Positions 1 to 64,000 are shown, counted from the stretch's first letter. The stretch: 64,000 bases of DNA from Parcubacteria group bacterium (GCA_016186395.1 JACPLU010000003.1:11883-75882); one strand, 5' to 3'. Numbers and translations are program-made. Notes: generated from the sequence alone by a model not told the origin.

Positions 1-71
1 GAAAAGGGCGGAGGCGTAGGGAAACCGAGTGCGAATAGTGCGTTTACCCGCCTACATTTTTAGATTTTAAC

Positions 72-114
72 AAAAAAAACAGCTGACTGAATTTATGTTT
101 CAATACAGCTGTTA
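72..114 (-). terminator. Rho-independent terminator for the insertion-encoded minus-strand ORF
   Basis: aacagctg(79-86)...cagctgtt(107-114) hairpin followed on the minus strand by an 8-T run (A-run 71-78 on plus). Confidence 0.6.
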
Positions 115-148
115 CCACTACCACCGAAATTAAATTCTGACGGATTTC

Positions 149-376
149 TTAGTCAACCAGTAGTTTAAGGACCTCCTCGTCTTCGTTGTAAAAACCGAGG
201 AGTTCACCGAGATGATTAATCACAGTGGACTTTTGAATCCAGTTTGGAACATCCGTTGCTCCAGCGAGCCTCACTTTCGTGTAGACAACGACTTCGCTTT
301 GTGTGCCTTCCAAAAGAGCCTCAACAGAACATTTCCGAATGAATTTATCACCTTTTTTTAAGTCTTTAAATTTCAT
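149..376 (-). CDS. 75-aa protein of unknown function encoded antisense inside the 23S insertion
   Basis: RBS aaggagga sits 5 nt upstream of ATG (374-376, minus strand). The 113-aa ORF in the track would start inside rRNA sequence beyond the inverted repeat, so the internal start is preferred. A hairpin plus T-run lies downstream at 72-114 on the minus strand. Confidence 0.5.
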   Translation of the reverse strand: MKFKDLKKGDKFIRKCSVEALLEGTQSEVVVYTKVRLAGATDVPNWIQKSTVINHLGELLGFYNEDEEVLKLLVD

Positions 377-1000
377 TGTCTCCTCCTTGAAGTAAAGAAC
401 GCGTTTGTTGAAATAGCAGTATATACTATGGTAGCATATACTTTTGTTTTTGTCAATTGAATCTAAAAATGTAGGCGGGATTTGTCTCATACTTAAGACC
501 CGAAGCCGGGTGAGCTACCCATGGCCAGGATGAAGTTCCGCGAAAGCGGAATGGAGGTCCGAACCCACGCATGGCGCAATATGCGGGGATGAGCTGTGGG
601 TCGGAGTGAAAAGCTTATCGAACCCGGTAATAGCTGGTTCTCTCCGAAATGCCTTTAGGGGCAGCGTCGGATTATGTTAAGTTGGGGGTAGAGCACTGAT
701 TGGATTTCCGTGCCCTTATGGGTAGGTTTTCCAGCCAAACTCCGAATACCAATTTAATTACTCCGGCAGTGAGACTACGGGGGCGAAGCTCCGTGGTCGC
801 GACGGGAACAGCCGTGATCTCAAGTTAAGGTCCCTAAATTAAGGTTAAGTGTGAAAGGTAGTGAAGACGCTCAAACAACCAGGAGGTTTGCTTAGAAGCA
901 GCCATCCTTTAAAGAGTGCGTAACAGCTCACTGGTCGAGCTTTTTTGCGCCTAAGATGTAACGGGGCTAAAACCTTATACCGAAACTGAGGGTTATCTGT

Positions 1001-1108
1001 GGCTCATCGATGCGTCTAAGGTCAAATGACTAAGGACTAAAGCTGAAAGGTTTAATTTTTGGCTTTAGACTTTAGACTCTAGACTTTAGTCGTGACGATG
1101 AGTCACGG
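1001..1108. repeat. 108-bp hairpin element, copy 1, inserted at the 23S helix-45 IVS hotspot
   Basis: Differs from 2087-2194 by a single nucleotide. Imperfect hairpin: gactaaggactaaagc ... gctttagactttagactctagactttagtc. Flanked by ggctcatcgatg / cgatgagtcacgg. Confidence 0.8.
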
Positions 1109-1666
1109 GTAGCGGTAGGAGAGCGCTTCATGTGCAGTGAAGCCTACGACGTGAGTCGGGGTGGAGCGCATGGAGGTGAGAATGTTGGCATGAGTAACCA
1201 CAATCCGCCTGAAAACGGCGGACGCCGAAAGCCTAAGGATTCCTCCGCGATGGCAATCATCGGAGGGTTAGGCGGCCCTAAGCATAAGTCAGGTTTTGGC
1301 CTGGCGAATGCGATGGACAGCCGGTTAATATTCCGGCCCTTCCTTATATTTTTAAGGAGCCCGGAGCTTAGTAGACTTGGCATATTATTGGATTTATGTT
1401 TGTGATATAAGAATGCGTCTTTGGAAAATCCGGGATGCTGTCTTTAATGACGAATTTAAATATTATGAAAACCCTGGTAACAGGGAATCAAGTTGAGCAA
1501 GCTTCCTAGAAAAACTTCTAAAATTATGTATAAGGAGTCCGTACCGCAATCCGACACAGGTAGGCAGCCAGGGAAACTGGTAAGGCGAACGGGTGAATGG
1601 TGGCTAAGGAACTCGGCAAAACAGCGGGCGTAAGTTCGCAATATGCCCTGCCAGCCGTAGATTTTA

Positions 1667-1953
1667 GTTTTTAATTTAGTTATAAAGTATCCATGTACTG
1701 TATTTATCTAATTCAGCATTCTGTAACAAAACAAATTTATATTGGTCTAACCAATGATTTGAAACGTCGGTTGTATGAACATAATGCTTCACAACAGAAA
1801 GCGACCAAAAGAAAAATTGGAGAATGGGTTTTAGTTTATGCAGAGGCATACAGAAATAAGACGGACGCTCAAATTAGAGAAAGAAAGTTGAAGCAACACG
1901 GAAGTAATAAACGTTGGTTAAAGGACAGAATTAAGTACAGTTTATTTGAAGAT
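1667..1953. other. Second helix-tip insertion in 23S (E. coli helix-63 region), bounded by a 16-bp perfect inverted repeat
   Basis: ccagccgtagatttta (1651-1666) pairs with taaaatctacggctgg (1954-1969). Conserved 23S sequence resumes at ggggactgtttatcaaaaacacag. Confidence 0.7.
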
Positions 1954-1956
1954 TAA
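1693..1956 (+). CDS. GIY-YIG domain protein (87 aa) encoded inside the 23S insertion
   Basis: The YIGLTNDLKRRLYEHN motif is a GIY-YIG core. The ORF is in the same sense as the rRNA. Confidence 0.7.
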   Translation: MYCIYLIQHSVTKQIYIGLTNDLKRRLYEHNASQQKATKRKIGEWVLVYAEAYRNKTDAQIRERKLKQHGSNKRWLKDRIKYSLFED

Positions 1957-2086
1957 AATCTACGGCTGGCCGCAGCGAATGACCTCTGGGGACTGTTTAT
2001 CAAAAACACAGCTCTCTGCTAACTCGAAAGAGGATGTATAGGGGGCGACGCTTGTCCAATGCTGGAACGTTAACGGTGATGGTCGT

Positions 2087-2194
2087 GGCTCATCGATGCG
2101 TCTAAGGTAAAATGACTAAGGACTAAAGCTGAAAGGTTTAATTTTTGGCTTTAGACTTTAGACTCTAGACTTTAGTCGTGACGATGAGTCACGG
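2087..2194. repeat. 108-bp hairpin element, copy 2, inserted in the 23S domain IV helix-68 region
   Basis: Nearly identical to 1001-1108. It interrupts the 23S between ggtgatggtcgtg and ctggagcccgaagcgccagtcaatgacggc. Confidence 0.8.
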
Positions 2195-2241
2195 CTGGAG
2201 CCCGAAGCGCCAGTCAATGACGGCAATAACCATAATTGTCC

Positions 2242-2466
2242 AAAGGTGAATCGCATTGCCTTTGTAAAATCCGACTATATCGGTGAACATCTCACTAAGA
2301 CGTGAGACAATACCGAGGCAATCCGTGAAAACGGAGAGTCCGTAGAGACTAAACGTCGGATCCTGAGCAAGCCGAAAGGCTAGTTGAAGGAAAGATATAG
2401 TCCGAACTGCATGGCGACATGCAGAAATGAGCAGAAATGTCTCGTTCCGCCGAGTCTGATTCGGCG
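2242..2466 (+). mobile_element. Small ORF-less group I intron in 23S, near E. coli position 1917
   Basis: Inserted after ccataattgtcc (E. coli ACGGUCC). Carries P7-like core strands gagactaaacgtcgg and aagatatagtccgaac, like the Tetrahymena CAGACTAAATGTCGG / AAGATATAGTCGGAC. Ends in G. Confidence 0.6.
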
Positions 2467-2529
2467 AAGTAACAATGTTGAGCGCAATTCCTTTCCGGGT
2501 AAGTTACGGAACTTGCCCCATGAAGAAGT

Positions 2530-3200
2530 GATTCTTTATGCAAAGTCGGCTTATAACGGTGGAGCCTGTTTCATGATAAAATGGAATAGAGAATACCGTG
2601 GGAAGTTGTCTTGACCTAACTCAAGATTAACCCCGTAACGACTGAGGCGAAAGCCACAATGGCGTTTTTTGAAACGTCATTATACGCCGACCCCTTAGGA
2701 TATTATGAGGAATATCGAAGAATATATTTCTGGATATGTTGATGGCGAAGGATGTTTTACTGTAACTTTTAACAAAAGGGATAAAGCAAAAATTGGTTGG
2801 GAATTAAGACCAAGTTTTTCAGTCAGTCAGAATGAAGAAAGACGACAGGTGCTAGATATTATACAGAAATATTTTGGATGTGGTTTTATTCGAAGAGATT
2901 ATTCAGACAGAACAGTAAAATTTGAAATTCGAGACCACATACAACTTAGAGATAGGGTTATTCCTCATTTTGAGAGATTTCCATTGCTCTCAAATAAACA
3001 AAAAGATTTTGAATTGTTTAGAGAAGTATGCAAAATTATTGATCATGGAGGTCATCTTACAAAAAGTGGATTTATTAAGATTGTAAATTTTGCTTATCGA
3101 ATGAATGGATCTGGTAAGCGTAAAAGAACTTCCCAAGAAATAATTCGAAATCTTAAATGATACTTAAGGTGATGATATAGTCTATAGTCTTAATTTAAAG
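2530..3200 (+). mobile_element. Group I intron in 23S domain IV, around E. coli 1931-1951, carrying a LAGLIDADG ORF; boundaries approximate
   Basis: Non-rRNA block between ccccatgaag and ggaaccactggaggactgtctcagcc. Shares taaccccgtaacgactga and ataccgtgggaagt with the intron at 4694-5437, and has P7-like ggtgatgatatagtc. Confidence 0.6.
2705..3160 (+). CDS. LAGLIDADG homing endonuclease (151 aa)
   Basis: YISGYVDGEGCF is a LAGLIDADG motif. Size is typical of a single-motif enzyme, and it sits inside a group I intron of the 23S. Confidence 0.8.
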   Translation: MRNIEEYISGYVDGEGCFTVTFNKRDKAKIGWELRPSFSVSQNEERRQVLDIIQKYFGCGFIRRDYSDRTVKFEIRDHIQLRDRVIPHFERFPLLSNKQKDFELFREVCKIIDHGGHLTKSGFIKIVNFAYRMNGSGKRKRTSQEIIRNLK

Positions 3201-3473
3201 ATTAAGAAGTTCCGGAGCGCATGAAAAGCGGAACCACTGGAGGACTGTCTCAGCCACTGGCCCGGTGAAAATGCAATGTCAGTAAAGATGCTGACTACCC
3301 GCACCAAGACGGAAAGACCCCGGAAGCTTTACTGTCTCTTGGTATTGGTCTATGAGTTTGGATGCGTAGTGTAGTGGGTAGGATTTGAAGTCCACCTTTT
3401 GGGGTGGATGGATCCAACAATGAAACACCCATCTTTCAGATTTATAGCTCTAACTGGTGACACCCTAGAAGGA

Positions 3474-3780
3474 AAATTTATAAGGAGGAGATTCTATAAT
3501 GCTATTTGAAGGTTCTCCTAGCCCAACATTTGAAGAAGAAGAAAAGTTTGGATTTAATCTATCAACAAAAATTTATGTTCATATTAATTCACCTCTTTTA
3601 GGTGAAAATGGTAATAAGATAGAAAAGAAATTTGGTGTATTAATCCATCTTTTAACTGGAAAACACGCGAGATTCAAATTAGCTGATCAATTTCGAGTAT
3701 ATGGAAGTGCGGCTAATGTGATAAAATTTTTGAGTAGTTATTTTCAATAAATTTCCTTTTGACAAGCTAGTCTTGTCTCT
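3474..3780. other. Third helix-tip insertion in 23S (domain V helix-78/79 region) carrying a sense-strand gene cassette
   Basis: Bounded by ccctagaa (3464-3471) and ttctaggg (3781-3788). Conserved sequence resumes at caggacagtgcctggtggacagtttgaatggggcg. Confidence 0.6.
3499..3750 (+). CDS. 83-aa protein of unknown function inside the 23S insertion
   Basis: RBS aaggaggag 9 nt upstream of ATG. Hairpin gacaagctagtcttgtc immediately after the stop. Confidence 0.45.
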   Translation: MLFEGSPSPTFEEEEKFGFNLSTKIYVHINSPLLGENGNKIEKKFGVLIHLLTGKHARFKLADQFRVYGSAANVIKFLSSYFQ

Positions 3781-4148
3781 TTCTAGGGTTTCATCAGGAC
3801 AGTGCCTGGTGGACAGTTTGAATGGGGCGTTTCCCTCCTAAAGAGTAACGGAGGGGTCCATAAGGTACCCTAGTCCCGGATGGAAATCGGGACGATAGTG
3901 TAAAAGCATAAGGGTGCTTGACTGCAAGGCAAACGTGCCGCGCAGGTGCGAAAGCAGGGTTTAGTGAACCGACCGTGGCTGGTAGGAGCGCGGAAGATTA
4001 TCGGATAAAAGCTACTCCGGGGATAACAGGCTAGTACCGCCCGAGCGTCCATAGCGACGGCGGTGTTCGGCACCTCGATGTCGGCTCGGCTTATCCTGGC
4101 GGTGAAGAAGCTGCCAAGGGTTGGGCTGTTCGCCCATTAAAAAGCTAC

Positions 4149-4621
4149 GCGAGCTGGGTTCAGACCGTTAAGAATCTGAATCATAAATCATGAAACTTGA
4201 AACATCTTGTTTCGGTTTGATTTGGTTTTTTAACAGTCTGAATCCGAGGATATTCAAAAGACATCATTTAACGGCGGCACTATATAGGAATATATAGTGT
4301 GAAGTTGACCATATCGGTGAAATCCCATTGGGATAACACCTAGGGAAGTTTGTAAACTTTATTGAAGTTCTTTTTTGGGAGGTGTAGCTCAAGAGTATTG
4401 TATGATGAAAGGCGAAAGTCGGGGACTCATACAGTAGCGAGAGCACTGGACTCTGGATCCAGAGGTTGCAGGTAAAAATCCTATCACCACCCACCAATTT
4501 TTGAGTAATCAATATTTGGCACTTCAATAAAGTTTACAAATCCCGTAGAGACTATACGTCAGCCACCCTAATTGAGCTTAGCTCAGCGGGTGAAGATATA
4601 GTCCAGTGCATACAGCAATGT
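4149..4621 (+). mobile_element. ORF-less group I intron in 23S at the I-CreI/I-CeuI-type site (around E. coli 2593)
   Basis: Exon gggttcagaccgt | intron | cgtgagacaggttggtcc matches E. coli GGGUUUAGAACGU|CGUGAGACAGUUCGGUCC. Core strands agactatacgtc and gaagatatagtcc are present and the intron ends in G. The only ORF in it (4264-4527, minus strand) looks spurious. Confidence 0.7.
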
Positions 4622-4693
4622 ATGAAACATGCGTGAGACAGGTTGGTCCTTATCTGGTGTGGGCGTTAAGACTTGAGGGGAGCTGCTCCTAGT

Positions 4694-5437
4694 AGAATTT
4701 GCTACTTTAAGGAGTAATCCTTAATGACAATCCGACTTATAACGGTGGAACCTTATTGCAACTTGATTTGTTGATAACCAGAATTATCCTAATCCAATAA
4801 TTCTGGTACAATTTACTTGAGGACAAGATAGTAATAAGACAATACCGTGGGAAGTCATTCTAAAAACGATTTAGCATATATTTCCGGTTTTCTTGATGGA
4901 GACGGAAGTTTAATGTTGCAGATCAAAAAGTATAAGTACAATAAGTCAGGAAAAAGATTCATGGTAACTATTTGTTTCTATCAGGATTCAAGACACGACA
5001 AACCTCTTTATTGGATCCGTAAGATATTCGGGATAGGGTATATATCTAAAAGAAATGACGGTATTACTGAATTAAGAATAAATGGATATTCTAGAGTAAG
5101 AATAATTTTAGAAAAACTATTGCCGTTTATTAAGTTTAAGAAGAAGCAAGCAAGAATTCTTTATAAAGCGAGTAAATTACTCGAAAAAGAAAAAAAACTT
5201 AAAAAGACTTCCATGATTCGACTCGTAGATTACATAGTAAGAATCCAAGAGGAAAATTATGTGACAAGAAAAAAGAGATCGAAAGATGATTTATTAAAAT
5301 TTTTAGGATTGACCCCGTAACGACTCATCTTTAAAATAGATGGATGGCTGTTTTTAAACAGTCATAATATGTCGGCTCCCATCTTTGTCGATGGGATGAA
5401 GATATAGTCTACTCTTCTGGTGACAGAAGAAAATGTG
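4694..5437 (+). mobile_element. Group I intron in 23S inserted within the sarcin-ricin loop, carrying a LAGLIDADG ORF
   Basis: Joining exons cctagt + acgagaggattgg recreates CUAGUACGAGAGGA. The 5' exon ends in U and the intron ends in G. Core strands taatatgtcgg and gaagatatagtct are present. Confidence 0.65.
4847..5320 (+). CDS. LAGLIDADG homing endonuclease (157 aa)
   Basis: LAYISGFLDGDGSL is a LAGLIDADG motif; the ORF is intron-encoded. Confidence 0.8.
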   Translation: MGSHSKNDLAYISGFLDGDGSLMLQIKKYKYNKSGKRFMVTICFYQDSRHDKPLYWIRKIFGIGYISKRNDGITELRINGYSRVRIILEKLLPFIKFKKKQARILYKASKLLEKEKKLKKTSMIRLVDYIVRIQEENYVTRKKRSKDDLLKFLGLTP

Positions 5438-5517
5438 ACGAGAGGATTGGAGTGGGGAAACCTCTGGCGTACCAGTAGTCCTGCCAAGGGCGTCGCTGGG
5501 TATCTATGTTTCCAAGT

Positions 5518-5548
<31 letters not shown>

Positions 5549-5703
5549 ATGCCCCAAGATTAGGTCTTTCTCTCCTGGAAGACTACCAGGTTGATAGGAT
5601 TCAGGTGTAAGCGCGGCAACGCGTTCAGCCGAGAATTACTAATAGAGAAACAATTTATTTTACCTTTTTTATAAATTCACCGAATACATAGTTTAAGAAT
5701 TGA

Positions 5704-5834
5704 AAAGACTAATTTGGCGATAATGCCGAGTGTGTCCCACCTCTGGTTTGTTTACAAGCCTTAATCCATTCCGAACAGAGAAGTGAAATCACTCAGGGCC
5801 GATGGTAGTTCGAGCTTAGCTCGAGCCAGAGTAG
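5704..5834 (+). rRNA. rrf: 5S rRNA, with a roughly 17-nt expansion in the helix III / loop B region
   Basis: Carries the 5S blocks gtcccacct, ccattccgaacagagaagtgaaa and ggccgatggtag, and ends in agagtaggtcgtcgccag. It lies about 55 bp after the 23S end. Confidence 0.7.
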
Positions 5835-6014
5835 GTCGTCGCCAGATTAGTCTTTTTAATTTGCTCTGTCACCAGGTCCAGCATAGCCACGCACCTTTTG
5901 TAAAACAAAAGGTGCGAGAGTACAAAAAATTAGTGCTGGGCTCCCTGTCCTGTCCGGCAGGCGGGGATGCGGGGCTTCTTGCAATAAAACAGATATTCGC
6001 GGTACGATTGAAGC

Positions 6015-6782
6015 ATGTCGCAGTTACGTTTAGTTAAGCAAATAGTTTATGCATTTATTTTAATATTGTTGATTCTTTTGATTGGTTTTGGTTTGTTCTC
6101 TCTTTTTAAACCAACAGAGCCAATTCAAACTTCCACTGCTTCACCTGTAAAACCACTTATTGTTGAAAATTCCTATCTAATTTCGCAAGGTATATTAGAT
6201 TACGACGTTTTAGTAACTGTCAGAAATCCAAATGTTGATTATGGTGCTTCAGAATTTGAATACGAGCTTAAATTTTCTGATATTCAAGGGAATCCAATAA
6301 AAACTGTTAAAGAAAAATCTTATATTTTACCGGGGCAGAGGAAGTATTTAATTTTTTCAGCGTTTAGACCACAAAGTGAAGTGTCTAACGTGCAGGTTGA
6401 AATTAATCAAGTTGTGTGGTCAAAATTGAAATCTTTTGTGGAGCCGTCGGCTTTATTTTTTGTGAAACAACAGAACTTAAGGAAAGAAGGGAGCTTGTTT
6501 ATTTTAGATGCTGTTATTTCCAATATTTCTAATTTTGATTTTGATACTGTTAATATTGTTGTTAGACTTGAGGGTTCCGGAGTAGACCCAGTAGCTGTGG
6601 GCGTAAGAAGAGAGGATACATTTATTTCTAAAACAGACAGGAGTGCTCGTCTTGTTTGGACTAAAGATTTTGGTCAGCCAATAACCGGGATAACAATAGA
6701 AACCTATACAAATGTGTTTAAAAATGATAATTTTTTACGTGATAAAGGAGGAGAGATTGAAAAATTTCAACAATTCTTTTGA
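6015..6782 (+). CDS. Hypothetical membrane-anchored protein (N-terminal TM helix, then an extracytoplasmic domain)
   Basis: 255-aa ORF with a hydrophobic N-terminal segment, ILILLILLIGFGLFSLF. Ends at a TGA stop. Confidence 0.55.
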   Translation: MSQLRLVKQIVYAFILILLILLIGFGLFSLFKPTEPIQTSTASPVKPLIVENSYLISQGILDYDVLVTVRNPNVDYGASEFEYELKFSDIQGNPIKTVKEKSYILPGQRKYLIFSAFRPQSEVSNVQVEINQVVWSKLKSFVEPSALFFVKQQNLRKEGSLFILDAVISNISNFDFDTVNIVVRLEGSGVDPVAVGVRREDTFISKTDRSARLVWTKDFGQPITGITIETYTNVFKNDNFLRDKGGEIEKFQQFF

Positions 6783-6791
6783 CCCTGAAGC

Positions 6792-7919
6792 ATGAAACAT
6801 GAGTCGTGCATCAAAAGGTTTAAAGATGTTTCATGTTTCATGTTTCATGATTTGAGAAAATTAGATTGGTGGCTTTTGACCCCTGTACTCGCTTTATTTT
6901 TAGCGAGTCTTTTAAACTTATACGGCATCGGAGGTTTTGATTCTTTCTTTATAAAACAACTTATTTTTGTATTAGTCGGTCTTGTTCTGTTATTATTTTT
7001 TGTTAGTATTGATTTTAGAATCTTTAGGGAATCAAGTATATTACCATCATTACTTTATGTTGCGTCTCTAATATTTTTATTCGGCACTCTATACTCTTCA
7101 GAAGTTCGCGGTATTAAAGCCTGGTTTTTTATAGGATCTTTTGGGTTTGAACCATCTGAAATTACAAAGTTAGCTTTAATATTATTTCTAGCTAAGTTTT
7201 TTTCGAGTAACGGCGGGCAAAGAACTAACCAACCCTTCTCATTGGGGATATCTTTGATATATACCCTAATTCCTATTGGCTTCATACTTTTACAACCAGA
7301 TTTTGGTTCGGCAGCAGTTTTAGGCGCTATATGGCTAAGTGCGTTAATGAATTTTAAAATCAAAAAGACACATATGCTATTTTCGACAGGTGTTTTGGTG
7401 TTGCTTGGTATTGTGATTTGGATTTTTATGCTCGCGCCGTATCAAAAAGCTAGATTTACTGCTTTTTTAGATCCGTTGGAAGATCCGCGCGGTTCCGGTT
7501 TTCAGAATCTTCAAGCTCAAATTTCAGTTGGTTCCGGAAACTGGTTGGGTTACGGTGTACAAAATGCTACTCAAGTTAAACTTGGTTATTTGTCAGAGCC
7601 AAGAAATGATTTTGCATTTGCGGCCTTTGCCCAACAGTTTGGTTTTTTAGGTACTTCTTTGGTCGTAATTTTGTATGGTTTATTTTTATATAGACTGTCC
7701 TCCATAGGGATATTTACAAAAGACCGATTTGTTCATATATTTGTTTTTGGATTTTTAATTTTTATTTCTACTCATTTAATTATTAATATTGGAATGAATA
7801 TCGGCGTTTTGCCTGTCACAGGAATTCCACTATCCTTTTTTAGTTATGGTGGGAGTCATCTATTAACTTTGATGTCTGGGCTTGGCATTGTTCAAAGTAT
7901 AAAGGTTCATACTTCTTAA
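6792..7919 (+). CDS. SEDS-family peptidoglycan glycosyltransferase (FtsW/RodA)
   Basis: Ten-TM SEDS architecture, with ...DFAFAAFAQQFGFLGTSLV... matching the FtsW/RodA conserved block. An alternative in-frame start at 6840 (MFHDLRKLDWW) lies inside a heptamer repeat array. Confidence 0.85.
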   Translation: MKHESCIKRFKDVSCFMFHDLRKLDWWLLTPVLALFLASLLNLYGIGGFDSFFIKQLIFVLVGLVLLLFFVSIDFRIFRESSILPSLLYVASLIFLFGTLYSSEVRGIKAWFFIGSFGFEPSEITKLALILFLAKFFSSNGGQRTNQPFSLGISLIYTLIPIGFILLQPDFGSAAVLGAIWLSALMNFKIKKTHMLFSTGVLVLLGIVIWIFMLAPYQKARFTAFLDPLEDPRGSGFQNLQAQISVGSGNWLGYGVQNATQVKLGYLSEPRNDFAFAAFAQQFGFLGTSLVVILYGLFLYRLSSIGIFTKDRFVHIFVFGFLIFISTHLIINIGMNIGVLPVTGIPLSFFSYGGSHLLTLMSGLGIVQSIKVHTS

Positions 7920-7929
7920 CTGGGGTTAT

Positions 7930-7976
7930 GTTCGGGCGATCATACGTCCAGGGCGTATGATCGCCCGAACATTTTG
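7930..7976 (+). terminator. Hairpin terminator after ftsW/rodA
   Basis: gttcgggcgatcatacg tccaggg cgtatgatcgcccgaac is a 17-bp perfect stem, followed by attttg. Confidence 0.6.
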
Positions 7977-8368
7977 TAAGACAAAATGTTTTAGGGGGTT
8001 GACCTCCACCTAACTTTTATGGAAACTTGATTAGTTTAACTATATAATTGTTTTAATTAATATCTAGTAATTCCATCTATTAAAATAAAAGTTAGATAGG
8101 GGTGGACAACGAGGGGCTTGACACCTTTTTTTCATAAGAGTAAGATAATAACGCTTTACTTGAACCCTTAATTTTTCCATATTTTACTGTATTTTTTGTT
8201 GGCTGCTAATTTTTAAAACATTTAAATCCCCAATAACCCTAACCCAGATGTCGGGCTAGTTTTTTCTTGTGCACCTGTAACTATGGGTGTCAATTCATCA
8301 ACTCAACGGCAAAAGATTTATTACGAAATATGAAATAGACGGTTTTCATATACTCGTTAATCTTTATT

Positions 8369-11300
8369 TTGAGTCGTTGCAACTTTTTGCAAAAGAAAAA
8401 TCTCTCAAAATTTTTACCGGAAGTTGCCGAAATACCAAATCTTATAGAGATTCAGTTAGAATCTTTTAATTGGTTGACAAAGGTTGGGCTTCGCGAGCTT
8501 TTTACCGAGGTTTCTCCTATTGAAGATTGGACAGGGGAAGAATATGAATTACATTTTGTTGATTATAGAATTGAAGAACCGAAGTTAGATCAACAAACTT
8601 CTAAAGAAAAAAATATGACTTTTGAGTCTCCGTTGAGGGTAAAGCTTAAATTAATAGACAAGAAAATAGGAGCATCAAAAGAACAGGAAATTTATCTGAG
8701 TGATTTTCCTTTAATGACTGAAAGGGGAACCTTTATTATTAACGGAATTGAACGTGTTGTAATTTCTCAATTAGTTAGGAGTCCAGGCGCATTCTTTGTT
8801 CTTACTAAGGAAAACCGTTTTAGAAAACTCTTTGGCGCAAAAATTATACCTTCACGTGGAGCTTGGTTGGAATTTGAAACCGATGACTCCGGTGTGATTA
8901 GCGTAAGAATTGACAGAAAGAGAAAGGTTGCCGCAACAGCATTGTTGCGGGCTTTTGGTTATGGCACCGACGCAAAGATTAAAGAATTATTTGGATCAGA
9001 TGAGAAAATAATGCAATATGTTGCGCCTACCTTAGTGCAGGATCCATCTTCTTCGGAAGAAGAAGGTTTGGTGGAGATTTACAAACGCATTAGACCGGGT
9101 GACAGAGCTACGGTCGATAACGCCAGACAGATGGTTCATAATATGTTCTTTAATTTCAGTCGATATGATTTATCAAACGTTGGAAGACATAGGATGAATC
9201 AAAGATTTAATGGAAGTTTTCCTCTTGATGAAAAAAATAGAGTTTTAAAGCCGGAAGATATAGTAGAGGTTATGAAAGAGATTATAAGATTGAACAATGA
9301 TCCTCAAGCCGAACAAGATAATATTGATCATTTATCAAACAGAAGAGTAAAAACTATTGGTGAACAACTTCAAGGTAAATTAAGGATCGCTCTTGCAAGA
9401 ATTGAACGTATTGTGAAAGACAGAATGAGTACATTTGAGGTTGAAACAATCGTGCCAGCCCAGCTGATTAATTCTCGTCCTTTTAATGCCGCACTGAAAG
9501 AATTTTATGCTTCTGGTCAGCTCTCACAATTTATGGATCAGACTAATCCCTTATCTGAACTTGAGCATAAACGCAGGCTGTCAGCCTTGGGTCCCGGGGG
9601 ATTGTCTAGAGAAAGAGCGGGATTTGATGTTCGTGATGTCCACCCGAGTCACTACGGACGTATTTGTCCGATTGAGACTCCGGAAGGGCCAAACATCGGG
9701 TTAGTCGGTCACTTAGCAAGCTTTGCAAAGATTTCTCCCCTCGGATTTATCACTACTCCTTATAGAAAAGTTGAAAAAGGAAAGGTTTTGGATGACATAA
9801 TTTATATGGATGCGGCTGAAGAAGAGAAATTTGTAATTGCACAGGCCGGTATTAATATTGATTCTAATGATAAAATTTTAGATAAAATGGTTGCCGCGAG
9901 GGTTAATGGGGAACCAAGTTTTGTTCATGTAAGCGAGGTGGAGTTTATTGACGTGTCTCCCAAGCAGCCATTTTCTGTTGCTACTTCTCTAATTCCATTT
10001 TTAGAGCATGATGACGCAAATCGCGCTTTGATGGGATCTAATATGCAACGTCAGGCGGTTCCACTTGTCCGAACTCAAGCGCCATTAGTTGGAACCGGAA
10101 TGGAAAACAGGGTAGCTAAAGATTCCGGCATGGTTGTTGTCGCAGAAGACAATGGAGTTGTTAATTCAGTTGACGGTTCAAAGGTGGTCATCAAAACTGA
10201 TGCCGGTAAAACTAAGACTTATAATTTGTTAAAGTTTGCAAAATCAAACGCTTATACATCTATTAACCAAAAGCCTTTAATTGAGCCTGGTGAAAGAGTT
10301 AAGAAGGGTCAAGTTATTGCAGATGGTCCATCTACGGATAATGGCGAGTTGGCTTTAGGCCAAAATCTTTTGGTGGCCTTTCTTTCTTTTGAGGGTGCCA
10401 ACTTTGAAGATGCCATAGTTATATCCGAACGTTTAGTAAAAGAAGATACATTTTCGTCTATTCATATAGAGGACTATACAATAGATGTAAGAGAGACAAA
10501 ATTAGGTCCGGAAGTAATAACTTGTGATATCCCAAATGTAAGCGAAGAGAGGTTAAAGGATTTGGACAGCCAAGGAATTGTTAGAGTTGGGGCGGAAGTG
10601 AGATCACAAGATATTTTAGTCGGAAAGATTTCTCCAAAAGGTGAAGGTGATTTAACCCCAGAAGAAAGATTACTTCGGGCTATTTTTGGTGAGAAATCAA
10701 GAGATGTGAAAGATACCTCTTTGCGTCTTCCTCATGGTAAACAAGGAAGGGTTGTGGGTGTTAAGATTTTTTCGCGCGATGAGGGGTATAAATTGCCAGC
10801 AGGTGTTATGCAGACAATACAAGTTTCAATAGCTCAACGTAGAAAAGTTCAAGTTGGTGATAAACTTGCTGGAAGACACGGTAATAAAGGGGTAATATCG
10901 ACCATTTTGCCAGAAGAGGATATGCCGTTTTTACCAGATGGGCGTCCTGTTGATATTGTTTTAAGTCCTTTGGGTATTATCTCTCGTATGAATATAGGTC
11001 AGATTCTTGAAACTCATTTGGGATGGGCAGCAGACAAATTAAATTATCGAGCGGTAGTTCCTTCAATGGGCGGACCGACAGAGGCCGCTATCAAAGAGGA
11101 ACTTAAGAAAGCGGGTTTACCAGAAAATGGAAAGATTCAGCTTTATAATGGGAAAACAGGTACGCCGTTTGATCAGGAGACTACTGTTGGCATAATTTAT
11201 TTTATGAAATTGGGACATTTAGTTGAAGATAAGATTCATATGCGAGCCATAGGGCCATACTCATTGATTACACAGCAGCCATTAGGAGGAAAGGCCCAAT

Positions 11301-11533
11301 TTGGCGGCCAAAGATTTGGAGAGATGGAAGTATGGGCTCTTGAAGGATATGGAGCGGCTTATACATTGCAAGAGATGTTAACCATAAAGTCAGATGATGT
11401 AGTCGGAAGAGCCAAAACATATGAAGCAATCGTGAACAACGAAGAAATAAAGGCTCCGCATATACCCGAATCTTTTAAGGTGTTATTGTCAGAAATTAAA
11501 GGTTTGGGATTAGATGTGGAATTACAAGAATAA
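8369..11533 (+). CDS. rpoB: DNA-directed RNA polymerase beta subunit
   Basis: Full-length RpoB homology ([23 protein letters not shown], the NMQRQ region). Uses a TTG start, at 8369 or 8387; there is no ATG after the in-frame TAG at 8336. Confidence 0.95.
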
Positions 11534-11605
11534 GTCGCTAGCCACTAGAAACTAGCCACTAGGAGTTTTTAATCTAGTCGTTAGTCATTAGTCGTTAGTC
11601 ATTAG
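11534..11605. repeat. CTAG/TAG-rich tandem repeats immediately 3' of rpoB
   Basis: gctagccactagaaactagccactagg, followed by tagtcgttagtcat x2. TAG occurs in all three forward frames. Related to the repeat at 23338-23415. Confidence 0.7.
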
Positions 11606-14600
11606 TTGGACTTTAGCTCAATTCGTGTAAAACTTGCTTCGCCAGAAGATATCTTAAACTGGTCACATGGAGAGGTAACAAAGCCGGAAACCATAAACTA
11701 TAGGACTCAAAGACCAGAGCCCGAGGGTTTGTTTTCGGAAAAGATTTTCGGTCCACAAAAAGACTGGGAATGTTATTGCGGTAAATATAGGAGAATAAGG
11801 TATAAGGGAATTATTTGTGATCGTTGCGGGGTAGAGGTTACTCGTTCTATAGTTCGACGTGAAAGAATGGGACATATTAGTTTGGCGGCTCCAGTCGCTC
11901 ATATTTGGTTTTTGCGCGGAGTACCAAGCAGAATGGCGATGTTGCTTGATTCATCTTTACCGGAATTGGAAAAAGTAATTTATTTTGCGGCCTATATAGT
12001 TACCAGAGTTAATGAAGAAGCTAAAACAGAAGCAATGAAAAAACTTGAGAGTGAGTTTCGTTCGGCAATGGCTATCTTAAAGAAGAAAGGGAATGACGAA
12101 AAGGAATTAGAAAAATTGAGAGCAATTAAAGAGCGTGAACGGCTTCTGCTTAGAAATATTCAAAAATATCAGATTCTTTCAGAAGTTGACTATCGAGAGC
12201 TTTCGTTGAAATATGCGGAAGTTTTTGAGGCCGGGATTGGTGCTGAAGCGGTGAAAAAATTGCTTTCAGAAATTGACTTGAATAGTTTGGCAATAGATGT
12301 CGAAAATAAACTTACTTCGGTTGATAACCCATTCTTGCAAAAGAAGATAGTAAGGAGATTAAAGTTGCTTAAAGGATTGGCGAAAGCCGGTATTAGGCCA
12401 GAATGGATGTTTCTTGATGTCATTCCGGTTATTCCACCTGATCTTAGACCAATGGTTCAGTTAGATGGTGGTCGTTTTGCCACATCGGACCTGAACGATC
12501 TTTATCGAAGAGTAATAAATCGGAATAACCGGTTAAAACACCTTATTGAATTAAGAGCGCCAGAAGTCATAACCAGAAACGAGAAAAGAATGTTGCAAGA
12601 AGCAGTAGACTCTTTAATAGATAATGCAATGAGAAGGGGACAGACAATTACCACTTCACAAGCTGGCCAGCGAAGAGCATTAAGGTCTTTGGCCGATATG
12701 TTAAAGGGAAAACAAGGAAGATTTAGACAGAACCTTTTAGGTAAAAGGGTTGATTATTCTGGACGTAGTGTAATCGTTATCGGACCAGAGTTGAATTTTG
12801 ACCAATGTGGTTTGCCAAAACACATGGCATTGGAACTTTTTAAACCTTTTGTAATTCAGAAATTAAAGGAAAGGGGAATAATTCATAACATTCCTGGAGC
12901 AAGACGACTTATTGAACAGGAAAGCCCCGAAGTTTGGGAAGCGTTAGAGGAGGCTATAAAAGATAAATTAGTTCTTCTTAATCGAGCTCCAACTTTACAT
13001 AGATTGGGAATTCAGGCTTTTCGTCCTATTCTTCACGAAGGTAAGGCGATCAGAATTCCGGCCATGCCAACTCATGCTTTTAACGCTGACTTTGACGGTG
13101 ACCAAATGGCTGTTCATTTGCCCTTAACCAAAGAGGCACAGGAGGAAGCCAAAAATTTGATGCTTTCTTCTAAGGGAATTCTAAAACCGGCCACTGGTCG
13201 TCCCATTGCTACGCCGACTAAAGATATTGCTTTTGGGATTTATTATTTAACTCTTGGAATTGACGGATTAATTGGTGAGGGGAAGGTTTTCGGTTCTCCG
13301 GGGGAAGCATTGATGGCATATGATAACAAATGTATTGAACTCCATTCTAAAATAAAAGTACGTTTTAATTCAAATTTAGAGACGGCAACTGACGAGAATA
13401 TAAAAAGTGAATTGGTTTTAACTACTGTTGGGAGGATTTTATTTAGTAAGATTTTACCAAGCGGAATGGCATATGTAAATCAAGCTTTAAACAAGTCTGA
13501 TCTTGAAAAAATAGAAGCAACAATTTTAGAGAAGTATGGAGAAACAATGGCAGCGGATTTTTTGAACAACGTTAAAGATCTTGGTTTCTTTTTCGCAACC
13601 GTTTCCGGTATATCGTGGTCTATGGATGATCTTCGTATTCCGGAGGAAAAACATCAAATTGTTGCTAAAGCTGATGAGTTGATTGAAAAAAATCACGAAC
13701 TTTATGAGCAAGGTCTTTTAACGGATCTTGAGCGAAAAATTAAAGCTATCGAAATATGGAATGACGTTAAGTCTGAAATTGGGAAATCAGTTAAAAAGGC
13801 TTTAAGATCTGATGATCCGGTTAAGATTATAGTAGATTCAAAGGCTCGAGGAAGTTGGGATACGGTTAACCAGCTTATGGGTATTAGAGGTTTATTTGCT
13901 AATCCAGCCGGAGAAATTATTGAACTGCCCGTGAAAAATTCTTTCAAAGAGGGCTTAAACGTTTTGGAATATTTTATTTCTACTCATGGTGCCCGAAAAG
14001 GATTAGCCGATACAGCCTTGCGTACGGCTACAGCAGGCTATCTTACTCGTAGATTAGTTGACGTAGCTCAAGATATCGTTGTTAGGGAGGAAGATTGTAA
14101 AGACAGCGAGGGCTATGATATTTATCGTGAAGATGGTAACTATACTGGAGAAACTTTGGGTGGCAGGGTTAGAGGAAGATTTGCCGCAGAAACAATAAAA
14201 TCAGATACAGGCGAAATTATAGCTAAGAAAGGAGAGTTAATAGATAAGGCTAAGGGTGACAAGATGGATTTAGCAAAGCTTAACCAAGTTCGGGTTCGTT
14301 CGGTTATAACTTGTAAGTCAAGAATTGGTTTGTGTCAGACTTGCTATGGTTATGATTTGGGTAGAAATAAAATTGTAGAACTCGGAGAATCGGTAGGAAT
14401 AGTAACGGCTCAAGCTATTGGAGAACCAGGCACCCAGCTTACTATGAGAACATTCCATACCGGTGGAGTTGCCGCATCTGGAGATATTACGTTGGGTTTG
14501 CCCCGTGTTGAGGAAATTTTTGAAGCCCGTATTCCCAGGTCACCAGGTGTAATTTCTGACGTTGACGGCAGGGTGGTCTCTATAGAAGAAAAGGGAAAGC

Positions 14601-15247
14601 AGAAGATTGTAAAAATTGAAATTACCAAAACTTCTAAAGAAGGTGGAGAAGTTGTTGCAAAACCTAGCGGTGAAATTAGAGAAATGATATTTCATCATCA
14701 CATTGCTTTAACTATGAAAGAGGGCGATGTTGTAATAAAAGGACAACCTCTTTCGGAAGGCCATCTTGATTTAAAAGAATTATTTATGATTACGGGCCGT
14801 AATAAAGCAGCCGTTGCTAGATACATAACCAGGGAAATTGAAAGCATTTACTTTACTTCTGGTGAGGGAATTCACGACAAACACGTTGAATTAATTATTC
14901 GTCAGATGTTTTCTCGCGTTAGAATTATAGATTCTGGAGATACGGACTTATTGGCTGGGGAAATAATGGAGGTCGGTCTAGTTTTAAATGAAAATGACAG
15001 AGTAATTGAAAAAGGGAAGAAGCCTGCTCAATTTGAACAATTATTGCTTGGTATTACCAAAGTATCTTTAACCACAGAAAGCTTTTTGTCAGCAGCTTCG
15101 TTCCAAGAGACGGCCAGAGTTTTAATTGATGCGTCAATTATGGGTAAAGAAGATCGGTTAAGGGGACTAAAGGAAAATGTAATTATCGGTCGTTTGATTC
15201 CTGCGGGGACGGGGTATCGGGTAAGAGAAGAAGGTGGTTTAGTGTAG
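11606..15247 (+). CDS. rpoC: DNA-directed RNA polymerase beta' subunit
   Basis: LASPEDILNWSHGEVTKPETINYRT and NADFDGDQMAVH are beta' hallmarks. Uses a TTG start. Confidence 0.95.
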   Translation: MDFSSIRVKLASPEDILNWSHGEVTKPETINYRTQRPEPEGLFSEKIFGPQKDWECYCGKYRRIRYKGIICDRCGVEVTRSIVRRERMGHISLAAPVAHIWFLRGVPSRMAMLLDSSLPELEKVIYFAAYIVTRVNEEAKTEAMKKLESEFRSAMAILKKKGNDEKELEKLRAIKERERLLLRNIQKYQILSEVDYRELSLKYAEVFEAGIGAEAVKKLLSEIDLNSLAIDVENKLTSVDNPFLQKKIVRRLKLLKGLAKAGIRPEWMFLDVIPVIPPDLRPMVQLDGGRFATSDLNDLYRRVINRNNRLKHLIELRAPEVITRNEKRMLQEAVDSLIDNAMRRGQTITTSQAGQRRALRSLADMLKGKQGRFRQNLLGKRVDYSGRSVIVIGPELNFDQCGLPKHMALELFKPFVIQKLKERGIIHNIPGARRLIEQESPEVWEALEEAIKDKLVLLNRAPTLHRLGIQAFRPILHEGKAIRIPAMPTHAFNADFDGDQMAVHLPLTKEAQEEAKNLMLSSKGILKPATGRPIATPTKDIAFGIYYLTLGIDGLIGEGKVFGSPGEALMAYDNKCIELHSKIKVRFNSNLETATDENIKSELVLTTVGRILFSKILPSGMAYVNQALNKSDLEKIEATILEKYGETMAADFLNNVKDLGFFFATVSGISWSMDDLRIPEEKHQIVAKADELIEKNHELYEQGLLTDLERKIKAIEIWNDVKSEIGKSVKKALRSDDPVKIIVDSKARGSWDTVNQLMGIRGLFANPAGEIIELPVKNSFKEGLNVLEYFISTHGARKGLADTALRTATAGYLTRRLVDVAQDIVVREEDCKDSEGYDIYREDGNYTGETLGGRVRGRFAAETIKSDTGEIIAKKGELIDKAKGDKMDLAKLNQVRVRSVITCKSRIGLCQTCYGYDLGRNKIVELGESVGIVTAQAIGEPGTQLTMRTFHTGGVAASGDITLGLPRVEEIFEARIPRSPGVISDVDGRVVSIEEKGKQKIVKIEITKTSKEGGEVVAKPSGEIREMIFHHHIALTMKEGDVVIKGQPLSEGHLDLKELFMITGRNKAAVARYITREIESIYFTSGEGIHDKHVELIIRQMFSRVRIIDSGDTDLLAGEIMEVGLVLNENDRVIEKGKKPAQFEQLLLGITKVSLTTESFLSAASFQETARVLIDASIMGKEDRLRGLKENVIIGRLIPAGTGYRVREEGGLV

Positions 15248-15480
15248 AAAACTCAATTATGAATTTCTTTTCGTATTCAACATCAACAAATAGTATTCGG
15301 TAAATCTTAATTTTCTGACAAAATTTTAGTATCCGTTTGCCATTACCAAAAACCAGGCATAAATGCCTGGTTTTTGGTAACATGTTTTCCGACTAAAATT
15401 TTGTTCTCATAAAATTAATGATTTGTCTCATCTATTTGTATTGATGTTTCATAAAGCAGAAATTTATAATTGAGTTTTCT
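15248..15480. repeat. Imperfect long inverted repeat of about 230 bp, centred on the rpoC terminator
   Basis: agaaaactcaattatgaatttct... (15243-15300) and its reverse complement agaaatttataattgagttttct (15455-15480). Inner arms aaattttgtcagaaaattaag and aaattttgttctcataaaattaat also pair. Confidence 0.6.
15343..15380. terminator. Bidirectional-type hairpin terminator after rpoC, at the centre of a large palindrome
   Basis: ttaccaaaaaccaggca..tgcctggtttttggtaa. The A/T runs form part of the stem. Confidence 0.65.
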
Positions 15481-15887
15481 ACCGAGAAATAAAAATAAAG
15501 TATGGTTATTTATATGTGACTCAAGTAAATTCAAAAATAATAACAAAACTTCTACGCTAAGCAAGCTTCTTGGGCACGCAAAATTCACCAGCGATGAAAA
15601 GGGGTTAGTATAGATGTAATTTATTCTGTTTCTTCAATTATTTTCGCCAATAAATAATTCTCATTATTTTTAAATTGGCGACACGCACCTCCTCGCTCCT
15701 GTTGTAGACGAGGAGGTGTCATTGTGTTAACGCCAATTTATCAAACAATTTCGGTTATTTATTTTTGGCTCAAATAGATTCAGAAACACAATAAATTATA
15801 TCTGCTACGAGCATAAAACTAACTATTAAATTCAGAAATAATAATAAAACTTCTACATGGATAAATTGATAAATTATTGGAAATAAA

Positions 15888-15932
15888 AAAAGAGGCCGCG
15901 GTTCCTTGTGCAGTGGAACCGCGGCCGGGGAA
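15888..15932 (-). terminator. GC-rich hairpin terminator on the minus strand, downstream of the small peptide gene
   Basis: ggccgcggttcc...ggaaccgcggcc, followed on the minus strand by 7 T (aaaaaaag on plus, 15880-15887). Confidence 0.6.
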
Positions 15933-15946
15933 AGGTGGGGGGATGG

Positions 15947-16021
15947 TTAGGAGCACTTCGCCAAGAAAAGAAATAAGGCGAAGGCCAGAAGAAACAAAAA
16001 TGGTGTAAAAACGTGCTTCAT
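15947..16021 (-). CDS. Unannotated 24-aa hydrophobic peptide, MKHVFTPFLFLLAFALFLFLAKCS
   Basis: RBS aaggagg 7 nt upstream of ATG (16019-16021, minus strand). Stop TAA at 15947-15949, with a terminator immediately downstream. Too short for the six-frame ORF track. Confidence 0.45.
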   Translation of the reverse strand: MKHVFTPFLFLLAFALFLFLAKCS

Positions 16022-16196
16022 TTTCTTTCCTCCTTTGGGTCTTTCTTGAAAGTAGGGCTGAATTGTCATACTTTCATTATCTTTATTATACTACTTTTTA
16101 TAGTAAAAAGTCAAGGCAAAAACTTAGTCAGTAAACCACAAGCCTTTTGTCTTTAAATACCATTGAAATCTAAATCTGGAATAGTATAATAGTTAG

Positions 16197-18404
16197 GTGG
16201 CTAAATCTAAAAAGGTTGTTAAATTGGTGCCGGAAAAAACGCAGTGGTTTGATCTGTCTCAAGAAACTAAAAATGGAATTTGGGTGGTATTAAGTTTTAC
16301 GGCCGCAGTTTTATCTGTTTTGGCCTTTTTGCATAAGGCCGGTACAGCAGGAGACATATTTTCAAGTTTTTCCAAAACTTTATTTGGCTGGGGTTTTTTT
16401 GTTATTCCGATTGCTTTTGCACTTTTGGGCTCGGCTTTTTTAAGGTCGTTTTCAAAAAAAGCATCTGTTGGGGCACTTTTTGGAACTGCTCTGATGGTTT
16501 TGGGTTTTTTAGGTGTTTTATTTGTTATTCGTGACGTTGATACTCAAGTTCGGTTAGTTCAGGGAGGGTATCTTGGAACAATTTTTGGGTTTCCACTCCT
16601 TAAACTCACAGGCTTTACCGCTTCATTGGTTGTTTTGTTAGCCGTAATTTTTGTATCATTTTTAGTTGCTTTAGATATTCCGTTTCATTCGTTAATTTTT
16701 AGAAAAAAGGAAGAAGGGGGAACAGATGAAGAGTCAAAGCTTAGCGGGGAATTAAATGAAAAATTAATTATTAAGCAGGGTTCTCAAGTGGTTGGTTCAA
16801 AGCCGATGTTTGAGGCCAAATCAATTCAACAAGATAAGAAGGTCGTTTCTGCATCGGTCCGGACGAAAGACGACGAAGAAAATGAATTTTCTATTCGAAC
16901 GGCGCTTAATAGAGAGTGGAAATTGCCTCCGCTAGAATTTTTGCACGCTGACAGCGACTCTCCAAAGGCGGGTGATATTGCCGCAAATGCCAGTATTATT
17001 AAAAGAACTTTGGCTAATTTCAGTATTGACGTTGAGATGGGTGAAGTTAACGTAGGACCAACCGTTACTCAATATACTTTGCGTCCGGCGGTAGGTGTAA
17101 AAATTGCAAAGATTACAACTTTGCAAAACGACCTTTCGTTAGCCTTAGCCGCTCATCCTTTACGTATTGAAGCTCCAATTCCTGGAAAGTCTCTAGTCGG
17201 TGTCGAGGTACCCAATAAAAAGTCAGCCCTGGTTGGTCTAAGAAATATTATTGAGTCCGAAGAATTTCAAAAAAGTCCCCACTTTTTGGCTTTGGGAGTT
17301 GGCCGTGATGTGGCTGGCTATCCTTTAGTTGCCGGATTAGAACGAATGCCCCATCTTTTAATAGCCGGAGCTACTGGGACAGGAAAATCAGTTTCTATTA
17401 ATACAGTACTTTTATCGCTTTTATACCGGCACTCTCCTGATATTTTAAAACTGATTATGATTGACCCGAAAAGAGTTGAACTTAGTTTGTATAACGGCAT
17501 ACCTCATTTAATAACTCCGGTAATTGTTGATTCTAAAAAGGCAATCAACGCTTTAAGGTGGGCAGTAAAAGAAATGGAGCGGCGTTATGAGCTTTTATCA
17601 GGTATCGGTTCACGCGATATATTTTCATATAATACAAAACAAGCCGCGGCTAAGAAGTCTTTGATCCCTTTTGTGGTCATCGTTATAGATGAATTGGCTG
17701 ATATTATGGCGGCTTATGGTCGTGATGTTGAAGGGGCAATTGTTCGTCTTGCTCAAATGGCGCGAGCAGTCGGGATTCATTTAATTGTTTCAACCCAACG
17801 GCCGTCGGTAGAGGTCATCACAGGTCTTATTAAAGCAAATATTACTTCGCGTATTGCTTTTCAGGTTGCTTCACAAGTTGACTCTCGAACAATTTTAGAT
17901 AATGCCGGCGCTGAAAAATTATTAGGCAACGGGGATATGCTTTATCAAGCAGGGGATGTAAGTAAACCAAAGCGTGTTCAGGGGGGTTATGTTTCAGAGA
18001 AAGAAGTAAAAGATGTGGTTAGATTTTTGAAAGACCAGGATTATGAAGCGACTCTGACAGCTGCGCCGGTTGGTGAAGATATAACTCAACCTCACTCTAA
18101 TATTAGTGACTTTACTGACTCTCACGACGACGATTATCAAGGCGGGGACGATCCATTATTTGAAGATGCCAAAGAAGTTGTTCTGCAAGCCAAGAAAGCA
18201 TCTTCTTCTTTGCTTCAGCGTAGACTACGCGTAGGTTATGCCCGCGCCGCACGTCTGATTGATATGCTTGAAGAAGCGGGTATAGTTGGCCCGGGCGAGG
18301 GCGCAAAACCAAGAGAAATTTTGGTTGGTACTCCAATTAGTATGGTCTCAACCGGCGAACCAATAGCCGTAGAGGAAGAAGAATCTCAAGATAATTTGAT
18401 ATAG
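16197..18404 (+). CDS. ftsK: DNA translocase FtsK/SpoIIIE
   Basis: N-terminal TM segments, a linker, then the ATPase domain with IAGATGTGKS (Walker A) and VVIVIDELAD (Walker B), and a C-terminal gamma-like domain. Confidence 0.9.
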   Translation: MAKSKKVVKLVPEKTQWFDLSQETKNGIWVVLSFTAAVLSVLAFLHKAGTAGDIFSSFSKTLFGWGFFVIPIAFALLGSAFLRSFSKKASVGALFGTALMVLGFLGVLFVIRDVDTQVRLVQGGYLGTIFGFPLLKLTGFTASLVVLLAVIFVSFLVALDIPFHSLIFRKKEEGGTDEESKLSGELNEKLIIKQGSQVVGSKPMFEAKSIQQDKKVVSASVRTKDDEENEFSIRTALNREWKLPPLEFLHADSDSPKAGDIAANASIIKRTLANFSIDVEMGEVNVGPTVTQYTLRPAVGVKIAKITTLQNDLSLALAAHPLRIEAPIPGKSLVGVEVPNKKSALVGLRNIIESEEFQKSPHFLALGVGRDVAGYPLVAGLERMPHLLIAGATGTGKSVSINTVLLSLLYRHSPDILKLIMIDPKRVELSLYNGIPHLITPVIVDSKKAINALRWAVKEMERRYELLSGIGSRDIFSYNTKQAAAKKSLIPFVVIVIDELADIMAAYGRDVEGAIVRLAQMARAVGIHLIVSTQRPSVEVITGLIKANITSRIAFQVASQVDSRTILDNAGAEKLLGNGDMLYQAGDVSKPKRVQGGYVSEKEVKDVVRFLKDQDYEATLTAAPVGEDITQPHSNISDFTDSHDDDYQGGDDPLFEDAKEVVLQAKKASSSLLQRRLRVGYARAARLIDMLEEAGIVGPGEGAKPREILVGTPISMVSTGEPIAVEEEESQDNLI

Positions 18405-18478
18405 TTCAATTTAAATATGACTTTGCATAGTTTTATTTTTTATAGAATATTGTAATATGATTATAATGAAGACCAGAA

Positions 18479-18502
18479 TCCATCCATCCATCCATCCATC
18501 CT
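18479..18502. repeat. (CCAT)n microsatellite
   Basis: ccatccatccatccatccatcc, between ftsK and the DGR RT. Confidence 0.9.
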
Positions 18503-18535
18503 AAGTTTTAGAAGAACTTTTATTTAGTTTATTTA

Positions 18536-18557
18536 GACCGCAATTAGCGGTTTTTTG
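18536..18557 (+). terminator. Weak hairpin plus T6 terminator after ftsK
   Basis: accgc aatta gcggt tttttt. Confidence 0.45.
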
Positions 18558-18568
18558 TTTCGTTTGTT

Positions 18569-19651
18569 TTATTCGTTAAGCCAGAACCAAAATTGATTTT
18601 TAAGTTTCTGAGACAATTTATATGAATCAGCGTGGCTCAAAACACCGAGATATGATTGCAAGGATTGTTCGAGGGTTTCATTTGTTATAACTCCCGATTT
18701 ATACTCCGCAATTTTTTTATTTAATTTTTTAAATATCCGTTGTCTTGTTTTAGCTCTAAGAATTCGATAATGAGGGAAAACTATATACCCGAGAAAATCT
18801 ATTCCCCGTTGAAATTTATTGATAGAAATCTTTTTTGGATGAATTTCCAGTTGTAGTCTTTGCCTTAGGAAAGAACTTATTTTTGGGATTAATCCTGATA
18901 GGTAATCACGACTGTCAGAAACTATGGTAAAGTCATCGGTATAACGGCAATAATATTTCACTTTTAAATCATGTTTAATAAACTGATCAGATTCGTTCAT
19001 ATAGATGTTTGCGAAAAGCTGTGAGGTTAAATTGCCTATTGGTAGACCCTTTCTGGCGAATAAATTTGAGCAAGAAGACAGAAAACTTCTGATAACCTTT
19101 TCAAGTAGCCAGATGGTATCTGTGTCTCGAATCCGTTTCTTCAGTATAGAAATCAAAATTTTATGATCTACCGCATCAAAAAACTTTTTAACATCACATT
19201 TAAGAATGAAGCAAGGTTTCGTTCCATTGCCGGATACTTTTCTGGTCATCTGTTCAAGGACGCGGATTCCTTTGTGGCTTCCGAATCCAACCCGACAAGA
19301 AAAAGAATTTTGAATGAATGTTTGTTCAAAAATCGGATTGGCTACCGAAAAGATGGCATGATGCAAAATTCTATCCCGAACCGTGGCTTTGTGGATATGC
19401 CTTTGTTTTGGGTCTCGGATGTAGAAACCAGTATATTGTCCGTGTTCATAAGTCTTATTCTGAAGTTCTCGACGAAGTTTAAAAATATTTTCTTCAAGAC
19501 AAAATTCAAATCTTTGAACATCAACTTTATTCCTCTTGTCGCTTTTGAAAGTATCCCACGCTGAAAATAGGTTTTCCAGCGAGATTATTTTATTAAACAA
19601 GTTTTTATAGGTTTTCATAATAAAATTAAATGAACGAATTCGATACCCCAA
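18569..19651 (-). CDS. Diversity-generating retroelement reverse transcriptase
   Basis: RT motifs are present: KCDVKKFFDAVDH (motif A), LPIGNLTSQLFANIYMN, where the [I/L]GxxxSQ form is typical of DGR RTs rather than the group II intron QGxxxSP, and YCRYTDDF (YxDD). The length of about 350 aa fits. The true start is probably MKTYKN at 19618. Confidence 0.85.
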   Translation of the reverse strand: MGYRIRSFNFIMKTYKNLFNKIISLENLFSAWDTFKSDKRNKVDVQRFEFCLEENIFKLRRELQNKTYEHGQYTGFYIRDPKQRHIHKATVRDRILHHAIFSVANPIFEQTFIQNSFSCRVGFGSHKGIRVLEQMTRKVSGNGTKPCFILKCDVKKFFDAVDHKILISILKKRIRDTDTIWLLEKVIRSFLSSCSNLFARKGLPIGNLTSQLFANIYMNESDQFIKHDLKVKYYCRYTDDFTIVSDSRDYLSGLIPKISSFLRQRLQLEIHPKKISINKFQRGIDFLGYIVFPHYRILRAKTRQRIFKKLNKKIAEYKSGVITNETLEQSLQSYLGVLSHADSYKLSQKLKNQFWFWLNE

Positions 19652-19977
19652 TATTTATAAAATCCTACGATTTATACAAGCTATTTTATAGTTTCCGTAC
19701 CCTGGTTCCCAAAAATGACCGCTACACAATCTGGCAAAGGTGCGAAAATTTAATGCTGGATATAATCGATGGAATTCTATATGCCAGCCAAATTTCAAAA
19801 ATTGAGAAACTCCCGATTCTTGAAAAAACAAGCATGAAGTTAAGTCTCCTGCGTGTTTTTGTTCGGCTTATGAAAGATACCAAAGCGATAGATAATAAGA
19901 AATACGTATCACTCGAAACCATTATCGACGAAATTGGCCGTCAGCTTGGAGGCTGGATAAAATCAACTAAAGGATAA
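19630..19977 (+). CDS. avd: DGR accessory variability determinant (Avd-like four-helix-bundle protein)
   Basis: 115 aa. The C-terminus IDEIGRQLGGWIKSTKG resembles Bordetella phage Avd IAEVGRILGSWIARVNRKG, and the N-terminal region VPKNDRYTIWQRCEN resembles IPRKHGVAREMFLKC. Transcribed divergently from the RT. Confidence 0.65.
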   Translation: MNEFDTPIFIKSYDLYKLFYSFRTLVPKNDRYTIWQRCENLMLDIIDGILYASQISKIEKLPILEKTSMKLSLLRVFVRLMKDTKAIDNKKYVSLETIIDEIGRQLGGWIKSTKG

Positions 19978-20023
19978 CAGAATACCCGCCAACTGGCGGG
20001 TATTCTTAATGAGGAGCGACTTC

Positions 20024-20148
20024 GAAAGGAACCCAGACGCGGAGCCATAGTTGTCGTTCGGGTTGCTTACGTCGTTCGTGTTGAACTTGACCTTGTCGTC
20101 GTTGAAGTTGAAGTACGGCGCGCTGCTGAACCTGCCATCAGCGTCTGG
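20024..20148 (-). repeat. DGR template repeat (TR)
   Basis: 125 bp homologous to 20620-20744. All 15 mismatches are T on plus (A on the coding/minus strand) in this copy. The translated frame is Asn-rich (NFNDDKVKFNTNDVSNPNDNY), typical of AAC-rich TRs. The 70-aa ORF 19963-20175 is therefore not a gene. Confidence 0.85.
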
Positions 20149-20613
20149 AAATTGCTTTTGCCCATCTATAGTCACCGGATATCGAGGCTTGCCACCTTAA
20201 CGGTCTATATCCTCTCAATCCTGAATTTTATTCGGGAGCATCTCGCAAAAGAATCTCCGCTGGGCGGAAGCAAGCAGTAGTCTCCTCAATTTGGCACTCT
20301 CGGAGAATCCGTGAACGCTCCGACTCTGGCCGTTTGATCTCTTTTTTGAAGAGAGAGTTCGGTGACGGCAATCCGAGAGCGATTCTAGTCGGGCTAAAGC
20401 GCCGACTAAGAAACTTCGCCCAGATAAACTGCCGTTCATTAACCTAAGCTCACAGGAAGTATACAAATAATCCAATTAAAAGTGAATATATAAAAAGAAA
20501 AAGAGGGCCACCCACGATGGAACTGTGGATAACCCTCTCAAAAATTTCGCCGAACTCAAGGATCAAGAAACAACGAATCAAAAGATCCAAGTGTTCGAGC
20601 GATCAAGGCCCTA

Positions 20614-21471
20614 CTACTGCGAAAGGAACCCAGACGCGGAGCCAAAGCTGTCGTCCGGGTCGCTCACGCCGTACGCGTTGAACTTGACCCTGACGTCGTC
20701 GAAGAGGAAGTACGGCGCGCTGCCGAACCTGCCATCAGCGCCTGGACTGTACTCATCGCCTGGGCAGTCGATGTGCAACTGTTCCCATTGAATGAGCCGT
20801 TCCGGATGAGACAGAAGCATGCAGTCGACGATGAACGAGCCGAGCCCGAACTCGTGAGGAGCATAGACCACGCGCATCCTTCGCACGGACCGACCCCGAT
20901 GGGTCAGGCCGAACTGGGCTGGGATCAGTAGAAAGTCGCCCTTCTGCTTTTCGCCGATCATCTGGAGCGCGACGGCTGTCCGTTCGGAGAGCCGCAGGTA
21001 TTTCGGGCCGAGCGCGCCTTTGCGGTAGTTGTGGAAGGTGCGGGTCTTTCCGATCAGGTCGAGAACCTTCTCGACAGCCTCGTTGTACGAGGACGCAACC
21101 TTCTCCCACCGCGGAACGGCGAACCAGCCTTCCGCGCCAGCGGGCAGAGCCGGAAGCTCCTTGGAGCAGGCCAGCACCGAACTGGTGTTGAGACCGTTGA
21201 AGTGCTTGGAGAGCTCCACGAGCTGTTCGCAGACCGGCTTCACGGCGTACCCTTGCGGATAGCCGTAGTTGGACTTCACCTCTTCGTTGGCGAAGAACGG
21301 ACTCGCCGTGACGAGAGGTGCCGAGGTCACTTCCTTCTCCTCGACGATGGACTGCAGGTTCCTGGCGACGAAACTCGGCTCGAGCGTCCCTTCCATGAGG
21401 CGGCGCTGGACTTCCCACATGCGGCGGGAAATCGTTCCGAGAGTGTCGTCTGCGACGATGTGAGTCGTCAT
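20614..21471 (-). CDS. DGR target (variable) protein, 285 aa, with a C-terminal VR-encoded ligand-binding region
   Basis: Good RBS aaggagg upstream of the start. The C-terminal 40 aa (...PGADGRFGSAPYFLFDDVRVKFNAYGVSDPDDSFGSASGFLSQ) is paralogous to the TR translation. About 58% GC, unlike the surrounding sequence. No signal peptide was detected. Confidence 0.8.
   Translation of the reverse strand: MTTHIVADDTLGTISRRMWEVQRRLMEGTLEPSFVARNLQSIVEEKEVTSAPLVTASPFFANEEVKSNYGYPQGYAVKPVCEQLVELSKHFNGLNTSSVLACSKELPALPAGAEGWFAVPRWEKVASSYNEAVEKVLDLIGKTRTFHNYRKGALGPKYLRLSERTAVALQMIGEKQKGDFLLIPAQFGLTHRGRSVRRMRVVYAPHEFGLGSFIVDCMLLSHPERLIQWEQLHIDCPGDEYSPGADGRFGSAPYFLFDDVRVKFNAYGVSDPDDSFGSASGFLSQ
20620..20744 (-). 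repeat. DGR variable repeat (VR) at the 3' end of the target gene
   Basis: Matches the TR except at template-adenine positions. It ends 4 nt from the target stop codon. The GC-rich 3' end ctccgcgtctgggttcctttc is conserved between TR and VR (IMH-like). Confidence 0.85.
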
Positions 21472-21707
21472 GATGACAACCTCCTTTTGATTTAACTTGC
21501 GAATTGTCTTGGCTCTCTTTGTCCCGCTGGGAGACTTTAGTGAGCCATATCCTGTTCCTCAGGATGCGGTCCCATCTCGGTTGAGACGAGCATGCTGGAA
21601 GTCTATGTTTTAGATGTCCAAAATGCTCATCTCAAGCCAAAACCTTATTGTAAGAACTGTATAATAATTATATACTATAAAAATATTAAAGTCAATGGTT
21701 AAATATT

Positions 21708-22778
21708 TTGGCTATTGTTATAGTAATTTCCATGGCAAAAAAACAGGATACTTCCCCAAAAACTTTAACGGAAAAGCAAAAAGATAAAGACGGAAAGAAT
21801 AAAAATATTGATCTTGCGGTAAAAGAAATAAAAGAAAAATATGGTGACGGGTCTATTATGCGTTTAGGAGAAGCGCGTAAAGTTAATGTAGATGTAATTC
21901 CGACCGGCTCTATTTCGCTTGATGCGGCTTTGGGTGTTTGGGGAATGCCAAGAGGAAGAATTATAGAAATTTATGGACCGGAATCAAGCGGGAAAACAAC
22001 TCTTTCTTTGCATGTTATTGCTGAAGCTCAAAAAATGGGCGGTTCAGCTGCATTTGTTGATGCAGAGCATGCTTTGGACCCTGAATATGCAAAAAAGGTG
22101 GGTGTAAAGATAGATGATCTTTTAATATCTCAACCGGATACAGGTGAGCAGGCTCTAGAAATAGTTGAAACTCTTGTACGTTCTGGCGCAGTGGACGTAA
22201 TAGTAATTGATTCTGTTGCCGCTTTGACTCCGAAGGCAGAAATTGAGGGAGAAATGGGGCAGCAGCATATGGGGCTTCAAGCAAGACTTATGTCTCAAGC
22301 GCTTCGTAAGCTTACAGCAATCGTAGGGAAGACAAATGTTGTGCTTATATTTTTAAACCAGATTCGGCAAAATATCGGAGTCTTTTACGGAAATCCAGAA
22401 ACAACAACCGGAGGAAAGGCTTTGAAGTTTTATTCGTCAGTTAGAATAGAAGTAAGGCGTGCCGCTCAAGTACAATCTGGTGAAAAAATTATCGGAAATC
22501 GTACAAAAGTGAAAATTGTTAAAAACAAAGTGGCTCCGCCGTTTAGAACTGCCGAGTTTGATATACTGTATGGTGAGGGAATTTCTAAATTGGCGGACTT
22601 AATTAACACAGGAGTAAAATATGATGTTCTTACTCGTTCGGGATCGTGGTATACTTATGGTGATATTAAACTTGGTCAGGGGCTGGAGGGCGCCCGATCG
22701 TTTTTAAAAGAAGATAAAAAACTGGAAAACGAGATCGCTAAGCAAGTAAAAATTAAAATGCAGACAGAAGAAATTTAA
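21708..22778 (+). CDS. recA: Recombinase RecA
   Basis: GPESSGKTT Walker A and a conserved RecA core. The likely true start is MAKKQ at 21732. Confidence 0.95.
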
Positions 22779-22845
22779 TTTTTGTCTAAGAACTAAGTTT
22801 ACGATAGTAAAGACTACCGTATCCGTACTCATAGACAAGTTTCGT

Positions 22846-23028
22846 ATGTCTAGAAAAGTTGCAGATTGTAGGTTAATGCCGAGTGAGAAAAACTGTTCAC
22901 TCACAATTGCTGGTACAGAGGAGGAAGTTACAAAAGTTGCCGTGCGTCATGCTATTGAGGACCATGGTCATCAAGATTCCCCAGAACTTCAGGAGCAGGT
23001 TAGATCCATGCTTAAAGACGAGGCATAG
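22846..23028 (+). CDS. DUF1059-family small protein
   Basis: 60 aa; C..PSEKNC...GTEEEVTKVAVRHAIEDHGH...ELQEQVRSM matches the DUF1059 pattern. Confidence 0.55.
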   Translation: MSRKVADCRLMPSEKNCSLTIAGTEEEVTKVAVRHAIEDHGHQDSPELQEQVRSMLKDEA

Positions 23029-23051
23029 ATTTTAATTTTTTGTTCAAAAAA

Positions 23052-23086
23052 CAAACCCGCTTTTAACGGGTTTGTTTTTTAATAGT
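23052..23086 (+). terminator. Rho-independent terminator
   Basis: caaacccg cttttaa cgggtttg followed by tttttt. Confidence 0.7.
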
Positions 23087-23337
23087 AAAAAGACTGAAAC
23101 TAGAACTCTGAAGGAAATCTTCCAAACTTTCTTTGGTGGGCTGACGTTGCTGGAAGTAATGCCATTTGTCTAGCTGTCTTAATTGCTCTAGCTAGTCTTT
23201 TTTGATGAGGAATACAAAGCCCAGTGTATTTGCGGGGCTTTATTTTTAAGTCAGGCATTAAAAATCTGCGCAGTAGGGGTGCGTTTTTATAGTCAAATTT
23301 TTTTCGATTGTCTTGGCAGAGTTGACAGACGATGTTA

Positions 23338-23415
23338 GCGACTAGTGCCTAGCGCGACTAGTGCCTAGTAATTAAAAATGTTCTTTACTAGTTTCTAGTG
23401 GCTAGTGGCCAGTTT
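23338..23415. repeat. CTAG-rich tandem repeats immediately 3' of ssb, in the gene's orientation
   Basis: gcgactagtgcctag x2, then ctagtttctagtggctagtggccagtttctag. The reverse complement contains ctagaaactggccactagccactagaaactag, which is related to the rpoB-distal repeat. Confidence 0.7.
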
Positions 23416-23913
23416 CTAGAATGGTATATCTTTTAAGTCCACACTTGTTTCTTCTACGTCTTCATCTGAATTTGTTGGCGGTTCGTCCTCATTAACTACT
23501 GGTATTTCTTCTGGTGCAACCGGTCTGGTTTGATTTCTTGCTGTTGGGTTTGAGTTTGCCGTTGTTATTGTTTTTGGTTCACCTTGAAATCTCGGACCTA
23601 ATTGTAGATTTTCAGCTACTATTTCTGTTTGGTATCTTTTAAGACCATCTTTTCCTTCATAAGATCTAGTTTGAATTCTTCCTTCTATCATGACTAGCCT
23701 TCCTTTGGTTAAATATTGATTAGCAAGTTGGGCGAGTCTACCCCATAAAACTACTCGATGGAATTCAACTGCTTCTTGTTTTTCGCCTGCCTGGTTGTTC
23801 CAAACTCTATTTGTGGCAATTCTAATCGTGGCTACTTCTTGGCCATTCATTGTTGTTCTAAATTCCGGGTCAGCAGCTAGATTTCCTAGAACGAAAGCTT
23901 TGTTGAGATTCAT
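23416..23913 (-). CDS. ssb: Single-stranded DNA-binding protein
   Basis: OB fold with N-terminal MNLNKAFVLGNLAADPEFR and an acidic C-terminal tail ending DIPF. Confidence 0.9.
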   Translation of the reverse strand: MNLNKAFVLGNLAADPEFRTTMNGQEVATIRIATNRVWNNQAGEKQEAVEFHRVVLWGRLAQLANQYLTKGRLVMIEGRIQTRSYEGKDGLKRYQTEIVAENLQLGPRFQGEPKTITTANSNPTARNQTRPVAPEEIPVVNEDEPPTNSDEDVEETSVDLKDIPF

Positions 23914-23920
23914 GGTTTCG

Positions 23921-23980
23921 ACTAAAGTCAAAAGACTAGGGACTAAAGTTTTGGTCTTTAGACGCTAGACATTAGACTTA
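23921..23980. repeat. Stop-rich hairpin element (gactaaag family) between ssb and rpsF
   Basis: gactaaagtcaaaagactagggactaaagttttggtctttagacgctagacattagac. Confidence 0.6.
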
Positions 23981-24421
23981 TTAAATATTTCCCAATATTT
24001 CTTCTAATCTTTTGTCTAATTCTTCTTGTTTTACTTCTACTTTTTCTTCTTGCAGTCGTGGTATTGGTTTAGGTTTGACAACAAATGTTTTCCTTGGCGC
24101 AGGCAGTTGTCCCTCCTTAATCTTTGTGGTTATTAGACTTCTTGTGATTACGCCTATCATTTTTAAGTCATTTGTAATTTCATTAATACTCGAGCTTGGA
24201 GCGGAAAAGTCGATCCAAAAAAAATCACTTATCCCTTGTTTTCTGATAGGATAAGATAATTTTGTTTTATTGTTTTCGGACACTCTAACCACAGTTCCCC
24301 CGTGGTTACTAATTTTTGCCTCAATTTCTCCTATATTCTTTTTAAACTCTTCTTCATTTAAGCCAGTTCTAAGATGCACAGCCAGTTCATAGTTTTTTGT
24401 ATTAATTAATGTTTCTTCCAT
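23981..24421 (-). CDS. rpsF: 30S ribosomal protein S6
   Basis: NYELAVHL...LSYPIRKQ...GISDFFWIDFSAP follows the S6 pattern (YEI..I....L.YPI.K...G.Y). C-terminal extension present. Confidence 0.8.
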   Translation of the reverse strand: MEETLINTKNYELAVHLRTGLNEEEFKKNIGEIEAKISNHGGTVVRVSENNKTKLSYPIRKQGISDFFWIDFSAPSSSINEITNDLKMIGVITRSLITTKIKEGQLPAPRKTFVVKPKPIPRLQEEKVEVKQEELDKRLEEILGNI

Positions 24422-24915
24422 AGTCCAGTATTAGAACCCAGTAGTAGAGTAAAACTCACTACCGGACTTTGCTTCGACAGTATAAGAAGCGAACGAAGTG
24501 AGCGTAGTCCAGCACTAAACAAAGTTTTAGTGCTGGATTTCAGCTGGGCATGTCGTCTCCAGATAATAGCAAATTAGATGTGGATTCGTCAACTTACTGT
24601 GTGCCTTTCCACATCTGCCTTTCCACATCGGGTGTGGAAAGGCGTTGGGATAGGGAGTAATCGTTAATGAGGTACTTGCGTCGAGATTTGATGTGATTTT
24701 CGACATCGCAAGTCGAAGAGGTTTTGTTTGCGGTGTCTTACGACATTCAATGTCGTAAGAGTAAGAAATTTATGAGTTTTGACGATTCAAGACTGTGAAT
24801 TGGATCTCTAGCGGGGGTTGATCCCTAACGGGATCAACCCCCGCCCTTAAGTTTAAGAGTGGGGTTGATAATAGATTTTGGAATTCTTGAGTTTTGGTAT
24901 ATTATCACAAATACT

Positions 24916-26766
24916 ATGTGTGGCATTTTTGGTTTTGTTAGTAAAAAGCCTGTTACTGGTATAGGTAATATGCTCCAAGCTTTAAAAAAGCTTGAATATA
25001 GGGGTTATGACTCTACTGGTATCGCTGTTGTAACCCAGAAGGGAATTTATAGTCAAAAAAAAGCCGGCCGAATAAGCAAGTTGGAACCATTTTTAGATAA
25101 AAAAGTTTTAGGCTCCGTTTTTATTGGCCACACTCGTTGGGCAACTCATGGAAAGCCTTCCGATAAAAATGCTCATCCACATTTTGGATGCGATAATAAA
25201 ATTCAAATAGTACACAATGGAATAATAGAAAACTATAAATCTTTGAAGCATGAATTAGAAGGTCGTGGTCATCGTTTTAAATCCGATACCGATAGTGAAG
25301 TTTTTGCTCATTTAGTAGAAGAGTTTCTGGGACGTAAAAACGGATCTGAAATAAGATATTTCGAAGAAGCAGTAAGATTATCTTTAAAAAGAATTAAGGG
25401 GGCCTATGCCTTTGCCGTTATTCATCAAAATTATCCTAAAGTTATAATTGTAGCAAAAAATTCAAGTCCATTATTAATTGGATTAAGCGATCAGGCTAAA
25501 TACATTGCTTCAGACCCCATAGCCTTACTTCGTCATACTCGTAAGGTCATTTATCTTAATGATCAAGAGTTGGCTATTGTTACCCCAGATCAATTAAAGA
25601 TTTCAACTCTCCAGAATAAAGAGATATTAAGAAAATATCAAGAAGTTAGTTGGTCTGAGGATGCAGTCAGGAAAACTGGATTTACTCATTTCATGGAAAA
25701 AGAAATTTTTGAGGAGCCGGAGGCTGTAGAAAATGCTATTAGAGGCCGGTTGATCGTTTCTCAGGGTTTGGCAAAGTTGGGAGGATTAGAATCTGTACGC
25801 CAAAAATTAGAAAGTGTTAAAAGGTTGATTATAACTGCTTGCGGTACAGCTTTTTTTTCTGGTTTAGTTGGAGAGTACATGTTGGAAGAGTTTGCGGGTC
25901 TGCCAGTAGAGGTTGAGAGCGGTTCGGAGTTGCGCTATAAAAGATCTCCGTTTGATGATAAAAGTGCTTTGTTGGCTGTAAGCCAATCAGGAGAGACTGC
26001 CGATACTCTCGGCTCTATTAAGGAAATAAAAAAAACAGGTCTTTTAACGCTGGGGTTGGTAAATACAGTGGGTTCTTCTATTGCTAGGGAGACAAATGCC
26101 GGAGTTTATAATCATGCAGGACCAGAAATTAGCGTTGCCTCTACCAAAGTTTTTATTTCTCAATTAGCAGTTTTTGCTTTACTGACTTTATTTTTAGGCC
26201 GTCAAAGATCTATGAGTAAAAATATGGGCAAACTTATAGCCTCTGAGCTGACTTTGATACCAAGAAAGTTGAGAACTATATTAGAAAGTTCTGTCTATAT
26301 TAAACGTGTGGCTCGAAAATACTTTAAATATAATAACTTTTTATTTTTAGGTAGAAAATTTAATTATCCTATTGCACTTGAGGGAGCCTTGAAATTAAAA
26401 GAGGTATCCTACATTCATGCTGAAGGATATGGAGCGGGGGATATGAAACATGGACCGTTGGCTTTGATAGATGAGAATTTTCCATCTATAGTAATTGCTC
26501 CAAAAGACAGTGTATACGATAAAGTAGTTAGTAACATGGAGGAACTAAAAGCTCGGAAGGGTAAAATAATCATCATAACTACTAGCGGAAATAAAGGACT
26601 TGATAAATTAGCGGATGAGGTTTTGTATATTCCTAAAACGATTGAAATGCTTACTCCGCTTTTGACAGTGATGCCGTTACATCTCTTGGCATATTACATG
26701 GGAGTTTTTAGAGGTCACGATGTAGATAAGCCACGTAATCTTGCTAAATCAGTAACGGTGGAATAA
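24916..26766 (+). CDS. glmS: Glutamine--fructose-6-phosphate aminotransferase
   Basis: MCGIFGF N-terminal nucleophile followed by two SIS domains. The start is set at the Cys-2 ATG (24916), not the upstream ORF start. Confidence 0.95.
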   Translation: MCGIFGFVSKKPVTGIGNMLQALKKLEYRGYDSTGIAVVTQKGIYSQKKAGRISKLEPFLDKKVLGSVFIGHTRWATHGKPSDKNAHPHFGCDNKIQIVHNGIIENYKSLKHELEGRGHRFKSDTDSEVFAHLVEEFLGRKNGSEIRYFEEAVRLSLKRIKGAYAFAVIHQNYPKVIIVAKNSSPLLIGLSDQAKYIASDPIALLRHTRKVIYLNDQELAIVTPDQLKISTLQNKEILRKYQEVSWSEDAVRKTGFTHFMEKEIFEEPEAVENAIRGRLIVSQGLAKLGGLESVRQKLESVKRLIITACGTAFFSGLVGEYMLEEFAGLPVEVESGSELRYKRSPFDDKSALLAVSQSGETADTLGSIKEIKKTGLLTLGLVNTVGSSIARETNAGVYNHAGPEISVASTKVFISQLAVFALLTLFLGRQRSMSKNMGKLIASELTLIPRKLRTILESSVYIKRVARKYFKYNNFLFLGRKFNYPIALEGALKLKEVSYIHAEGYGAGDMKHGPLALIDENFPSIVIAPKDSVYDKVVSNMEELKARKGKIIIITTSGNKGLDKLADEVLYIPKTIEMLTPLLTVMPLHLLAYYMGVFRGHDVDKPRNLAKSVTVE

Positions 26767-26802
26767 CTTTCGACATCGCAAGTCGAAAGATATGGGTAGT
26801 GA

Positions 26803-27918
26803 CTATATTTTTATTTCAACCACGTCGCCTTCTTGTACGACGTAATCTCGGCCTACGGTTTTGATTACGCCCTTGATTCGTGCTTGTGACCAAGCATCTG
26901 CTTCCCGCCCATTCGGGCGAGGCTCGCCTCCTTCGGAGGCGGCAATTAGTGTTTTCCAATTTATGATTTCAGCCCTAATAAAAAGTTTTTCAAAATCGGT
27001 ATGAATGGCTCTGGCGGCGATTGGTATGGGGTCGCCTTTTTTAGCGGTCCAGGCACGGGTCTCATCTTCACCAGTTGTTAAAAAGGTTATAAGTTCAAGA
27101 GTTTCATAGCCGATTTTTATTAGTCGATCCAGACCACTTTCTTTTAAGTTAAGTTCTGTTAAATACTCTTTTTTTAAATCTTCGGTTGATTCAGATAGTA
27201 ATAATTCAAGTTTATTCGACATCACTGCATAAGAGGCGTGATTCATCAAAAAAAGTAATTTTTGATCCGGCTGCCAATTTTCTGCAATCTGTTTTTCAGA
27301 GGCGTTAAACGAATATATAAACTTTTTAGAGGAAAGCAGATTTAGTTCTTTGGCTAACTGCTTCTCGCTTTCTGAAAGTTCAAGATTTGAAATAATATTA
27401 TCGCTTTCAAGCTGTTTTTTAAATTTTTCAAGAATAATAAGTTCTGTGGAAGCTTTTTTGTCTAGTTTCGCTTGTTTTCTGGTTTTTTCTATTCTGTTTT
27501 CAATGGTTTCAAGATCGGCTAGGATTAATTCAGTATTTATAACCTCAATATCATTTTTTGGATCAACCTTATTATTAATATGAGTAATATTTTCGTCGTT
27601 AAATACCCTTACTACTTGGCAAATTGCATCTACCTCTCTTATGTGTGCAAGAAATTTATTTCCAAGTCCCTCGCCTTGGGCGGCCCCCTTAACAAGCCCG
27701 GCAATATCAATAAAAGTTATAGTGGTCGGGATTGTTTTTTTTGAATTTGAAAGCAGGGTTAATGCTTCTAATCTTTTATCGGGTACGCTAACAACGCCCA
27801 CATTTGGCTCTATTGTGGTAAACGGATAGTTCTGAATATCTATTGGATTGTTAGTCAGGGCTTTAAAAAGGGTTGACTTGCCCACATTAGGTAGCCCCAC
27901 GATTCCTATGGAGAGCAT
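26803..27918 (-). CDS. ychF: Ribosome-binding ATPase YchF
   Basis: IGIVGLPNVGKSTLF plus a TGS-type C-terminus. The extra 69 aa at the 5' end of the ORF overlap the neighbouring gene and are treated as spurious. Confidence 0.85.
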   Translation of the reverse strand: MLSIGIVGLPNVGKSTLFKALTNNPIDIQNYPFTTIEPNVGVVSVPDKRLEALTLLSNSKKTIPTTITFIDIAGLVKGAAQGEGLGNKFLAHIREVDAICQVVRVFNDENITHINNKVDPKNDIEVINTELILADLETIENRIEKTRKQAKLDKKASTELIILEKFKKQLESDNIISNLELSESEKQLAKELNLLSSKKFIYSFNASEKQIAENWQPDQKLLFLMNHASYAVMSNKLELLLSESTEDLKKEYLTELNLKESGLDRLIKIGYETLELITFLTTGEDETRAWTAKKGDPIPIAARAIHTDFEKLFIRAEIINWKTLIAASEGGEPRPNGREADAWSQARIKGVIKTVGRDYVVQEGDVVEIKI

Positions 27919-28011
27919 ATTTAAAAGCAAAAGTTCAAACAAGACAAGTTTTATGTTTTGTTTTGGCTTGCTATACTTAAGACTTCTTACACAACAAGTC
28001 TTAAAACTACA

Positions 28012-29493
28012 ATGACAGAAAACAATATTTTGGACAAGATTTTTAAGGCCTATGATATAAGGGGAATTTATCCTGGAGAAATAAACGAAGGTATTGTTGC
28101 TAAAATTGCATATGCAATGGTTCAATTTTTAAAACCCAAAAAGATAGTTTTAGCTCAAGATGCCAGGGTTTCTTCTAAACCATTAGTTGAAAGTATTCAA
28201 AACTCTCTTGTTGGCCTTGGTGTAGATGTTATATTAATTGGTCAAACCACTACCCCTCTTTTTTATTTTGCCGTAAATGAGTTAAACGTTGACGGGGGAA
28301 TTATGGTTACAGCTTCCCATAACCCAAGGAAATTTAATGGTTTAAAGATGGTTAAAATGGGTGCGGTGGCTATTGGTGGAAATAACGGGTTAATGGAAAT
28401 AAAGCAGATTATAAAAGATGGGTTACCTGATATGTCTTATGAGCCGCCGGGGAAATTAGAAAAAAAAGATTTATCAGAAGAGTATATTGATTTTTTGATA
28501 ACTAATTCTTGGTTTAAATCTCTTAAAATTAACCAATATGGTGAGATAAGTTGGGAACCAAATCCATATACTTTTAAAGCCGTAGTTGATTCAGGTAATG
28601 GGATGGCTGGTTTTTTGTTGCCGCGACTTTTTGAAAAAATTAAATTTGAAATTACTCCACTTTTTTGGGAAATTGACGGTTCTTTTCCTAATCGTGATCC
28701 AGACCCGACTAAATTAGAAAATCTAAGTGCATTACAGAGTAAAGTTTTAAAAGAGGGGGCTGATTTAGGGGTAGCTTTTGACGGCGACGCTGATAGGATA
28801 ATGTTTTTGGATAGGTTTGGAAACTTTATAAGAACCGACTGTATTGGTTTACTCTTAGCCCAACAATTTAATTTACCGTTGGTTAAAGAAAGTAAATCAG
28901 CTAAAAGAATTGTTTATGATTTAACGATGTCTCATTCGATACCGGAGTTTTTAGATCAATGGGGGATTGCCTCTGTAAAATCAAGAGTCGGTCATCCGTT
29001 TTTAAAGCAAAAGATGCGTGAAACAGATGCAGATATGGCTGTAGAATTATCCGGACACTACTTTTGGAAGGAAATGAATTATGCTGAATCAACTCTTTTA
29101 ACTATGTTAAGAATTTTTTCAATCCTTGCTAAGACCCAAAAGCCGTTGGATCAATTAGTAAAACCGTTCCAGAAATATTACCATAGTGGAGAAATAAACT
29201 TTGAAATTGATAAATTAAATCAAGTCGAGATTTTTAATGAGTTAAAAATAAGATATAAAGACGCAAAGATAGATGATTTAGATGGTTTAACTTTTGATTA
29301 TTGGGACCTCTTGACCTCCTTCGATTTGACTCAGGACAGGCCGCTCGGGTCAAGTTGGTGGTTTAATGTTCGACCATCTAACACAGAACCAATACTGCGT
29401 TTAGTAGTAGAAGCAGGTACCGAAAGTTTAATGAAAGAAAAAATAGTTGAGATTCAAGAAATTATCAAAAAAACCCGTTTAAATGCGGGTTAA
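28012..29493 (+). CDS. alpha-D-phosphohexomutase (phosphoglucomutase/phosphomannomutase family)
   Basis: TASHNP active-site serine loop, FDGDADR metal-binding loop and GNGMAG. The start is set at MTENN. Confidence 0.85.
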   Translation: MTENNILDKIFKAYDIRGIYPGEINEGIVAKIAYAMVQFLKPKKIVLAQDARVSSKPLVESIQNSLVGLGVDVILIGQTTTPLFYFAVNELNVDGGIMVTASHNPRKFNGLKMVKMGAVAIGGNNGLMEIKQIIKDGLPDMSYEPPGKLEKKDLSEEYIDFLITNSWFKSLKINQYGEISWEPNPYTFKAVVDSGNGMAGFLLPRLFEKIKFEITPLFWEIDGSFPNRDPDPTKLENLSALQSKVLKEGADLGVAFDGDADRIMFLDRFGNFIRTDCIGLLLAQQFNLPLVKESKSAKRIVYDLTMSHSIPEFLDQWGIASVKSRVGHPFLKQKMRETDADMAVELSGHYFWKEMNYAESTLLTMLRIFSILAKTQKPLDQLVKPFQKYYHSGEINFEIDKLNQVEIFNELKIRYKDAKIDDLDGLTFDYWDLLTSFDLTQDRPLGSSWWFNVRPSNTEPILRLVVEAGTESLMKEKIVEIQEIIKKTRLNAG

Positions 29494-29496
29494 TTT

Positions 29497-29607
29497 CTAT
29501 TTTTTAATTTTCGGATAATTTTTGCTGATTCGCGAGAGCCAAACTCCGATTAATGGACCAACTATAGTTAAGATCAAAAACCAATAGCCGAGTATTTTAA
29601 AGATCAT
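29497..29607 (-). CDS. Unannotated 36-aa hydrophobic peptide, MIFKILGYWFLILTIVGPLIGVWLSRISKNYPKIKK
   Basis: RBS aaggagg 5 nt upstream of ATG (29605-29607, minus strand). One predicted TM helix with a basic C-terminus. Immediately downstream of trpS. Confidence 0.45.
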   Translation of the reverse strand: MIFKILGYWFLILTIVGPLIGVWLSRISKNYPKIKK

Positions 29608-29624
29608 TGGTTCCTCCTTTTGTG

Positions 29625-30602
29625 TTAAATTAGTCCCATTTTTTGTTTCACCTCTTTAAGAGTTTTGTTTGCAATAGCAGATGCTTTTTCTTCATGGTCG
29701 CGAAGTAGATCTTCAATTTTGTCCATATCTTTGGAAAGTTCATTGCGTTTTTGTTGAAATGGTTTGAGAAAATCTATTATAACTTCAGCTAAAATGTTTT
29801 TGAATTCTGCATAAGATTTACCATTGTATATATCCTTATCTTCGCCGTGTGATTTACCGTAGAGTAAGTGATAAATCATAATTAAATTTGAAATTGCCGG
29901 TTTATTTTCTGGGTGGTAGTATATCTCTTTTCCTGAGTCGGTAACGGCCTTTTTTATTTTAGCACGAACAGTATCTGGGTCATCAGAAAGAGCAATTCCT
30001 TCATCTCCAGTTTTGGACATTTTTTTAGCCGGGTCTTGAAGAGACATTATTCTAAGTCCTTCTTCAAGGTGGGGTTTTATCGCTGGAAATGTTTCGCCAA
30101 ACAAATGATTAAATTTTTTGGCAATTTCATTTGTTACATCTATGTGAGGAAGTTGATCTTCTCCAACTGGAACTAAATTGGATTTGTAAAGTAAAATATC
30201 GGATGCCATTAAAACAGGATAGTCAAGAAGACCAACATGATTATATTTTGGATTTTTTTCAAGTTGTTCTCTATAAGTTGGTAGTCTGTCAAGCCAGCTG
30301 ACTGATGTAATGGTATTAAAAATCCAAGCAAGTTCAGTATGGGCTGATACATGAGATTGCCGCATGAGGATTACTTTTTTTGGATCAAGTCCTGCGGCAA
30401 GATAATCCAAAACAGTATCCATTACTTGCTGATGATAGATTTTTGGATCAAATGGGGTAGTGATGCCATGATAATCCACCACGGCATAAACCGCTTGTTC
30501 TAAATCAGGGTGGTTTTGAAGTTCAATCCAATTTTTGATCGCCCCCAGATAGTTACCTAAATGTAATTTACCTGATGGGCGGATACCGCTAAAAATACGC
30601 AT
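29625..30602 (-). CDS. trpS: Tryptophan--tRNA ligase
   Basis: Class I aaRS with GKLHLGNYLGAI (HIGH-type) and KMSKT (KMSKS). Confidence 0.9.
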   Translation of the reverse strand: MRIFSGIRPSGKLHLGNYLGAIKNWIELQNHPDLEQAVYAVVDYHGITTPFDPKIYHQQVMDTVLDYLAAGLDPKKVILMRQSHVSAHTELAWIFNTITSVSWLDRLPTYREQLEKNPKYNHVGLLDYPVLMASDILLYKSNLVPVGEDQLPHIDVTNEIAKKFNHLFGETFPAIKPHLEEGLRIMSLQDPAKKMSKTGDEGIALSDDPDTVRAKIKKAVTDSGKEIYYHPENKPAISNLIMIYHLLYGKSHGEDKDIYNGKSYAEFKNILAEVIIDFLKPFQQKRNELSKDMDKIEDLLRDHEEKASAIANKTLKEVKQKMGLI

Positions 30603-30851
30603 AATTAAAAAGTTAAAAATTAAAACTCAAAATTACAAATGAAAAATCAAAAGTTATTTTTCTTATATTTATTATAGTATTTTCTGGGATAATTTACATT
30701 TGACAGAATTGTTTATTCTTTTTCGACAATGTGGAAGCGTGGCGGCTTGGTGTCGGGCTAAAAGCCTGACCGCCGCGCTGGAACGTTAGCGAGCATATCG
30801 CTGGAATATGCGAGCGTGTCGGAAAAGTATAAACGATTCTGGAAGTTAAAG

Positions 30852-32792
30852 TTATACCTCAATTATAACAGGAAGTACCATTGGTCTTCGTTGGGTTTTT
30901 TGGAAAAGGTGCTGACCAATTTTTTCTCTGATTTCTTCTTTGAGGTATGCCCAGTTAATCGGACCGCCGCGCATAGTTTTTTGTTCGATTATGGCACGAA
31001 CTTTTTTTCTAACCTCGTTTAACATGTCTACATTGTCTCTAAGATACACAAATCCACGAGAGATAATATCGGGGCTGGTTCTAATTTTTCCAGATCGGCC
31101 ATCAACCAAAGTTACAATAACAAACATGCCATCTTCAGAAAGCATTTGTCGATCGCGTAAGACGACTGACCCAACGTCACCAATTCCGAGGCCGTCCACC
31201 ATGATGTAGTTGGAGGGAGCAGTTTTTTTATCAATCCACCATTGATCAGGGGACAGATGAATAATTTGACCGTTGTCGGCAATGATAATGTTTTCTTCAG
31301 GAATACCTTGAGCTGTACCTAGTTGCCCTAAAGTGACCATCATTGAATATTGGCCATGGTGGGGCATGAGGAATTTTGGCCTTATTAATTTGATGATTTC
31401 AATTAAGTCATCTTGGTGTGCATGGCCACCAGCATGGATGTCCATCATTTGGTAGTGATAGACTCGAACACCACCTCGGTAGAGCATATCTTTCAGGTAT
31501 TGAACCGAGCGTTCGTTACCCGGAATGACTGAAGAGGAGAAGATAACTGTGTCGCCTTTTTGAACTTGAATACGGCGATGTTCACGGTTGACTATACGCA
31601 TCAGAGAAGCTTCTTCTTGGCCCATGGCGCCGGTTGCGATGACGGTTAAGCGATTGCGTGGGTAGTTGTTGATTTGGTCTTTGGATATCTCGGTGCCTTT
31701 GCCGATTTTAATATAGCCCATTTCTTTGGCAATTTCGATATTGGTTTTAACCGAGTAACCGTCAAACAGGACTTTGCGTTCGTATTTTTCGGAAAGCTGA
31801 ACTAACTGTTGCATACGATTAATCATTGAAGAGAATGTGCCAACAATGATAAGACCGGTGGCTTCTTTGAAAATAATTTCCATGTTTTCGTAGATGGTTT
31901 GTTCTGAAATGGAATGACCAGTTTTTTCCGCACTGGTTGAGTCACACATCAACATGTGGATGCCGCGGTCGCCAAAAGCACGGAGTTTGTCAAAGTCAAC
32001 CGGAACATCATTGAGTGGTGTCGGATCAAATTTGAAATCGGCCGTGTGTACAATGTTGCCTACGGGAGTTTCGATGAATACACCCAGGTCATCCGGGATA
32101 TTATGATTCATGTGGAAGAATTCCACTTTGAAATAGTCTCTCATTTGAACAATATCCCCATCTTTCACGACGTGGATTGGAAGTTTTGGGAGATGCGGAA
32201 ATTCGCTATGGCGTTTTAGAACGAAATTTTTAGTCAAAAGAGCAGTATAAATATCGGGATTGCCGAGTTTTTCTTGAAGATAGGGTATAGCTCCAATGTG
32301 GTCTAAGTGTCCGTGAGTTAGGATAAGACCACGGATATTTTTAATTCGGTCTTGCAAATAGCCGGTATTAGGAATAACAAAATCAATACCTGGCATATCT
32401 TCACCTGGGAACATGACCCCGGCATCAATAAGTATAATGTCGTCTTTATATTCGAGCATATACATGTTCTTGCCGATTTCCCCCAAGCCGCCAAGAGCAA
32501 TTACTTTGAGTGTGTTATCACTGTTGATCAGAGCTTGTCCGGAACTGGTCGAGGGGCCAAACTTGCCGGCTTGTATGCTAGTAGGAGGTAGGCGACGCTG
32601 GCTAGCAGGTTGTGATCGGTGTTGGTGGAATCGATTGCGCATTGTGCGCACGGTTTTCTTAGCCTGTGGAGCGGTGGTGGTTTCGGGTGTGCGAGAGCTT
32701 GGGTTGATAGGGGTGCGAGTGTCGCGACGTATGGGTCGCTGGCTGCGGGAACGGTTAAAGTTCGCCCGCGGAACTTTTGTAAATGGTGACAC
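30852..32792 (-). CDS. rnj: Ribonuclease J (beta-CASP metallo-beta-lactamase), with an Arg/Pro/Ser/Thr-rich N-terminal extension of about 100 aa
   Basis: HGHLDHIGA and beta-CASP motifs. The N-terminal extension is encoded by GC-rich DNA (about 32500-32792). Confidence 0.9.
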   Translation of the reverse strand: MSPFTKVPRANFNRSRSQRPIRRDTRTPINPSSRTPETTTAPQAKKTVRTMRNRFHQHRSQPASQRRLPPTSIQAGKFGPSTSSGQALINSDNTLKVIALGGLGEIGKNMYMLEYKDDIILIDAGVMFPGEDMPGIDFVIPNTGYLQDRIKNIRGLILTHGHLDHIGAIPYLQEKLGNPDIYTALLTKNFVLKRHSEFPHLPKLPIHVVKDGDIVQMRDYFKVEFFHMNHNIPDDLGVFIETPVGNIVHTADFKFDPTPLNDVPVDFDKLRAFGDRGIHMLMCDSTSAEKTGHSISEQTIYENMEIIFKEATGLIIVGTFSSMINRMQQLVQLSEKYERKVLFDGYSVKTNIEIAKEMGYIKIGKGTEISKDQINNYPRNRLTVIATGAMGQEEASLMRIVNREHRRIQVQKGDTVIFSSSVIPGNERSVQYLKDMLYRGGVRVYHYQMMDIHAGGHAHQDDLIEIIKLIRPKFLMPHHGQYSMMVTLGQLGTAQGIPEENIIIADNGQIIHLSPDQWWIDKKTAPSNYIMVDGLGIGDVGSVVLRDRQMLSEDGMFVIVTLVDGRSGKIRTSPDIISRGFVYLRDNVDMLNEVRKKVRAIIEQKTMRGGPINWAYLKEEIREKIGQHLFQKTQRRPMVLPVIIEV

Positions 32793-32880
32793 TTAATAAA
32801 AATCAAAAATCAAAAGGCAAAAGTCAAAAGTATGAATAAAGATCTTTTGATTTTTTGAAGTTTTTAGAGAAATTACTTAA

Positions 32881-32962
32881 TGCCGATGGTGGGATTTGAA
32901 CCCACAAGCCTTACGGCACATACTTCTGAAGTATGCATGTTTGCCAGTTTCATCACATCGGC
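32881..32962 (-). tRNA. tRNA-Leu (anticodon CAG)
   Basis: Cloverleaf: acceptor GCCGATG/CATCGGC, anticodon stem CATAC/GTATG with loop TTCAGAA, long variable arm GCCGTAAGGC, T-arm GTGGG TTCAAAT CCCAC. No encoded CCA. Confidence 0.8.
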
Positions 32963-32970
32963 CTCGGGCA

Positions 32971-33131
32971 CTGGCGGGCAGGTCTGTCAGCCTGCCCCGT
33001 ACCGAGCTTTGCTCTGGTGCGGGGTTCCGCCATCTGCCCGCCAGCGGAATGAGGATTAATCTGCCAACCTGCCCCGCACCGAACTTTGCTCTGGTGTGGG
33101 GTTCCGCCATGGGGGCAGGAGCTTTTTGGGT
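32971..33131. repeat. Tandem duplicated GC-rich structured element (2 units of about 45-75 bp) next to tRNA-Leu
   Basis: cctgccccgtaccgagctttgctctggtgcggggttccgccat and cctgccccgcaccgaactttgctctggtgtggggttccgccat. Unit 1 is closed by an 11-bp perfect stem, ctggcgggcag/ctgcccgccag. Unit 2 ends in a hairpin followed by agcttttt. Confidence 0.6.
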
Positions 33132-33179
33132 TAAAGCTCTTCCGAGAAAATGTTAAATGTGAGCCAAGTTTTTAGTAGG

Positions 33180-34184
33180 CTAAGCTGTTAATTTTTCTAA
33201 ATCTTTAAATCTATCCAAAAGTTCGTTATTACTCGGATCTTGTTTAGAGTTGATTGCCATAAAGTAACTGGTCCATATCGCAAGAGTATAATTAGTAAAA
33301 ATTTTCTGAATCACATTATCTCCTTCTAGGGTAATAACTTGATGGTTTATACTAAGATCGCTAAGTATTTTAACGGCGACATCTAATTTTTTTATTTGTT
33401 TTGGGTTCTCTTGGGGATCAGATAATAATATCGAATAAAAGTTTTTACTAGATTCAAATCCAACAATTTCGTTATGAGCAATACTTGGAAAGTGGTTCCA
33501 AAAAGAATGAGCCTTCGCGTTTTCATTGAAATTTATCTTCCATAATAGAGGCAGTGCCCGCCATTTATAAGAAGAATAAATGATTGGGGTAAGATTATTA
33601 ATTTGATTGGCTATATTTTTACCGGTTATCTCTAACTCTTCGGGTTTCAGTGTATTTTTAAGATCCAAGAGTTGCTTTAAAATGTTATTTTCTGGAAATT
33701 TAAGTATAGCAGAATCATTCAAGAAGGTCAATAGGGCAGAAAACATATAAGCGGTTCCAATCCGTGGCGGTATATTTTCCTGGGGTAGCAGTATAAAACC
33801 GAGAGAATTTTGAGCCAATTCTCTTAACTTTCCTCCTTTTGTTATAACAACTGTTTGAATGCCTTTTTCTATGGCAGATTTGTATGAGGAAATAGTTTCA
33901 TCGGTATTGCCGGACCAAGAAACACATATTACAAGATCATTTTTTGAGACCCAACTTGGCAGTTCGTAGTCGCGATGAATATAAAAATTATAATTCGGGG
34001 TTTGAGTAACTTCACAAAGAGTCATTAGGATTTCTGCGGGCATCATTGATCCACCCATTCCGCAAAGAACGATTTTATCAAATTTTTTTTGATCGAACTT
34101 AACACTTTTGGCAGATTCACTTCCTGTTTGAAATTGTTCCGGGATATTTAAAATTGTTTGGCGGAAGTCCGAATCGTGAATCAT
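33180..34184 (-). CDS. Bifunctional phosphoglucose/phosphomannose isomerase (SIS domain, archaeal-type PGI/PMI)
   Basis: CGMGGSMMPAEI SIS motif and about 330 aa size. Confidence 0.7.
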   Translation of the reverse strand: MIHDSDFRQTILNIPEQFQTGSESAKSVKFDQKKFDKIVLCGMGGSMMPAEILMTLCEVTQTPNYNFYIHRDYELPSWVSKNDLVICVSWSGNTDETISSYKSAIEKGIQTVVITKGGKLRELAQNSLGFILLPQENIPPRIGTAYMFSALLTFLNDSAILKFPENNILKQLLDLKNTLKPEELEITGKNIANQINNLTPIIYSSYKWRALPLLWKINFNENAKAHSFWNHFPSIAHNEIVGFESSKNFYSILLSDPQENPKQIKKLDVAVKILSDLSINHQVITLEGDNVIQKIFTNYTLAIWTSYFMAINSKQDPSNNELLDRFKDLEKLTA

Positions 34185-34262
34185 GAATCATGAAACATGA
34201 AACCTAAATCATGAAACATGAAACATCGTAATGTTCCATATTTCATGTTCAATGTTCCATGG
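34185..34262. repeat. (C)ATGAAAC heptamer tandem array abutting the PGI start codon
   Basis: gaatcatgaatcatgaaacatgaaacctaaatcatgaaacatgaaacatcg, plus inverted copies ttccatatttcatgttcaatgttccatgg. Confidence 0.7.
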
Positions 34263-34263
34263 C

Positions 34264-36060
34264 TTACCTTCTTACTCTTTTAGTTTCAATATACCATTTG
34301 TTTATGTTAGAAAATCTATCTGAAGGAATCCCAATAAGTTGGATGTCTAGACCCTGGACCTTTTTTGTTACTGGATACAGATAGGTTGGGCTGTATAGAA
34401 AGATTGCCGGTATATCTTCAGCGACTATTTTTTGGAAATTATCGTATTTTTGTTTACGAGCGTCTGGATCAAGAGTTTGTCGGGCTTCCTCTAAAAGTTT
34501 ATCAGCATCTTTGTTGTCATACAATGCCAGATTTAAACCAGGATCTTTTTTTTGAGAAGAATGCCAAAAACTGAATGGGTCAGGATCTATTGTTAAAACC
34601 TCCCCAAATAACATTATTTGATAGTCCCTATTTTTGATGTAGGTTTGTTGAAGTTCGTTTACCATCGCGCTTTGAATGTTCAATTTAACGCCGATGTTGG
34701 CCCATTGATTTTTTACTAGGTTAGCAACTTCTAACAGCTCGGACCAATTTGAAGTAATAAGATTTAATTCTAATTTTTCAGTTTTGGTTACATTACCTTT
34801 TTTGTCTTTTTCCTGTTTTTCACGTACTCCATCGTTGCCGATTTGCCATCCTGCATTGTCTAGAATCTGTTTTGCAAATTCTGGATTAAAGTCGTATTTT
34901 TTTATATCGCTATTGATTTTTAAAATTTCTGGAAGCATTGGAGAGTCAGCTGTTATAGCTTCACCGTCAAGAATATCATTTATAATTGCTTTTTTTTCTG
35001 TGCCGTAGCTTAAAGCAATACGGATGTTTTTGTCTGATAAGAGTTTGCTTTGGTTCGGGTTTAAAAATAATGCAAAATATCTCGGTAAATTAATTTGGTG
35101 CAATGTAAATCGTGACTGAAATTGCAGTTTTTTTAATCCTCGGTTTGAGACAAAACTTATTCCGTCAATTTCACCGTGTTTGTAAGCATCCAGTATTTCT
35201 TCCTCGGAAGCGTATGATTTGGTGACGAACTTTTGAATGTATGCTTTGCCACCGTGGTATTCTTTGTAAGCTTCCAGGTCGTATTCTATAATTTTGCCTG
35301 ATGAATCTTTTTTTAATTTAACAAATTTATATGGCCCGGTCCCTATGGGTCTTAAGTTGCTTTCAGTTCTGGCAAAGTTCATCGGTTTAATATCTGCCCA
35401 AACATGTTGAGGCAAAATGCCAATTTGAGTGTTAACAATAAATTGAGCGTATTTATTTTTTAAACTGAATCTGACAATATAATCATCAACTTTTTCTGCT
35501 TCTACTCCTTGCCAATTAATTCTTTGAGCGCTGTTAAAATCGGCATTCTGTATGGTGAAGATTGTAAATATTACATCGTCGGCGGTGAATGGTTTGCCAT
35601 CATGCCATTTAACATTTTTTTTCAAAAAGAATGTGTAGCTTAGGCCGTCGTTGGATAATTCATAGTGGCTGGCTAGATCGGGTATCAAGTTGCCCTTGCC
35701 GTCGTTTTTCATCAAGCCTGAATATAAAAGGGCGGTAAGATCTCTATCTGCATCCGAAGCCTCCAATACAGGATTAATGAATCTCGGTTCACCTAAAATT
35801 CCTTCTTTGTATGTACCTCCAAAATCGGGCGCCGCTTTTGTATAATGATAATAACTTGAAATAGGGATAGCTATTATTCCAGCAGCTGTTAAAAGAATAA
35901 ATAAAAATATTAAATAGCGTTCTTTTTTTGTTAGAACGTGAGGAAGGTTCTTTGTAAAAATATCAATACCAAAACGATTTTTCAGTCGTTTTAGAAGAGA
36001 ATCTTTATTAGTCTTTTCTTTTTTTGGGTTTGAGTTGTAAAAAAAATCTAGTTCGTCCAC
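34264..36060 (-). CDS. ABC transporter substrate-binding protein (family 5, peptide/nickel type), membrane-anchored
   Basis: 598 aa with an N-terminal TM anchor and an SBP_bac_5-like body. Confidence 0.75.
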   Translation of the reverse strand: MDELDFFYNSNPKKEKTNKDSLLKRLKNRFGIDIFTKNLPHVLTKKERYLIFLFILLTAAGIIAIPISSYYHYTKAAPDFGGTYKEGILGEPRFINPVLEASDADRDLTALLYSGLMKNDGKGNLIPDLASHYELSNDGLSYTFFLKKNVKWHDGKPFTADDVIFTIFTIQNADFNSAQRINWQGVEAEKVDDYIVRFSLKNKYAQFIVNTQIGILPQHVWADIKPMNFARTESNLRPIGTGPYKFVKLKKDSSGKIIEYDLEAYKEYHGGKAYIQKFVTKSYASEEEILDAYKHGEIDGISFVSNRGLKKLQFQSRFTLHQINLPRYFALFLNPNQSKLLSDKNIRIALSYGTEKKAIINDILDGEAITADSPMLPEILKINSDIKKYDFNPEFAKQILDNAGWQIGNDGVREKQEKDKKGNVTKTEKLELNLITSNWSELLEVANLVKNQWANIGVKLNIQSAMVNELQQTYIKNRDYQIMLFGEVLTIDPDPFSFWHSSQKKDPGLNLALYDNKDADKLLEEARQTLDPDARKQKYDNFQKIVAEDIPAIFLYSPTYLYPVTKKVQGLDIQLIGIPSDRFSNINKWYIETKRVRR

Positions 36061-36150
36061 TAATTTTAAACATGATCCGTCAGAGACTCGTTTCGCTCTC
36101 GTTAAAGAGAAAGGAAACGAGAATCGTATACGGTTATAACACGTATAAAT

Positions 36151-36366
36151 TTATAATAAGAGTCTGGCTATCGATACCCCAATAAAAAGTACCGTCAATA
36201 CGATACTTGAGATGAATATTGTTTTTTCAATTCCTCGGCGTGTACTGTAAAGACTACTTTCTCCGCCGAAAACCCCTGAAAGACCCCCGCCTCTTTGTTG
36301 AAGAAGAATAGCGGCTATTAAAAGAATTGAAATTATAATTTGGGCGATATTTAATGTTGTTGTCAT
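36151..36366 (-). CDS. secG: Preprotein translocase subunit SecG
   Basis: 71 aa, two TM helices, LLQQRGGGLSGVFGG glycine-rich motif. Confidence 0.75.
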   Translation of the reverse strand: MTTTLNIAQIIISILLIAAILLQQRGGGLSGVFGGESSLYSTRRGIEKTIFISSIVLTVLFIGVSIARLLL

Positions 36367-36371
36367 GTTTT

Positions 36372-36728
36372 CTATGCGACTATTTTATTTGTAATTCCTC
36401 CTAACACATTTGAGATTCCAATAATGATAGTGCTCCAAAATAATGCTTCAATTGTCTCAATAGTAAAGAAGTTAAATATATAGTCTGTGGTTAAAAGCAG
36501 GACAGCGTTTATGACAATTGAGAACAAACCAAGGGTTATGATTATCAGTGGGGCAGTAATTAATTTAATAATGGGTTTTACGACCAGATTTAAGATAGCC
36601 AAAACAACTCCAATAATCAAGTATTCTTTGATTCCTCCGTTTACTAAAAAACCGCTTACAAAGTAACTAGCAAGCCATAAGCCTGCTAAATTAGCTAGAA
36701 TTGAAACTATAAACCTAGTCATTTTCAA
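36372..36728 (-). CDS. Phage_holin_4_2-family 4-TM membrane protein
   Basis: 118 aa; LVKPIIKLITAPLIIITLGLFSIVINAVLLL matches the family core. Confidence 0.55.
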   Translation of the reverse strand: MKMTRFIVSILANLAGLWLASYFVSGFLVNGGIKEYLIIGVVLAILNLVVKPIIKLITAPLIIITLGLFSIVINAVLLLTTDYIFNFFTIETIEALFWSTIIIGISNVLGGITNKIVA

Positions 36729-36776
36729 GCCTATCTATATTAGCATGTCCTAACGGATGTGGGCTCTTGACAATAT

Positions 36777-38066
36777 CTAGTTTATCAGTCTTATTCTGTG
36801 TAATTTTCTGTAATAAGAAATCGCAAATCGGTGAGCTTCGGAGTCAATATTTAGTATGAGATTTTTAGTTTCTTTTGGCAGGTCGCCTAATTTGATAGGC
36901 GATTTTTTTGTAGAAGTGAAAATATGATCGCCACGATGTTTGGCATCTTTAGTTAAAGCGATTATTGGGATTTTAAATTTGAATAATTTTAGTATTTTTA
37001 TTGCTAAATTCAGTTGCCCCTTTCCGCCGTCTAGTATTATTAAGTCTGGCATTGGCCATTCTTGATGATTAAATCTTCTTTCTAAAACTTCCTTTAACAT
37101 AGCGATATCATCTGGAGTCGTTTTGCTTCTAATTTTAAATTTTTTGTATTCTTTTTTTTCTGGTTGACCGTTTGTAAAAACAACCATTGAGCCAGTTGCA
37201 AATTTACCTTGAATGTTAGCTATATCGTATCCTTCGATTCTTTTGGGAATGTGAGATAGTCTTAGATAACTTTTTAGTTCTTTTAGGGCATTACTATTTG
37301 TTGTATTCGTATGAGTTTGTCTTTCGATAAACTCAGGATTGGCATCGCGCAGAATTTTTGCATTTTCAAACACCCTTTCCATCTTTTGAATTTTTTGCCG
37401 TAGCTCAATTGCTTCCTCAAATTTTTCATTTTGGGCTAAATTATCCATTTCTTTTGTTAGTTTTTTGACTAAGGCCGTCTTTTTACCACTTAATATGTTT
37501 TTAATGGCATTTATATTTTTTCTATATGTCTTTTTTTCTAAATCTGATACTTTTTTCTTTAAACAGCAAAATCCAAGACAGTTGCCAATATGATAATTGA
37601 GACATAATACATTATGAGTTTGTTTGCAGGTGCAATAGGGGAATATTTTGCGTAAAAGCCTTAGCGTCGTTTTTAAAGCAGTTCCATCTGTGAATGGACC
37701 AATAAATTTTTTGCCAAGTTCAACGACTTGATGGGTAATATATATTTTAGGGAAGTTCTCTTTAGTAATTGCAGCATAAAAATATCGTTTTTCGTCACGA
37801 AGTTTAATATTAAATAAGGGTTTGAGTTTTTTAATAAGCTGGGATTCTAAAATTAAAGCTTCGATTTCAGAGTTAACCATCTGATAATCTAAGCGAGTCG
37901 CTTCATGTACAAGAAGTTTTATACGCGAATCCTGGGTGCTAGTAAAATATGACTTTACTCGGTTACGCAAATTTAGCGCCTTGCCAACATAAAGAAGTTT
38001 TCTGTTTTTGAAAAATTTGTATACCCCCGGTGATTGAGGAATTTGTTTAAAGTCTGGTCTTTGCAC
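36777..38066 (-). CDS. uvrC: Excinuclease ABC subunit C, short form lacking the C-terminal (HhH)2
   Basis: N-terminal GIY-YIG (GVYKFF...LLYVGKA...R), UvrBC-interacting region and RNase H-like endonuclease domain. Only 429 aa. Confidence 0.8.
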   Translation of the reverse strand: MQRPDFKQIPQSPGVYKFFKNRKLLYVGKALNLRNRVKSYFTSTQDSRIKLLVHEATRLDYQMVNSEIEALILESQLIKKLKPLFNIKLRDEKRYFYAAITKENFPKIYITHQVVELGKKFIGPFTDGTALKTTLRLLRKIFPYCTCKQTHNVLCLNYHIGNCLGFCCLKKKVSDLEKKTYRKNINAIKNILSGKKTALVKKLTKEMDNLAQNEKFEEAIELRQKIQKMERVFENAKILRDANPEFIERQTHTNTTNSNALKELKSYLRLSHIPKRIEGYDIANIQGKFATGSMVVFTNGQPEKKEYKKFKIRSKTTPDDIAMLKEVLERRFNHQEWPMPDLIILDGGKGQLNLAIKILKLFKFKIPIIALTKDAKHRGDHIFTSTKKSPIKLGDLPKETKNLILNIDSEAHRFAISYYRKLHRIRLIN

Positions 38067-38151
38067 AGCAGTATTATTAGAACATTAATGATATATCTAG
38101 TCAATGAATGAGAGTTAGTTCAGAAAATATTATTTGTGATATAGTGCAATC

Positions 38152-39102
38152 GTGTTAAGCGAAAGAGCAAAATTATTGCTTTCTAATATTGTGTATCGGA
38201 GTTTGTTTGGCGTTTTTTTTACATACGAACAAATAGAGTCAGTGGGACTTAAGGATGCGCTGACGGAACTTTTTGAAAAAAAAATAATCAGAGAATGCAT
38301 GTTTCATGAAAAAAGATTTATAGTACTTGTTGAACATGAGAAAGAATTGGAAAATTTCTTGGCCATGCGGAAAGTTGCGGAACAGAAAAAGGGGACCCTG
38401 ATAAAATATTTAAAATTTTTTCGTATTTCTCCCTTTATCAGAGCGGTCTTTATAAGTGGGTCATTAACTTTAGGCAGAGTAGAGGACGATAGTGACCTTG
38501 ATGTTTTTGTTTTGACTGCACCCGACCGAATTTGGACAGCCAGATTTTTACTTTCAGCTATTCTCTCATTATTTGGAATTCGTAGAACGAAATTTGAATC
38601 TATTGCTCCCAATAAAATTTGTTTGAGTCATTATATGACTACAAATGCATTGTTTGATTATGAAAGTATTTTTACCGCTCAAGTTCTGGGAAATTTAGAG
38701 CTTTTGTGGGAAGCAAAACCAGAAATTGGCAAGACTTTTGTCAGAAAACATAAATGGCTTCGAAAGTATCTATTAATAAGCCCTAATGAGTTATTGGAAA
38801 AACAAGTTAATAAAATAGGTCAAAGTTTGGTTCAAAAAATAGGGGAATGGTTTTTAAACGGGTGGTTTGGGTCAATCATTGAATGGTTTTTAAGAATTAT
38901 TCAGTTAAGGAGGATAAAAAATGATCCCAAAACTCTACGTCCCAATGGCAGAATAGTAGCAACAGATCAAATGCTCGAATTTCATCCTGATTCAAAAGAG
39001 GGGGAAGTAATCAGGGACTACAATTTGGCTATGAAAAAACTCGGATTTCCCGAGTTTGCGAATGAGAGGAGTTCTAAGATGGAAGTAGTGATTAGTAACT
39101 AA
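38152..39102 (+). CDS. Hypothetical nucleotidyltransferase-fold protein
   Basis: ISGSLTLGRVEDDSDLDVFV resembles the pol-beta-superfamily NTase GS...D.D motif. Confidence 0.45.
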   Translation: MLSERAKLLLSNIVYRSLFGVFFTYEQIESVGLKDALTELFEKKIIRECMFHEKRFIVLVEHEKELENFLAMRKVAEQKKGTLIKYLKFFRISPFIRAVFISGSLTLGRVEDDSDLDVFVLTAPDRIWTARFLLSAILSLFGIRRTKFESIAPNKICLSHYMTTNALFDYESIFTAQVLGNLELLWEAKPEIGKTFVRKHKWLRKYLLISPNELLEKQVNKIGQSLVQKIGEWFLNGWFGSIIEWFLRIIQLRRIKNDPKTLRPNGRIVATDQMLEFHPDSKEGEVIRDYNLAMKKLGFPEFANERSSKMEVVISN

Positions 39103-41287
39103 GAATCAATAGGCCCGTTTTTGTACCTACAAAAAGGCGTTCATTTTCTGTGGTCATACTTAATGGCGCACTGGTAAGATTGAAAAGGTAAAAAAATCTG
39201 AATATAATTGAATTTGTTGAGTCGAAGAATATCAATCCGTTTTCTCCTCTAACTATGGAACTTAGCTCACTAACTCGATGGCTAAATATGCCAACTCGGT
39301 TATCGACTATTGTATTTGTGCCGCAAGATCCGGAGATACCCTTAATCAGTGAGGGATTTCTCGGGTCACTAACATTAAATACTTCTAAACCGGTTTCATC
39401 CAGAGAAGTAAAACAGGTACTGCTGTAAAGAAGGTCTCTGTTTACGGAAAGGTTATTAATATAACCATTTCCAAAGAACGTTTTTATCGTTTTAATGCTT
39501 CTTGGGTTGGATATATCAGCTATTCCAATTCCTGTTTGGCCTGATACAAAGAAAAGCAGGTTTCCAGAAATATGCGGATGATCCACTCCATATGACCCCG
39601 GTCCATAATAGGTATAAACTCTTTTAAGGTTGTAGGGGTCTGAGATATCAATTACTTCAATAGATGCTGATACAGCCACGAAAATCAGATTATCTTTTCT
39701 GGCGAATGCTTTAGCTCCTCCCCAATAAGATGAACGGATACTTCCTGTCAATCTTGGATTATATGGATCCCTGACATCGTAGGCGCTAAACCCTTCTTCC
39801 GGTCCTATTGCATACAGATATCCATTATGAAATAACAGCCCGTTAATTCTACTGTAATCTTTGGCTCCAATTCTACTGATTATAAATGTTTGATTTGGGT
39901 CGGAAGTATCTAGGGTCAATATTCCATAGGCCTTATAGGGATAATTAGTATATCCGACAAAAGCATAGTTTCCATTAACGGCAATGGCAGATACGGATAA
40001 ACCCGTCCATTCCCCAAGAAACTTTGGAGTATTTGGTGAGGTCTCACCAATCAGATCTTTTTTGATAGAATCAAAAATGCTTAATCCGTTTTCACAAATT
40101 TTACTCATGTTTTCATGAAGATCTATGTGGTCACAGTTGGGGCAAGCTACTGTTTTTGAGACTAGGTGTCCGGCGAATGATGCGCTTGCGACAGGTACCA
40201 TGCCGTCATTTCGTTCATAGTGGTTTCTGTTTTTGTATAGGCCATAATTTAAAGCTATACTGCCACAAACTAACTTTTTGTGGTCGTCTTCGGCTTTTAA
40301 AATTTGTCCGATAAGAACCTTAGGTCCGGCCAGCGGGCTTAACGAATAGATTTTATCAACTATGGTTCTATATTCATCACTACGGGTATCTATAACTCCG
40401 TAATAAGCGGTTATTTTGGAATCATAAAGAGTGCCCGAATTTAATTCTTTAAGCCACAAGTTCATGTCAGGGTTATTTTCATCCATGACATGGTCAAAGT
40501 TGTCCCACAGAAGGTCTTTTCTATTTGGTTCGGTGTATTCGATTCTTTCCCAGTCATGAGTCCAGAAAAATAACGATCCTGCTTTAATTACACTAACCCA
40601 ATTATTAAATAAATTTTCTGCTGTCCAGTAACGTTGGTAATCAGAATCTCGTGTATCGGCATTTTTAGCTAAGTCGTTTCTCGAATCACGATTTGTACCC
40701 GGTGAACCATGGTGTGGTGTGCCAAGAGTAATAAGTTTTGTTCTTTCTCCACCGCGCTGATTTTTATAATTTCCATATAGATGAGAATGCTGTTGCATGT
40801 AAGATCGCGCAACAAGTCCTCCCATACTGTGAGCAATGATTACAAATTCGTTGTCGTTTATAAATCTTTTAGCTATTGCGTTGTCAAGTTTATTTCTTAA
40901 ACTTCGGGCGATTTCCCAAACATTTTGTTGATCGCTTAGATAAACAAAGCGATAAGGTTTATATTTTTCTTTGAGATCCTGATCGTTTTCAAAGTTATAA
41001 ATAAAATTATCCCATCCGGATAACTGTTCGCCTGCTTCTTGTTCATCCAGTAAGCCATCTTTATTAAACTCTTTAGTCGCATGGATACCATGAATTAAAA
41101 TAAGAGGGATTTTTTGATCATTTACAACTTCGTTTTTATTGTACGGATAGTTTACTAATTGGGTTATGCCGTCAGCCGGACTCGGATCAAAGCTGCTAAA
41201 ACTATCGGTAAAACCATGGGTTTGGAGTCCAGATCCAAGAAAAGATCCTATCAAAATAATTGATAGAACAAATTTAGGTATTCCCAT
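39092..41287 (-). CDS. Secreted two-domain protein: N-terminal alpha/beta-hydrolase (PGAP1/DUF676-like lipase-esterase) and C-terminal LVIVD-repeat beta-propeller
   Basis: Signal peptide MGIPKFVLSIILIGSFLGSG. IIAHSMGGLV (GxSxG) and GTPHHGSPG. Repeated ...D(I/V)SDP.NP... propeller blades. Confidence 0.55.
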   Translation of the reverse strand: MGIPKFVLSIILIGSFLGSGLQTHGFTDSFSSFDPSPADGITQLVNYPYNKNEVVNDQKIPLILIHGIHATKEFNKDGLLDEQEAGEQLSGWDNFIYNFENDQDLKEKYKPYRFVYLSDQQNVWEIARSLRNKLDNAIAKRFINDNEFVIIAHSMGGLVARSYMQQHSHLYGNYKNQRGGERTKLITLGTPHHGSPGTNRDSRNDLAKNADTRDSDYQRYWTAENLFNNWVSVIKAGSLFFWTHDWERIEYTEPNRKDLLWDNFDHVMDENNPDMNLWLKELNSGTLYDSKITAYYGVIDTRSDEYRTIVDKIYSLSPLAGPKVLIGQILKAEDDHKKLVCGSIALNYGLYKNRNHYERNDGMVPVASASFAGHLVSKTVACPNCDHIDLHENMSKICENGLSIFDSIKKDLIGETSPNTPKFLGEWTGLSVSAIAVNGNYAFVGYTNYPYKAYGILTLDTSDPNQTFIISRIGAKDYSRINGLLFHNGYLYAIGPEEGFSAYDVRDPYNPRLTGSIRSSYWGGAKAFARKDNLIFVAVSASIEVIDISDPYNLKRVYTYYGPGSYGVDHPHISGNLLFFVSGQTGIGIADISNPRSIKTIKTFFGNGYINNLSVNRDLLYSSTCFTSLDETGLEVFNVSDPRNPSLIKGISGSCGTNTIVDNRVGIFSHRVSELSSIVRGENGLIFFDSTNSIIFRFFYLFNLTSAPLSMTTENERLFVGTKTGLLILSY

Positions 41288-41368
41288 CTTAAGCTCCTAT
41301 TTTAAAGATCAAAAAACTACCCTATGGTAGCAAAAAGCAATTAATTATACAAGTTTTTGTGGATTTAG

Positions 41369-41517
41369 TGTATAAATACTCTTTCTCTTTCTTCGCAAAC
41401 CCCAGCGTGGTTTGCTCAGGGGTTGAGCCCTTCGCTCTTACCCCCATCTGATTTAATATCAGGTGGGGATAAACCATGCCCGCTATGGGCTCAAAACCCG
41501 TTCAAGAGTATTTATAC
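41369..41517. mobile_element. MITE-like element, copy 1 (149 bp), with 15-bp terminal inverted repeats
   Basis: TIRs tgtataaatactctt / aagagtatttataca. Internal conserved blocks are shared with 54558-54741: ctttcttcgc, ctcaggggttgagccctt, catgcccgctatgggctcaaaacccgttcaagagtat. Confidence 0.65.
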
Positions 41518-41536
41518 ATGACACTAGAACAAGGAT

Positions 41537-41794
41537 TTATTTCTTATTAATCAGTTTCATCAACCGCGATTTTTTTCTTGCGGCAGCTTTTTTGTGTAGA
41601 TATGTTTTAGAGCTTTTGTCTATTGCTTTATAGGCTTTGGGAACTAAAGCTTTAGCTTCTTCTTTTTTGCCCGCTAAAACTAGTTTTTTGATTTCTTTTA
41701 CAACGTCTTTAACCGCCTCTTTTCTTTTGAGGTTTATTCTATTTTTTCTTTTTGATTGTCTAAGCGCTTTTATAGCTGATCGAGTGTTTGGCAT
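41537..41794 (-). CDS. rpsT: 30S ribosomal protein S20
   Basis: MPNTRSAIKALRQSKRKNRINLKRK is a typical S20 N-terminus. Confidence 0.85.
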   Translation of the reverse strand: MPNTRSAIKALRQSKRKNRINLKRKEAVKDVVKEIKKLVLAGKKEEAKALVPKAYKAIDKSSKTYLHKKAAARKKSRLMKLINKK

Positions 41795-41896
41795 TTGAAA
41801 ATTATTCTAGCATACTAACTTATGTTTGGCAAAATTGTAAAATTTAATCGTTGTATCAATATAGATATTAAGAACTTAGTTGTAAGGAGACTAACT

Positions 41897-42265
41897 ATGC
41901 CAAAAGTACCCGCGGCACTTTTAAAAGAAGCAAAAGAGTATTTTGATCAATTAGAGCAATGCGCGCGTCAGCTATTTCCAGTAAATGAAAATTATGATCA
42001 TCAGGTAGTGTTAAAGATGAACGATAATGGTTCAGTTGAGAACGTTAAAACCGTAATTATTCTTGGAGGAATAGCAAAAAAGACAACTGGAGATGTGGTA
42101 TTTGAACCAGGAATCTATATATTTTTTGATCAAGCCGGGAAGATGAAATGCCGTAGGTTAGACCACTCTATATTTGAATATGAGCCTTGGAAAGACAACC
42201 CAAAGCTTTTGCAAGAATTTATAGAAAAGGCTAAAGACGTTTTAAGCTCGCAAAAGAAATCATGA
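41897..42265 (+). CDS. Hypothetical protein (122 aa)
   Basis: RBS aaggaga 7 nt upstream of ATG at 41897. The earlier ORF start at 41822 lacks an RBS. Confidence 0.45.
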   Translation: MPKVPAALLKEAKEYFDQLEQCARQLFPVNENYDHQVVLKMNDNGSVENVKTVIILGGIAKKTTGDVVFEPGIYIFFDQAGKMKCRRLDHSIFEYEPWKDNPKLLQEFIEKAKDVLSSQKKS

Positions 42266-42281
42266 ACCCCGTTAGGGGTTT

Positions 42282-44288
42282 TTAACTGGCAAAGTTTTCT
42301 TTTTTCAATCTTTGGATCTGCTCACGGATAATCAATGCTGTTTCAAAATCAAGTTGTTTTATTGATTTTTCCATTGCCCGTTTTAGTCGATCAATCATTT
42401 GTTCAAAATTTCCATTTTCTGATTCCGTTAATATGACTCGGTAGTCTTCTGACAACTGTTTGACCTTTCTTTTGATCGGTAAGTCAAAATCAACGATTGC
42501 TTTTTTAATTGTTTGTGGCGTTATGCCGTGTTTTTTGTTGAAGATTTCTTGAATTTTTCTTCTTCTGTTTGTCTCGTCAATCGCGGCTTGCATAGATTTG
42601 GTTATTTTATCTGCATACATTAAAACATGACCTTTATCGTGTCTGGCTGCTCGTCCCATTGTTTGGATTAAAGTAGTTGCATTTCTTAAGAATCCTTCTT
42701 TATCAGCATCTAAAATTGCAACTAGCGAGACTTCCGGTAAGTCAAGCCCTTCTCTTAAAAGATTAACCCCGACTATTACGTCGTATGTTCCAAGTCTTAA
42801 GTCTCTTATAATTTCAAGGCGGTCAAGGGTTTTAATTTCTGAATGAATGTAGTTGACTTTAATTTCGGCATCTGCAAGGTACTCGGTTAAATCTTCGGCC
42901 ATTCGTTTGGTGAGTGTAGTTATTAGAACCCTATGATTCTGGCTAATCCTCTTTTTGATTTCTTGAATTAAGTGTACAACTTGATTTTTGCTTTCCACTA
43001 TTTCTATTTTTGGATCTAAAAGTCCGGTTGGCCTTACCAACTGTTCCACCAGTCCTTTTTTAGTGGATTTTTTGAGTTCGTATTTTGCCGGAGTGGCTGA
43101 AACATACATTGTTTGTTGTATTCTTTTTTCAAATTCCTCAAATACTAACGGTCGGTTATCTAATGCGGAAGGTAACCGAAAGCCGTATTCTACAAGTGTT
43201 TCTTTTCTTCGTCTGTCGCCTCGATACATACCTCTTAATTGCGGAACTGTGATGTGGGACTCATCAATAATAGTTAAAAATTCTTTTTTAGTTTTAAAAA
43301 AGTCTAGTAATGAAAATGGTGGATCGCCGGCATTTCTAAAATCTAAATGACGGGAATAATTTTCAATTCCATGGCAGTAGCCGGTTTGTTTAATCATTTG
43401 AATGTCACGTAATGTCCGTTCAGTTAATCGGCCAGCCTCAATTCCTTTGCCCTGCCGTTTTAACTTTTCAGTATGCTGCTGCATCTCTGTTTGTATGTTT
43501 TGTAATGCAATATCAACTTTATTTTCCGGCGTTATCCAATATTTTGCAGGGAAGACTTTTACTTGAAGTAAACTTTGAAAACTCGGTCGTTTATATTCAA
43601 GTTCATCCTGGTTTATATTTTCAGCTACACCGATTCTTACAATTTTTCCTTTTACAATCTTAAATTTATAAATAACATTTCCTGTGGCAGAGAAAATTTC
43701 AACTTCGTCTTTTGTGTTTCTAAATGTTCCGCGCTTTAATTCGTAATCCCTAATGTACTGAAGTTTTTGAACATTCTTGATAAAATCAACAAGTGAAATT
43801 CTTTGTCCTTCAAAAGCTTCCATACACATTTTTTCATAATCTTCCGGAGAACCAAGGTTATAAATGCAGGAAACTGATGCAATAATAATTACATCGTCTC
43901 TGCTTAAAATGGCTTGAGTGGCGGCGTGTCTTAAGCGATCAATTTCTTCGTTAATGCGAGAATCTTTTTCAATATAAGTATCAGAGTGGGGGAGGTAGGC
44001 TTCTGGTTGATAGTAATCATAATAACTGACAAAATAATGTACTGAATTTTCTGGGAAATATTGTTTAAATTCTTGATAAAGCTGAGCGGCTAAAGTTTTA
44101 TTGTGAGAAATCACTAGGGTAGGCTTTTTAAGATTTGATATTACATGAGCCATGGTAAATGTTTTACCACTACCGGTTACTCCTAATAGGGTTTGATTTT
44201 TTTTGCCATTACTAAAACCTGCTGTAAGTTTACCTATAGCTTGTGGTTGGTCGCCGGTAGGAAGATAGGGTTCGTGTAATTGGAACAT
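42282..44288 (-). CDS. uvrB: Excinuclease ABC subunit B
   Basis: GVTGSGKTFTMA Walker A, helicase motifs, and a C-terminal UVR domain. Confidence 0.95.
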   Translation of the reverse strand: MFQLHEPYLPTGDQPQAIGKLTAGFSNGKKNQTLLGVTGSGKTFTMAHVISNLKKPTLVISHNKTLAAQLYQEFKQYFPENSVHYFVSYYDYYQPEAYLPHSDTYIEKDSRINEEIDRLRHAATQAILSRDDVIIIASVSCIYNLGSPEDYEKMCMEAFEGQRISLVDFIKNVQKLQYIRDYELKRGTFRNTKDEVEIFSATGNVIYKFKIVKGKIVRIGVAENINQDELEYKRPSFQSLLQVKVFPAKYWITPENKVDIALQNIQTEMQQHTEKLKRQGKGIEAGRLTERTLRDIQMIKQTGYCHGIENYSRHLDFRNAGDPPFSLLDFFKTKKEFLTIIDESHITVPQLRGMYRGDRRRKETLVEYGFRLPSALDNRPLVFEEFEKRIQQTMYVSATPAKYELKKSTKKGLVEQLVRPTGLLDPKIEIVESKNQVVHLIQEIKKRISQNHRVLITTLTKRMAEDLTEYLADAEIKVNYIHSEIKTLDRLEIIRDLRLGTYDVIVGVNLLREGLDLPEVSLVAILDADKEGFLRNATTLIQTMGRAARHDKGHVLMYADKITKSMQAAIDETNRRRKIQEIFNKKHGITPQTIKKAIVDFDLPIKRKVKQLSEDYRVILTESENGNFEQMIDRLKRAMEKSIKQLDFETALIIREQIQRLKKENFAS

Positions 44289-44335
44289 AAACTATGAAAC
44301 TTGAAACATGAAACTTGAAACATTTTGCGCTTCAC
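44289..44335. repeat. ATGAAAC-type heptamer repeats abutting the uvrB start codon
   Basis: aaactatgaaacttgaaacatgaaacttgaaacatt, directly 5' of the uvrB ATG on the minus strand. Confidence 0.7.
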
Positions 44336-44365
44336 GTTTTAGGTTTCGCATGTTAGTCTTAAATC

Positions 44366-44953
44366 ATGATTGCTTATCTAAAAGGAAAAATTTTAGCAAC
44401 TTATGATAAATACGTAATTTTAGATGTAAACGGTGTGGGTTATCGCGTCACTTTATCTGATAAAATGATAAACAGTATACCAGGAATTGGTTCAGATTGC
44501 AAATTTTATATCCATACGGATTTTAATATGCATGAGGGGAGATTTGAGCTTTATGGGTTTTACACTCAAGATGAGTTATCGTTTTTTGAATTATTGCTTT
44601 CTGTTTCTGGAATCGGGCCCAAAAACGCACAGGCTATTATTAGTTCGGGCGAGATTGATAAAATAAAAACGGCCATTGCCCAAAATAATGAGAAATACCT
44701 TTGTCAGTTTGGCGGAATAGGTCCAAAAACTGCGAAACGAATGGTGCTTGAGTTAAAAGATAAAATTGAGAAAACCCTTACCAGAACCCAAAAAGGTACT
44801 GATCTTTCAAGTGAAATGGACGCAGTGGAGGCTCTTATTTCTTTGGGTTATAGTCGAAATGAAGCACAACAGGCTTTAAAGGACATTGGAATTAAAACCA
44901 GAACTCTTGAAGAAAAGGTGAAAGAGGCGTTGAAGAGTTTAGGGAAAAAGTAA
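44366..44953 (+). CDS. ruvA: Holliday junction branch migration complex subunit RuvA
   Basis: MIAYLKGKI...VILDVNGVGYRV N-terminus, HhH motifs (GIGPK x2), and C-terminal domain III. Confidence 0.9.
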   Translation: MIAYLKGKILATYDKYVILDVNGVGYRVTLSDKMINSIPGIGSDCKFYIHTDFNMHEGRFELYGFYTQDELSFFELLLSVSGIGPKNAQAIISSGEIDKIKTAIAQNNEKYLCQFGGIGPKTAKRMVLELKDKIEKTLTRTQKGTDLSSEMDAVEALISLGYSRNEAQQALKDIGIKTRTLEEKVKEALKSLGKK

Positions 44954-45004
44954 TCGGTTTTTAAAAGTTTCTTCACACTATTCATCCCGAACAAATACTA
45001 CTCT

Positions 45005-45130
45005 TTGATAATAAGATTTTATGATAAAGATTTAGTAACGGTTTGCCTCTATAAATACTTCGCATTACATGCTTTTATTATAACGAGTTTTCCAACTAAA
45101 TCTTTATTTCTCATAAAATCTTATTACCAA
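45005..45130. repeat. Inverted repeat of about 30 bp with a 60-bp spacer, downstream of ruvA
   Basis: taataagattttatgataaagatttag versus ctaaatctttatttctcataaaatcttatta. Confidence 0.55.
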
Positions 45131-45280
45131 CTCATGTATTTGTAGTCAGGATTCATAAATTCAGAAAATTTTAAAAACTTTCTTATCAACAAAAACGCAT
45201 TAAAAAGTTAGAAAATATTTGTCATAAGTCCCAAGGGGGCTCTTTTGTTTTTTAAAGGAATATACTAGGTTAAAGATACA

Positions 45281-45706
45281 ATGAGAGTAGTTGGAATAAT
45301 TATAAAAGACAGTAAGGTTTTATTAATGCATCGGAAAAGACATGGTGACGATTTTTATGTTTTTCCCGGTGGCCGTCTAGAGGACGATGAAACCGTTGAA
45401 CAGGCTTTAGTAAGAGAAATGAAAGAAGAGGTGAGCTTGGATATAATAAATTTTAAAAAACTATTCCAACTAAAAAATCAGTTAAAAGATGAATACGGAG
45501 GTTATTATCCCGGGTATTCTGAAGAAGAGTATTTTTTAATCGAAAGTTTTTTGGGTGATCCAGTATTAGGCGGTCCAGAAAAAGAAAAGATGAATGATCA
45601 AAATCAATATTATTTGGAGTGGACTGATTTATCAAAAATTAATCAAATCGAAAGTTTATATCCTAAAGAAGCGATTAACAAATTGTTGGAATATTTACAA
45701 CGGTAA
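45281..45706 (+). CDS. NUDIX hydrolase
   Basis: GGRLEDDETVEQALVREMKEEVSL matches the Nudix box (GX5EX7REUXEEXGU). Confidence 0.8.
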   Translation: MRVVGIIIKDSKVLLMHRKRHGDDFYVFPGGRLEDDETVEQALVREMKEEVSLDIINFKKLFQLKNQLKDEYGGYYPGYSEEEYFLIESFLGDPVLGGPEKEKMNDQNQYYLEWTDLSKINQIESLYPKEAINKLLEYLQR

Positions 45707-45742
45707 ACAAAAACCGCCTATGATATTTTAGGCGGTTATAAG

Positions 45743-45964
45743 TTATATAAGTTTTGTTTTCTTTGCGATTAGCCAACAAAGAAAGATCATTGGTGCCGAG
45801 ACCGCTAAAAATAAGGAAATAACTATTGCTGGAAGTTCCTCGGGTTGTAATTTAATCGAGTTGAAATATTGGTCAATAATTGGTCCAATCCAATGAATTA
45901 AGAAAAGATAGTGCAGAATACAAATAATTGTAATTCCTAAGTAACCAAGTAATTGTAGTTTCAT
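45743..45964 (-). CDS. Small hypothetical membrane protein (2 TM helices)
   Basis: 73-aa hydrophobic ORF; no recognisable motif. Confidence 0.35.
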   Translation of the reverse strand: MKLQLLGYLGITIICILHYLFLIHWIGPIIDQYFNSIKLQPEELPAIVISLFLAVSAPMIFLCWLIAKKTKLI

Positions 45965-46012
45965 TAAATTTCTCCTATCAAATCAAAGAACTTTTGGGGT
46001 TATACTAACAAA

Positions 46013-46927
46013 ATGAAATCATTTTTGCAATCACAAGATTGGGTGGAGTTTCAAAAACAAGTTGGACGGAAAGTCTGGCAGTTTAATGATGAAAAAATTC
46101 AAGCAAATATAATTCGGCATAATTTATCTTTTGGTAAGAATTATCTTTATGTTCCTCATGGACCGGAAATTTTATTTGATCAAATAACCGGAGGTATTAA
46201 AAATGAGGTTCGGACGTTTGTACAATATTTAAAACAGCTCGCCAAAGAAAATAAGTCTATTTTTATTAAAGTCGAACCATTAACTGATACAGTAGCTGAA
46301 GTTTTATGTCAGGAAGGTCTTAAAAAGTCAAAAAAAACTATCCAGCCACAAAAAACAGTTGTTATTGATTTAACTAAAACCGAAGACGAACTTTTTAAAG
46401 CTTTAAGCCATGGAGCTCAATATAGTTTATCTGTTGCCCAAAAAAGTAACTTAGAAATTATTCAATTTGAACCAGAAGATTTCAATAAGATTTGGAAATT
46501 ATTTAAAGATACCGAAAAGAGAGACAAGTTCTTTTTACATGAAAAGTCTTACTATGAGAAACTTCTTAATTTTAAAAGTGAAGAATTTTCTACTAAACTT
46601 TTTGTTGTTAAGCGTGAAAACAAAAATATCGCTGCAGCGATATTCGGATATTATAAAGATACAGTTTATTATTTTCATGCCGCGGCTGACATCAAGTATC
46701 GTGAATTTCAGGGACCGCGGACGCTTTTGTGGCATATAATAAAAAATGCCAAACAAGATGGCTACAAATATTTTGATTTATGGGGAATTGATGCTTATCG
46801 TATGCCTGGGGTCACAAAATTTAAATTAAGTTTTGGCGGCCGTGTGGTTGAGTATCCGGGCAGTTTTGATTTGCCAATATCGCGTTTTTGGTATTTAATG
46901 TATAGAATTGCACAAAAGATTCTTTAA
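46013..46927 (+). CDS. FemAB-family peptidoglycan bridge-forming aminoacyltransferase-like protein
   Basis: N-terminus MKSFLQSQDWVEFQ resembles the FemAB-family 'LQS.EWA.FK' start. The size and alpha/beta pattern fit a GNAT-like fold. Confidence 0.6.
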   Translation: MKSFLQSQDWVEFQKQVGRKVWQFNDEKIQANIIRHNLSFGKNYLYVPHGPEILFDQITGGIKNEVRTFVQYLKQLAKENKSIFIKVEPLTDTVAEVLCQEGLKKSKKTIQPQKTVVIDLTKTEDELFKALSHGAQYSLSVAQKSNLEIIQFEPEDFNKIWKLFKDTEKRDKFFLHEKSYYEKLLNFKSEEFSTKLFVVKRENKNIAAAIFGYYKDTVYYFHAAADIKYREFQGPRTLLWHIIKNAKQDGYKYFDLWGIDAYRMPGVTKFKLSFGGRVVEYPGSFDLPISRFWYLMYRIAQKIL

Positions 46928-46936
46928 CAAAAGGAG

Positions 46937-47500
46937 GTGGTAGCTTTGGGAAAGATATTTTTAGTTAGGCACGGTCAGTGTACGGATAATGCCGCGGGTA
47001 TTTTAAATGGGCTTAGAGATTCGGAGCTTACCAGGCGGGGCAAGAAGCAGGCTTATTTGGTAGCCCAAAATCTAAAAGATAAAAATATTCGGTTTATTTT
47101 CAGCTCGTGGTTGAAAAGGCATACACAAACAGCTGGAATTATTGGCAAGGTGCTTGGCATAGATCGAATTGATATTTCTAATCTTTTAGTTGAAAGAGAC
47201 ATGGGAATACTTACCGGTCAGCTCTATAAAGTGATTCCTGTATTAGCAACAGAATTAGTATATTGGGACAGAATTAACTATTTTATTAAAGCACCAGACG
47301 CTGAAGAGTTCCCAGATGTTTTAGAAAGAGCAAGAAAAGTTCTTAGGGAAATTAAGATCCAATTTAGCTCGTTTAATTTAGTAATTGTCACTTCTGGAGA
47401 TATGATGAAAATGCTTAGAGCAGAACATTTTGGTTGGGACTGGGAAAGAGGACTAAAAACTCCATTTATTGATAATTGTGGTGTTATTGAGTTGTCGTAG
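46937..47500 (+). CDS. Histidine phosphatase family protein (phosphoglycerate mutase-like)
   Basis: FLVRHGQCTDN is the RHG catalytic motif. Confidence 0.75.
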   Translation: MVALGKIFLVRHGQCTDNAAGILNGLRDSELTRRGKKQAYLVAQNLKDKNIRFIFSSWLKRHTQTAGIIGKVLGIDRIDISNLLVERDMGILTGQLYKVIPVLATELVYWDRINYFIKAPDAEEFPDVLERARKVLREIKIQFSSFNLVIVTSGDMMKMLRAEHFGWDWERGLKTPFIDNCGVIELS

Positions 47501-47502
47501 GA

Positions 47503-47880
47503 ATGAAGTTTCTTACTTCAACTTTTCCTTTTATCTTTCTGGCGGTCATGTACTTATTTGGGTTTTTTTCAATTCTGGGTGTCGTTTTTAATAAGTATCC
47601 TTTGCGGAATAGGCCTAAAGAAAAAGTCGAGTTGGTACTAACCAGAGAAGAAAAAGGGTTCATACTAAAATATTTTTCGATTTCTTTTATCGCCTTTCTA
47701 ATTTATACTTCCATTGGTTGGATCAAGGACTATGATAGTAACAAAATGCAAGATTGGTTGAGATTTTTGGTTGTTCTTTCTATGGTTGTAGGAGCGGGTT
47801 GTTTTTTGAAGGTTATATTCTATCTTAGGACAATAATTTATCTATTTCTACGAAATAGATACCCACCGGACGAATTTTAA
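47503..47880 (+). CDS. Hypothetical membrane protein
   Basis: 125-aa ORF with about 4 hydrophobic segments. Confidence 0.35.
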   Translation: MKFLTSTFPFIFLAVMYLFGFFSILGVVFNKYPLRNRPKEKVELVLTREEKGFILKYFSISFIAFLIYTSIGWIKDYDSNKMQDWLRFLVVLSMVVGAGCFLKVIFYLRTIIYLFLRNRYPPDEF

Positions 47881-47941
47881 CTTTTAACATGCCAGATTAT
47901 TATCTGGTTTTTCTTTTTAATTTTTGTGTTAAAATCAACTC

Positions 47942-49243
47942 ATGTTTAAAGAGATTAGAATAGTTGAGAATATGTTAAGGTTTATTAGAGGTTTAATTCC
48001 GCGACGGGTATTTAGGTTTTTTCAACCTTGGTATCACGGCACTCTTTCTTTACTAGGATCATACTTTTATGGCCAGCCATCAAAAAAAATAAAGGTTATT
48101 GGGGTTACTGGCACTAAAGGAAAATCAACCACTGTTTTTTTAATATCTAAACTTTTAGGTGAAGCTGGTAAATCCGTAGCAGCCATCGGTTCCTTGGGTT
48201 ATAGAATTAAAGATAGGCAATGGCCTAATGAATTAAAAATGACTATGCCAGGGAGATGGAAACTACAAAAGTTTTTATATGAGGCGGTAAAAGAAAAGTG
48301 TGAATATGTGGTACTTGAAGTTACTTCTGAAGGATTGGCTCAAAATAGACATTGGGGCGTTAAATTTGACTGTGCGGTATTTACGAATTTATCCAAGGAA
48401 CATCTTGAAAGCCATGGCTCATTTAGCAAATATTATCAAGCTAAACAAAGATTATTTGAAAAAACGAAAAATATACACGTTCTAAATGCAGACGATTCAC
48501 ATATTGAGCTTTTCTCAAAATTTGAATCCAGTAAAAAGATCTTTTATGGCATAAATCATGGGGATATGAAAGCTGTAGATACCAATGTTTTATCAGATAG
48601 AGTTGAATTTGAAATATATGGTACGAAGTTCAATATCAATTTGGGGGGTGAATTTAATATTTATAATTGTTTAGCCGCTCTATCCTGTGTAGCAATGTAT
48701 GGGATGGATTTACCACAGAGTAAAGCAATTCTCGAAAAAGTAACAAACATTTCAGGCCGCATGGAATTTGTGCACAAAAATCCAGACGTGATTGTTGATT
48801 ATGCCCATACTCCGGATTCGTTGGAGAAAGTTTATAAAACCTTTCGGGAGGATACAAGATTCAAGATTCAAGGTTCAAGACTAATTTGTGTACTCGGTGC
48901 GGCTGGCGGGGGACGCGATAAATGGAAAAGGCCGGAATTCGGGAAAATTGCTGAAAAATATTGTGACGAAATTATCCTTACTAACGAAGACCCTTTTGAT
49001 GAAGATCCTTATCAGATTTTATCTGAAATAAAATCCGGAATTTTAACTCCCAGAATTCAAAGTTCAAATTTTTACGAAATCCTTGACCGTAAAGAGGCAA
49101 TTAAACAGGCCTTGACCTTAGCTGGAGAAAATGATACTGTTATTATTACAGGTAAAGGATCAGAGACTTCTATTGCTGTTTCAAATGGCAAGAAAGTCCC
49201 CTGGTCTGACAAGAAGATTATTTTAGAACTTTTAAAAAAATAG
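47942..49243 (+). CDS. murE: Mur ligase family protein, MurE-like
   Basis: VIGVTGTKGKSTT P-loop and the DYAHTPDSLEKV motif, which is characteristic of MurE. Confidence 0.7.
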   Translation: MFKEIRIVENMLRFIRGLIPRRVFRFFQPWYHGTLSLLGSYFYGQPSKKIKVIGVTGTKGKSTTVFLISKLLGEAGKSVAAIGSLGYRIKDRQWPNELKMTMPGRWKLQKFLYEAVKEKCEYVVLEVTSEGLAQNRHWGVKFDCAVFTNLSKEHLESHGSFSKYYQAKQRLFEKTKNIHVLNADDSHIELFSKFESSKKIFYGINHGDMKAVDTNVLSDRVEFEIYGTKFNINLGGEFNIYNCLAALSCVAMYGMDLPQSKAILEKVTNISGRMEFVHKNPDVIVDYAHTPDSLEKVYKTFREDTRFKIQGSRLICVLGAAGGGRDKWKRPEFGKIAEKYCDEIILTNEDPFDEDPYQILSEIKSGILTPRIQSSNFYEILDRKEAIKQALTLAGENDTVIITGKGSETSIAVSNGKKVPWSDKKIILELLKK

Positions 49244-49253
49244 GGAGGTAAAA

Positions 49254-49955
49254 ATGCTAAAGAATGTAAGTACTTTTTTAGATTCTGATTCTAGGGCAAA
49301 AGTTGTGACTGACGAAACAGTGGATACTGACTTTGATCAGTATATCGACGAGTTAGCAACTAAAAATCAAGCCAGATTAACTAAACCAGAGTTGTTAGAA
49401 CAAAAATTAGCATTATTATGTTATTCGTCGTTATCTGAAAAAACAAAAAAGAGAATTGAAGAAATTAGATTTAGAGCTAAGAATATTTTTTTCCATTTTT
49501 GTAAAAAGCAAGAAAAACTGGATATAGAATATGTATTGAAATTAAGTGATCAAGAAAAAAATATGCTTGCTAATAACTTTTTTGTTAAGGCAGGATTAGT
49601 ATCTAAACAGCTAGCCAATATTCTGGTGGGTTCGTTAGTAGTTTTGTTACTCGTCTCTCCTTTTATTGGTCAGTGGTTTTTGTACATATGGTATCAAAAT
49701 CAATTAAACCATCTTACTTTTGGGAGTATCGATTACTTGTCCAGAAAGCCTGATTTCGTAATCTTTTTTGCACGAAGCTCATTTTTTTTATTTTTAGGCA
49801 TGGGGCTTTCTGTGTGGATCATCTTTATTCAAGTATTCGTCCGGTGCCGTATCTTTAGTCTCCTTTGGTATCGTAAATATATGAAAAAACTGCATAGTTA
49901 TGGGATTGAACTTTTTGGAGAAACAGGAGAAATTAAGTCAACCGGAATTCAGTGA
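49254..49955 (+). CDS. Hypothetical membrane protein
   Basis: 233-aa ORF with RBS gggaggtaaaa upstream; hydrophobic C-terminal half. Confidence 0.4.
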   Translation: MLKNVSTFLDSDSRAKVVTDETVDTDFDQYIDELATKNQARLTKPELLEQKLALLCYSSLSEKTKKRIEEIRFRAKNIFFHFCKKQEKLDIEYVLKLSDQEKNMLANNFFVKAGLVSKQLANILVGSLVVLLLVSPFIGQWFLYIWYQNQLNHLTFGSIDYLSRKPDFVIFFARSSFFLFLGMGLSVWIIFIQVFVRCRIFSLLWYRKYMKKLHSYGIELFGETGEIKSTGIQ

Positions 49956-50014
49956 TTCTTTTTTGAATCACCAGAGGTCTTGAAGGCCTCTTTTTAAATT
50001 GCTAAAGTAAAAAT

Positions 50015-50497
50015 ATGTCTCTTAATCCTGTAAAACTTATTAAGAAGGAGCCGGTAAAGAAATTTGAGATAATTGAAGAATCTCCTAATTTAAAGATTAA
50101 GGTTTTTGGCAGATCGCCAAGAGAAATTTTTCACAACGCTCTTTACACTATGGCTTACATCCAAAGTCCTTCTCTTATTGAACCATCTACAGTCGATAAA
50201 CTCATAAGCGCGTTTAGAGGCAAGAAATTAGCTGAAGAAATAGTCATTGACGGTATGGATTATCAGACTCTACTTATTGATTTTCTTGAGCAAGCCTTGG
50301 AGCTTTCCGACGAAAAAAACTTTTTATTTTTTGAGCCGAAATTTAATGAGTTCTCTGAACAAAAATTAGTAGGCAGACTAATTGGGGTAAAATTTGAGAA
50401 TCTTGAAAGGCCAATTAAAGATATCAATTATGAAAATATAGACGTAAAAGAAGTAGAGCCAGGGAAATGGGAAGCGATAATTGTTTTTGAACTTTAA
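50015..50497 (+). CDS. Hypothetical protein, possibly archease-like
   Basis: FEIIEESPNLKIKVFGRSPREIFHNALYTMAY loosely resembles the archease N-terminus (YE.LDHTADVGI...G.SLEE.F.NAA.AM). Confidence 0.3.
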   Translation: MSLNPVKLIKKEPVKKFEIIEESPNLKIKVFGRSPREIFHNALYTMAYIQSPSLIEPSTVDKLISAFRGKKLAEEIVIDGMDYQTLLIDFLEQALELSDEKNFLFFEPKFNEFSEQKLVGRLIGVKFENLERPIKDINYENIDVKEVEPGKWEAIIVFEL

Positions 50498-50499
50498 TT

Positions 50500-50922
50500 A
50501 TGGTCGAAATTCATCGGGGTCATCAGCATTATTTGTGGTTTTTAATTGCAATTCTTCTTCTGGTTTTTGCAGGAGCAATCTTTTTGTTCCAAAACGGAGA
50601 ATCTATTGGAGTAAGTGACCCATTTCCGACGTCAACTATTAAATTAGGAAGAACGTATACTGTATATTATAATAATGGAGTCTTTAGCCCGACTATTTTA
50701 CAAGTTAAGGTAAATGACACTATCCGATTTAAAAACGAGAGCGATAAATTAATTTATATAATTTCGGATTCTCATCCGGATCATAATCTTTTCGCAGAGT
50801 TAGACAGTAAAGGATCAATTAAAAAAGGTGATAGTTGGGTGTTTGTTTTCAATAAAAAGGGTATCTGGGGTTATCATAATGAAAAAAGTCCTGAAGAGGG
50901 TGGAACAATAATAGTAAAATAA
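50500..50922 (+). CDS. Hypothetical membrane-anchored protein
   Basis: 140-aa ORF with one N-terminal TM helix. Confidence 0.4.
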   Translation: MVEIHRGHQHYLWFLIAILLLVFAGAIFLFQNGESIGVSDPFPTSTIKLGRTYTVYYNNGVFSPTILQVKVNDTIRFKNESDKLIYIISDSHPDHNLFAELDSKGSIKKGDSWVFVFNKKGIWGYHNEKSPEEGGTIIVK

Positions 50923-50959
50923 GTTTTTGTCTACTATTCGTCCAGGGCGGAGAGTAGAT

Positions 50960-51095
50960 CACAAAATCTTACCTAGCTCTTTCACGCGTGAGCTTCTCAT
51001 TGTAAATGGGAGCTAAAAACGAAGTGGCCACTAGCATTAGAGGTACTTCAATCTAAGTGAAGTTCACGGGAGAAAGAGCTGGGTGCTGAATTCTG
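50960..51095 (+). ncRNA. Candidate structured ncRNA (long imperfect hairpin) in a 380-bp gene-free gap
   Basis: agctctttcacgcgtgagcttc ... gaagttcacgggagaaagagct forms a closing helix of about 110 nt with internal helices. Local GC is higher than the surroundings. No match to RNase P, tmRNA or SRP cores could be confirmed. Confidence 0.2.
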
Positions 51096-51305
51096 TAGCT
51101 ACGCGCTACGCTTGTAGACATAATTCGCATGCGTAATCCGCTAACGATAAAAATTGAGTCTTGGTTTGGGGTTTTTTTATTAATTTCCGCGATGATTTTT
51201 GTTTTGATTACTACATTTTCAGCAGTGGCTAATTTTGAAGATGAAATAAGTGGTTTATCTGCTCAGCAGTTAGAAAGGAGTCAATAATCTCTTTATCTAT
51301 AAACT

Positions 51306-52127
51306 ATGCATTGGAAAAACTTTTTTAAAGAGTTAATTCTTTTTTTGGCAGTTCAACTGCTTGGGATTTGGGTGTCGTATAGTTTCGTATCTTATCTTCC
51401 TTCTGAAAATCTTTCTAAGGTTGAATTTAATTTTGGTTTTGGTGACCTAATTGTATTTGTTATTATTATCGGAGCTTTTGTTTTGATAGGTCGCCATTCT
51501 CCTTTAAGAAGAGCTATTTTATATAAAACCTTTTTTGCGATTATTTTATTTGTAGGTGTTCAGACGGTTTTAGCTCTGTGGTTGAATGTTTCTTTATCAA
51601 CTATCCTGTCAATTTTATTAATCTACGCACTTTTTAAAACCAAGAAAGTCTGGATACATAATCTGGCTGTTGTTTTAGCGCTTGCCGGAATCGGTGGAAC
51701 ATTTGGAGCATCTTTAACGCCTCTAAATGCCGTGTTTATTTTAGTAATTTTATCCTTTTATGACATAGTCGCAGTTTATAAAACTAAGCACATGGTACAG
51801 ATGGCTGAAGATATGATTAGGTCCAGAGCTATTTTTGGCGTTGTTTTGCCATCTGGGCGTGGGTGGTTTGAATCCTTGGAAAATGTTAAACCTGGTGGTC
51901 AATTCATGATTTTGGGTTCTGGAGACATTGCTCTGCCTTTAATTTTAATAGCTTCAATCGTAAGAACTAATATTTTTCATTCATTTTTAGTTCTAGCTTT
52001 TTCAATGGCCGGGCTTTTAATTACACACATACTTTTTGTTAGACAAAAAGAAAGAAAACCTATGGCTGCATTACCTCCAATCGCAACCATGTCGATTGTC
52101 GGCTATCTTGTTTCAACTTTAATTTAG
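51306..52127 (+). CDS. Presenilin/signal-peptide-peptidase-like intramembrane aspartyl protease (A22 family homolog)
   Basis: Multi-TM protein with LSFYDIVAV (YD motif) and LGSGDIALP (GxGD motif) in adjacent TM helices. Confidence 0.6.
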   Translation: MHWKNFFKELILFLAVQLLGIWVSYSFVSYLPSENLSKVEFNFGFGDLIVFVIIIGAFVLIGRHSPLRRAILYKTFFAIILFVGVQTVLALWLNVSLSTILSILLIYALFKTKKVWIHNLAVVLALAGIGGTFGASLTPLNAVFILVILSFYDIVAVYKTKHMVQMAEDMIRSRAIFGVVLPSGRGWFESLENVKPGGQFMILGSGDIALPLILIASIVRTNIFHSFLVLAFSMAGLLITHILFVRQKERKPMAALPPIATMSIVGYLVSTLI

Positions 52128-52139
52128 AAATAATATTTA

Positions 52140-52206
52140 ACGTCTAATGTCTTAAGACTAAGGTCTATAATCATAAAGAAGCTTTAGACATTAGCCTTTG
52201 GTCTTT
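52140..52206. repeat. Stop-rich hairpin element (variant of the gactaaag family)
   Basis: cgtctaatgtcttaagactaaggtct...ctttagacattagcctttggtctttagtc. Confidence 0.55.
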
Positions 52207-53574
52207 AGTCAAAGAATGCGAATTACCTTTTACGGTGGAGCAAAGCTTGTTACAGGAGCAAATTATTTGTTGGAAGACAAAGATTTTCTTGCTCTTGTTG
52301 ACTGTGGTTTATTCCAAGGTTCTCGTTTTTGTGAGGACTTAAATTACGAACCATTTCCTTATGAGCCCAAAAATATTAAATATGTTTTTATAACTCATAG
52401 TCATATTGATCATACCGGAAGGTTGCCAAAACTTTATAAAGAAGGTTTTAGGGGTAAAGTTTTTTCTACTAGACCCATCCGGGATATTTTAGAACACGCT
52501 TTGCCTGACAGCCTTAATCATCTTAAAAGAGAAGCAGAGGAACAAAATCGGGAACCTATTTATAGTTTTGAAGATGTTGGTTCTGTTATAAAATTGTTTG
52601 AAACTTTTGATTATGATCAAAAAACTGATTTGGGCAATGGAAAATATTTTATACTGCATGACGCCGGACATATATTGGGTTCTAGTATTATTGAATTTGG
52701 CTGGTCTGGCGGACGGATTTTATTTTCTGGTGATTTAGGTAATCCACCGACACCATTACTTAGGCCGACTGAATACATTGAGGGGGTGGATTACGTTGTA
52801 GTTGAATCTGCCTATGGCAATAGAATTCATGAAAATAGAGACGAGAGAAAGGAGATACTAAAAACAACTATCGAAGAAACTATAAAAAGAGGTGGTGTAT
52901 TAATGATTCCTTCTTTTGCAATGGAACGTACTCAAGAGCTTTTGTTTGAACTAAATGAGATGGTGGAGAATAAAAGAATTCCTTTTATCCCAATTTTTAT
53001 AGACAGTCCATTAGCTATCAAATTAACTGAAGTTTATAAAAAACACGAAGCATATTTTAACAAAGAAGCATCCTATTTGATAGATAGTGGTGATGATATA
53101 TTCAAATTTCCGGGACTCTATTTTACATCTTCGGTTGAAGAATCAAAGTCAATAAATGAGGTAAATTCTCCAAAGATTATTATTGCCGGTTCTGGTATGA
53201 GTCAGGGTGGAAGAATTTTACATCATGAAAGGCGATATTTGTCGGATCCTAACAGTACAATTTTATTTGTTGGCTATCAGGCTAAAGGAAGCTTGGGAAG
53301 AAAAATCTTGGATGGGGAAAAAGAAGTTAAAATATTTGGAGAGAGCATACTAATTAAGTGTAAAATAAAGGCTATTGGCGGCTATTCTGCTCATGCCGAT
53401 CAACCGGGTCTTGTACGTTGGGTTAAAAAGGCTTCTATTGGTGAAAAGCTAAAAAAAGTTTTTATTGTACAAGGAGAAGAAATAGCTATGGAAGCGTTGA
53501 GCGAAAAATTGAAGGATGAAATTAGCGGTCTAGAAACTGTTATACCTAGCATTGGGGACGATTTTGATTTATAG
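52198..53574 (+). CDS. beta-CASP family metallo-beta-lactamase ribonuclease (CPSF/RNase J-like), second copy in window
   Basis: HSHIDHTGRLP MBL motif and beta-CASP region, about 450 aa. Confidence 0.8.
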   Translation: MVFSQRMRITFYGGAKLVTGANYLLEDKDFLALVDCGLFQGSRFCEDLNYEPFPYEPKNIKYVFITHSHIDHTGRLPKLYKEGFRGKVFSTRPIRDILEHALPDSLNHLKREAEEQNREPIYSFEDVGSVIKLFETFDYDQKTDLGNGKYFILHDAGHILGSSIIEFGWSGGRILFSGDLGNPPTPLLRPTEYIEGVDYVVVESAYGNRIHENRDERKEILKTTIEETIKRGGVLMIPSFAMERTQELLFELNEMVENKRIPFIPIFIDSPLAIKLTEVYKKHEAYFNKEASYLIDSGDDIFKFPGLYFTSSVEESKSINEVNSPKIIIAGSGMSQGGRILHHERRYLSDPNSTILFVGYQAKGSLGRKILDGEKEVKIFGESILIKCKIKAIGGYSAHADQPGLVRWVKKASIGEKLKKVFIVQGEEIAMEALSEKLKDEISGLETVIPSIGDDFDL

Positions 53575-53613
53575 TATATAGAAATGGGCATGAACTTCGT
53601 TAAAAGACTCGGG

Positions 53614-53700
53614 TCTAGCGTCTAAGGACTAAAGTCTAAAGACTAACGGCTAACGCCAATACCTTTCAGCTTTAGTCCTTAGACATTAAGCTACACATGA
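53614..53700. repeat. Stop-rich hairpin element (CGTCTAAGGACTAAAG family)
   Basis: gcgtctaaggactaaagtctaaagactaacggctaacg...ctttagtccttagacattaagctacacatga. TAA occurs in all three frames. Confidence 0.75.
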
Positions 53701-53836
53701 CCCCGTAGTGAAAATTCGAATGGATTTATCCATGCTATATTTACTAGGGGTTAGAGAGAATTTTAATATAGACTTTCGAATAATTCTTTAAAGAGACGCG
53801 AAAATCATAAAGCATTATTCGAATTTCTACTACGGG

Positions 53837-54541
53837 GTGAAAAAACTTCAAAACGTAAACCTGCCAGCAGCAAAACTTCCAGTTTATAAGGAGACAGAAG
53901 ATTTTAGGTCTTCAATGCACTGGAGGGTTTTTAGAATATTGGCAGAATTCATTGAAGGTTTCGGGTTTATTGCTGACTTTAAAAAGTCGGTCACAATTTT
54001 TGGATCAACTAGAACTTCGGAAGATAATCATTGGTACAAAGAAGCGGAGAAGTTGGGGAAGTCTTTGGCTGAAGAAGGTTTTGCTGTAGTAACCGGAGGA
54101 GGGCCGGGAATTATGGAAGCCGTTAATAAGGGAGCAGCTGAAGGAGATGGAAATTCAGTAGGACTAAATATTCAACTACCCCACGAACAACGTACAAATC
54201 CCTATGTAAATAAACCTAAGGGGTTCCACTATTTTTTTACCCGTAAATTAATGCTTACATATTCTGCTCAAGCTTATGTTTATTTTCCTGGTGGATTTGG
54301 CACTCTTGATGAGTTTTTTGAAATTACAACTCTGATTCAAGAGAAAAAGATTTTTAGTCATATCCCGGTGATTCTGGTGGGTAAAGAGTATTGGTCCCGG
54401 TTAACCGAGTGGATAGACCAGGAACTTTACCAAAAACACAGGACTATAGATAAAGAAGATATGGGAATTTATACTATAGTTGATACGGCTGAAGAAGCTC
54501 TGGCAATAATTAAACAGTCGAAACCCAGGGATGAATTTTAA
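53837..54541 (+). CDS. LOG family protein (cytokinin riboside 5'-monophosphate phosphoribohydrolase-like)
   Basis: VTGGGPGIMEA and PGGFGTLDE motifs. Confidence 0.85.
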   Translation: MKKLQNVNLPAAKLPVYKETEDFRSSMHWRVFRILAEFIEGFGFIADFKKSVTIFGSTRTSEDNHWYKEAEKLGKSLAEEGFAVVTGGGPGIMEAVNKGAAEGDGNSVGLNIQLPHEQRTNPYVNKPKGFHYFFTRKLMLTYSAQAYVYFPGGFGTLDEFFEITTLIQEKKIFSHIPVILVGKEYWSRLTEWIDQELYQKHRTIDKEDMGIYTIVDTAEEALAIIKQSKPRDEF

Positions 54542-54557
54542 TTTTTTAGAATTTTTG

Positions 54558-54741
54558 GTGAATAATACTCTTTTTCTTTCTTCGCCCCCACCTATACAGA
54601 TGGGGGCTCAGGGGTTGAGCCCTTGCGCCACCGCTAAAGCTAAGGCGGCACGCGGTCGCTCTTTCCCAGCTCTTTCTAAAGAAAGAGCTGGGAAAACCAT
54701 GCCCACTACGGGCTCAAAACCCGTTCAAGAGTATTATTCAC
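54558..54741. mobile_element. MITE-like element, copy 2 (184 bp), with perfect 15-bp TIRs
   Basis: gtgaataatactctt / aagagtattattcac. Shares internal blocks with 41369-41517. Contains the extra hairpin cccagctctttctaaagaaagagctggg. ORF 54531-54818 lies within it and is spurious. Confidence 0.65.
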
Positions 54742-54831
54742 CCAGTTTATTTACAGAACCTCCTTTCCATCTTGACTCAGATATTTATCAATTATATAAT
54801 ATATACAAAATTTTGTAATTAAATTTTAAAT

Positions 54832-57246
54832 ATGTCTAATAAACCTCAAAATACTCAAAATCAAATTCCTTCGGAGTTGCCTATAATTGCTTTGAAAAAC
54901 GTAGTTTTGTTTCCGCGTATTATAATTCCACTTGTTGTTCAAAGACCAAAATCAACAGCGGCACTAATCGAAGCTCAAAGCAGAAATGACAATCTGGCAG
55001 TTTTCGTTACTCAAAAGGAAATCGGAAACGAAGATGAAGTAAGTGTTGATCAGTTATATAAAGTTGCAACAGTGGGCAAGATTCTTAGTGTTATAAATAT
55101 GCGGGATGGCTCTAAAAGAATAGACGTAGAGGGCGTAAGCAGAGTAAGGATTAAAGAGCTTTTTGAATCCGAACCATATTTAAAAGCTCAAATAGAACCT
55201 ATTTCGGTAAAGATTCCGGAGTTCACGGTTGAACTAGAGGGTTTAATGAGAAGTATAATTGACCTTTTTAAACATGTTATGGCAGAAATGGGCCGACTGT
55301 TACCGGCTGATTTATATATGTTATTGCGTCAAGTTAAGGATCCAGATCAACTAATTGATCTTATTATAGTTAATCTCGGAATTGATATTCCAGAACAGCA
55401 GGAGTTGCTTGAGACAACTGACATACAAGAGGTTTTAAAAAGGGTTCATAATATTTTGTTGAGAGAACGCGAAATTATAGATGCGGAAAAGAAAGTTGCT
55501 TCAGAAACAAGAAAGCGCCTTGGCAAGATGCAGAGGGAGGCATTTTTAAGAGAGCAGATGAAAACTATTGAACAGGAACTTGGTATTGAGGGGGAAAAAG
55601 GAGAAATGGAGCTTTACCGTAAAAAGATAGAACAGGCAAAGATGCCAGAGGAGATTAGGACTAAGGCTTTAAAAGAATTAAGTCGTTTAGAAAAGATGCC
55701 AAGTTTTGCGCCGGAGGTTTCCTATATTCGTACTTATCTGGATTGGTTAGTGGAGTTGCCTTGGTCAAAAAAAACAGAAAGTTCAATTGATATAAAGAAA
55801 GCCGAGAAAATTTTAGAAGAAGACCATTATGGTTTAGAAAAAGTGAAAGAAAGGATTTTAGAGTATCTTGCCGTGCAAAAACAAGTTGGTAAAATGAAAG
55901 GACCAATTTTATGTTTCGTTGGTCCTCCGGGAGTTGGTAAAACTTCTATTGGTAAATCTATTGCAAGGGCTTTGGGTAGGAAGTTCCACCGTATTTCATT
56001 GGGAGGGATAAGAGACGAGGCCGAAATTAGGGGGCATCGCAGAACCTATGTTGGAGCATTACCAGGGAGAATTATTCAAGGTATACATGTAGCCGGGACC
56101 AAGAATCCAGTTTTCATGTTAGATGAAATTGATAAAATAGGAGTTGACTTTAGAGGTGATCCGTCCGCCGCTTTGCTTGAGGCTTTAGATCCGGAACAAA
56201 ATTTTGCTTTTTCTGATCATTACCTTGAAGTTCCGTTTGATTTGTCAGACGTAATATTTATTACAACAGCTAATGTTTTAGATACGATTCCATATGCTTT
56301 GAGGGATAGGTTAGAAATTATAGAATTTCGTGGATACACCGAAGAAGAAAAAGTTCAGATTGTAAATAAGTTTTTAGTGCCGAAACTTAAACAAGAACAT
56401 GGAATCAAACAATCTTTATTGTTTGAAGACAAGGCTCTAAGAGATATTGTAAGGAAATATACAACAGAGGCAGGTGTACGTGATGTTGAGCGTCAGTTGG
56501 CAAAAATATTAAGAAAAATTGTAAGAGAATTAATTGAAAGTGGAAAAAGTAATAGAAAGATTAAAGTGGCACTTAAGGATTTAAAAAAATATTTAGGTCC
56601 GGAAAAGTATTTACAACAATTAAATGAGAAACAGGATCAAATAGGGGTTGCAACCGGTCTTGCTTGGACACCAGTAGGCGGACAATTAATGTCTATTGAA
56701 GCAATGAAAATGCCAGGTAGGGGAAGACTAACTTTGACCGGCCGTTTGGGTAAAACGATGCAAGAATCGGCAATGGCTGCTTTAAGTTACGCACGCGCTA
56801 AAGCAACAAGGTTTGGACTAAAAGAGGACTTTTATAAACAAGATATACATTTGCATGTACCTTCTGGTGGAATTCCTAAGGATGGTCCTTCGGCGGGTAT
56901 TGCTATGGCTACCGCCTTGATTTCTTTACTTTTGGGAGTCAAAATACATAAGGAGGTTGGAATGACTGGGGAGGTAACCTTAAGAGGTAAGGTTTTGGAG
57001 ATAGGTGGATTAAAAGAAAAGATTCTTGCTGCTCACCGAGCGGGATTGAAGAAGGTTATTATCCCGAGAGATAACGAACGAGATTTAGAAGAGCTACCAA
57101 AAGAAGTTAGAGATAATCTTGAATTTAAAATGGTAGAAAGTATGGACGAAGTTTTAGAAGTCGCATTAAAATGGCCAACTTCAAAGTCTTCAGTGATCAG
57201 TCCAAGTAGGTTGGCTGGTGTTGGGGGACAGGCGCCTACGGCGTAG
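54832..57246 (+). CDS. lon: ATP-dependent protease Lon
   Basis: N-terminal LON domain, GPPGVGKTS AAA+ P-loop, and catalytic PKDGPSAGIAMATAL (Ser-Lys dyad). Confidence 0.95.
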   Translation: MSNKPQNTQNQIPSELPIIALKNVVLFPRIIIPLVVQRPKSTAALIEAQSRNDNLAVFVTQKEIGNEDEVSVDQLYKVATVGKILSVINMRDGSKRIDVEGVSRVRIKELFESEPYLKAQIEPISVKIPEFTVELEGLMRSIIDLFKHVMAEMGRLLPADLYMLLRQVKDPDQLIDLIIVNLGIDIPEQQELLETTDIQEVLKRVHNILLREREIIDAEKKVASETRKRLGKMQREAFLREQMKTIEQELGIEGEKGEMELYRKKIEQAKMPEEIRTKALKELSRLEKMPSFAPEVSYIRTYLDWLVELPWSKKTESSIDIKKAEKILEEDHYGLEKVKERILEYLAVQKQVGKMKGPILCFVGPPGVGKTSIGKSIARALGRKFHRISLGGIRDEAEIRGHRRTYVGALPGRIIQGIHVAGTKNPVFMLDEIDKIGVDFRGDPSAALLEALDPEQNFAFSDHYLEVPFDLSDVIFITTANVLDTIPYALRDRLEIIEFRGYTEEEKVQIVNKFLVPKLKQEHGIKQSLLFEDKALRDIVRKYTTEAGVRDVERQLAKILRKIVRELIESGKSNRKIKVALKDLKKYLGPEKYLQQLNEKQDQIGVATGLAWTPVGGQLMSIEAMKMPGRGRLTLTGRLGKTMQESAMAALSYARAKATRFGLKEDFYKQDIHLHVPSGGIPKDGPSAGIAMATALISLLLGVKIHKEVGMTGEVTLRGKVLEIGGLKEKILAAHRAGLKKVIIPRDNERDLEELPKEVRDNLEFKMVESMDEVLEVALKWPTSKSSVISPSRLAGVGGQAPTA

Positions 57247-57316
57247 GATATAAAAATAACTATAATTTTAAGGTCGTTTCTTTATTGAAAAGTTATTCGG
57301 GGTTCTAAGTTAAAAA

Positions 57317-57781
57317 ATGCCCGAGTTGTCTTTAATCTTTCGTTTGATTCTTGCTACGGGGCTTGGTGCTTTAGTTGGTTTTGAGCGCGAGCGTTCGCAT
57401 AAAGTAGCGGGACTTCGAACTCATGCTTTAGTTGCTTTAGGATCTGCTCTTTTTGCAATTATTTCAATTTCAGGAGGGCTTTTTCAGATAAGCTCGAATA
57501 TCGATCCGTTAAGAGTTGTGTCAAATATTGTGGTTGGTATTGGTTTTATTGGTGCAGGCTCAATTTTAAGAAGGGGAAATAGGGTTGAAGGAACGACTAC
57601 TGCTGCGAGTCTGTGGACAGTTGCTGCTATTGGAGCAGCTGCTGGCTTGGGTCTTTATTTTGCATCCGTGTTTACAGCTATTGTTGTTTATATTGTTTTG
57701 ACTTTTCTTTGGCGTCTTGAGAAAAGCATGGTAGATAAGGTAAGATACGAAGATGATGGCGATAACGAGGAGGATCAATAA
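57317..57781 (+). CDS. mgtC: MgtC/SapB family membrane protein
   Basis: LGALVGFERE...GLRTHALVALGSALF is the MgtC signature. Confidence 0.8.
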   Translation: MPELSLIFRLILATGLGALVGFERERSHKVAGLRTHALVALGSALFAIISISGGLFQISSNIDPLRVVSNIVVGIGFIGAGSILRRGNRVEGTTTAASLWTVAAIGAAAGLGLYFASVFTAIVVYIVLTFLWRLEKSMVDKVRYEDDGDNEEDQ

Positions 57782-59006
57782 AAGGTTAATCTATGCCGTT
57801 AGTATTTTAGTGGGTACTATAATCGGGGTTGGGGTTTTTGGTATTCCGTTTGTTTTTGCTAAAGCCGGTTTTTTAACCGGATTATTTTTTTTAATTGGGG
57901 TATGGTTATTAGTTACAGTTCTCTATCTTGCTTATGGTGAAGTAGTTTTAAGAACTAGCACCCATCATCAGTTAGTAGGTTACGCTAACAAGTATATTGG
58001 AAATCGTGGGAAGAATTTTGCTCTTTTGGCAACTTTTTTTGGAATGTATGGTGCAATGCTGGCTTATTTAATCATAATAGGAAGTTTTTTGGTAAATGTT
58101 TTGGGCTCTTGGGTATTTTTTACTCCTTTTACGTTTTCCATTTTATTTTTTATCTTTTGCTCCATAGCAATTCTGTTGGGGTTAAGGGCAGTTGCTTGGT
58201 TTGAACTTTCTTTAACCGCGTTTTTTTTGGCTATTCTATGCTTGATATTTTATTTTGGTTTTCCAAAAGTTTCGTTTCAGAACTTTTTCCCACTTTTTCA
58301 AAAGGATTTTTGGTTCCTTCCTTATGGAGTAATTCTGTTTGCTTTTGGTGGTTTGTCAGCGATTCCTATTCAGCATGAAATTTTAGATCCTAAAATTAGG
58401 GAACGCATTCAAACGTTTAAAGATGGACAACGGATTAAGCAAACTATTTCAGATTCGGAAAAAAGTGATGGTTTAGTTGAAGAAGAAATTTCTCCGGTCA
58501 ATAAATTTAGATCTGCTGTTAGACTCGGCACATTTATACCATTCATTTTCTATTTGTTATTTGCTATTTTAATTGTTGGCGTGTCGGGTGATGCGACAAC
58601 TCCGGAAACCGTATCTGGTATTTTTGAAGTTTTAGGATCAAAAGCTGTTTTTTTGCTTTCGCTTTTCGGTATTTTGGCAATTACCACCACATTTCTTTTG
58701 ATAGGTGCTTCTATGTATGAAGTTTTTAAATTTGATTTTGGTTTAAATCGTTTTTATTCTTGGTCGCTAACCATATGGATTCCTTTTTTACTTTTTCTTC
58801 TCGGTTTAAATAACTTTATTAATGTTATTAGTGTTGTTGGTGCGGTGGGGGGTGGGATAGAAGGAATAATCGTTATGATGGTTTGGAAAAGAGTGAGGTC
58901 TAAAAGTGAACGTAAACCTGAATATTCAATAAATTTACCAAAGTGGGGTTATTATTTAATTATTACTCTTCTTTCTGTGGGTATTGGTTATGCACTCTTT
59001 AGTTAG
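57753..59006 (+). CDS. Putative amino-acid permease (APC-superfamily-like, 11-12 TM helices)
   Basis: 417-aa polytopic membrane protein with a GxG-containing TM1 and overall transporter topology. Confidence 0.5.
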   Translation: MMAITRRINKRLIYAVSILVGTIIGVGVFGIPFVFAKAGFLTGLFFLIGVWLLVTVLYLAYGEVVLRTSTHHQLVGYANKYIGNRGKNFALLATFFGMYGAMLAYLIIIGSFLVNVLGSWVFFTPFTFSILFFIFCSIAILLGLRAVAWFELSLTAFFLAILCLIFYFGFPKVSFQNFFPLFQKDFWFLPYGVILFAFGGLSAIPIQHEILDPKIRERIQTFKDGQRIKQTISDSEKSDGLVEEEISPVNKFRSAVRLGTFIPFIFYLLFAILIVGVSGDATTPETVSGIFEVLGSKAVFLLSLFGILAITTTFLLIGASMYEVFKFDFGLNRFYSWSLTIWIPFLLFLLGLNNFINVISVVGAVGGGIEGIIVMMVWKRVRSKSERKPEYSINLPKWGYYLIITLLSVGIGYALFS

Positions 59007-59018
59007 CGATTAATATTC

Positions 59019-60398
59019 ATGTATTCTCTATTAAAAAACTTTCTGGTTAGAAACTTAGTTTTCTTTTTAAATTTAGAGAAATTTCTGTTTTATTTACTTG
59101 TTTTTGCTATTCCATTTCAAACTCGTACCATAATTCGTTCATGGGGAGTCGGATTCAATGAATGGAATTCCTCATTTCTTTATGCTACCGATCTTATTTT
59201 TCTAGCCGTAATATTAATTTGGCTTTTAAGGCTGGTTTTTAAGTTGAACGCTTTGCGTGTAGGTTTTTCCTTTGCCGATTTTAGTTTTTTAGGTCTTATA
59301 GTTATTTCAGCGTTTTCGATTCTTAACGCCTCTAATTACCAGTTAAGTTTTTATAAATTAGTTAAACTTTTTGAGATGTTTTTACTTTATTATTACGTTA
59401 AGAATAACTACGGTCATCTTTTGAGCTTGAAGACTTCTATGTTTGTATTTGTTAGTTCGGGAATAATGCAATCTGTAATTGGTATAATTCAGTTGATTTC
59501 TAAAAAAAGCTTAGGTCTAAAAATTTTTGGGGAAAGTCCGTTGAATTTAGGAATTCCGGGGGTCGCAAAATTTTATTTGGCAAACGGCGAAGATGTTTTG
59601 AGAGCTTACGGAACAATGCCTCATCCAAACGTTTTGGCTGCCTTTTTGTTTTTAGCTCTTTTCTGTTGTTATTTTTTATATTTTGATTCAACTGGAAATT
59701 TAAAATTTTTATTTCTTTTTGCTCAAGTCCCAATTCTTACGGGACTTGTAATGACTTTCGGTCGTTTAATTATCATTTTGTGGGTGGCTGGCCTTTTGGT
59801 CAGACTTTTCATTCGTCTTTTCAAGGAAAAGGTTAAATATCACTTTCGCCGTTCATACACAATCCGTATTTGGTATATGACTACAATTACGATTACCGTA
59901 GTCTCGTTCTTGCTTATTTTTCTTTGGCCGACTTTTGTGGGGAGATTTCATATAGGAGTAGGTGATGAAGCTATAATATTGCGGTCTTTTTATCTTAATA
60001 TTGCCTTCGCATTAGATAAACCGTTTTTGGGTGTAGGTATTGGAAACTTTGTTCCATGGTTGATGCAAACCGTACCAGATTTGGCATATAATCTTTATCA
60101 ACCGGTTCATAATATATTTGGCCTTTTATGGGCTGAGACTGGGTTTTTAGGTTTGTTTTTCTTTTCTTTATTTTTAGTGTTTCTGTCTAAAGATTATATT
60201 AAGTCACAAAATTTTGATGAAATATTTCATTACTCATTTTTTATAGTTTTTGTGTCATTTTTGATAATTGGATTTTTTGATCATTTTCTTTTAACTCTAC
60301 AGCCGGGTTATTTGATGTTTGCCTTAGTTTTGGGTTTGATCGGTGGGATGTCAAAATTGGGATCAGTGGGTGCCATATCCAAACACTATGATGTTTAA
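59019..60398 (+). CDS. O-antigen ligase / Wzy-like polymerase family membrane protein
   Basis: 459 aa, more than 10 TM helices with a large periplasmic loop. Wzy_C-like region (FGRLIIILWVAGL...). Confidence 0.45.
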   Translation: MYSLLKNFLVRNLVFFLNLEKFLFYLLVFAIPFQTRTIIRSWGVGFNEWNSSFLYATDLIFLAVILIWLLRLVFKLNALRVGFSFADFSFLGLIVISAFSILNASNYQLSFYKLVKLFEMFLLYYYVKNNYGHLLSLKTSMFVFVSSGIMQSVIGIIQLISKKSLGLKIFGESPLNLGIPGVAKFYLANGEDVLRAYGTMPHPNVLAAFLFLALFCCYFLYFDSTGNLKFLFLFAQVPILTGLVMTFGRLIIILWVAGLLVRLFIRLFKEKVKYHFRRSYTIRIWYMTTITITVVSFLLIFLWPTFVGRFHIGVGDEAIILRSFYLNIAFALDKPFLGVGIGNFVPWLMQTVPDLAYNLYQPVHNIFGLLWAETGFLGLFFFSLFLVFLSKDYIKSQNFDEIFHYSFFIVFVSFLIIGFFDHFLLTLQPGYLMFALVLGLIGGMSKLGSVGAISKHYDV

Positions 60399-60401
60399 AC
60401 T

Positions 60402-60962
60402 ATGATTCCTCAAAAAATATTTTTTACTAAGGGAGTTGGTGTACACAAAGATCAGTTAGCTTCTTTTGAGCTTGCGCTTCGTGATGCCGGAGTTGCGCAT
60501 TGTAATCTAGTTTTGGTAAGTAGCATTTTTCCGCCTGGCTGTAAGCGGGTCACAAAAGAGGAAGGGGTAAAATTATTATCTCCTGGAGAAATTGTATTTG
60601 TCGTGTATGATCGTAATGCCACAAATGAGCCAAATCGTTTAATCGCCGCGTCTGTTGGAGTTGCTATTCCGGCAGATGCAACTCAACATGGTTATCTTTC
60701 CGAACATCATTCATTTGGTGAAAGTGATGAAAAAGCAGGGGATTATGCAGAAGATCTCGCCGCATCAATGCTTGCTACAACTTTGGGAATTGAGTTTGAC
60801 CCAAATCAAGCTTGGGATGAACGCGAACAGATATATAAAATGAGTGGGAAGATTGTTCGATCTAGCCATATTACTCAATCGGCAATTGGAAATAAGGACG
60901 GTCTTTGGACAACGGTTTTCGCCGCCGCAGTTTTTATCCCCACACCAGACAAAGATATATGA
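60402..60962 (+). CDS. pdaD: Pyruvoyl-dependent arginine decarboxylase
   Basis: [11 protein letters not shown]...[24 protein letters not shown] matches the PdaD family, including the SS self-cleavage site. Confidence 0.7.
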
Positions 60963-61078
60963 TTCATTATTTCTCATGCTCCCTGGAGTACCATGGGTGC
61001 TTGCCTTGCGTAGCCTCGGCGAAGCAAGGTAAATCCGTGGACTTCTACTTTTGATTCTATTTTGTTACGATACTCGGT

Positions 61079-62455
61079 ATGAGATCTATTTGGATTAAGG
61101 ATATAAGCAACAAGGTTGATGAGGAAATTGAACTTTTTGGTTGGGTGCACGGACGGCGCGATCATGGGAAGATTATTTTTATAGACCTTCGAGACCGAAC
61201 CGGCTTATTGCAGGTAGTTTTTACGCCTCAAATAAAAGATGCTCAAGAGTTGCGACTTGAATATGTTATTAAAGTTTCCGGACTTGTTAAAAAACGGCCA
61301 GACAATATGGTAAATGATAAGTTGGCGGGCGGGTATTTAGAAGTCGAAGCTAAGAGTTTGGAAATTTTGAGTCGTGCTGATGCTTTACCAATTCCGGTTG
61401 ACTCAAATGGTTACGAAGTAGATGAGGAAGTTAGGATGAAATATCGCTATTTGGATTTGAGAAGAGAGCGAATGAAAAATAATTTGCTCTTGCGCCATAA
61501 GGTTACAAATTTAGTCAGGCAATATCTGAACGAGCGTAATTTTGTGGAAATAGAGACACCAATGTTAACAAAAACATCGCCTGAAGGTGCGCGAGACTTT
61601 TTAGTGCCCTCGCGCTTACAGCCAGGAAAATTTTATGCTTTACCTCAAGCACCTCAACAATACAAACAGTTATTAATGATTGGTGGCTTAGAGCGTTACT
61701 ACCAATTAGCACGGGCTATGCGTGATGAAGATCTGCGAAAGGATAGGCAGTTTGAGCATACGCAAATAGATCTTGAAATGTCATTTGTTGAACAAAGAGA
61801 TGTTCTAGATTTGGTTGAGGGATTGATGATCCATGTTGCAGAAGCTTGCGGTAAAAAAATTCAAGATAAATCCTTTCCAGTTTTTACTCATGAAGAAGCA
61901 ATAAAAAGATTTGGAGCTGATAAATTTGATTTGCGAGAAGATAAAAACGACACAAATACTCTTGCGTTTGCTTGGGTAACCGATTTTCCCCTTTTTGAAT
62001 TTGATGAAAAGACCAAACACTACACCTTTGCGCATAACCCATTTTCGTCTCCTAAGCCAGAACATGTTGAGAAACTTTTAAAAGGGAAGGATTTGAGTAG
62101 CCTTCGGGCATTGCAGTATGATCTTGTTTGTAATGGTTACGAATTAGCATCTGGTGGGGTTCGAATATCAAGTCCAAAAGTGCAAAGAAAGATTTTTGAG
62201 ATCATTGGTCTTAGTGAAGATCAAATCGAATCTCGTTTTGGTCATCTGATTAAAGCATATGAATATGGGGCACCGCCGCATGCCGGCATAGCGCCGGGTC
62301 TGGACCGTTTGGTCATGCTTTTAGCCGGCGAGTCTGATATTAGAGAGGTAATTGCATTTCCTGTTTCTTCTTCAGGAAGGACTGCCGTAATGGATGCACC
62401 GAGTGAGGTCGAAAAAGAACAGCTTGACGAACTCGGTCTTAAGTTAAAAGATTAG
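61079..62455 (+). CDS. aspS: Aspartate--tRNA ligase, short form without the GAD insertion domain
   Basis: Anticodon-binding OB fold (LFGWVHGRRDHGKIIFIDLRDRTG). Class II motifs with bacterial-type MRDEDLRKDRQFEHTQIDLEMSF. 458 aa. Confidence 0.9.
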   Translation: MRSIWIKDISNKVDEEIELFGWVHGRRDHGKIIFIDLRDRTGLLQVVFTPQIKDAQELRLEYVIKVSGLVKKRPDNMVNDKLAGGYLEVEAKSLEILSRADALPIPVDSNGYEVDEEVRMKYRYLDLRRERMKNNLLLRHKVTNLVRQYLNERNFVEIETPMLTKTSPEGARDFLVPSRLQPGKFYALPQAPQQYKQLLMIGGLERYYQLARAMRDEDLRKDRQFEHTQIDLEMSFVEQRDVLDLVEGLMIHVAEACGKKIQDKSFPVFTHEEAIKRFGADKFDLREDKNDTNTLAFAWVTDFPLFEFDEKTKHYTFAHNPFSSPKPEHVEKLLKGKDLSSLRALQYDLVCNGYELASGGVRISSPKVQRKIFEIIGLSEDQIESRFGHLIKAYEYGAPPHAGIAPGLDRLVMLLAGESDIREVIAFPVSSSGRTAVMDAPSEVEKEQLDELGLKLKD

Positions 62456-62667
62456 GTGATCAATTTTATAATTCCTGTCAGAAAACCCCGAGCGTCAGCT
62501 CGGGGATGAATGACAGCCCCGAAGCGAGCGCAAGCGAGCGTAGGGAAATTATATAAGTCAGGATTGATTTTGAAAAGCATCAATATCTTTTCAAAATCAA
62601 TCCCGTACTCTCTGGAGTACCACGGGCGTAAGCCCGTAGACTTCTATAAACCCTCGCAAGAAGACTA

Positions 62668-62743
62668 TGGTCTAACGTCTAAGGACTAAAGCCGAAAAGT
62701 ACTGGCGCTAGTTGTTAGTCCTTAGACGTTAAGCTACACATGA
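62668..62743. repeat. Stop-rich hairpin element (CGTCTAAGGACTAAAG family)
   Basis: acgtctaaggactaaagccgaaaagtactggcgctagttgttagtccttagacgttaagctacacatga. Confidence 0.75.
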
Positions 62744-62865
62744 ATCCCGTTAGAGATACCCAAAATTCAGTCAATAAATCTAACGGGGGTTATAAAATAC
62801 TGTATGAATAAACACATAAAATTAACTTGGCTCGATCATCTAAAGATGATCTGTCTCTTAACGGG

Positions 62866-63843
62866 ATGAATACGCGGCCTAAAACTGTTTCAATTTTAGC
62901 TTTAATTATATTAGGTATGGGAGGCTTTTTTTTATTTGAGAAAAAGTTTAACTTTATAGAAACAAATAAGAAAAAGCCGGATATCGATCAGACCAATTTA
63001 ACTATCAAGGCTGAAAGTCTTACCCCAGTGCCACCGTACCTTTTGCCGGTGACCGAATCCAACTATCTACCATTGAGAGATTGGAATATTCCAGACCTTG
63101 ATCTTGAAGCTAAAGCTGCAGTTGCTTACGATATTAAGTCCGGGAAATATCTTTTTGTCAGAGGACTTGAAGAAAAATTGCCGATTGCTTCATTAACTAA
63201 GTTAATGACCGCCGTCGTTATTTGGGAAAATCTTAAATTAGATATGGTCGTTAAAGTAACGAAAGAAAGTTTAAACAAAACACATTCCTTGGAAGGAAAT
63301 AGTGATTTAAGCGTAGGGGAAAGTTTGTCTGTTTTAGATTTGCTTCGTTTAATGTTGATTAAATCAAGTAATGACGCGGCATATGTTTTAGAGCATGAGT
63401 CAAGGGGTGAGGAAATAGATGTTTTGGACAAAATGAATAAACTTGCTACCAGTTTAGGTATGAATAATACTAACTTTTTAGACGTAGCTGGTTTAAATGA
63501 TAACGGTTTTTCAAGTGTTGGGGATCTTGTGTTATTAATAAAATACTCTTTGAATTACGAAGGCATTTATGAAATTTTAAGAACTGAAAACGATATCATT
63601 CCTTCTTTAGACGGCAGGATTTCTCATCAAATATCCAATACTAATAAATTATTAAGTTTTCTAAAAAATGTTATTGGCGGAAAAACCGGCTATACAGATG
63701 TTGCTTTGGGTAATATGTTGCTTGTGGTTAAGGCTCCGGATGGCAACGACGATATTATTACTATTATTCTTGGTTCAAAAGATCGTTTTACAGAAATGAG
63801 GAAATTGGTAGAATGGTCTCAGAAGGCGTATAGGTGGGAATAA
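62866..63843 (+). CDS. D-alanyl-D-alanine carboxypeptidase (PBP5/6-type serine peptidase)
   Basis: ASLTKLMTA (SxxK), KSSNDAA (SxN) and GGKTGYT (KTG). The start is set at ATG 62866, after an N-terminal TM anchor. Confidence 0.8.
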   Translation: MNTRPKTVSILALIILGMGGFFLFEKKFNFIETNKKKPDIDQTNLTIKAESLTPVPPYLLPVTESNYLPLRDWNIPDLDLEAKAAVAYDIKSGKYLFVRGLEEKLPIASLTKLMTAVVIWENLKLDMVVKVTKESLNKTHSLEGNSDLSVGESLSVLDLLRLMLIKSSNDAAYVLEHESRGEEIDVLDKMNKLATSLGMNNTNFLDVAGLNDNGFSSVGDLVLLIKYSLNYEGIYEILRTENDIIPSLDGRISHQISNTNKLLSFLKNVIGGKTGYTDVALGNMLLVVKAPDGNDDIITIILGSKDRFTEMRKLVEWSQKAYRWE

Positions 63844-64000
63844 AATTCAAAAGTTAGAAATCAAAAATCAAAATTATAATTTAAAATTTAGAATTTTAAA
63901 TTAAACTTCTGACTTTTGCCTTTTGAGTTCTGATTTTATTGCATGTTGGATCAAACTTTTACTATTTTTAACGTTGTAAGAATTTTTACAGTTGCGACCC

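Follow-up and report, generated by a model that had tools for sequence, protein, structure and literature searches.

Palindromic hairpins built of heptanucleotide repeats between genes and within the 23S rRNA gene of a Parcubacteria group bacterium

Introduction

What are the stop-codon-rich hairpins that recur between genes and inside the 23S rRNA gene of a Parcubacteria group bacterium, how did they spread there, and do they act as RNA? A preliminary description of 64,000 nt of this genome (GCA_016186395.1 JACPLU010000003.1:11883-75882, called the window throughout) reported related hairpins at four intergenic loci, in addition to two copies in the 23S rRNA gene. It proposed that they could be terminators, translational insulators or a dispersed MITE family. 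The host, a small member of the Patescibacteria, lives in groundwater. Patescibacteria genomes are tiny and contain very little non-coding DNA, so that a repeat which fills many gene junctions and two helices of the rRNA is not likely to escape the cell's notice.

Several kinds of prokaryotic repeats offer points of comparison. REPs have stems of ~8-15 bp with an unpaired GTAG or CGTC tag at one end (Di Nocera et al. 2013, PMC3733652). Most of them are found where neighboring ORFs are unidirectional or convergent, with under 20 bp separating them from the 3' end of the upstream ORF. They are mostly transcribed and may contribute the stop codon; CGTC-type REPs occur without RAYT (PMC3733652). 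In many prokaryotes, no long simple repeats are more common than those with a heptanucleotide unit (Mrazek 2007, cited after PMC4679880). TAACTGA direct repeats adjoin start codons in Beggiatoaceae, Cyanobacteria and Bacteroidetes, and both horizontal spread and a binding protein have been proposed for them (PMC4679880). Heptamer repeats near start codons of Nostoc were suggested to be regulatory (bioRxiv 10.1101/2022.06.06.494920). In CPR 23S rRNA genes, short non-intron insertions at known intervening sequence (IVS) sites were suggested to be IVSs of the RNase III type (PMC11270868).

Results

The window and its genes

The window has a GC content of ~37%. It starts inside a heavily inserted 23S rRNA gene (393-4234) that contains LAGLIDADG endonuclease ORFs, and the 5S rRNA gene follows at 5713-5847. 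Protein-coding genes include ftsW, rpoB, rpoC, ftsK, recA, rpsF-ssb-rpsR, glmS, uvrB/C and ruvA, as well as those for RNase J, a Mur ligase, a beta-CASP nuclease, Lon and an Asp/Asn/Lys-type class II tRNA synthetase. The closest RpoB fragments were at most 84% identical and carried the labels Patescibacteria, Liptonbacteria, Portnoybacteria, Moranbacteria or Parcubacteria from their sources, so the host is a CPR/Patescibacteria bacterium. A Shine-Dalgarno motif at -4 to -12 was found for only ~3 of the window's 41 genes. Canonical terminators, with a GC stem and a T-tract, are located after ftsW (7929-7971), rpoC (15343-15380) and ftsK (18535-18553).

A Pfam scan of 51 ORFs, which in the stretch from 50.0 to 61.0 kb covered the Lon and LOG genes only, detected neither a transposase of the RAYT or IS200 type nor an RNase III gene. 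RNase III, RNase J and PNPase are generally retained by CPR genomes (PMC12641178), and the RNase J gene is present here.

Hairpin architecture

All hairpins of the preliminary description, at the four intergenic loci and in the 23S rRNA gene, were recovered. The family, which had been placed at five or more loci, is wider than that: at least 11 hairpins are found in the 64 kb, all outside protein-coding sequence except for overlaps with stop and start codons (Table 1).

In six hairpins, the arms consist of heptamers in tandem, with GWCTAAR in the 5' arm and the complement YTTAGWC in the 3' arm. A 15-mer of this unit, GTCTAAGGACTAAAG, matched the window 26 times with up to 3 mismatches, compared with 1.92 matches expected and a maximum of 6 in shuffled sequences. 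Each of the six carries the motif RCGTCTAA at its 5' end, and seven of the eight matches to this motif in the window fall inside these hairpins (2.6 expected). At least five further hairpins have the same architecture with other heptamers (CATGAAA, CTAGYSR and AAAATCA-like).

The period of 7 nt stood out far above chance. There were 8 period-7 runs in the window, versus 0-1 for periods 5, 6 and 8-11, and 20 of 54 TRF rows had period 7. Runs of at least three CTAR or YTAG tetramers spaced by 7 nt were observed 4 and 8 times, respectively, versus 0.02 in shuffles.

Stems of the heptamer hairpins are 17-45 bp long, and the predicted RNA folds are much more stable than those of shuffled sequence, with z-scores from -2.6 to -9.3. 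Because of G.U pairs, the sense RNA has the more stable fold in six hairpins (the two rRNA copies, 6786-6849, 11533-11612, 34178-34262 and 52140-52210), with a difference of 3.6-14.3 kcal/mol to the antisense RNA. The sole reverse case is 53612-53690, where the antisense strand folds better by 5.4 kcal/mol, and five hairpins are without strand bias. The G.U strand bias is suggestive, but not decisive, evidence for selection on the RNA. No Rfam covariance model matched over the window hairpins at the gathering score; nothing was found over 52100-53900 at E-values up to 5, nor in 14 loci from other phyla.

Table 1 Hairpins and associated elements in the window, with fold z-scores and, where given, energies of the sense and antisense RNA.
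Feature	Position	Strand	Location and content	z-score; sense / antisense (kcal/mol)	Remark
110-nt palindromic element, copy 1	999..1108	+	Tip of 23S helix 45		Rfam alignment, LSU model position ~1218
110-nt element, copy 2	2085..2194	+	Tip of long hairpin equivalent to 23S helix 68		Rfam alignment
CATGAAA/TTTCATG hairpin	6786..6849	+	4 nt past stop of ORF 6015-6782; candidate ftsW ATG (6840) in 3' arm	-5.0; -26.9 / -19.0	
rpoB-rpoC spacer hairpin	11533..11612	+	5' arm CTAGCCA/CTAGAAA; 3' arm TTAGTCR (GACTAAY family)	-3.6; -22.0 / -17.4	G.U pairing
CTAG-containing heptamer hairpin	23335..23413	-	Between ssb stop (23418-23416) and probable rpsR start (ATC, 23333-23331), 2 nt beyond hairpin	-3.4	
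GWCTAAR-type hairpin	23921..23979	-	Between rpsF (S6) stop (23983-23981) and ssb ATG (23913-23911)	-3.2 (23915-23985, minus strand)	
Weaker period-7 array (AAAAATC/AAAAGTC), imperfect inverted partner	32795..32870	-	Adjoins RNase J start and tRNA-Leu		Possible member
CATGAAA-type hairpin	34178..34262	-	From solute-binding protein gene stop (34266-34264) to SIS/PGI gene ATG (34184), which is part of the CATGAAA array	-5.7; -34.1 / -19.8	
Period-7 array (TGAAACT/TGAAACA), imperfect inverted partner	44289..44362	+	Divergent uvrB-ruvA spacer		Possible member
GWCTAAR-type hairpin	52140..52210	+	Between signal-peptide-peptidase gene (stop 52127) and beta-CASP gene (ATG 52216)	-2.6 (52135-52215)	
Composite element, copy 1	53602..53760	+	GWCTAAR hairpin 53612-53690; 16-nt linker ATTAAGCTACACATGA 53685-53700; stem-loop 53700-53748; shared GGGGTTAGAGA end	-5.7 (53606-53700)	
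Far arm ATTCGAATTTCTACTACGGGGT	53817..53838	+	22 nt; alternative partner of 53700-53721 to the near arm		91% complementary
Composite element, copy 2	62661..62800	+	GWCTAAR hairpin 62668-62733; linker GTTAAGCTACACATGA 62728-62743; stem-loop 62745-62789; GGGGGTTATAAA end	-5.6 (62660-62743)	
AT-rich period-7 hairpin (AAATCAA-like / TTTTGCC-like)	63843..63937	+	Begins at D-Ala-D-Ala carboxypeptidase gene stop		

Placement between protein-coding genes

Of the nine hairpins between protein-coding genes, seven start 0-12 nt past the upstream stop codon; the array at 44289-44362, a possible member, is the only one not located after a gene. The downstream start codon is at most 7 nt away from, or included in, the hairpins at 6786-6849, 11533-11612, 23335-23413, 23921-23979, 34178-34262 and 52140-52210. 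In the rpoB-rpoC spacer, the stop codon of rpoB (11531-11533) and the TTG start of rpoC (11606, placed by aligning the N-terminus with relatives) come to lie next to each other at the base of the stem. Such a stop-hairpin-start layout is not proof of coupling, as it is the default outcome when a palindrome lands in a short spacer.

Three hairpins lie inside conserved operons, between rpoB and rpoC, rpsF and ssb, and ssb and rpsR. These pairs are normally co-transcribed, so the hairpins should form part of the mRNA and can hardly terminate transcription efficiently. A T-tract is missing from all hairpins. A terminator scan called none of the scanned hairpins as a whole (34178-34262 lay outside the scan ranges), and picked out only an inner sub-stem of 7 pairs in the hairpin at 11533-11612 (11556-11537, antisense). 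The role as terminators put forward in the preliminary description is thus poorly supported.

The two 23S rRNA copies

By Rfam alignment, the copy at 2085-2194 replaces a 13-nt loop at LSU model position ~1890 with 110 nt. From E. coli numbering, we take this position and position ~1218 of the first copy to be the tips of helices 68 and 45, respectively. The helix 45 tip is a classical IVS site, and the helix 68 tip is not. When aligned to each other, the copies differ by a single mismatch (C1023 vs A2109) and have sharp borders and unrelated flanks. No target-site duplication was found at the borders of either copy.

Each element has a non-repetitive outer stem, GTGGCTCATCG/CGATGAGTCAC, which encloses an inner stem of heptamers (GTCTAAG GTCAAAT GACTAAG GACTAAA ... 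CTTTAGA CTTTAGA CTCTAGA CTTTAGTC). The copy at 999-1108 has a fold of -57.9 kcal/mol (z -9.3); with 6 G.U pairs, its sense and antisense RNAs fold at -32.9 and -19.5 kcal/mol, respectively. One whole 110-nt element has clearly been copied between two helices of the 23S rRNA.

The composite element

The preliminary description had noticed a conserved tail after the 53.6-kb and 62.7-kb hairpins, each time with a second hairpin behind it. Indeed, TTAAGCTACACATGA occurs exactly twice in the window, at 53686 and 62729, with a stem-loop after each. Aligned over their length, the two copies of this composite element are 72% identical, and they have in common a 5' flank (AAGACT..GGTCTA), the hairpin, which in the second copy has 17 perfect pairs, and the 16-nt linker. 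The second stem-loops (CCCCGTAGTGAAA...TTTACTAGGGG at 53700-53748 and CCCGTTAGA...TCTAACGGG at 62745-62789) vary in sequence between the copies, with the pairing kept.

The far arm downstream of the first copy overlaps the GTG (53837) that opens a LOG-family ORF. Motifs related to the composite element, CCCGTTAGRGAT, were found at 24804-24832 and 42268-42279, giving four sites versus 0.46 expected. We also considered the 16-nt tail as a promoter; no convincing promoter-like site was seen at either copy. The two copies are compatible with a small RNA, with a 5' leader belonging to the genes downstream, or with a mosaic repeat of the BIME type.

Close relatives

Two syntenic loci of relatives, of 21-22 kb each, were compared with the window: L151, with an RpoB C-terminus 84% identical to that of the window, and L152 (80%). 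Against 26 matches to the GWCTAAR 15-mer in the window, L151 had 0 and L152 had 1, and loci around homologues of the beta-CASP gene, 308 kb in all, had five, which is the chance level. Since the GWCTAAR family is missing from the two nearest relatives sampled, the hairpins were gained and are lineage-specific, and are not inherited regulatory structures.

No period-7 arrays were detected in the L151 locus. An unrelated palindrome of 50 nt, TACTTAGGTGTCCGACACCTMAG...CTKAGGTGTCGGACACCTAAGTA, is present there in at least nine copies per 21 kb, which occupy the same kinds of junction, including the rpoB-rpoC and ssb-rpsR spacers. The window hairpins thus appear, from their positions, to settle in the same permissive places as other palindromes, as REP families do. 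In L152, the rpoB-rpoC spacer has 19 nt and no hairpin, so the element is dispensable there; ordinary GC-rich terminators follow rpoC, ftsK and recA. The helix 68 loop of its 23S rRNA is short and native, i.e. an empty site, and the helix 45 site is occupied by a different insertion of ~300 nt. Downstream of the orthologous beta-CASP gene, relatives have unrelated hairpins or none.

Logan contigs from runs SRR12113420, -22, -24 and -30 revealed no polymorphism in the number of heptamer units. They were identical to the window over 23335-23413, 23921-23979, 52140-52210 and 53612-53690, with the shortest contig spanning one hairpin. At the 53.6-kb locus the contigs were short, and two of the three ended at window position 53830, inside the far arm.

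Other phyla

A search for the exact pattern CTAAGGACTAA-N10-40-TTAGTCCTTAG, with one genome per species, retrieved 68 loci, where we estimate that chance would give ~2. Most (52) came from nine Thermomicrobiales/Chloroflexia MAGs, with up to 15 per MAG. Two Gemmatimonadales MAGs contributed eight and two Pirellulaceae MAGs four. One locus each was found in Prevotella, an Ectothiorhodospiraceae MAG and a Candidatus Falkowbacteria MAG, and one Hymenobacter site resembles an ordinary terminator. At most of the loci, the hairpin is a (GGACTAA)n...(TTAGTCC)n palindrome set in DNA with a GC content of 60-70%. The (GGACTAA)n unit recurs in Patescibacteria, Chloroflexota, Gemmatimonadota, Planctomycetota, Bacteroidota and Gammaproteobacteria. 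At the Falkowbacteria locus, the 5' arm overlaps and supplies the stop codon of a murE-like gene, whose product shares just 40% identity with the Mur ligase of the window.

Loci around distant beta-CASP homologues have inverted heptamer arrays with other units (AAGGCAA, GAGGATT, GGGATGA). Period-7 runs numbered 26 at these loci, and runs of periods 6 and 8 numbered 4 and 3, respectively. Together with the cross-phylum matches, these varied units indicate that heptamer-built palindromes are widespread, with a unit that depends on the lineage. By the terms of the preliminary description itself, hairpins confined to the window or lacking in related genomes would have refuted it. This holds by half: they are lacking in the two closest relatives sampled, yet similar hairpins are present in the Falkowbacteria MAG and in several unrelated phyla.

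At the loci from other phyla, variant units of one arm were mirrored in the other in 33% of cases versus 20% in the control, a weakly positive result; mirrored variants such as GGACGAA/TTCGTCC and GGGCAAA/TTTGCCC exist, and are not the rule. An association with gene 3' ends in other phyla was also considered, with a long open frame ending at the edge of 61 of 69 hairpins versus 19% of random positions. We discarded this test as biased, because in GC-rich DNA open frames must end at AT-rich, stop-rich hairpins. Neither the hairpin pattern nor the tail pattern was found in viral contigs, and nothing therefore points to a phage vector. The hairpin sequence strings did not turn up in the literature searched.

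Discussion

Nature and possible role of the hairpins

We favor, with somewhat better than even confidence, the reading that the hairpins are lineage-specific, REP-like palindromic repeats made of heptanucleotide simple repeats, which would probably be transcribed and serve as intercistronic RNA hairpins and as IVS-type insertions in the 23S rRNA. Such an element could originate by slippage, through which a stop-bearing 7-mer (GWCTAAR, CATGAAA or CTAGYSR) is multiplied, and the opposite arm would come from an inverted copy. Whole elements would also be copied to new sites, with a preference for the spacers behind stop codons and for the tips of existing RNA helices. The copies outside the 23S rRNA gene are heterogeneous, and in-place slippage fits them as well as mobility does.

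Being located inside transcription units, the hairpins would be transcribed and fold into stems of 17-45 bp. In an mRNA, the stem would bridge from the stop codon of the upstream gene toward the start codon of the next. It could act as a barrier to 3'-5' exonucleases and as a double-stranded cleavage site for RNase III; the stems are likely RNase III substrates. The next start codon might stay hidden until the ribosome of the upstream gene, on reaching its stop, opens the base of the stem. Since Shine-Dalgarno motifs are few in this genome, we infer that structure around the start codon should matter for initiation. The 23S copies might be excised by RNase III, thereby fragmenting the 23S rRNA, or be retained as expansions.

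Alternative explanations

The explanations weighed here are not mutually exclusive. The first holds that the hairpins are selfish DNA only, i.e. MITE- or REP-type miniature palindromes that are moved by a transposase acting on single-stranded hairpin DNA and tolerated, with no role as RNA. The copying of the 110-nt element between two 23S helices speaks for it, as do the family's absence from close relatives, the other palindrome family at the same junctions in L151 and the patchy distribution across phyla. This copying, along with the shared RCGTCTAA motif, also bears out that we are dealing with a dispersed family. However, the term MITE, in its strict sense, is not supported: terminal inverted repeats distinct from the stem and target-site duplications were not found, and the copies, which vary widely in length and unit order, share no full-length consensus, the two composite copies being only 72% identical. 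No transposase was seen among the ORFs scanned, most copies vary in unit number and order as slippage predicts, and G.U pairs favor the sense strand in six hairpins. We therefore regard selfish DNA alone as unlikely.

A second possibility is that replication slippage and template switching in AT-rich spacers gave rise to the hairpins as neutral by-products that have neither function nor mobility. Heptanucleotides are indeed prominent among long simple repeats of many prokaryotes (Mrazek 2007, via the summary in PMC4679880), and units and copy numbers differ among loci. Slippage alone, however, cannot copy a 110-nt element with a non-repetitive outer stem into a second rRNA helix. It also leaves unexplained the shared RCGTCTAA end and the placement of most copies right after stop codons in a compact genome, which makes this explanation quite improbable.

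A bolder reading would see palindromes of stop-bearing heptamers as widespread, unnamed, self-propagating stop-hairpin-start modules. In genomes without Shine-Dalgarno sites they would couple or gate the translation of neighboring cistrons; they would also be processed by RNase III and colonize rRNA helix tips as intervening sequences, and the shared (GGACTAA)n unit would stem from a common trans-acting factor or from horizontal spread rather than from chance. We mention it as a long shot.

It is very unlikely that the hairpins are terminators or attenuators that work without a U-tract, either factor-independent or factor-assisted. The strong stems starting right after stop codons would suit this, and relatives often have a strong hairpin past the orthologous beta-CASP gene. 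On the other hand, three hairpins are inside rpoB-rpoC and rpsF-ssb-rpsR, two are within 23S rRNA, which must be transcribed through, and the window has canonical terminators elsewhere.

Equally hard to credit are arrays that serve as sites for a protein (cold-shock/OB-fold, S1 or CsrA-like) which reads single strands of RNA or DNA heptamer by heptamer, with the hairpin as the unbound state. The strict 7-nt periodicity, the conserved CTAA core and arrays abutting start codons in a Shine-Dalgarno-poor genome agree with such a protein, and the TAACTGA repeats offer a parallel (PMC4679880). Against it stand at least four unrelated heptamers in one genome and the nearly constant arrangement as inverted pairs, for which a protein that binds single strands has no need; the window yielded no candidate for such a protein.

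Least probable are translational insulators, whose all-frame stops would halt read-through or frameshifted ribosomes before the next gene: stops were confirmed in all three frames, and on both strands, for 11 of 11 hairpins, and the Falkowbacteria 5' arm even provides a stop codon, but AT-rich spacers of such length have many stops anyway, the rRNA copies are untranslated, and the role does not require an inverted repeat.

Implications

Processing of the stems, if it takes place, would tie together three topics that are usually kept apart, namely heptanucleotide simple repeats, 23S intervening sequences and palindromes of the REP type. The heptamer arms would then also give a simple sequence signature for RNase III and processing sites in uncultured bacteria. 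The multi-copy (GGACTAA)n palindromes in GC-rich Thermomicrobiales, Gemmatimonadales and Pirellulaceae MAGs raise the question of whether convergence, a common binding factor or horizontal transfer is behind them. In a practical respect, heptamer hairpins may break short-read assemblies of such genomes.

Comparison with known systems

TIGR arrays consist of ~36-nt interspaced units beside a Tas gene. We considered them as a match and rejected them, having seen neither such units nor a Tas gene here.

The RPE of Rickettsia and the Correia elements of Neisseria are, like the window hairpins, small palindromes of reduced or compact genomes that sit in genes, RNA genes and spacers. Transcripts of Correia elements are cut by RNase III. 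Unlike the window hairpins, these elements have a conserved full-length consensus and no heptamer periodicity, and Correia elements have terminal inverted repeats and a TA duplication.

With REPs, the hairpins share that they are short, imperfect, extragenic palindromes repeated many times within the window, mostly located between genes of the same direction or convergent ones, within ~20 nt of the upstream stop and sometimes supplying it. As for REPs, a role as RNA hairpins is proposed, and the families are species-specific, with close relatives differing in family and number. In contrast to REPs, the window stems have 17-25 bp or more (8-15 bp in REPs), are made of tandem heptamers and are present also in rRNA. 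No RAYT was seen among the 51 ORFs scanned. Membership among the CGTC-tagged REPs was considered, as CGTC is found at the 5' end of every GWCTAAR hairpin. We rejected it because this CGTC, as part of RCGTCTAA, is not an unpaired tag but is paired in the stem, within the heptamer, and the stems are much longer.

Long simple sequence repeats (SSRs) with a 7-nt unit, such as the cyanobacterial STRRs (CCCCAGT, TTGGTCA and CAACAGT) and the TAACTGA repeats, are also intergenic, and often touch start or stop codons. As for those, the window has arrays of at least three tandem 7-nt units that are enriched and non-coding. The repeated unit gives stops in all frames, and the repeats are patchily spread among phyla, where unrelated lineages can have one unit in common. 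STRRs and TAACTGA repeats are described as direct arrays (only one inverted TAACTGA set has been reported), whereas nearly all window arrays are inverted pairs. The window units (GWCTAAR, CATGAAA and CTAGYSR) are different ones, and they have copies in rRNA too.

The closest likeness of the 23S copies is to the IVSs in helices 25 and 45 of Salmonella, Coxiella and Campylobacter, where RNase III excision without ligation leaves a fragmented 23S rRNA. The copy at 999-1108 is such an insertion at the helix 45 tip with an extended long stem, typical of an RNase III substrate, and the relative L152 also carries an insertion in helix 45, with other content. What sets the window apart from these IVSs is a second copy at the tip of helix 68, and that the same family is also found in mRNA spacers.

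Palindromes and small repeats

The near relative represented by the syntenic locus L151 (RpoB identity 84%) was found to carry a palindrome family of its own. Between positions 298 and 20013 of this locus, a 50-nt palindrome, TACTTAGGTGTCCGACACCTMAG(n3-4)CTKAGGTGTCGGACACCTAAGTA, recurs at least nine times per 21 kb. The copies begin directly after stop codons, and the junctions occupied include rpoB-rpoC and the ssb-rpsR spacer.

A second small motif, CCCGTTAGRGAT, occurred four times in the window when up to one mismatch was allowed, against 0.46 expected occurrences. The site at 42262 folds into a minimal ACCCC-GTTA-GGGGT hairpin with a T-tract, immediately 3' of a TGA stop codon, and that at 24811-24844 into a GC-rich hairpin of 15 bp, upstream of glmS. 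The motif is similar to the second stem-loop of both composite elements, in which a heptamer hairpin (a palindrome with arms of tandem 7-mers) is joined to a further stem-loop.

Arrays with a period of 7 nt were also present within coding regions, both in the window and in two relatives (L073 and L076). In the latter, the beta-CASP match was 36 nt longer than in other relatives, so the AAATTCA insertion is in frame. The AATTAAA array of the window adjoins the start codon (30602, minus strand) of a Trp/Tyr-tRNA synthetase gene, and no clear inverted partner was seen for it at 30603-30656.

Translation starts were examined in the window. Of 41 genes, only about 3 had a Shine-Dalgarno-like motif between -12 and -4. 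Non-ATG starts were seen in genes immediately 3' of heptamer hairpins, namely rpoC, a LOG-family gene and, probably, rpsR.

Features of the window and of related loci
Feature	Locus	Positions	Strand	Location
GATTCAA array, 4.3 copies	window	48851-48880		inside Mur ligase gene
AAATTCA array, 4.7 copies	L073	4289-4321		inside beta-CASP gene
AAATTCA array, 4.7 copies	L076	6497-6529		inside beta-CASP gene
AATTAAA array, period 7, 7.7 copies	window	30603-30656		spacer after RNase J
CCCGTTAGRGAT motif	window	24804-24844	-
CCCGTTAGRGAT motif	window	42262-42285
CCCGTTAGRGAT motif	window	62746-62757
rpoC start, TTG	window	11606		behind heptamer hairpin
rpsR start, probably ATC	window	23333		behind heptamer hairpin
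LOG-family gene start, GTG	window	53837		behind heptamer hairpin
tRNA-Glu(CTC)-like gene, encoded CCA	L152	3509-3584		within helix 45 insertion
Second, weaker tRNA match	L152	3594-3666		within helix 45 insertion
LAGLIDADG endonuclease ORF	window	2705-3160		in or after 23S
LAGLIDADG endonuclease ORF	window	4847-5320		in or after 23S
Reverse transcriptase ORF	window	18569-19651	-	retroelement
bAvd-like ORF	window	19630-19977	+	retroelement
Template repeat, 131 nt	window	20019-20149		retroelement
Variable repeat	window	20616-20746		3' end of ORF 20614-21471
GC-rich ORF with variable repeat	window	20614-21471	-

Insertions in rRNA and a retroelement

In the 23S rRNA of a second near relative (L152, 2150-5575), the helix 45 site is occupied by an insertion of about 300 nt (3490-3800), with GGTGATTTCAT/ATGAAATCACC as closing stem. 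Its tRNA-like content suggests that the 23S rRNA may be fragmented through tRNA-processing enzymes. In the window, the Rfam match to the 23S rRNA skipped model positions 15-565 of the LSU, and therefore domain I does not adjoin position 393. The window start (1-406) is probably part of a large insertion close to the helix 25 site. The 5S gene was located about 1.5 kb 3' of the 23S end.

The region 18569-21471 is a complete diversity-generating retroelement. Template and variable repeat differ at 16 positions, and at every one of them the plus strand of the template copy has a T, corresponding to an A on the coding strand. In both L151 and L152, recA comes after ftsK without this cassette in between; in the window genome, the cassette is thus an insertion.

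ARAGORN called a tRNA-Phe (anticodon AAA, 24951-25025) within the glmS ORF (24859-26766); Rfam gave no call there, and the candidate is thus probably a false positive.

Comparison with nested palindromes

In GC-rich Chloroflexota MAGs, many (GGACTAA)n palindromes are themselves enclosed by another small palindrome rich in GC, such as CCCTCCC-n-GGGAGG or GCGACCAACCGAGG...CCTCGGTTGGTCGC. Such nesting was found at L007, L021, L025, L057, L067, L069 and other Thermomicrobiales loci. It recalls the REPs of Thermomicrobium roseum, reported within CCGSSCC(n3-4)GGSSCGG palindromes (PMC3733652).
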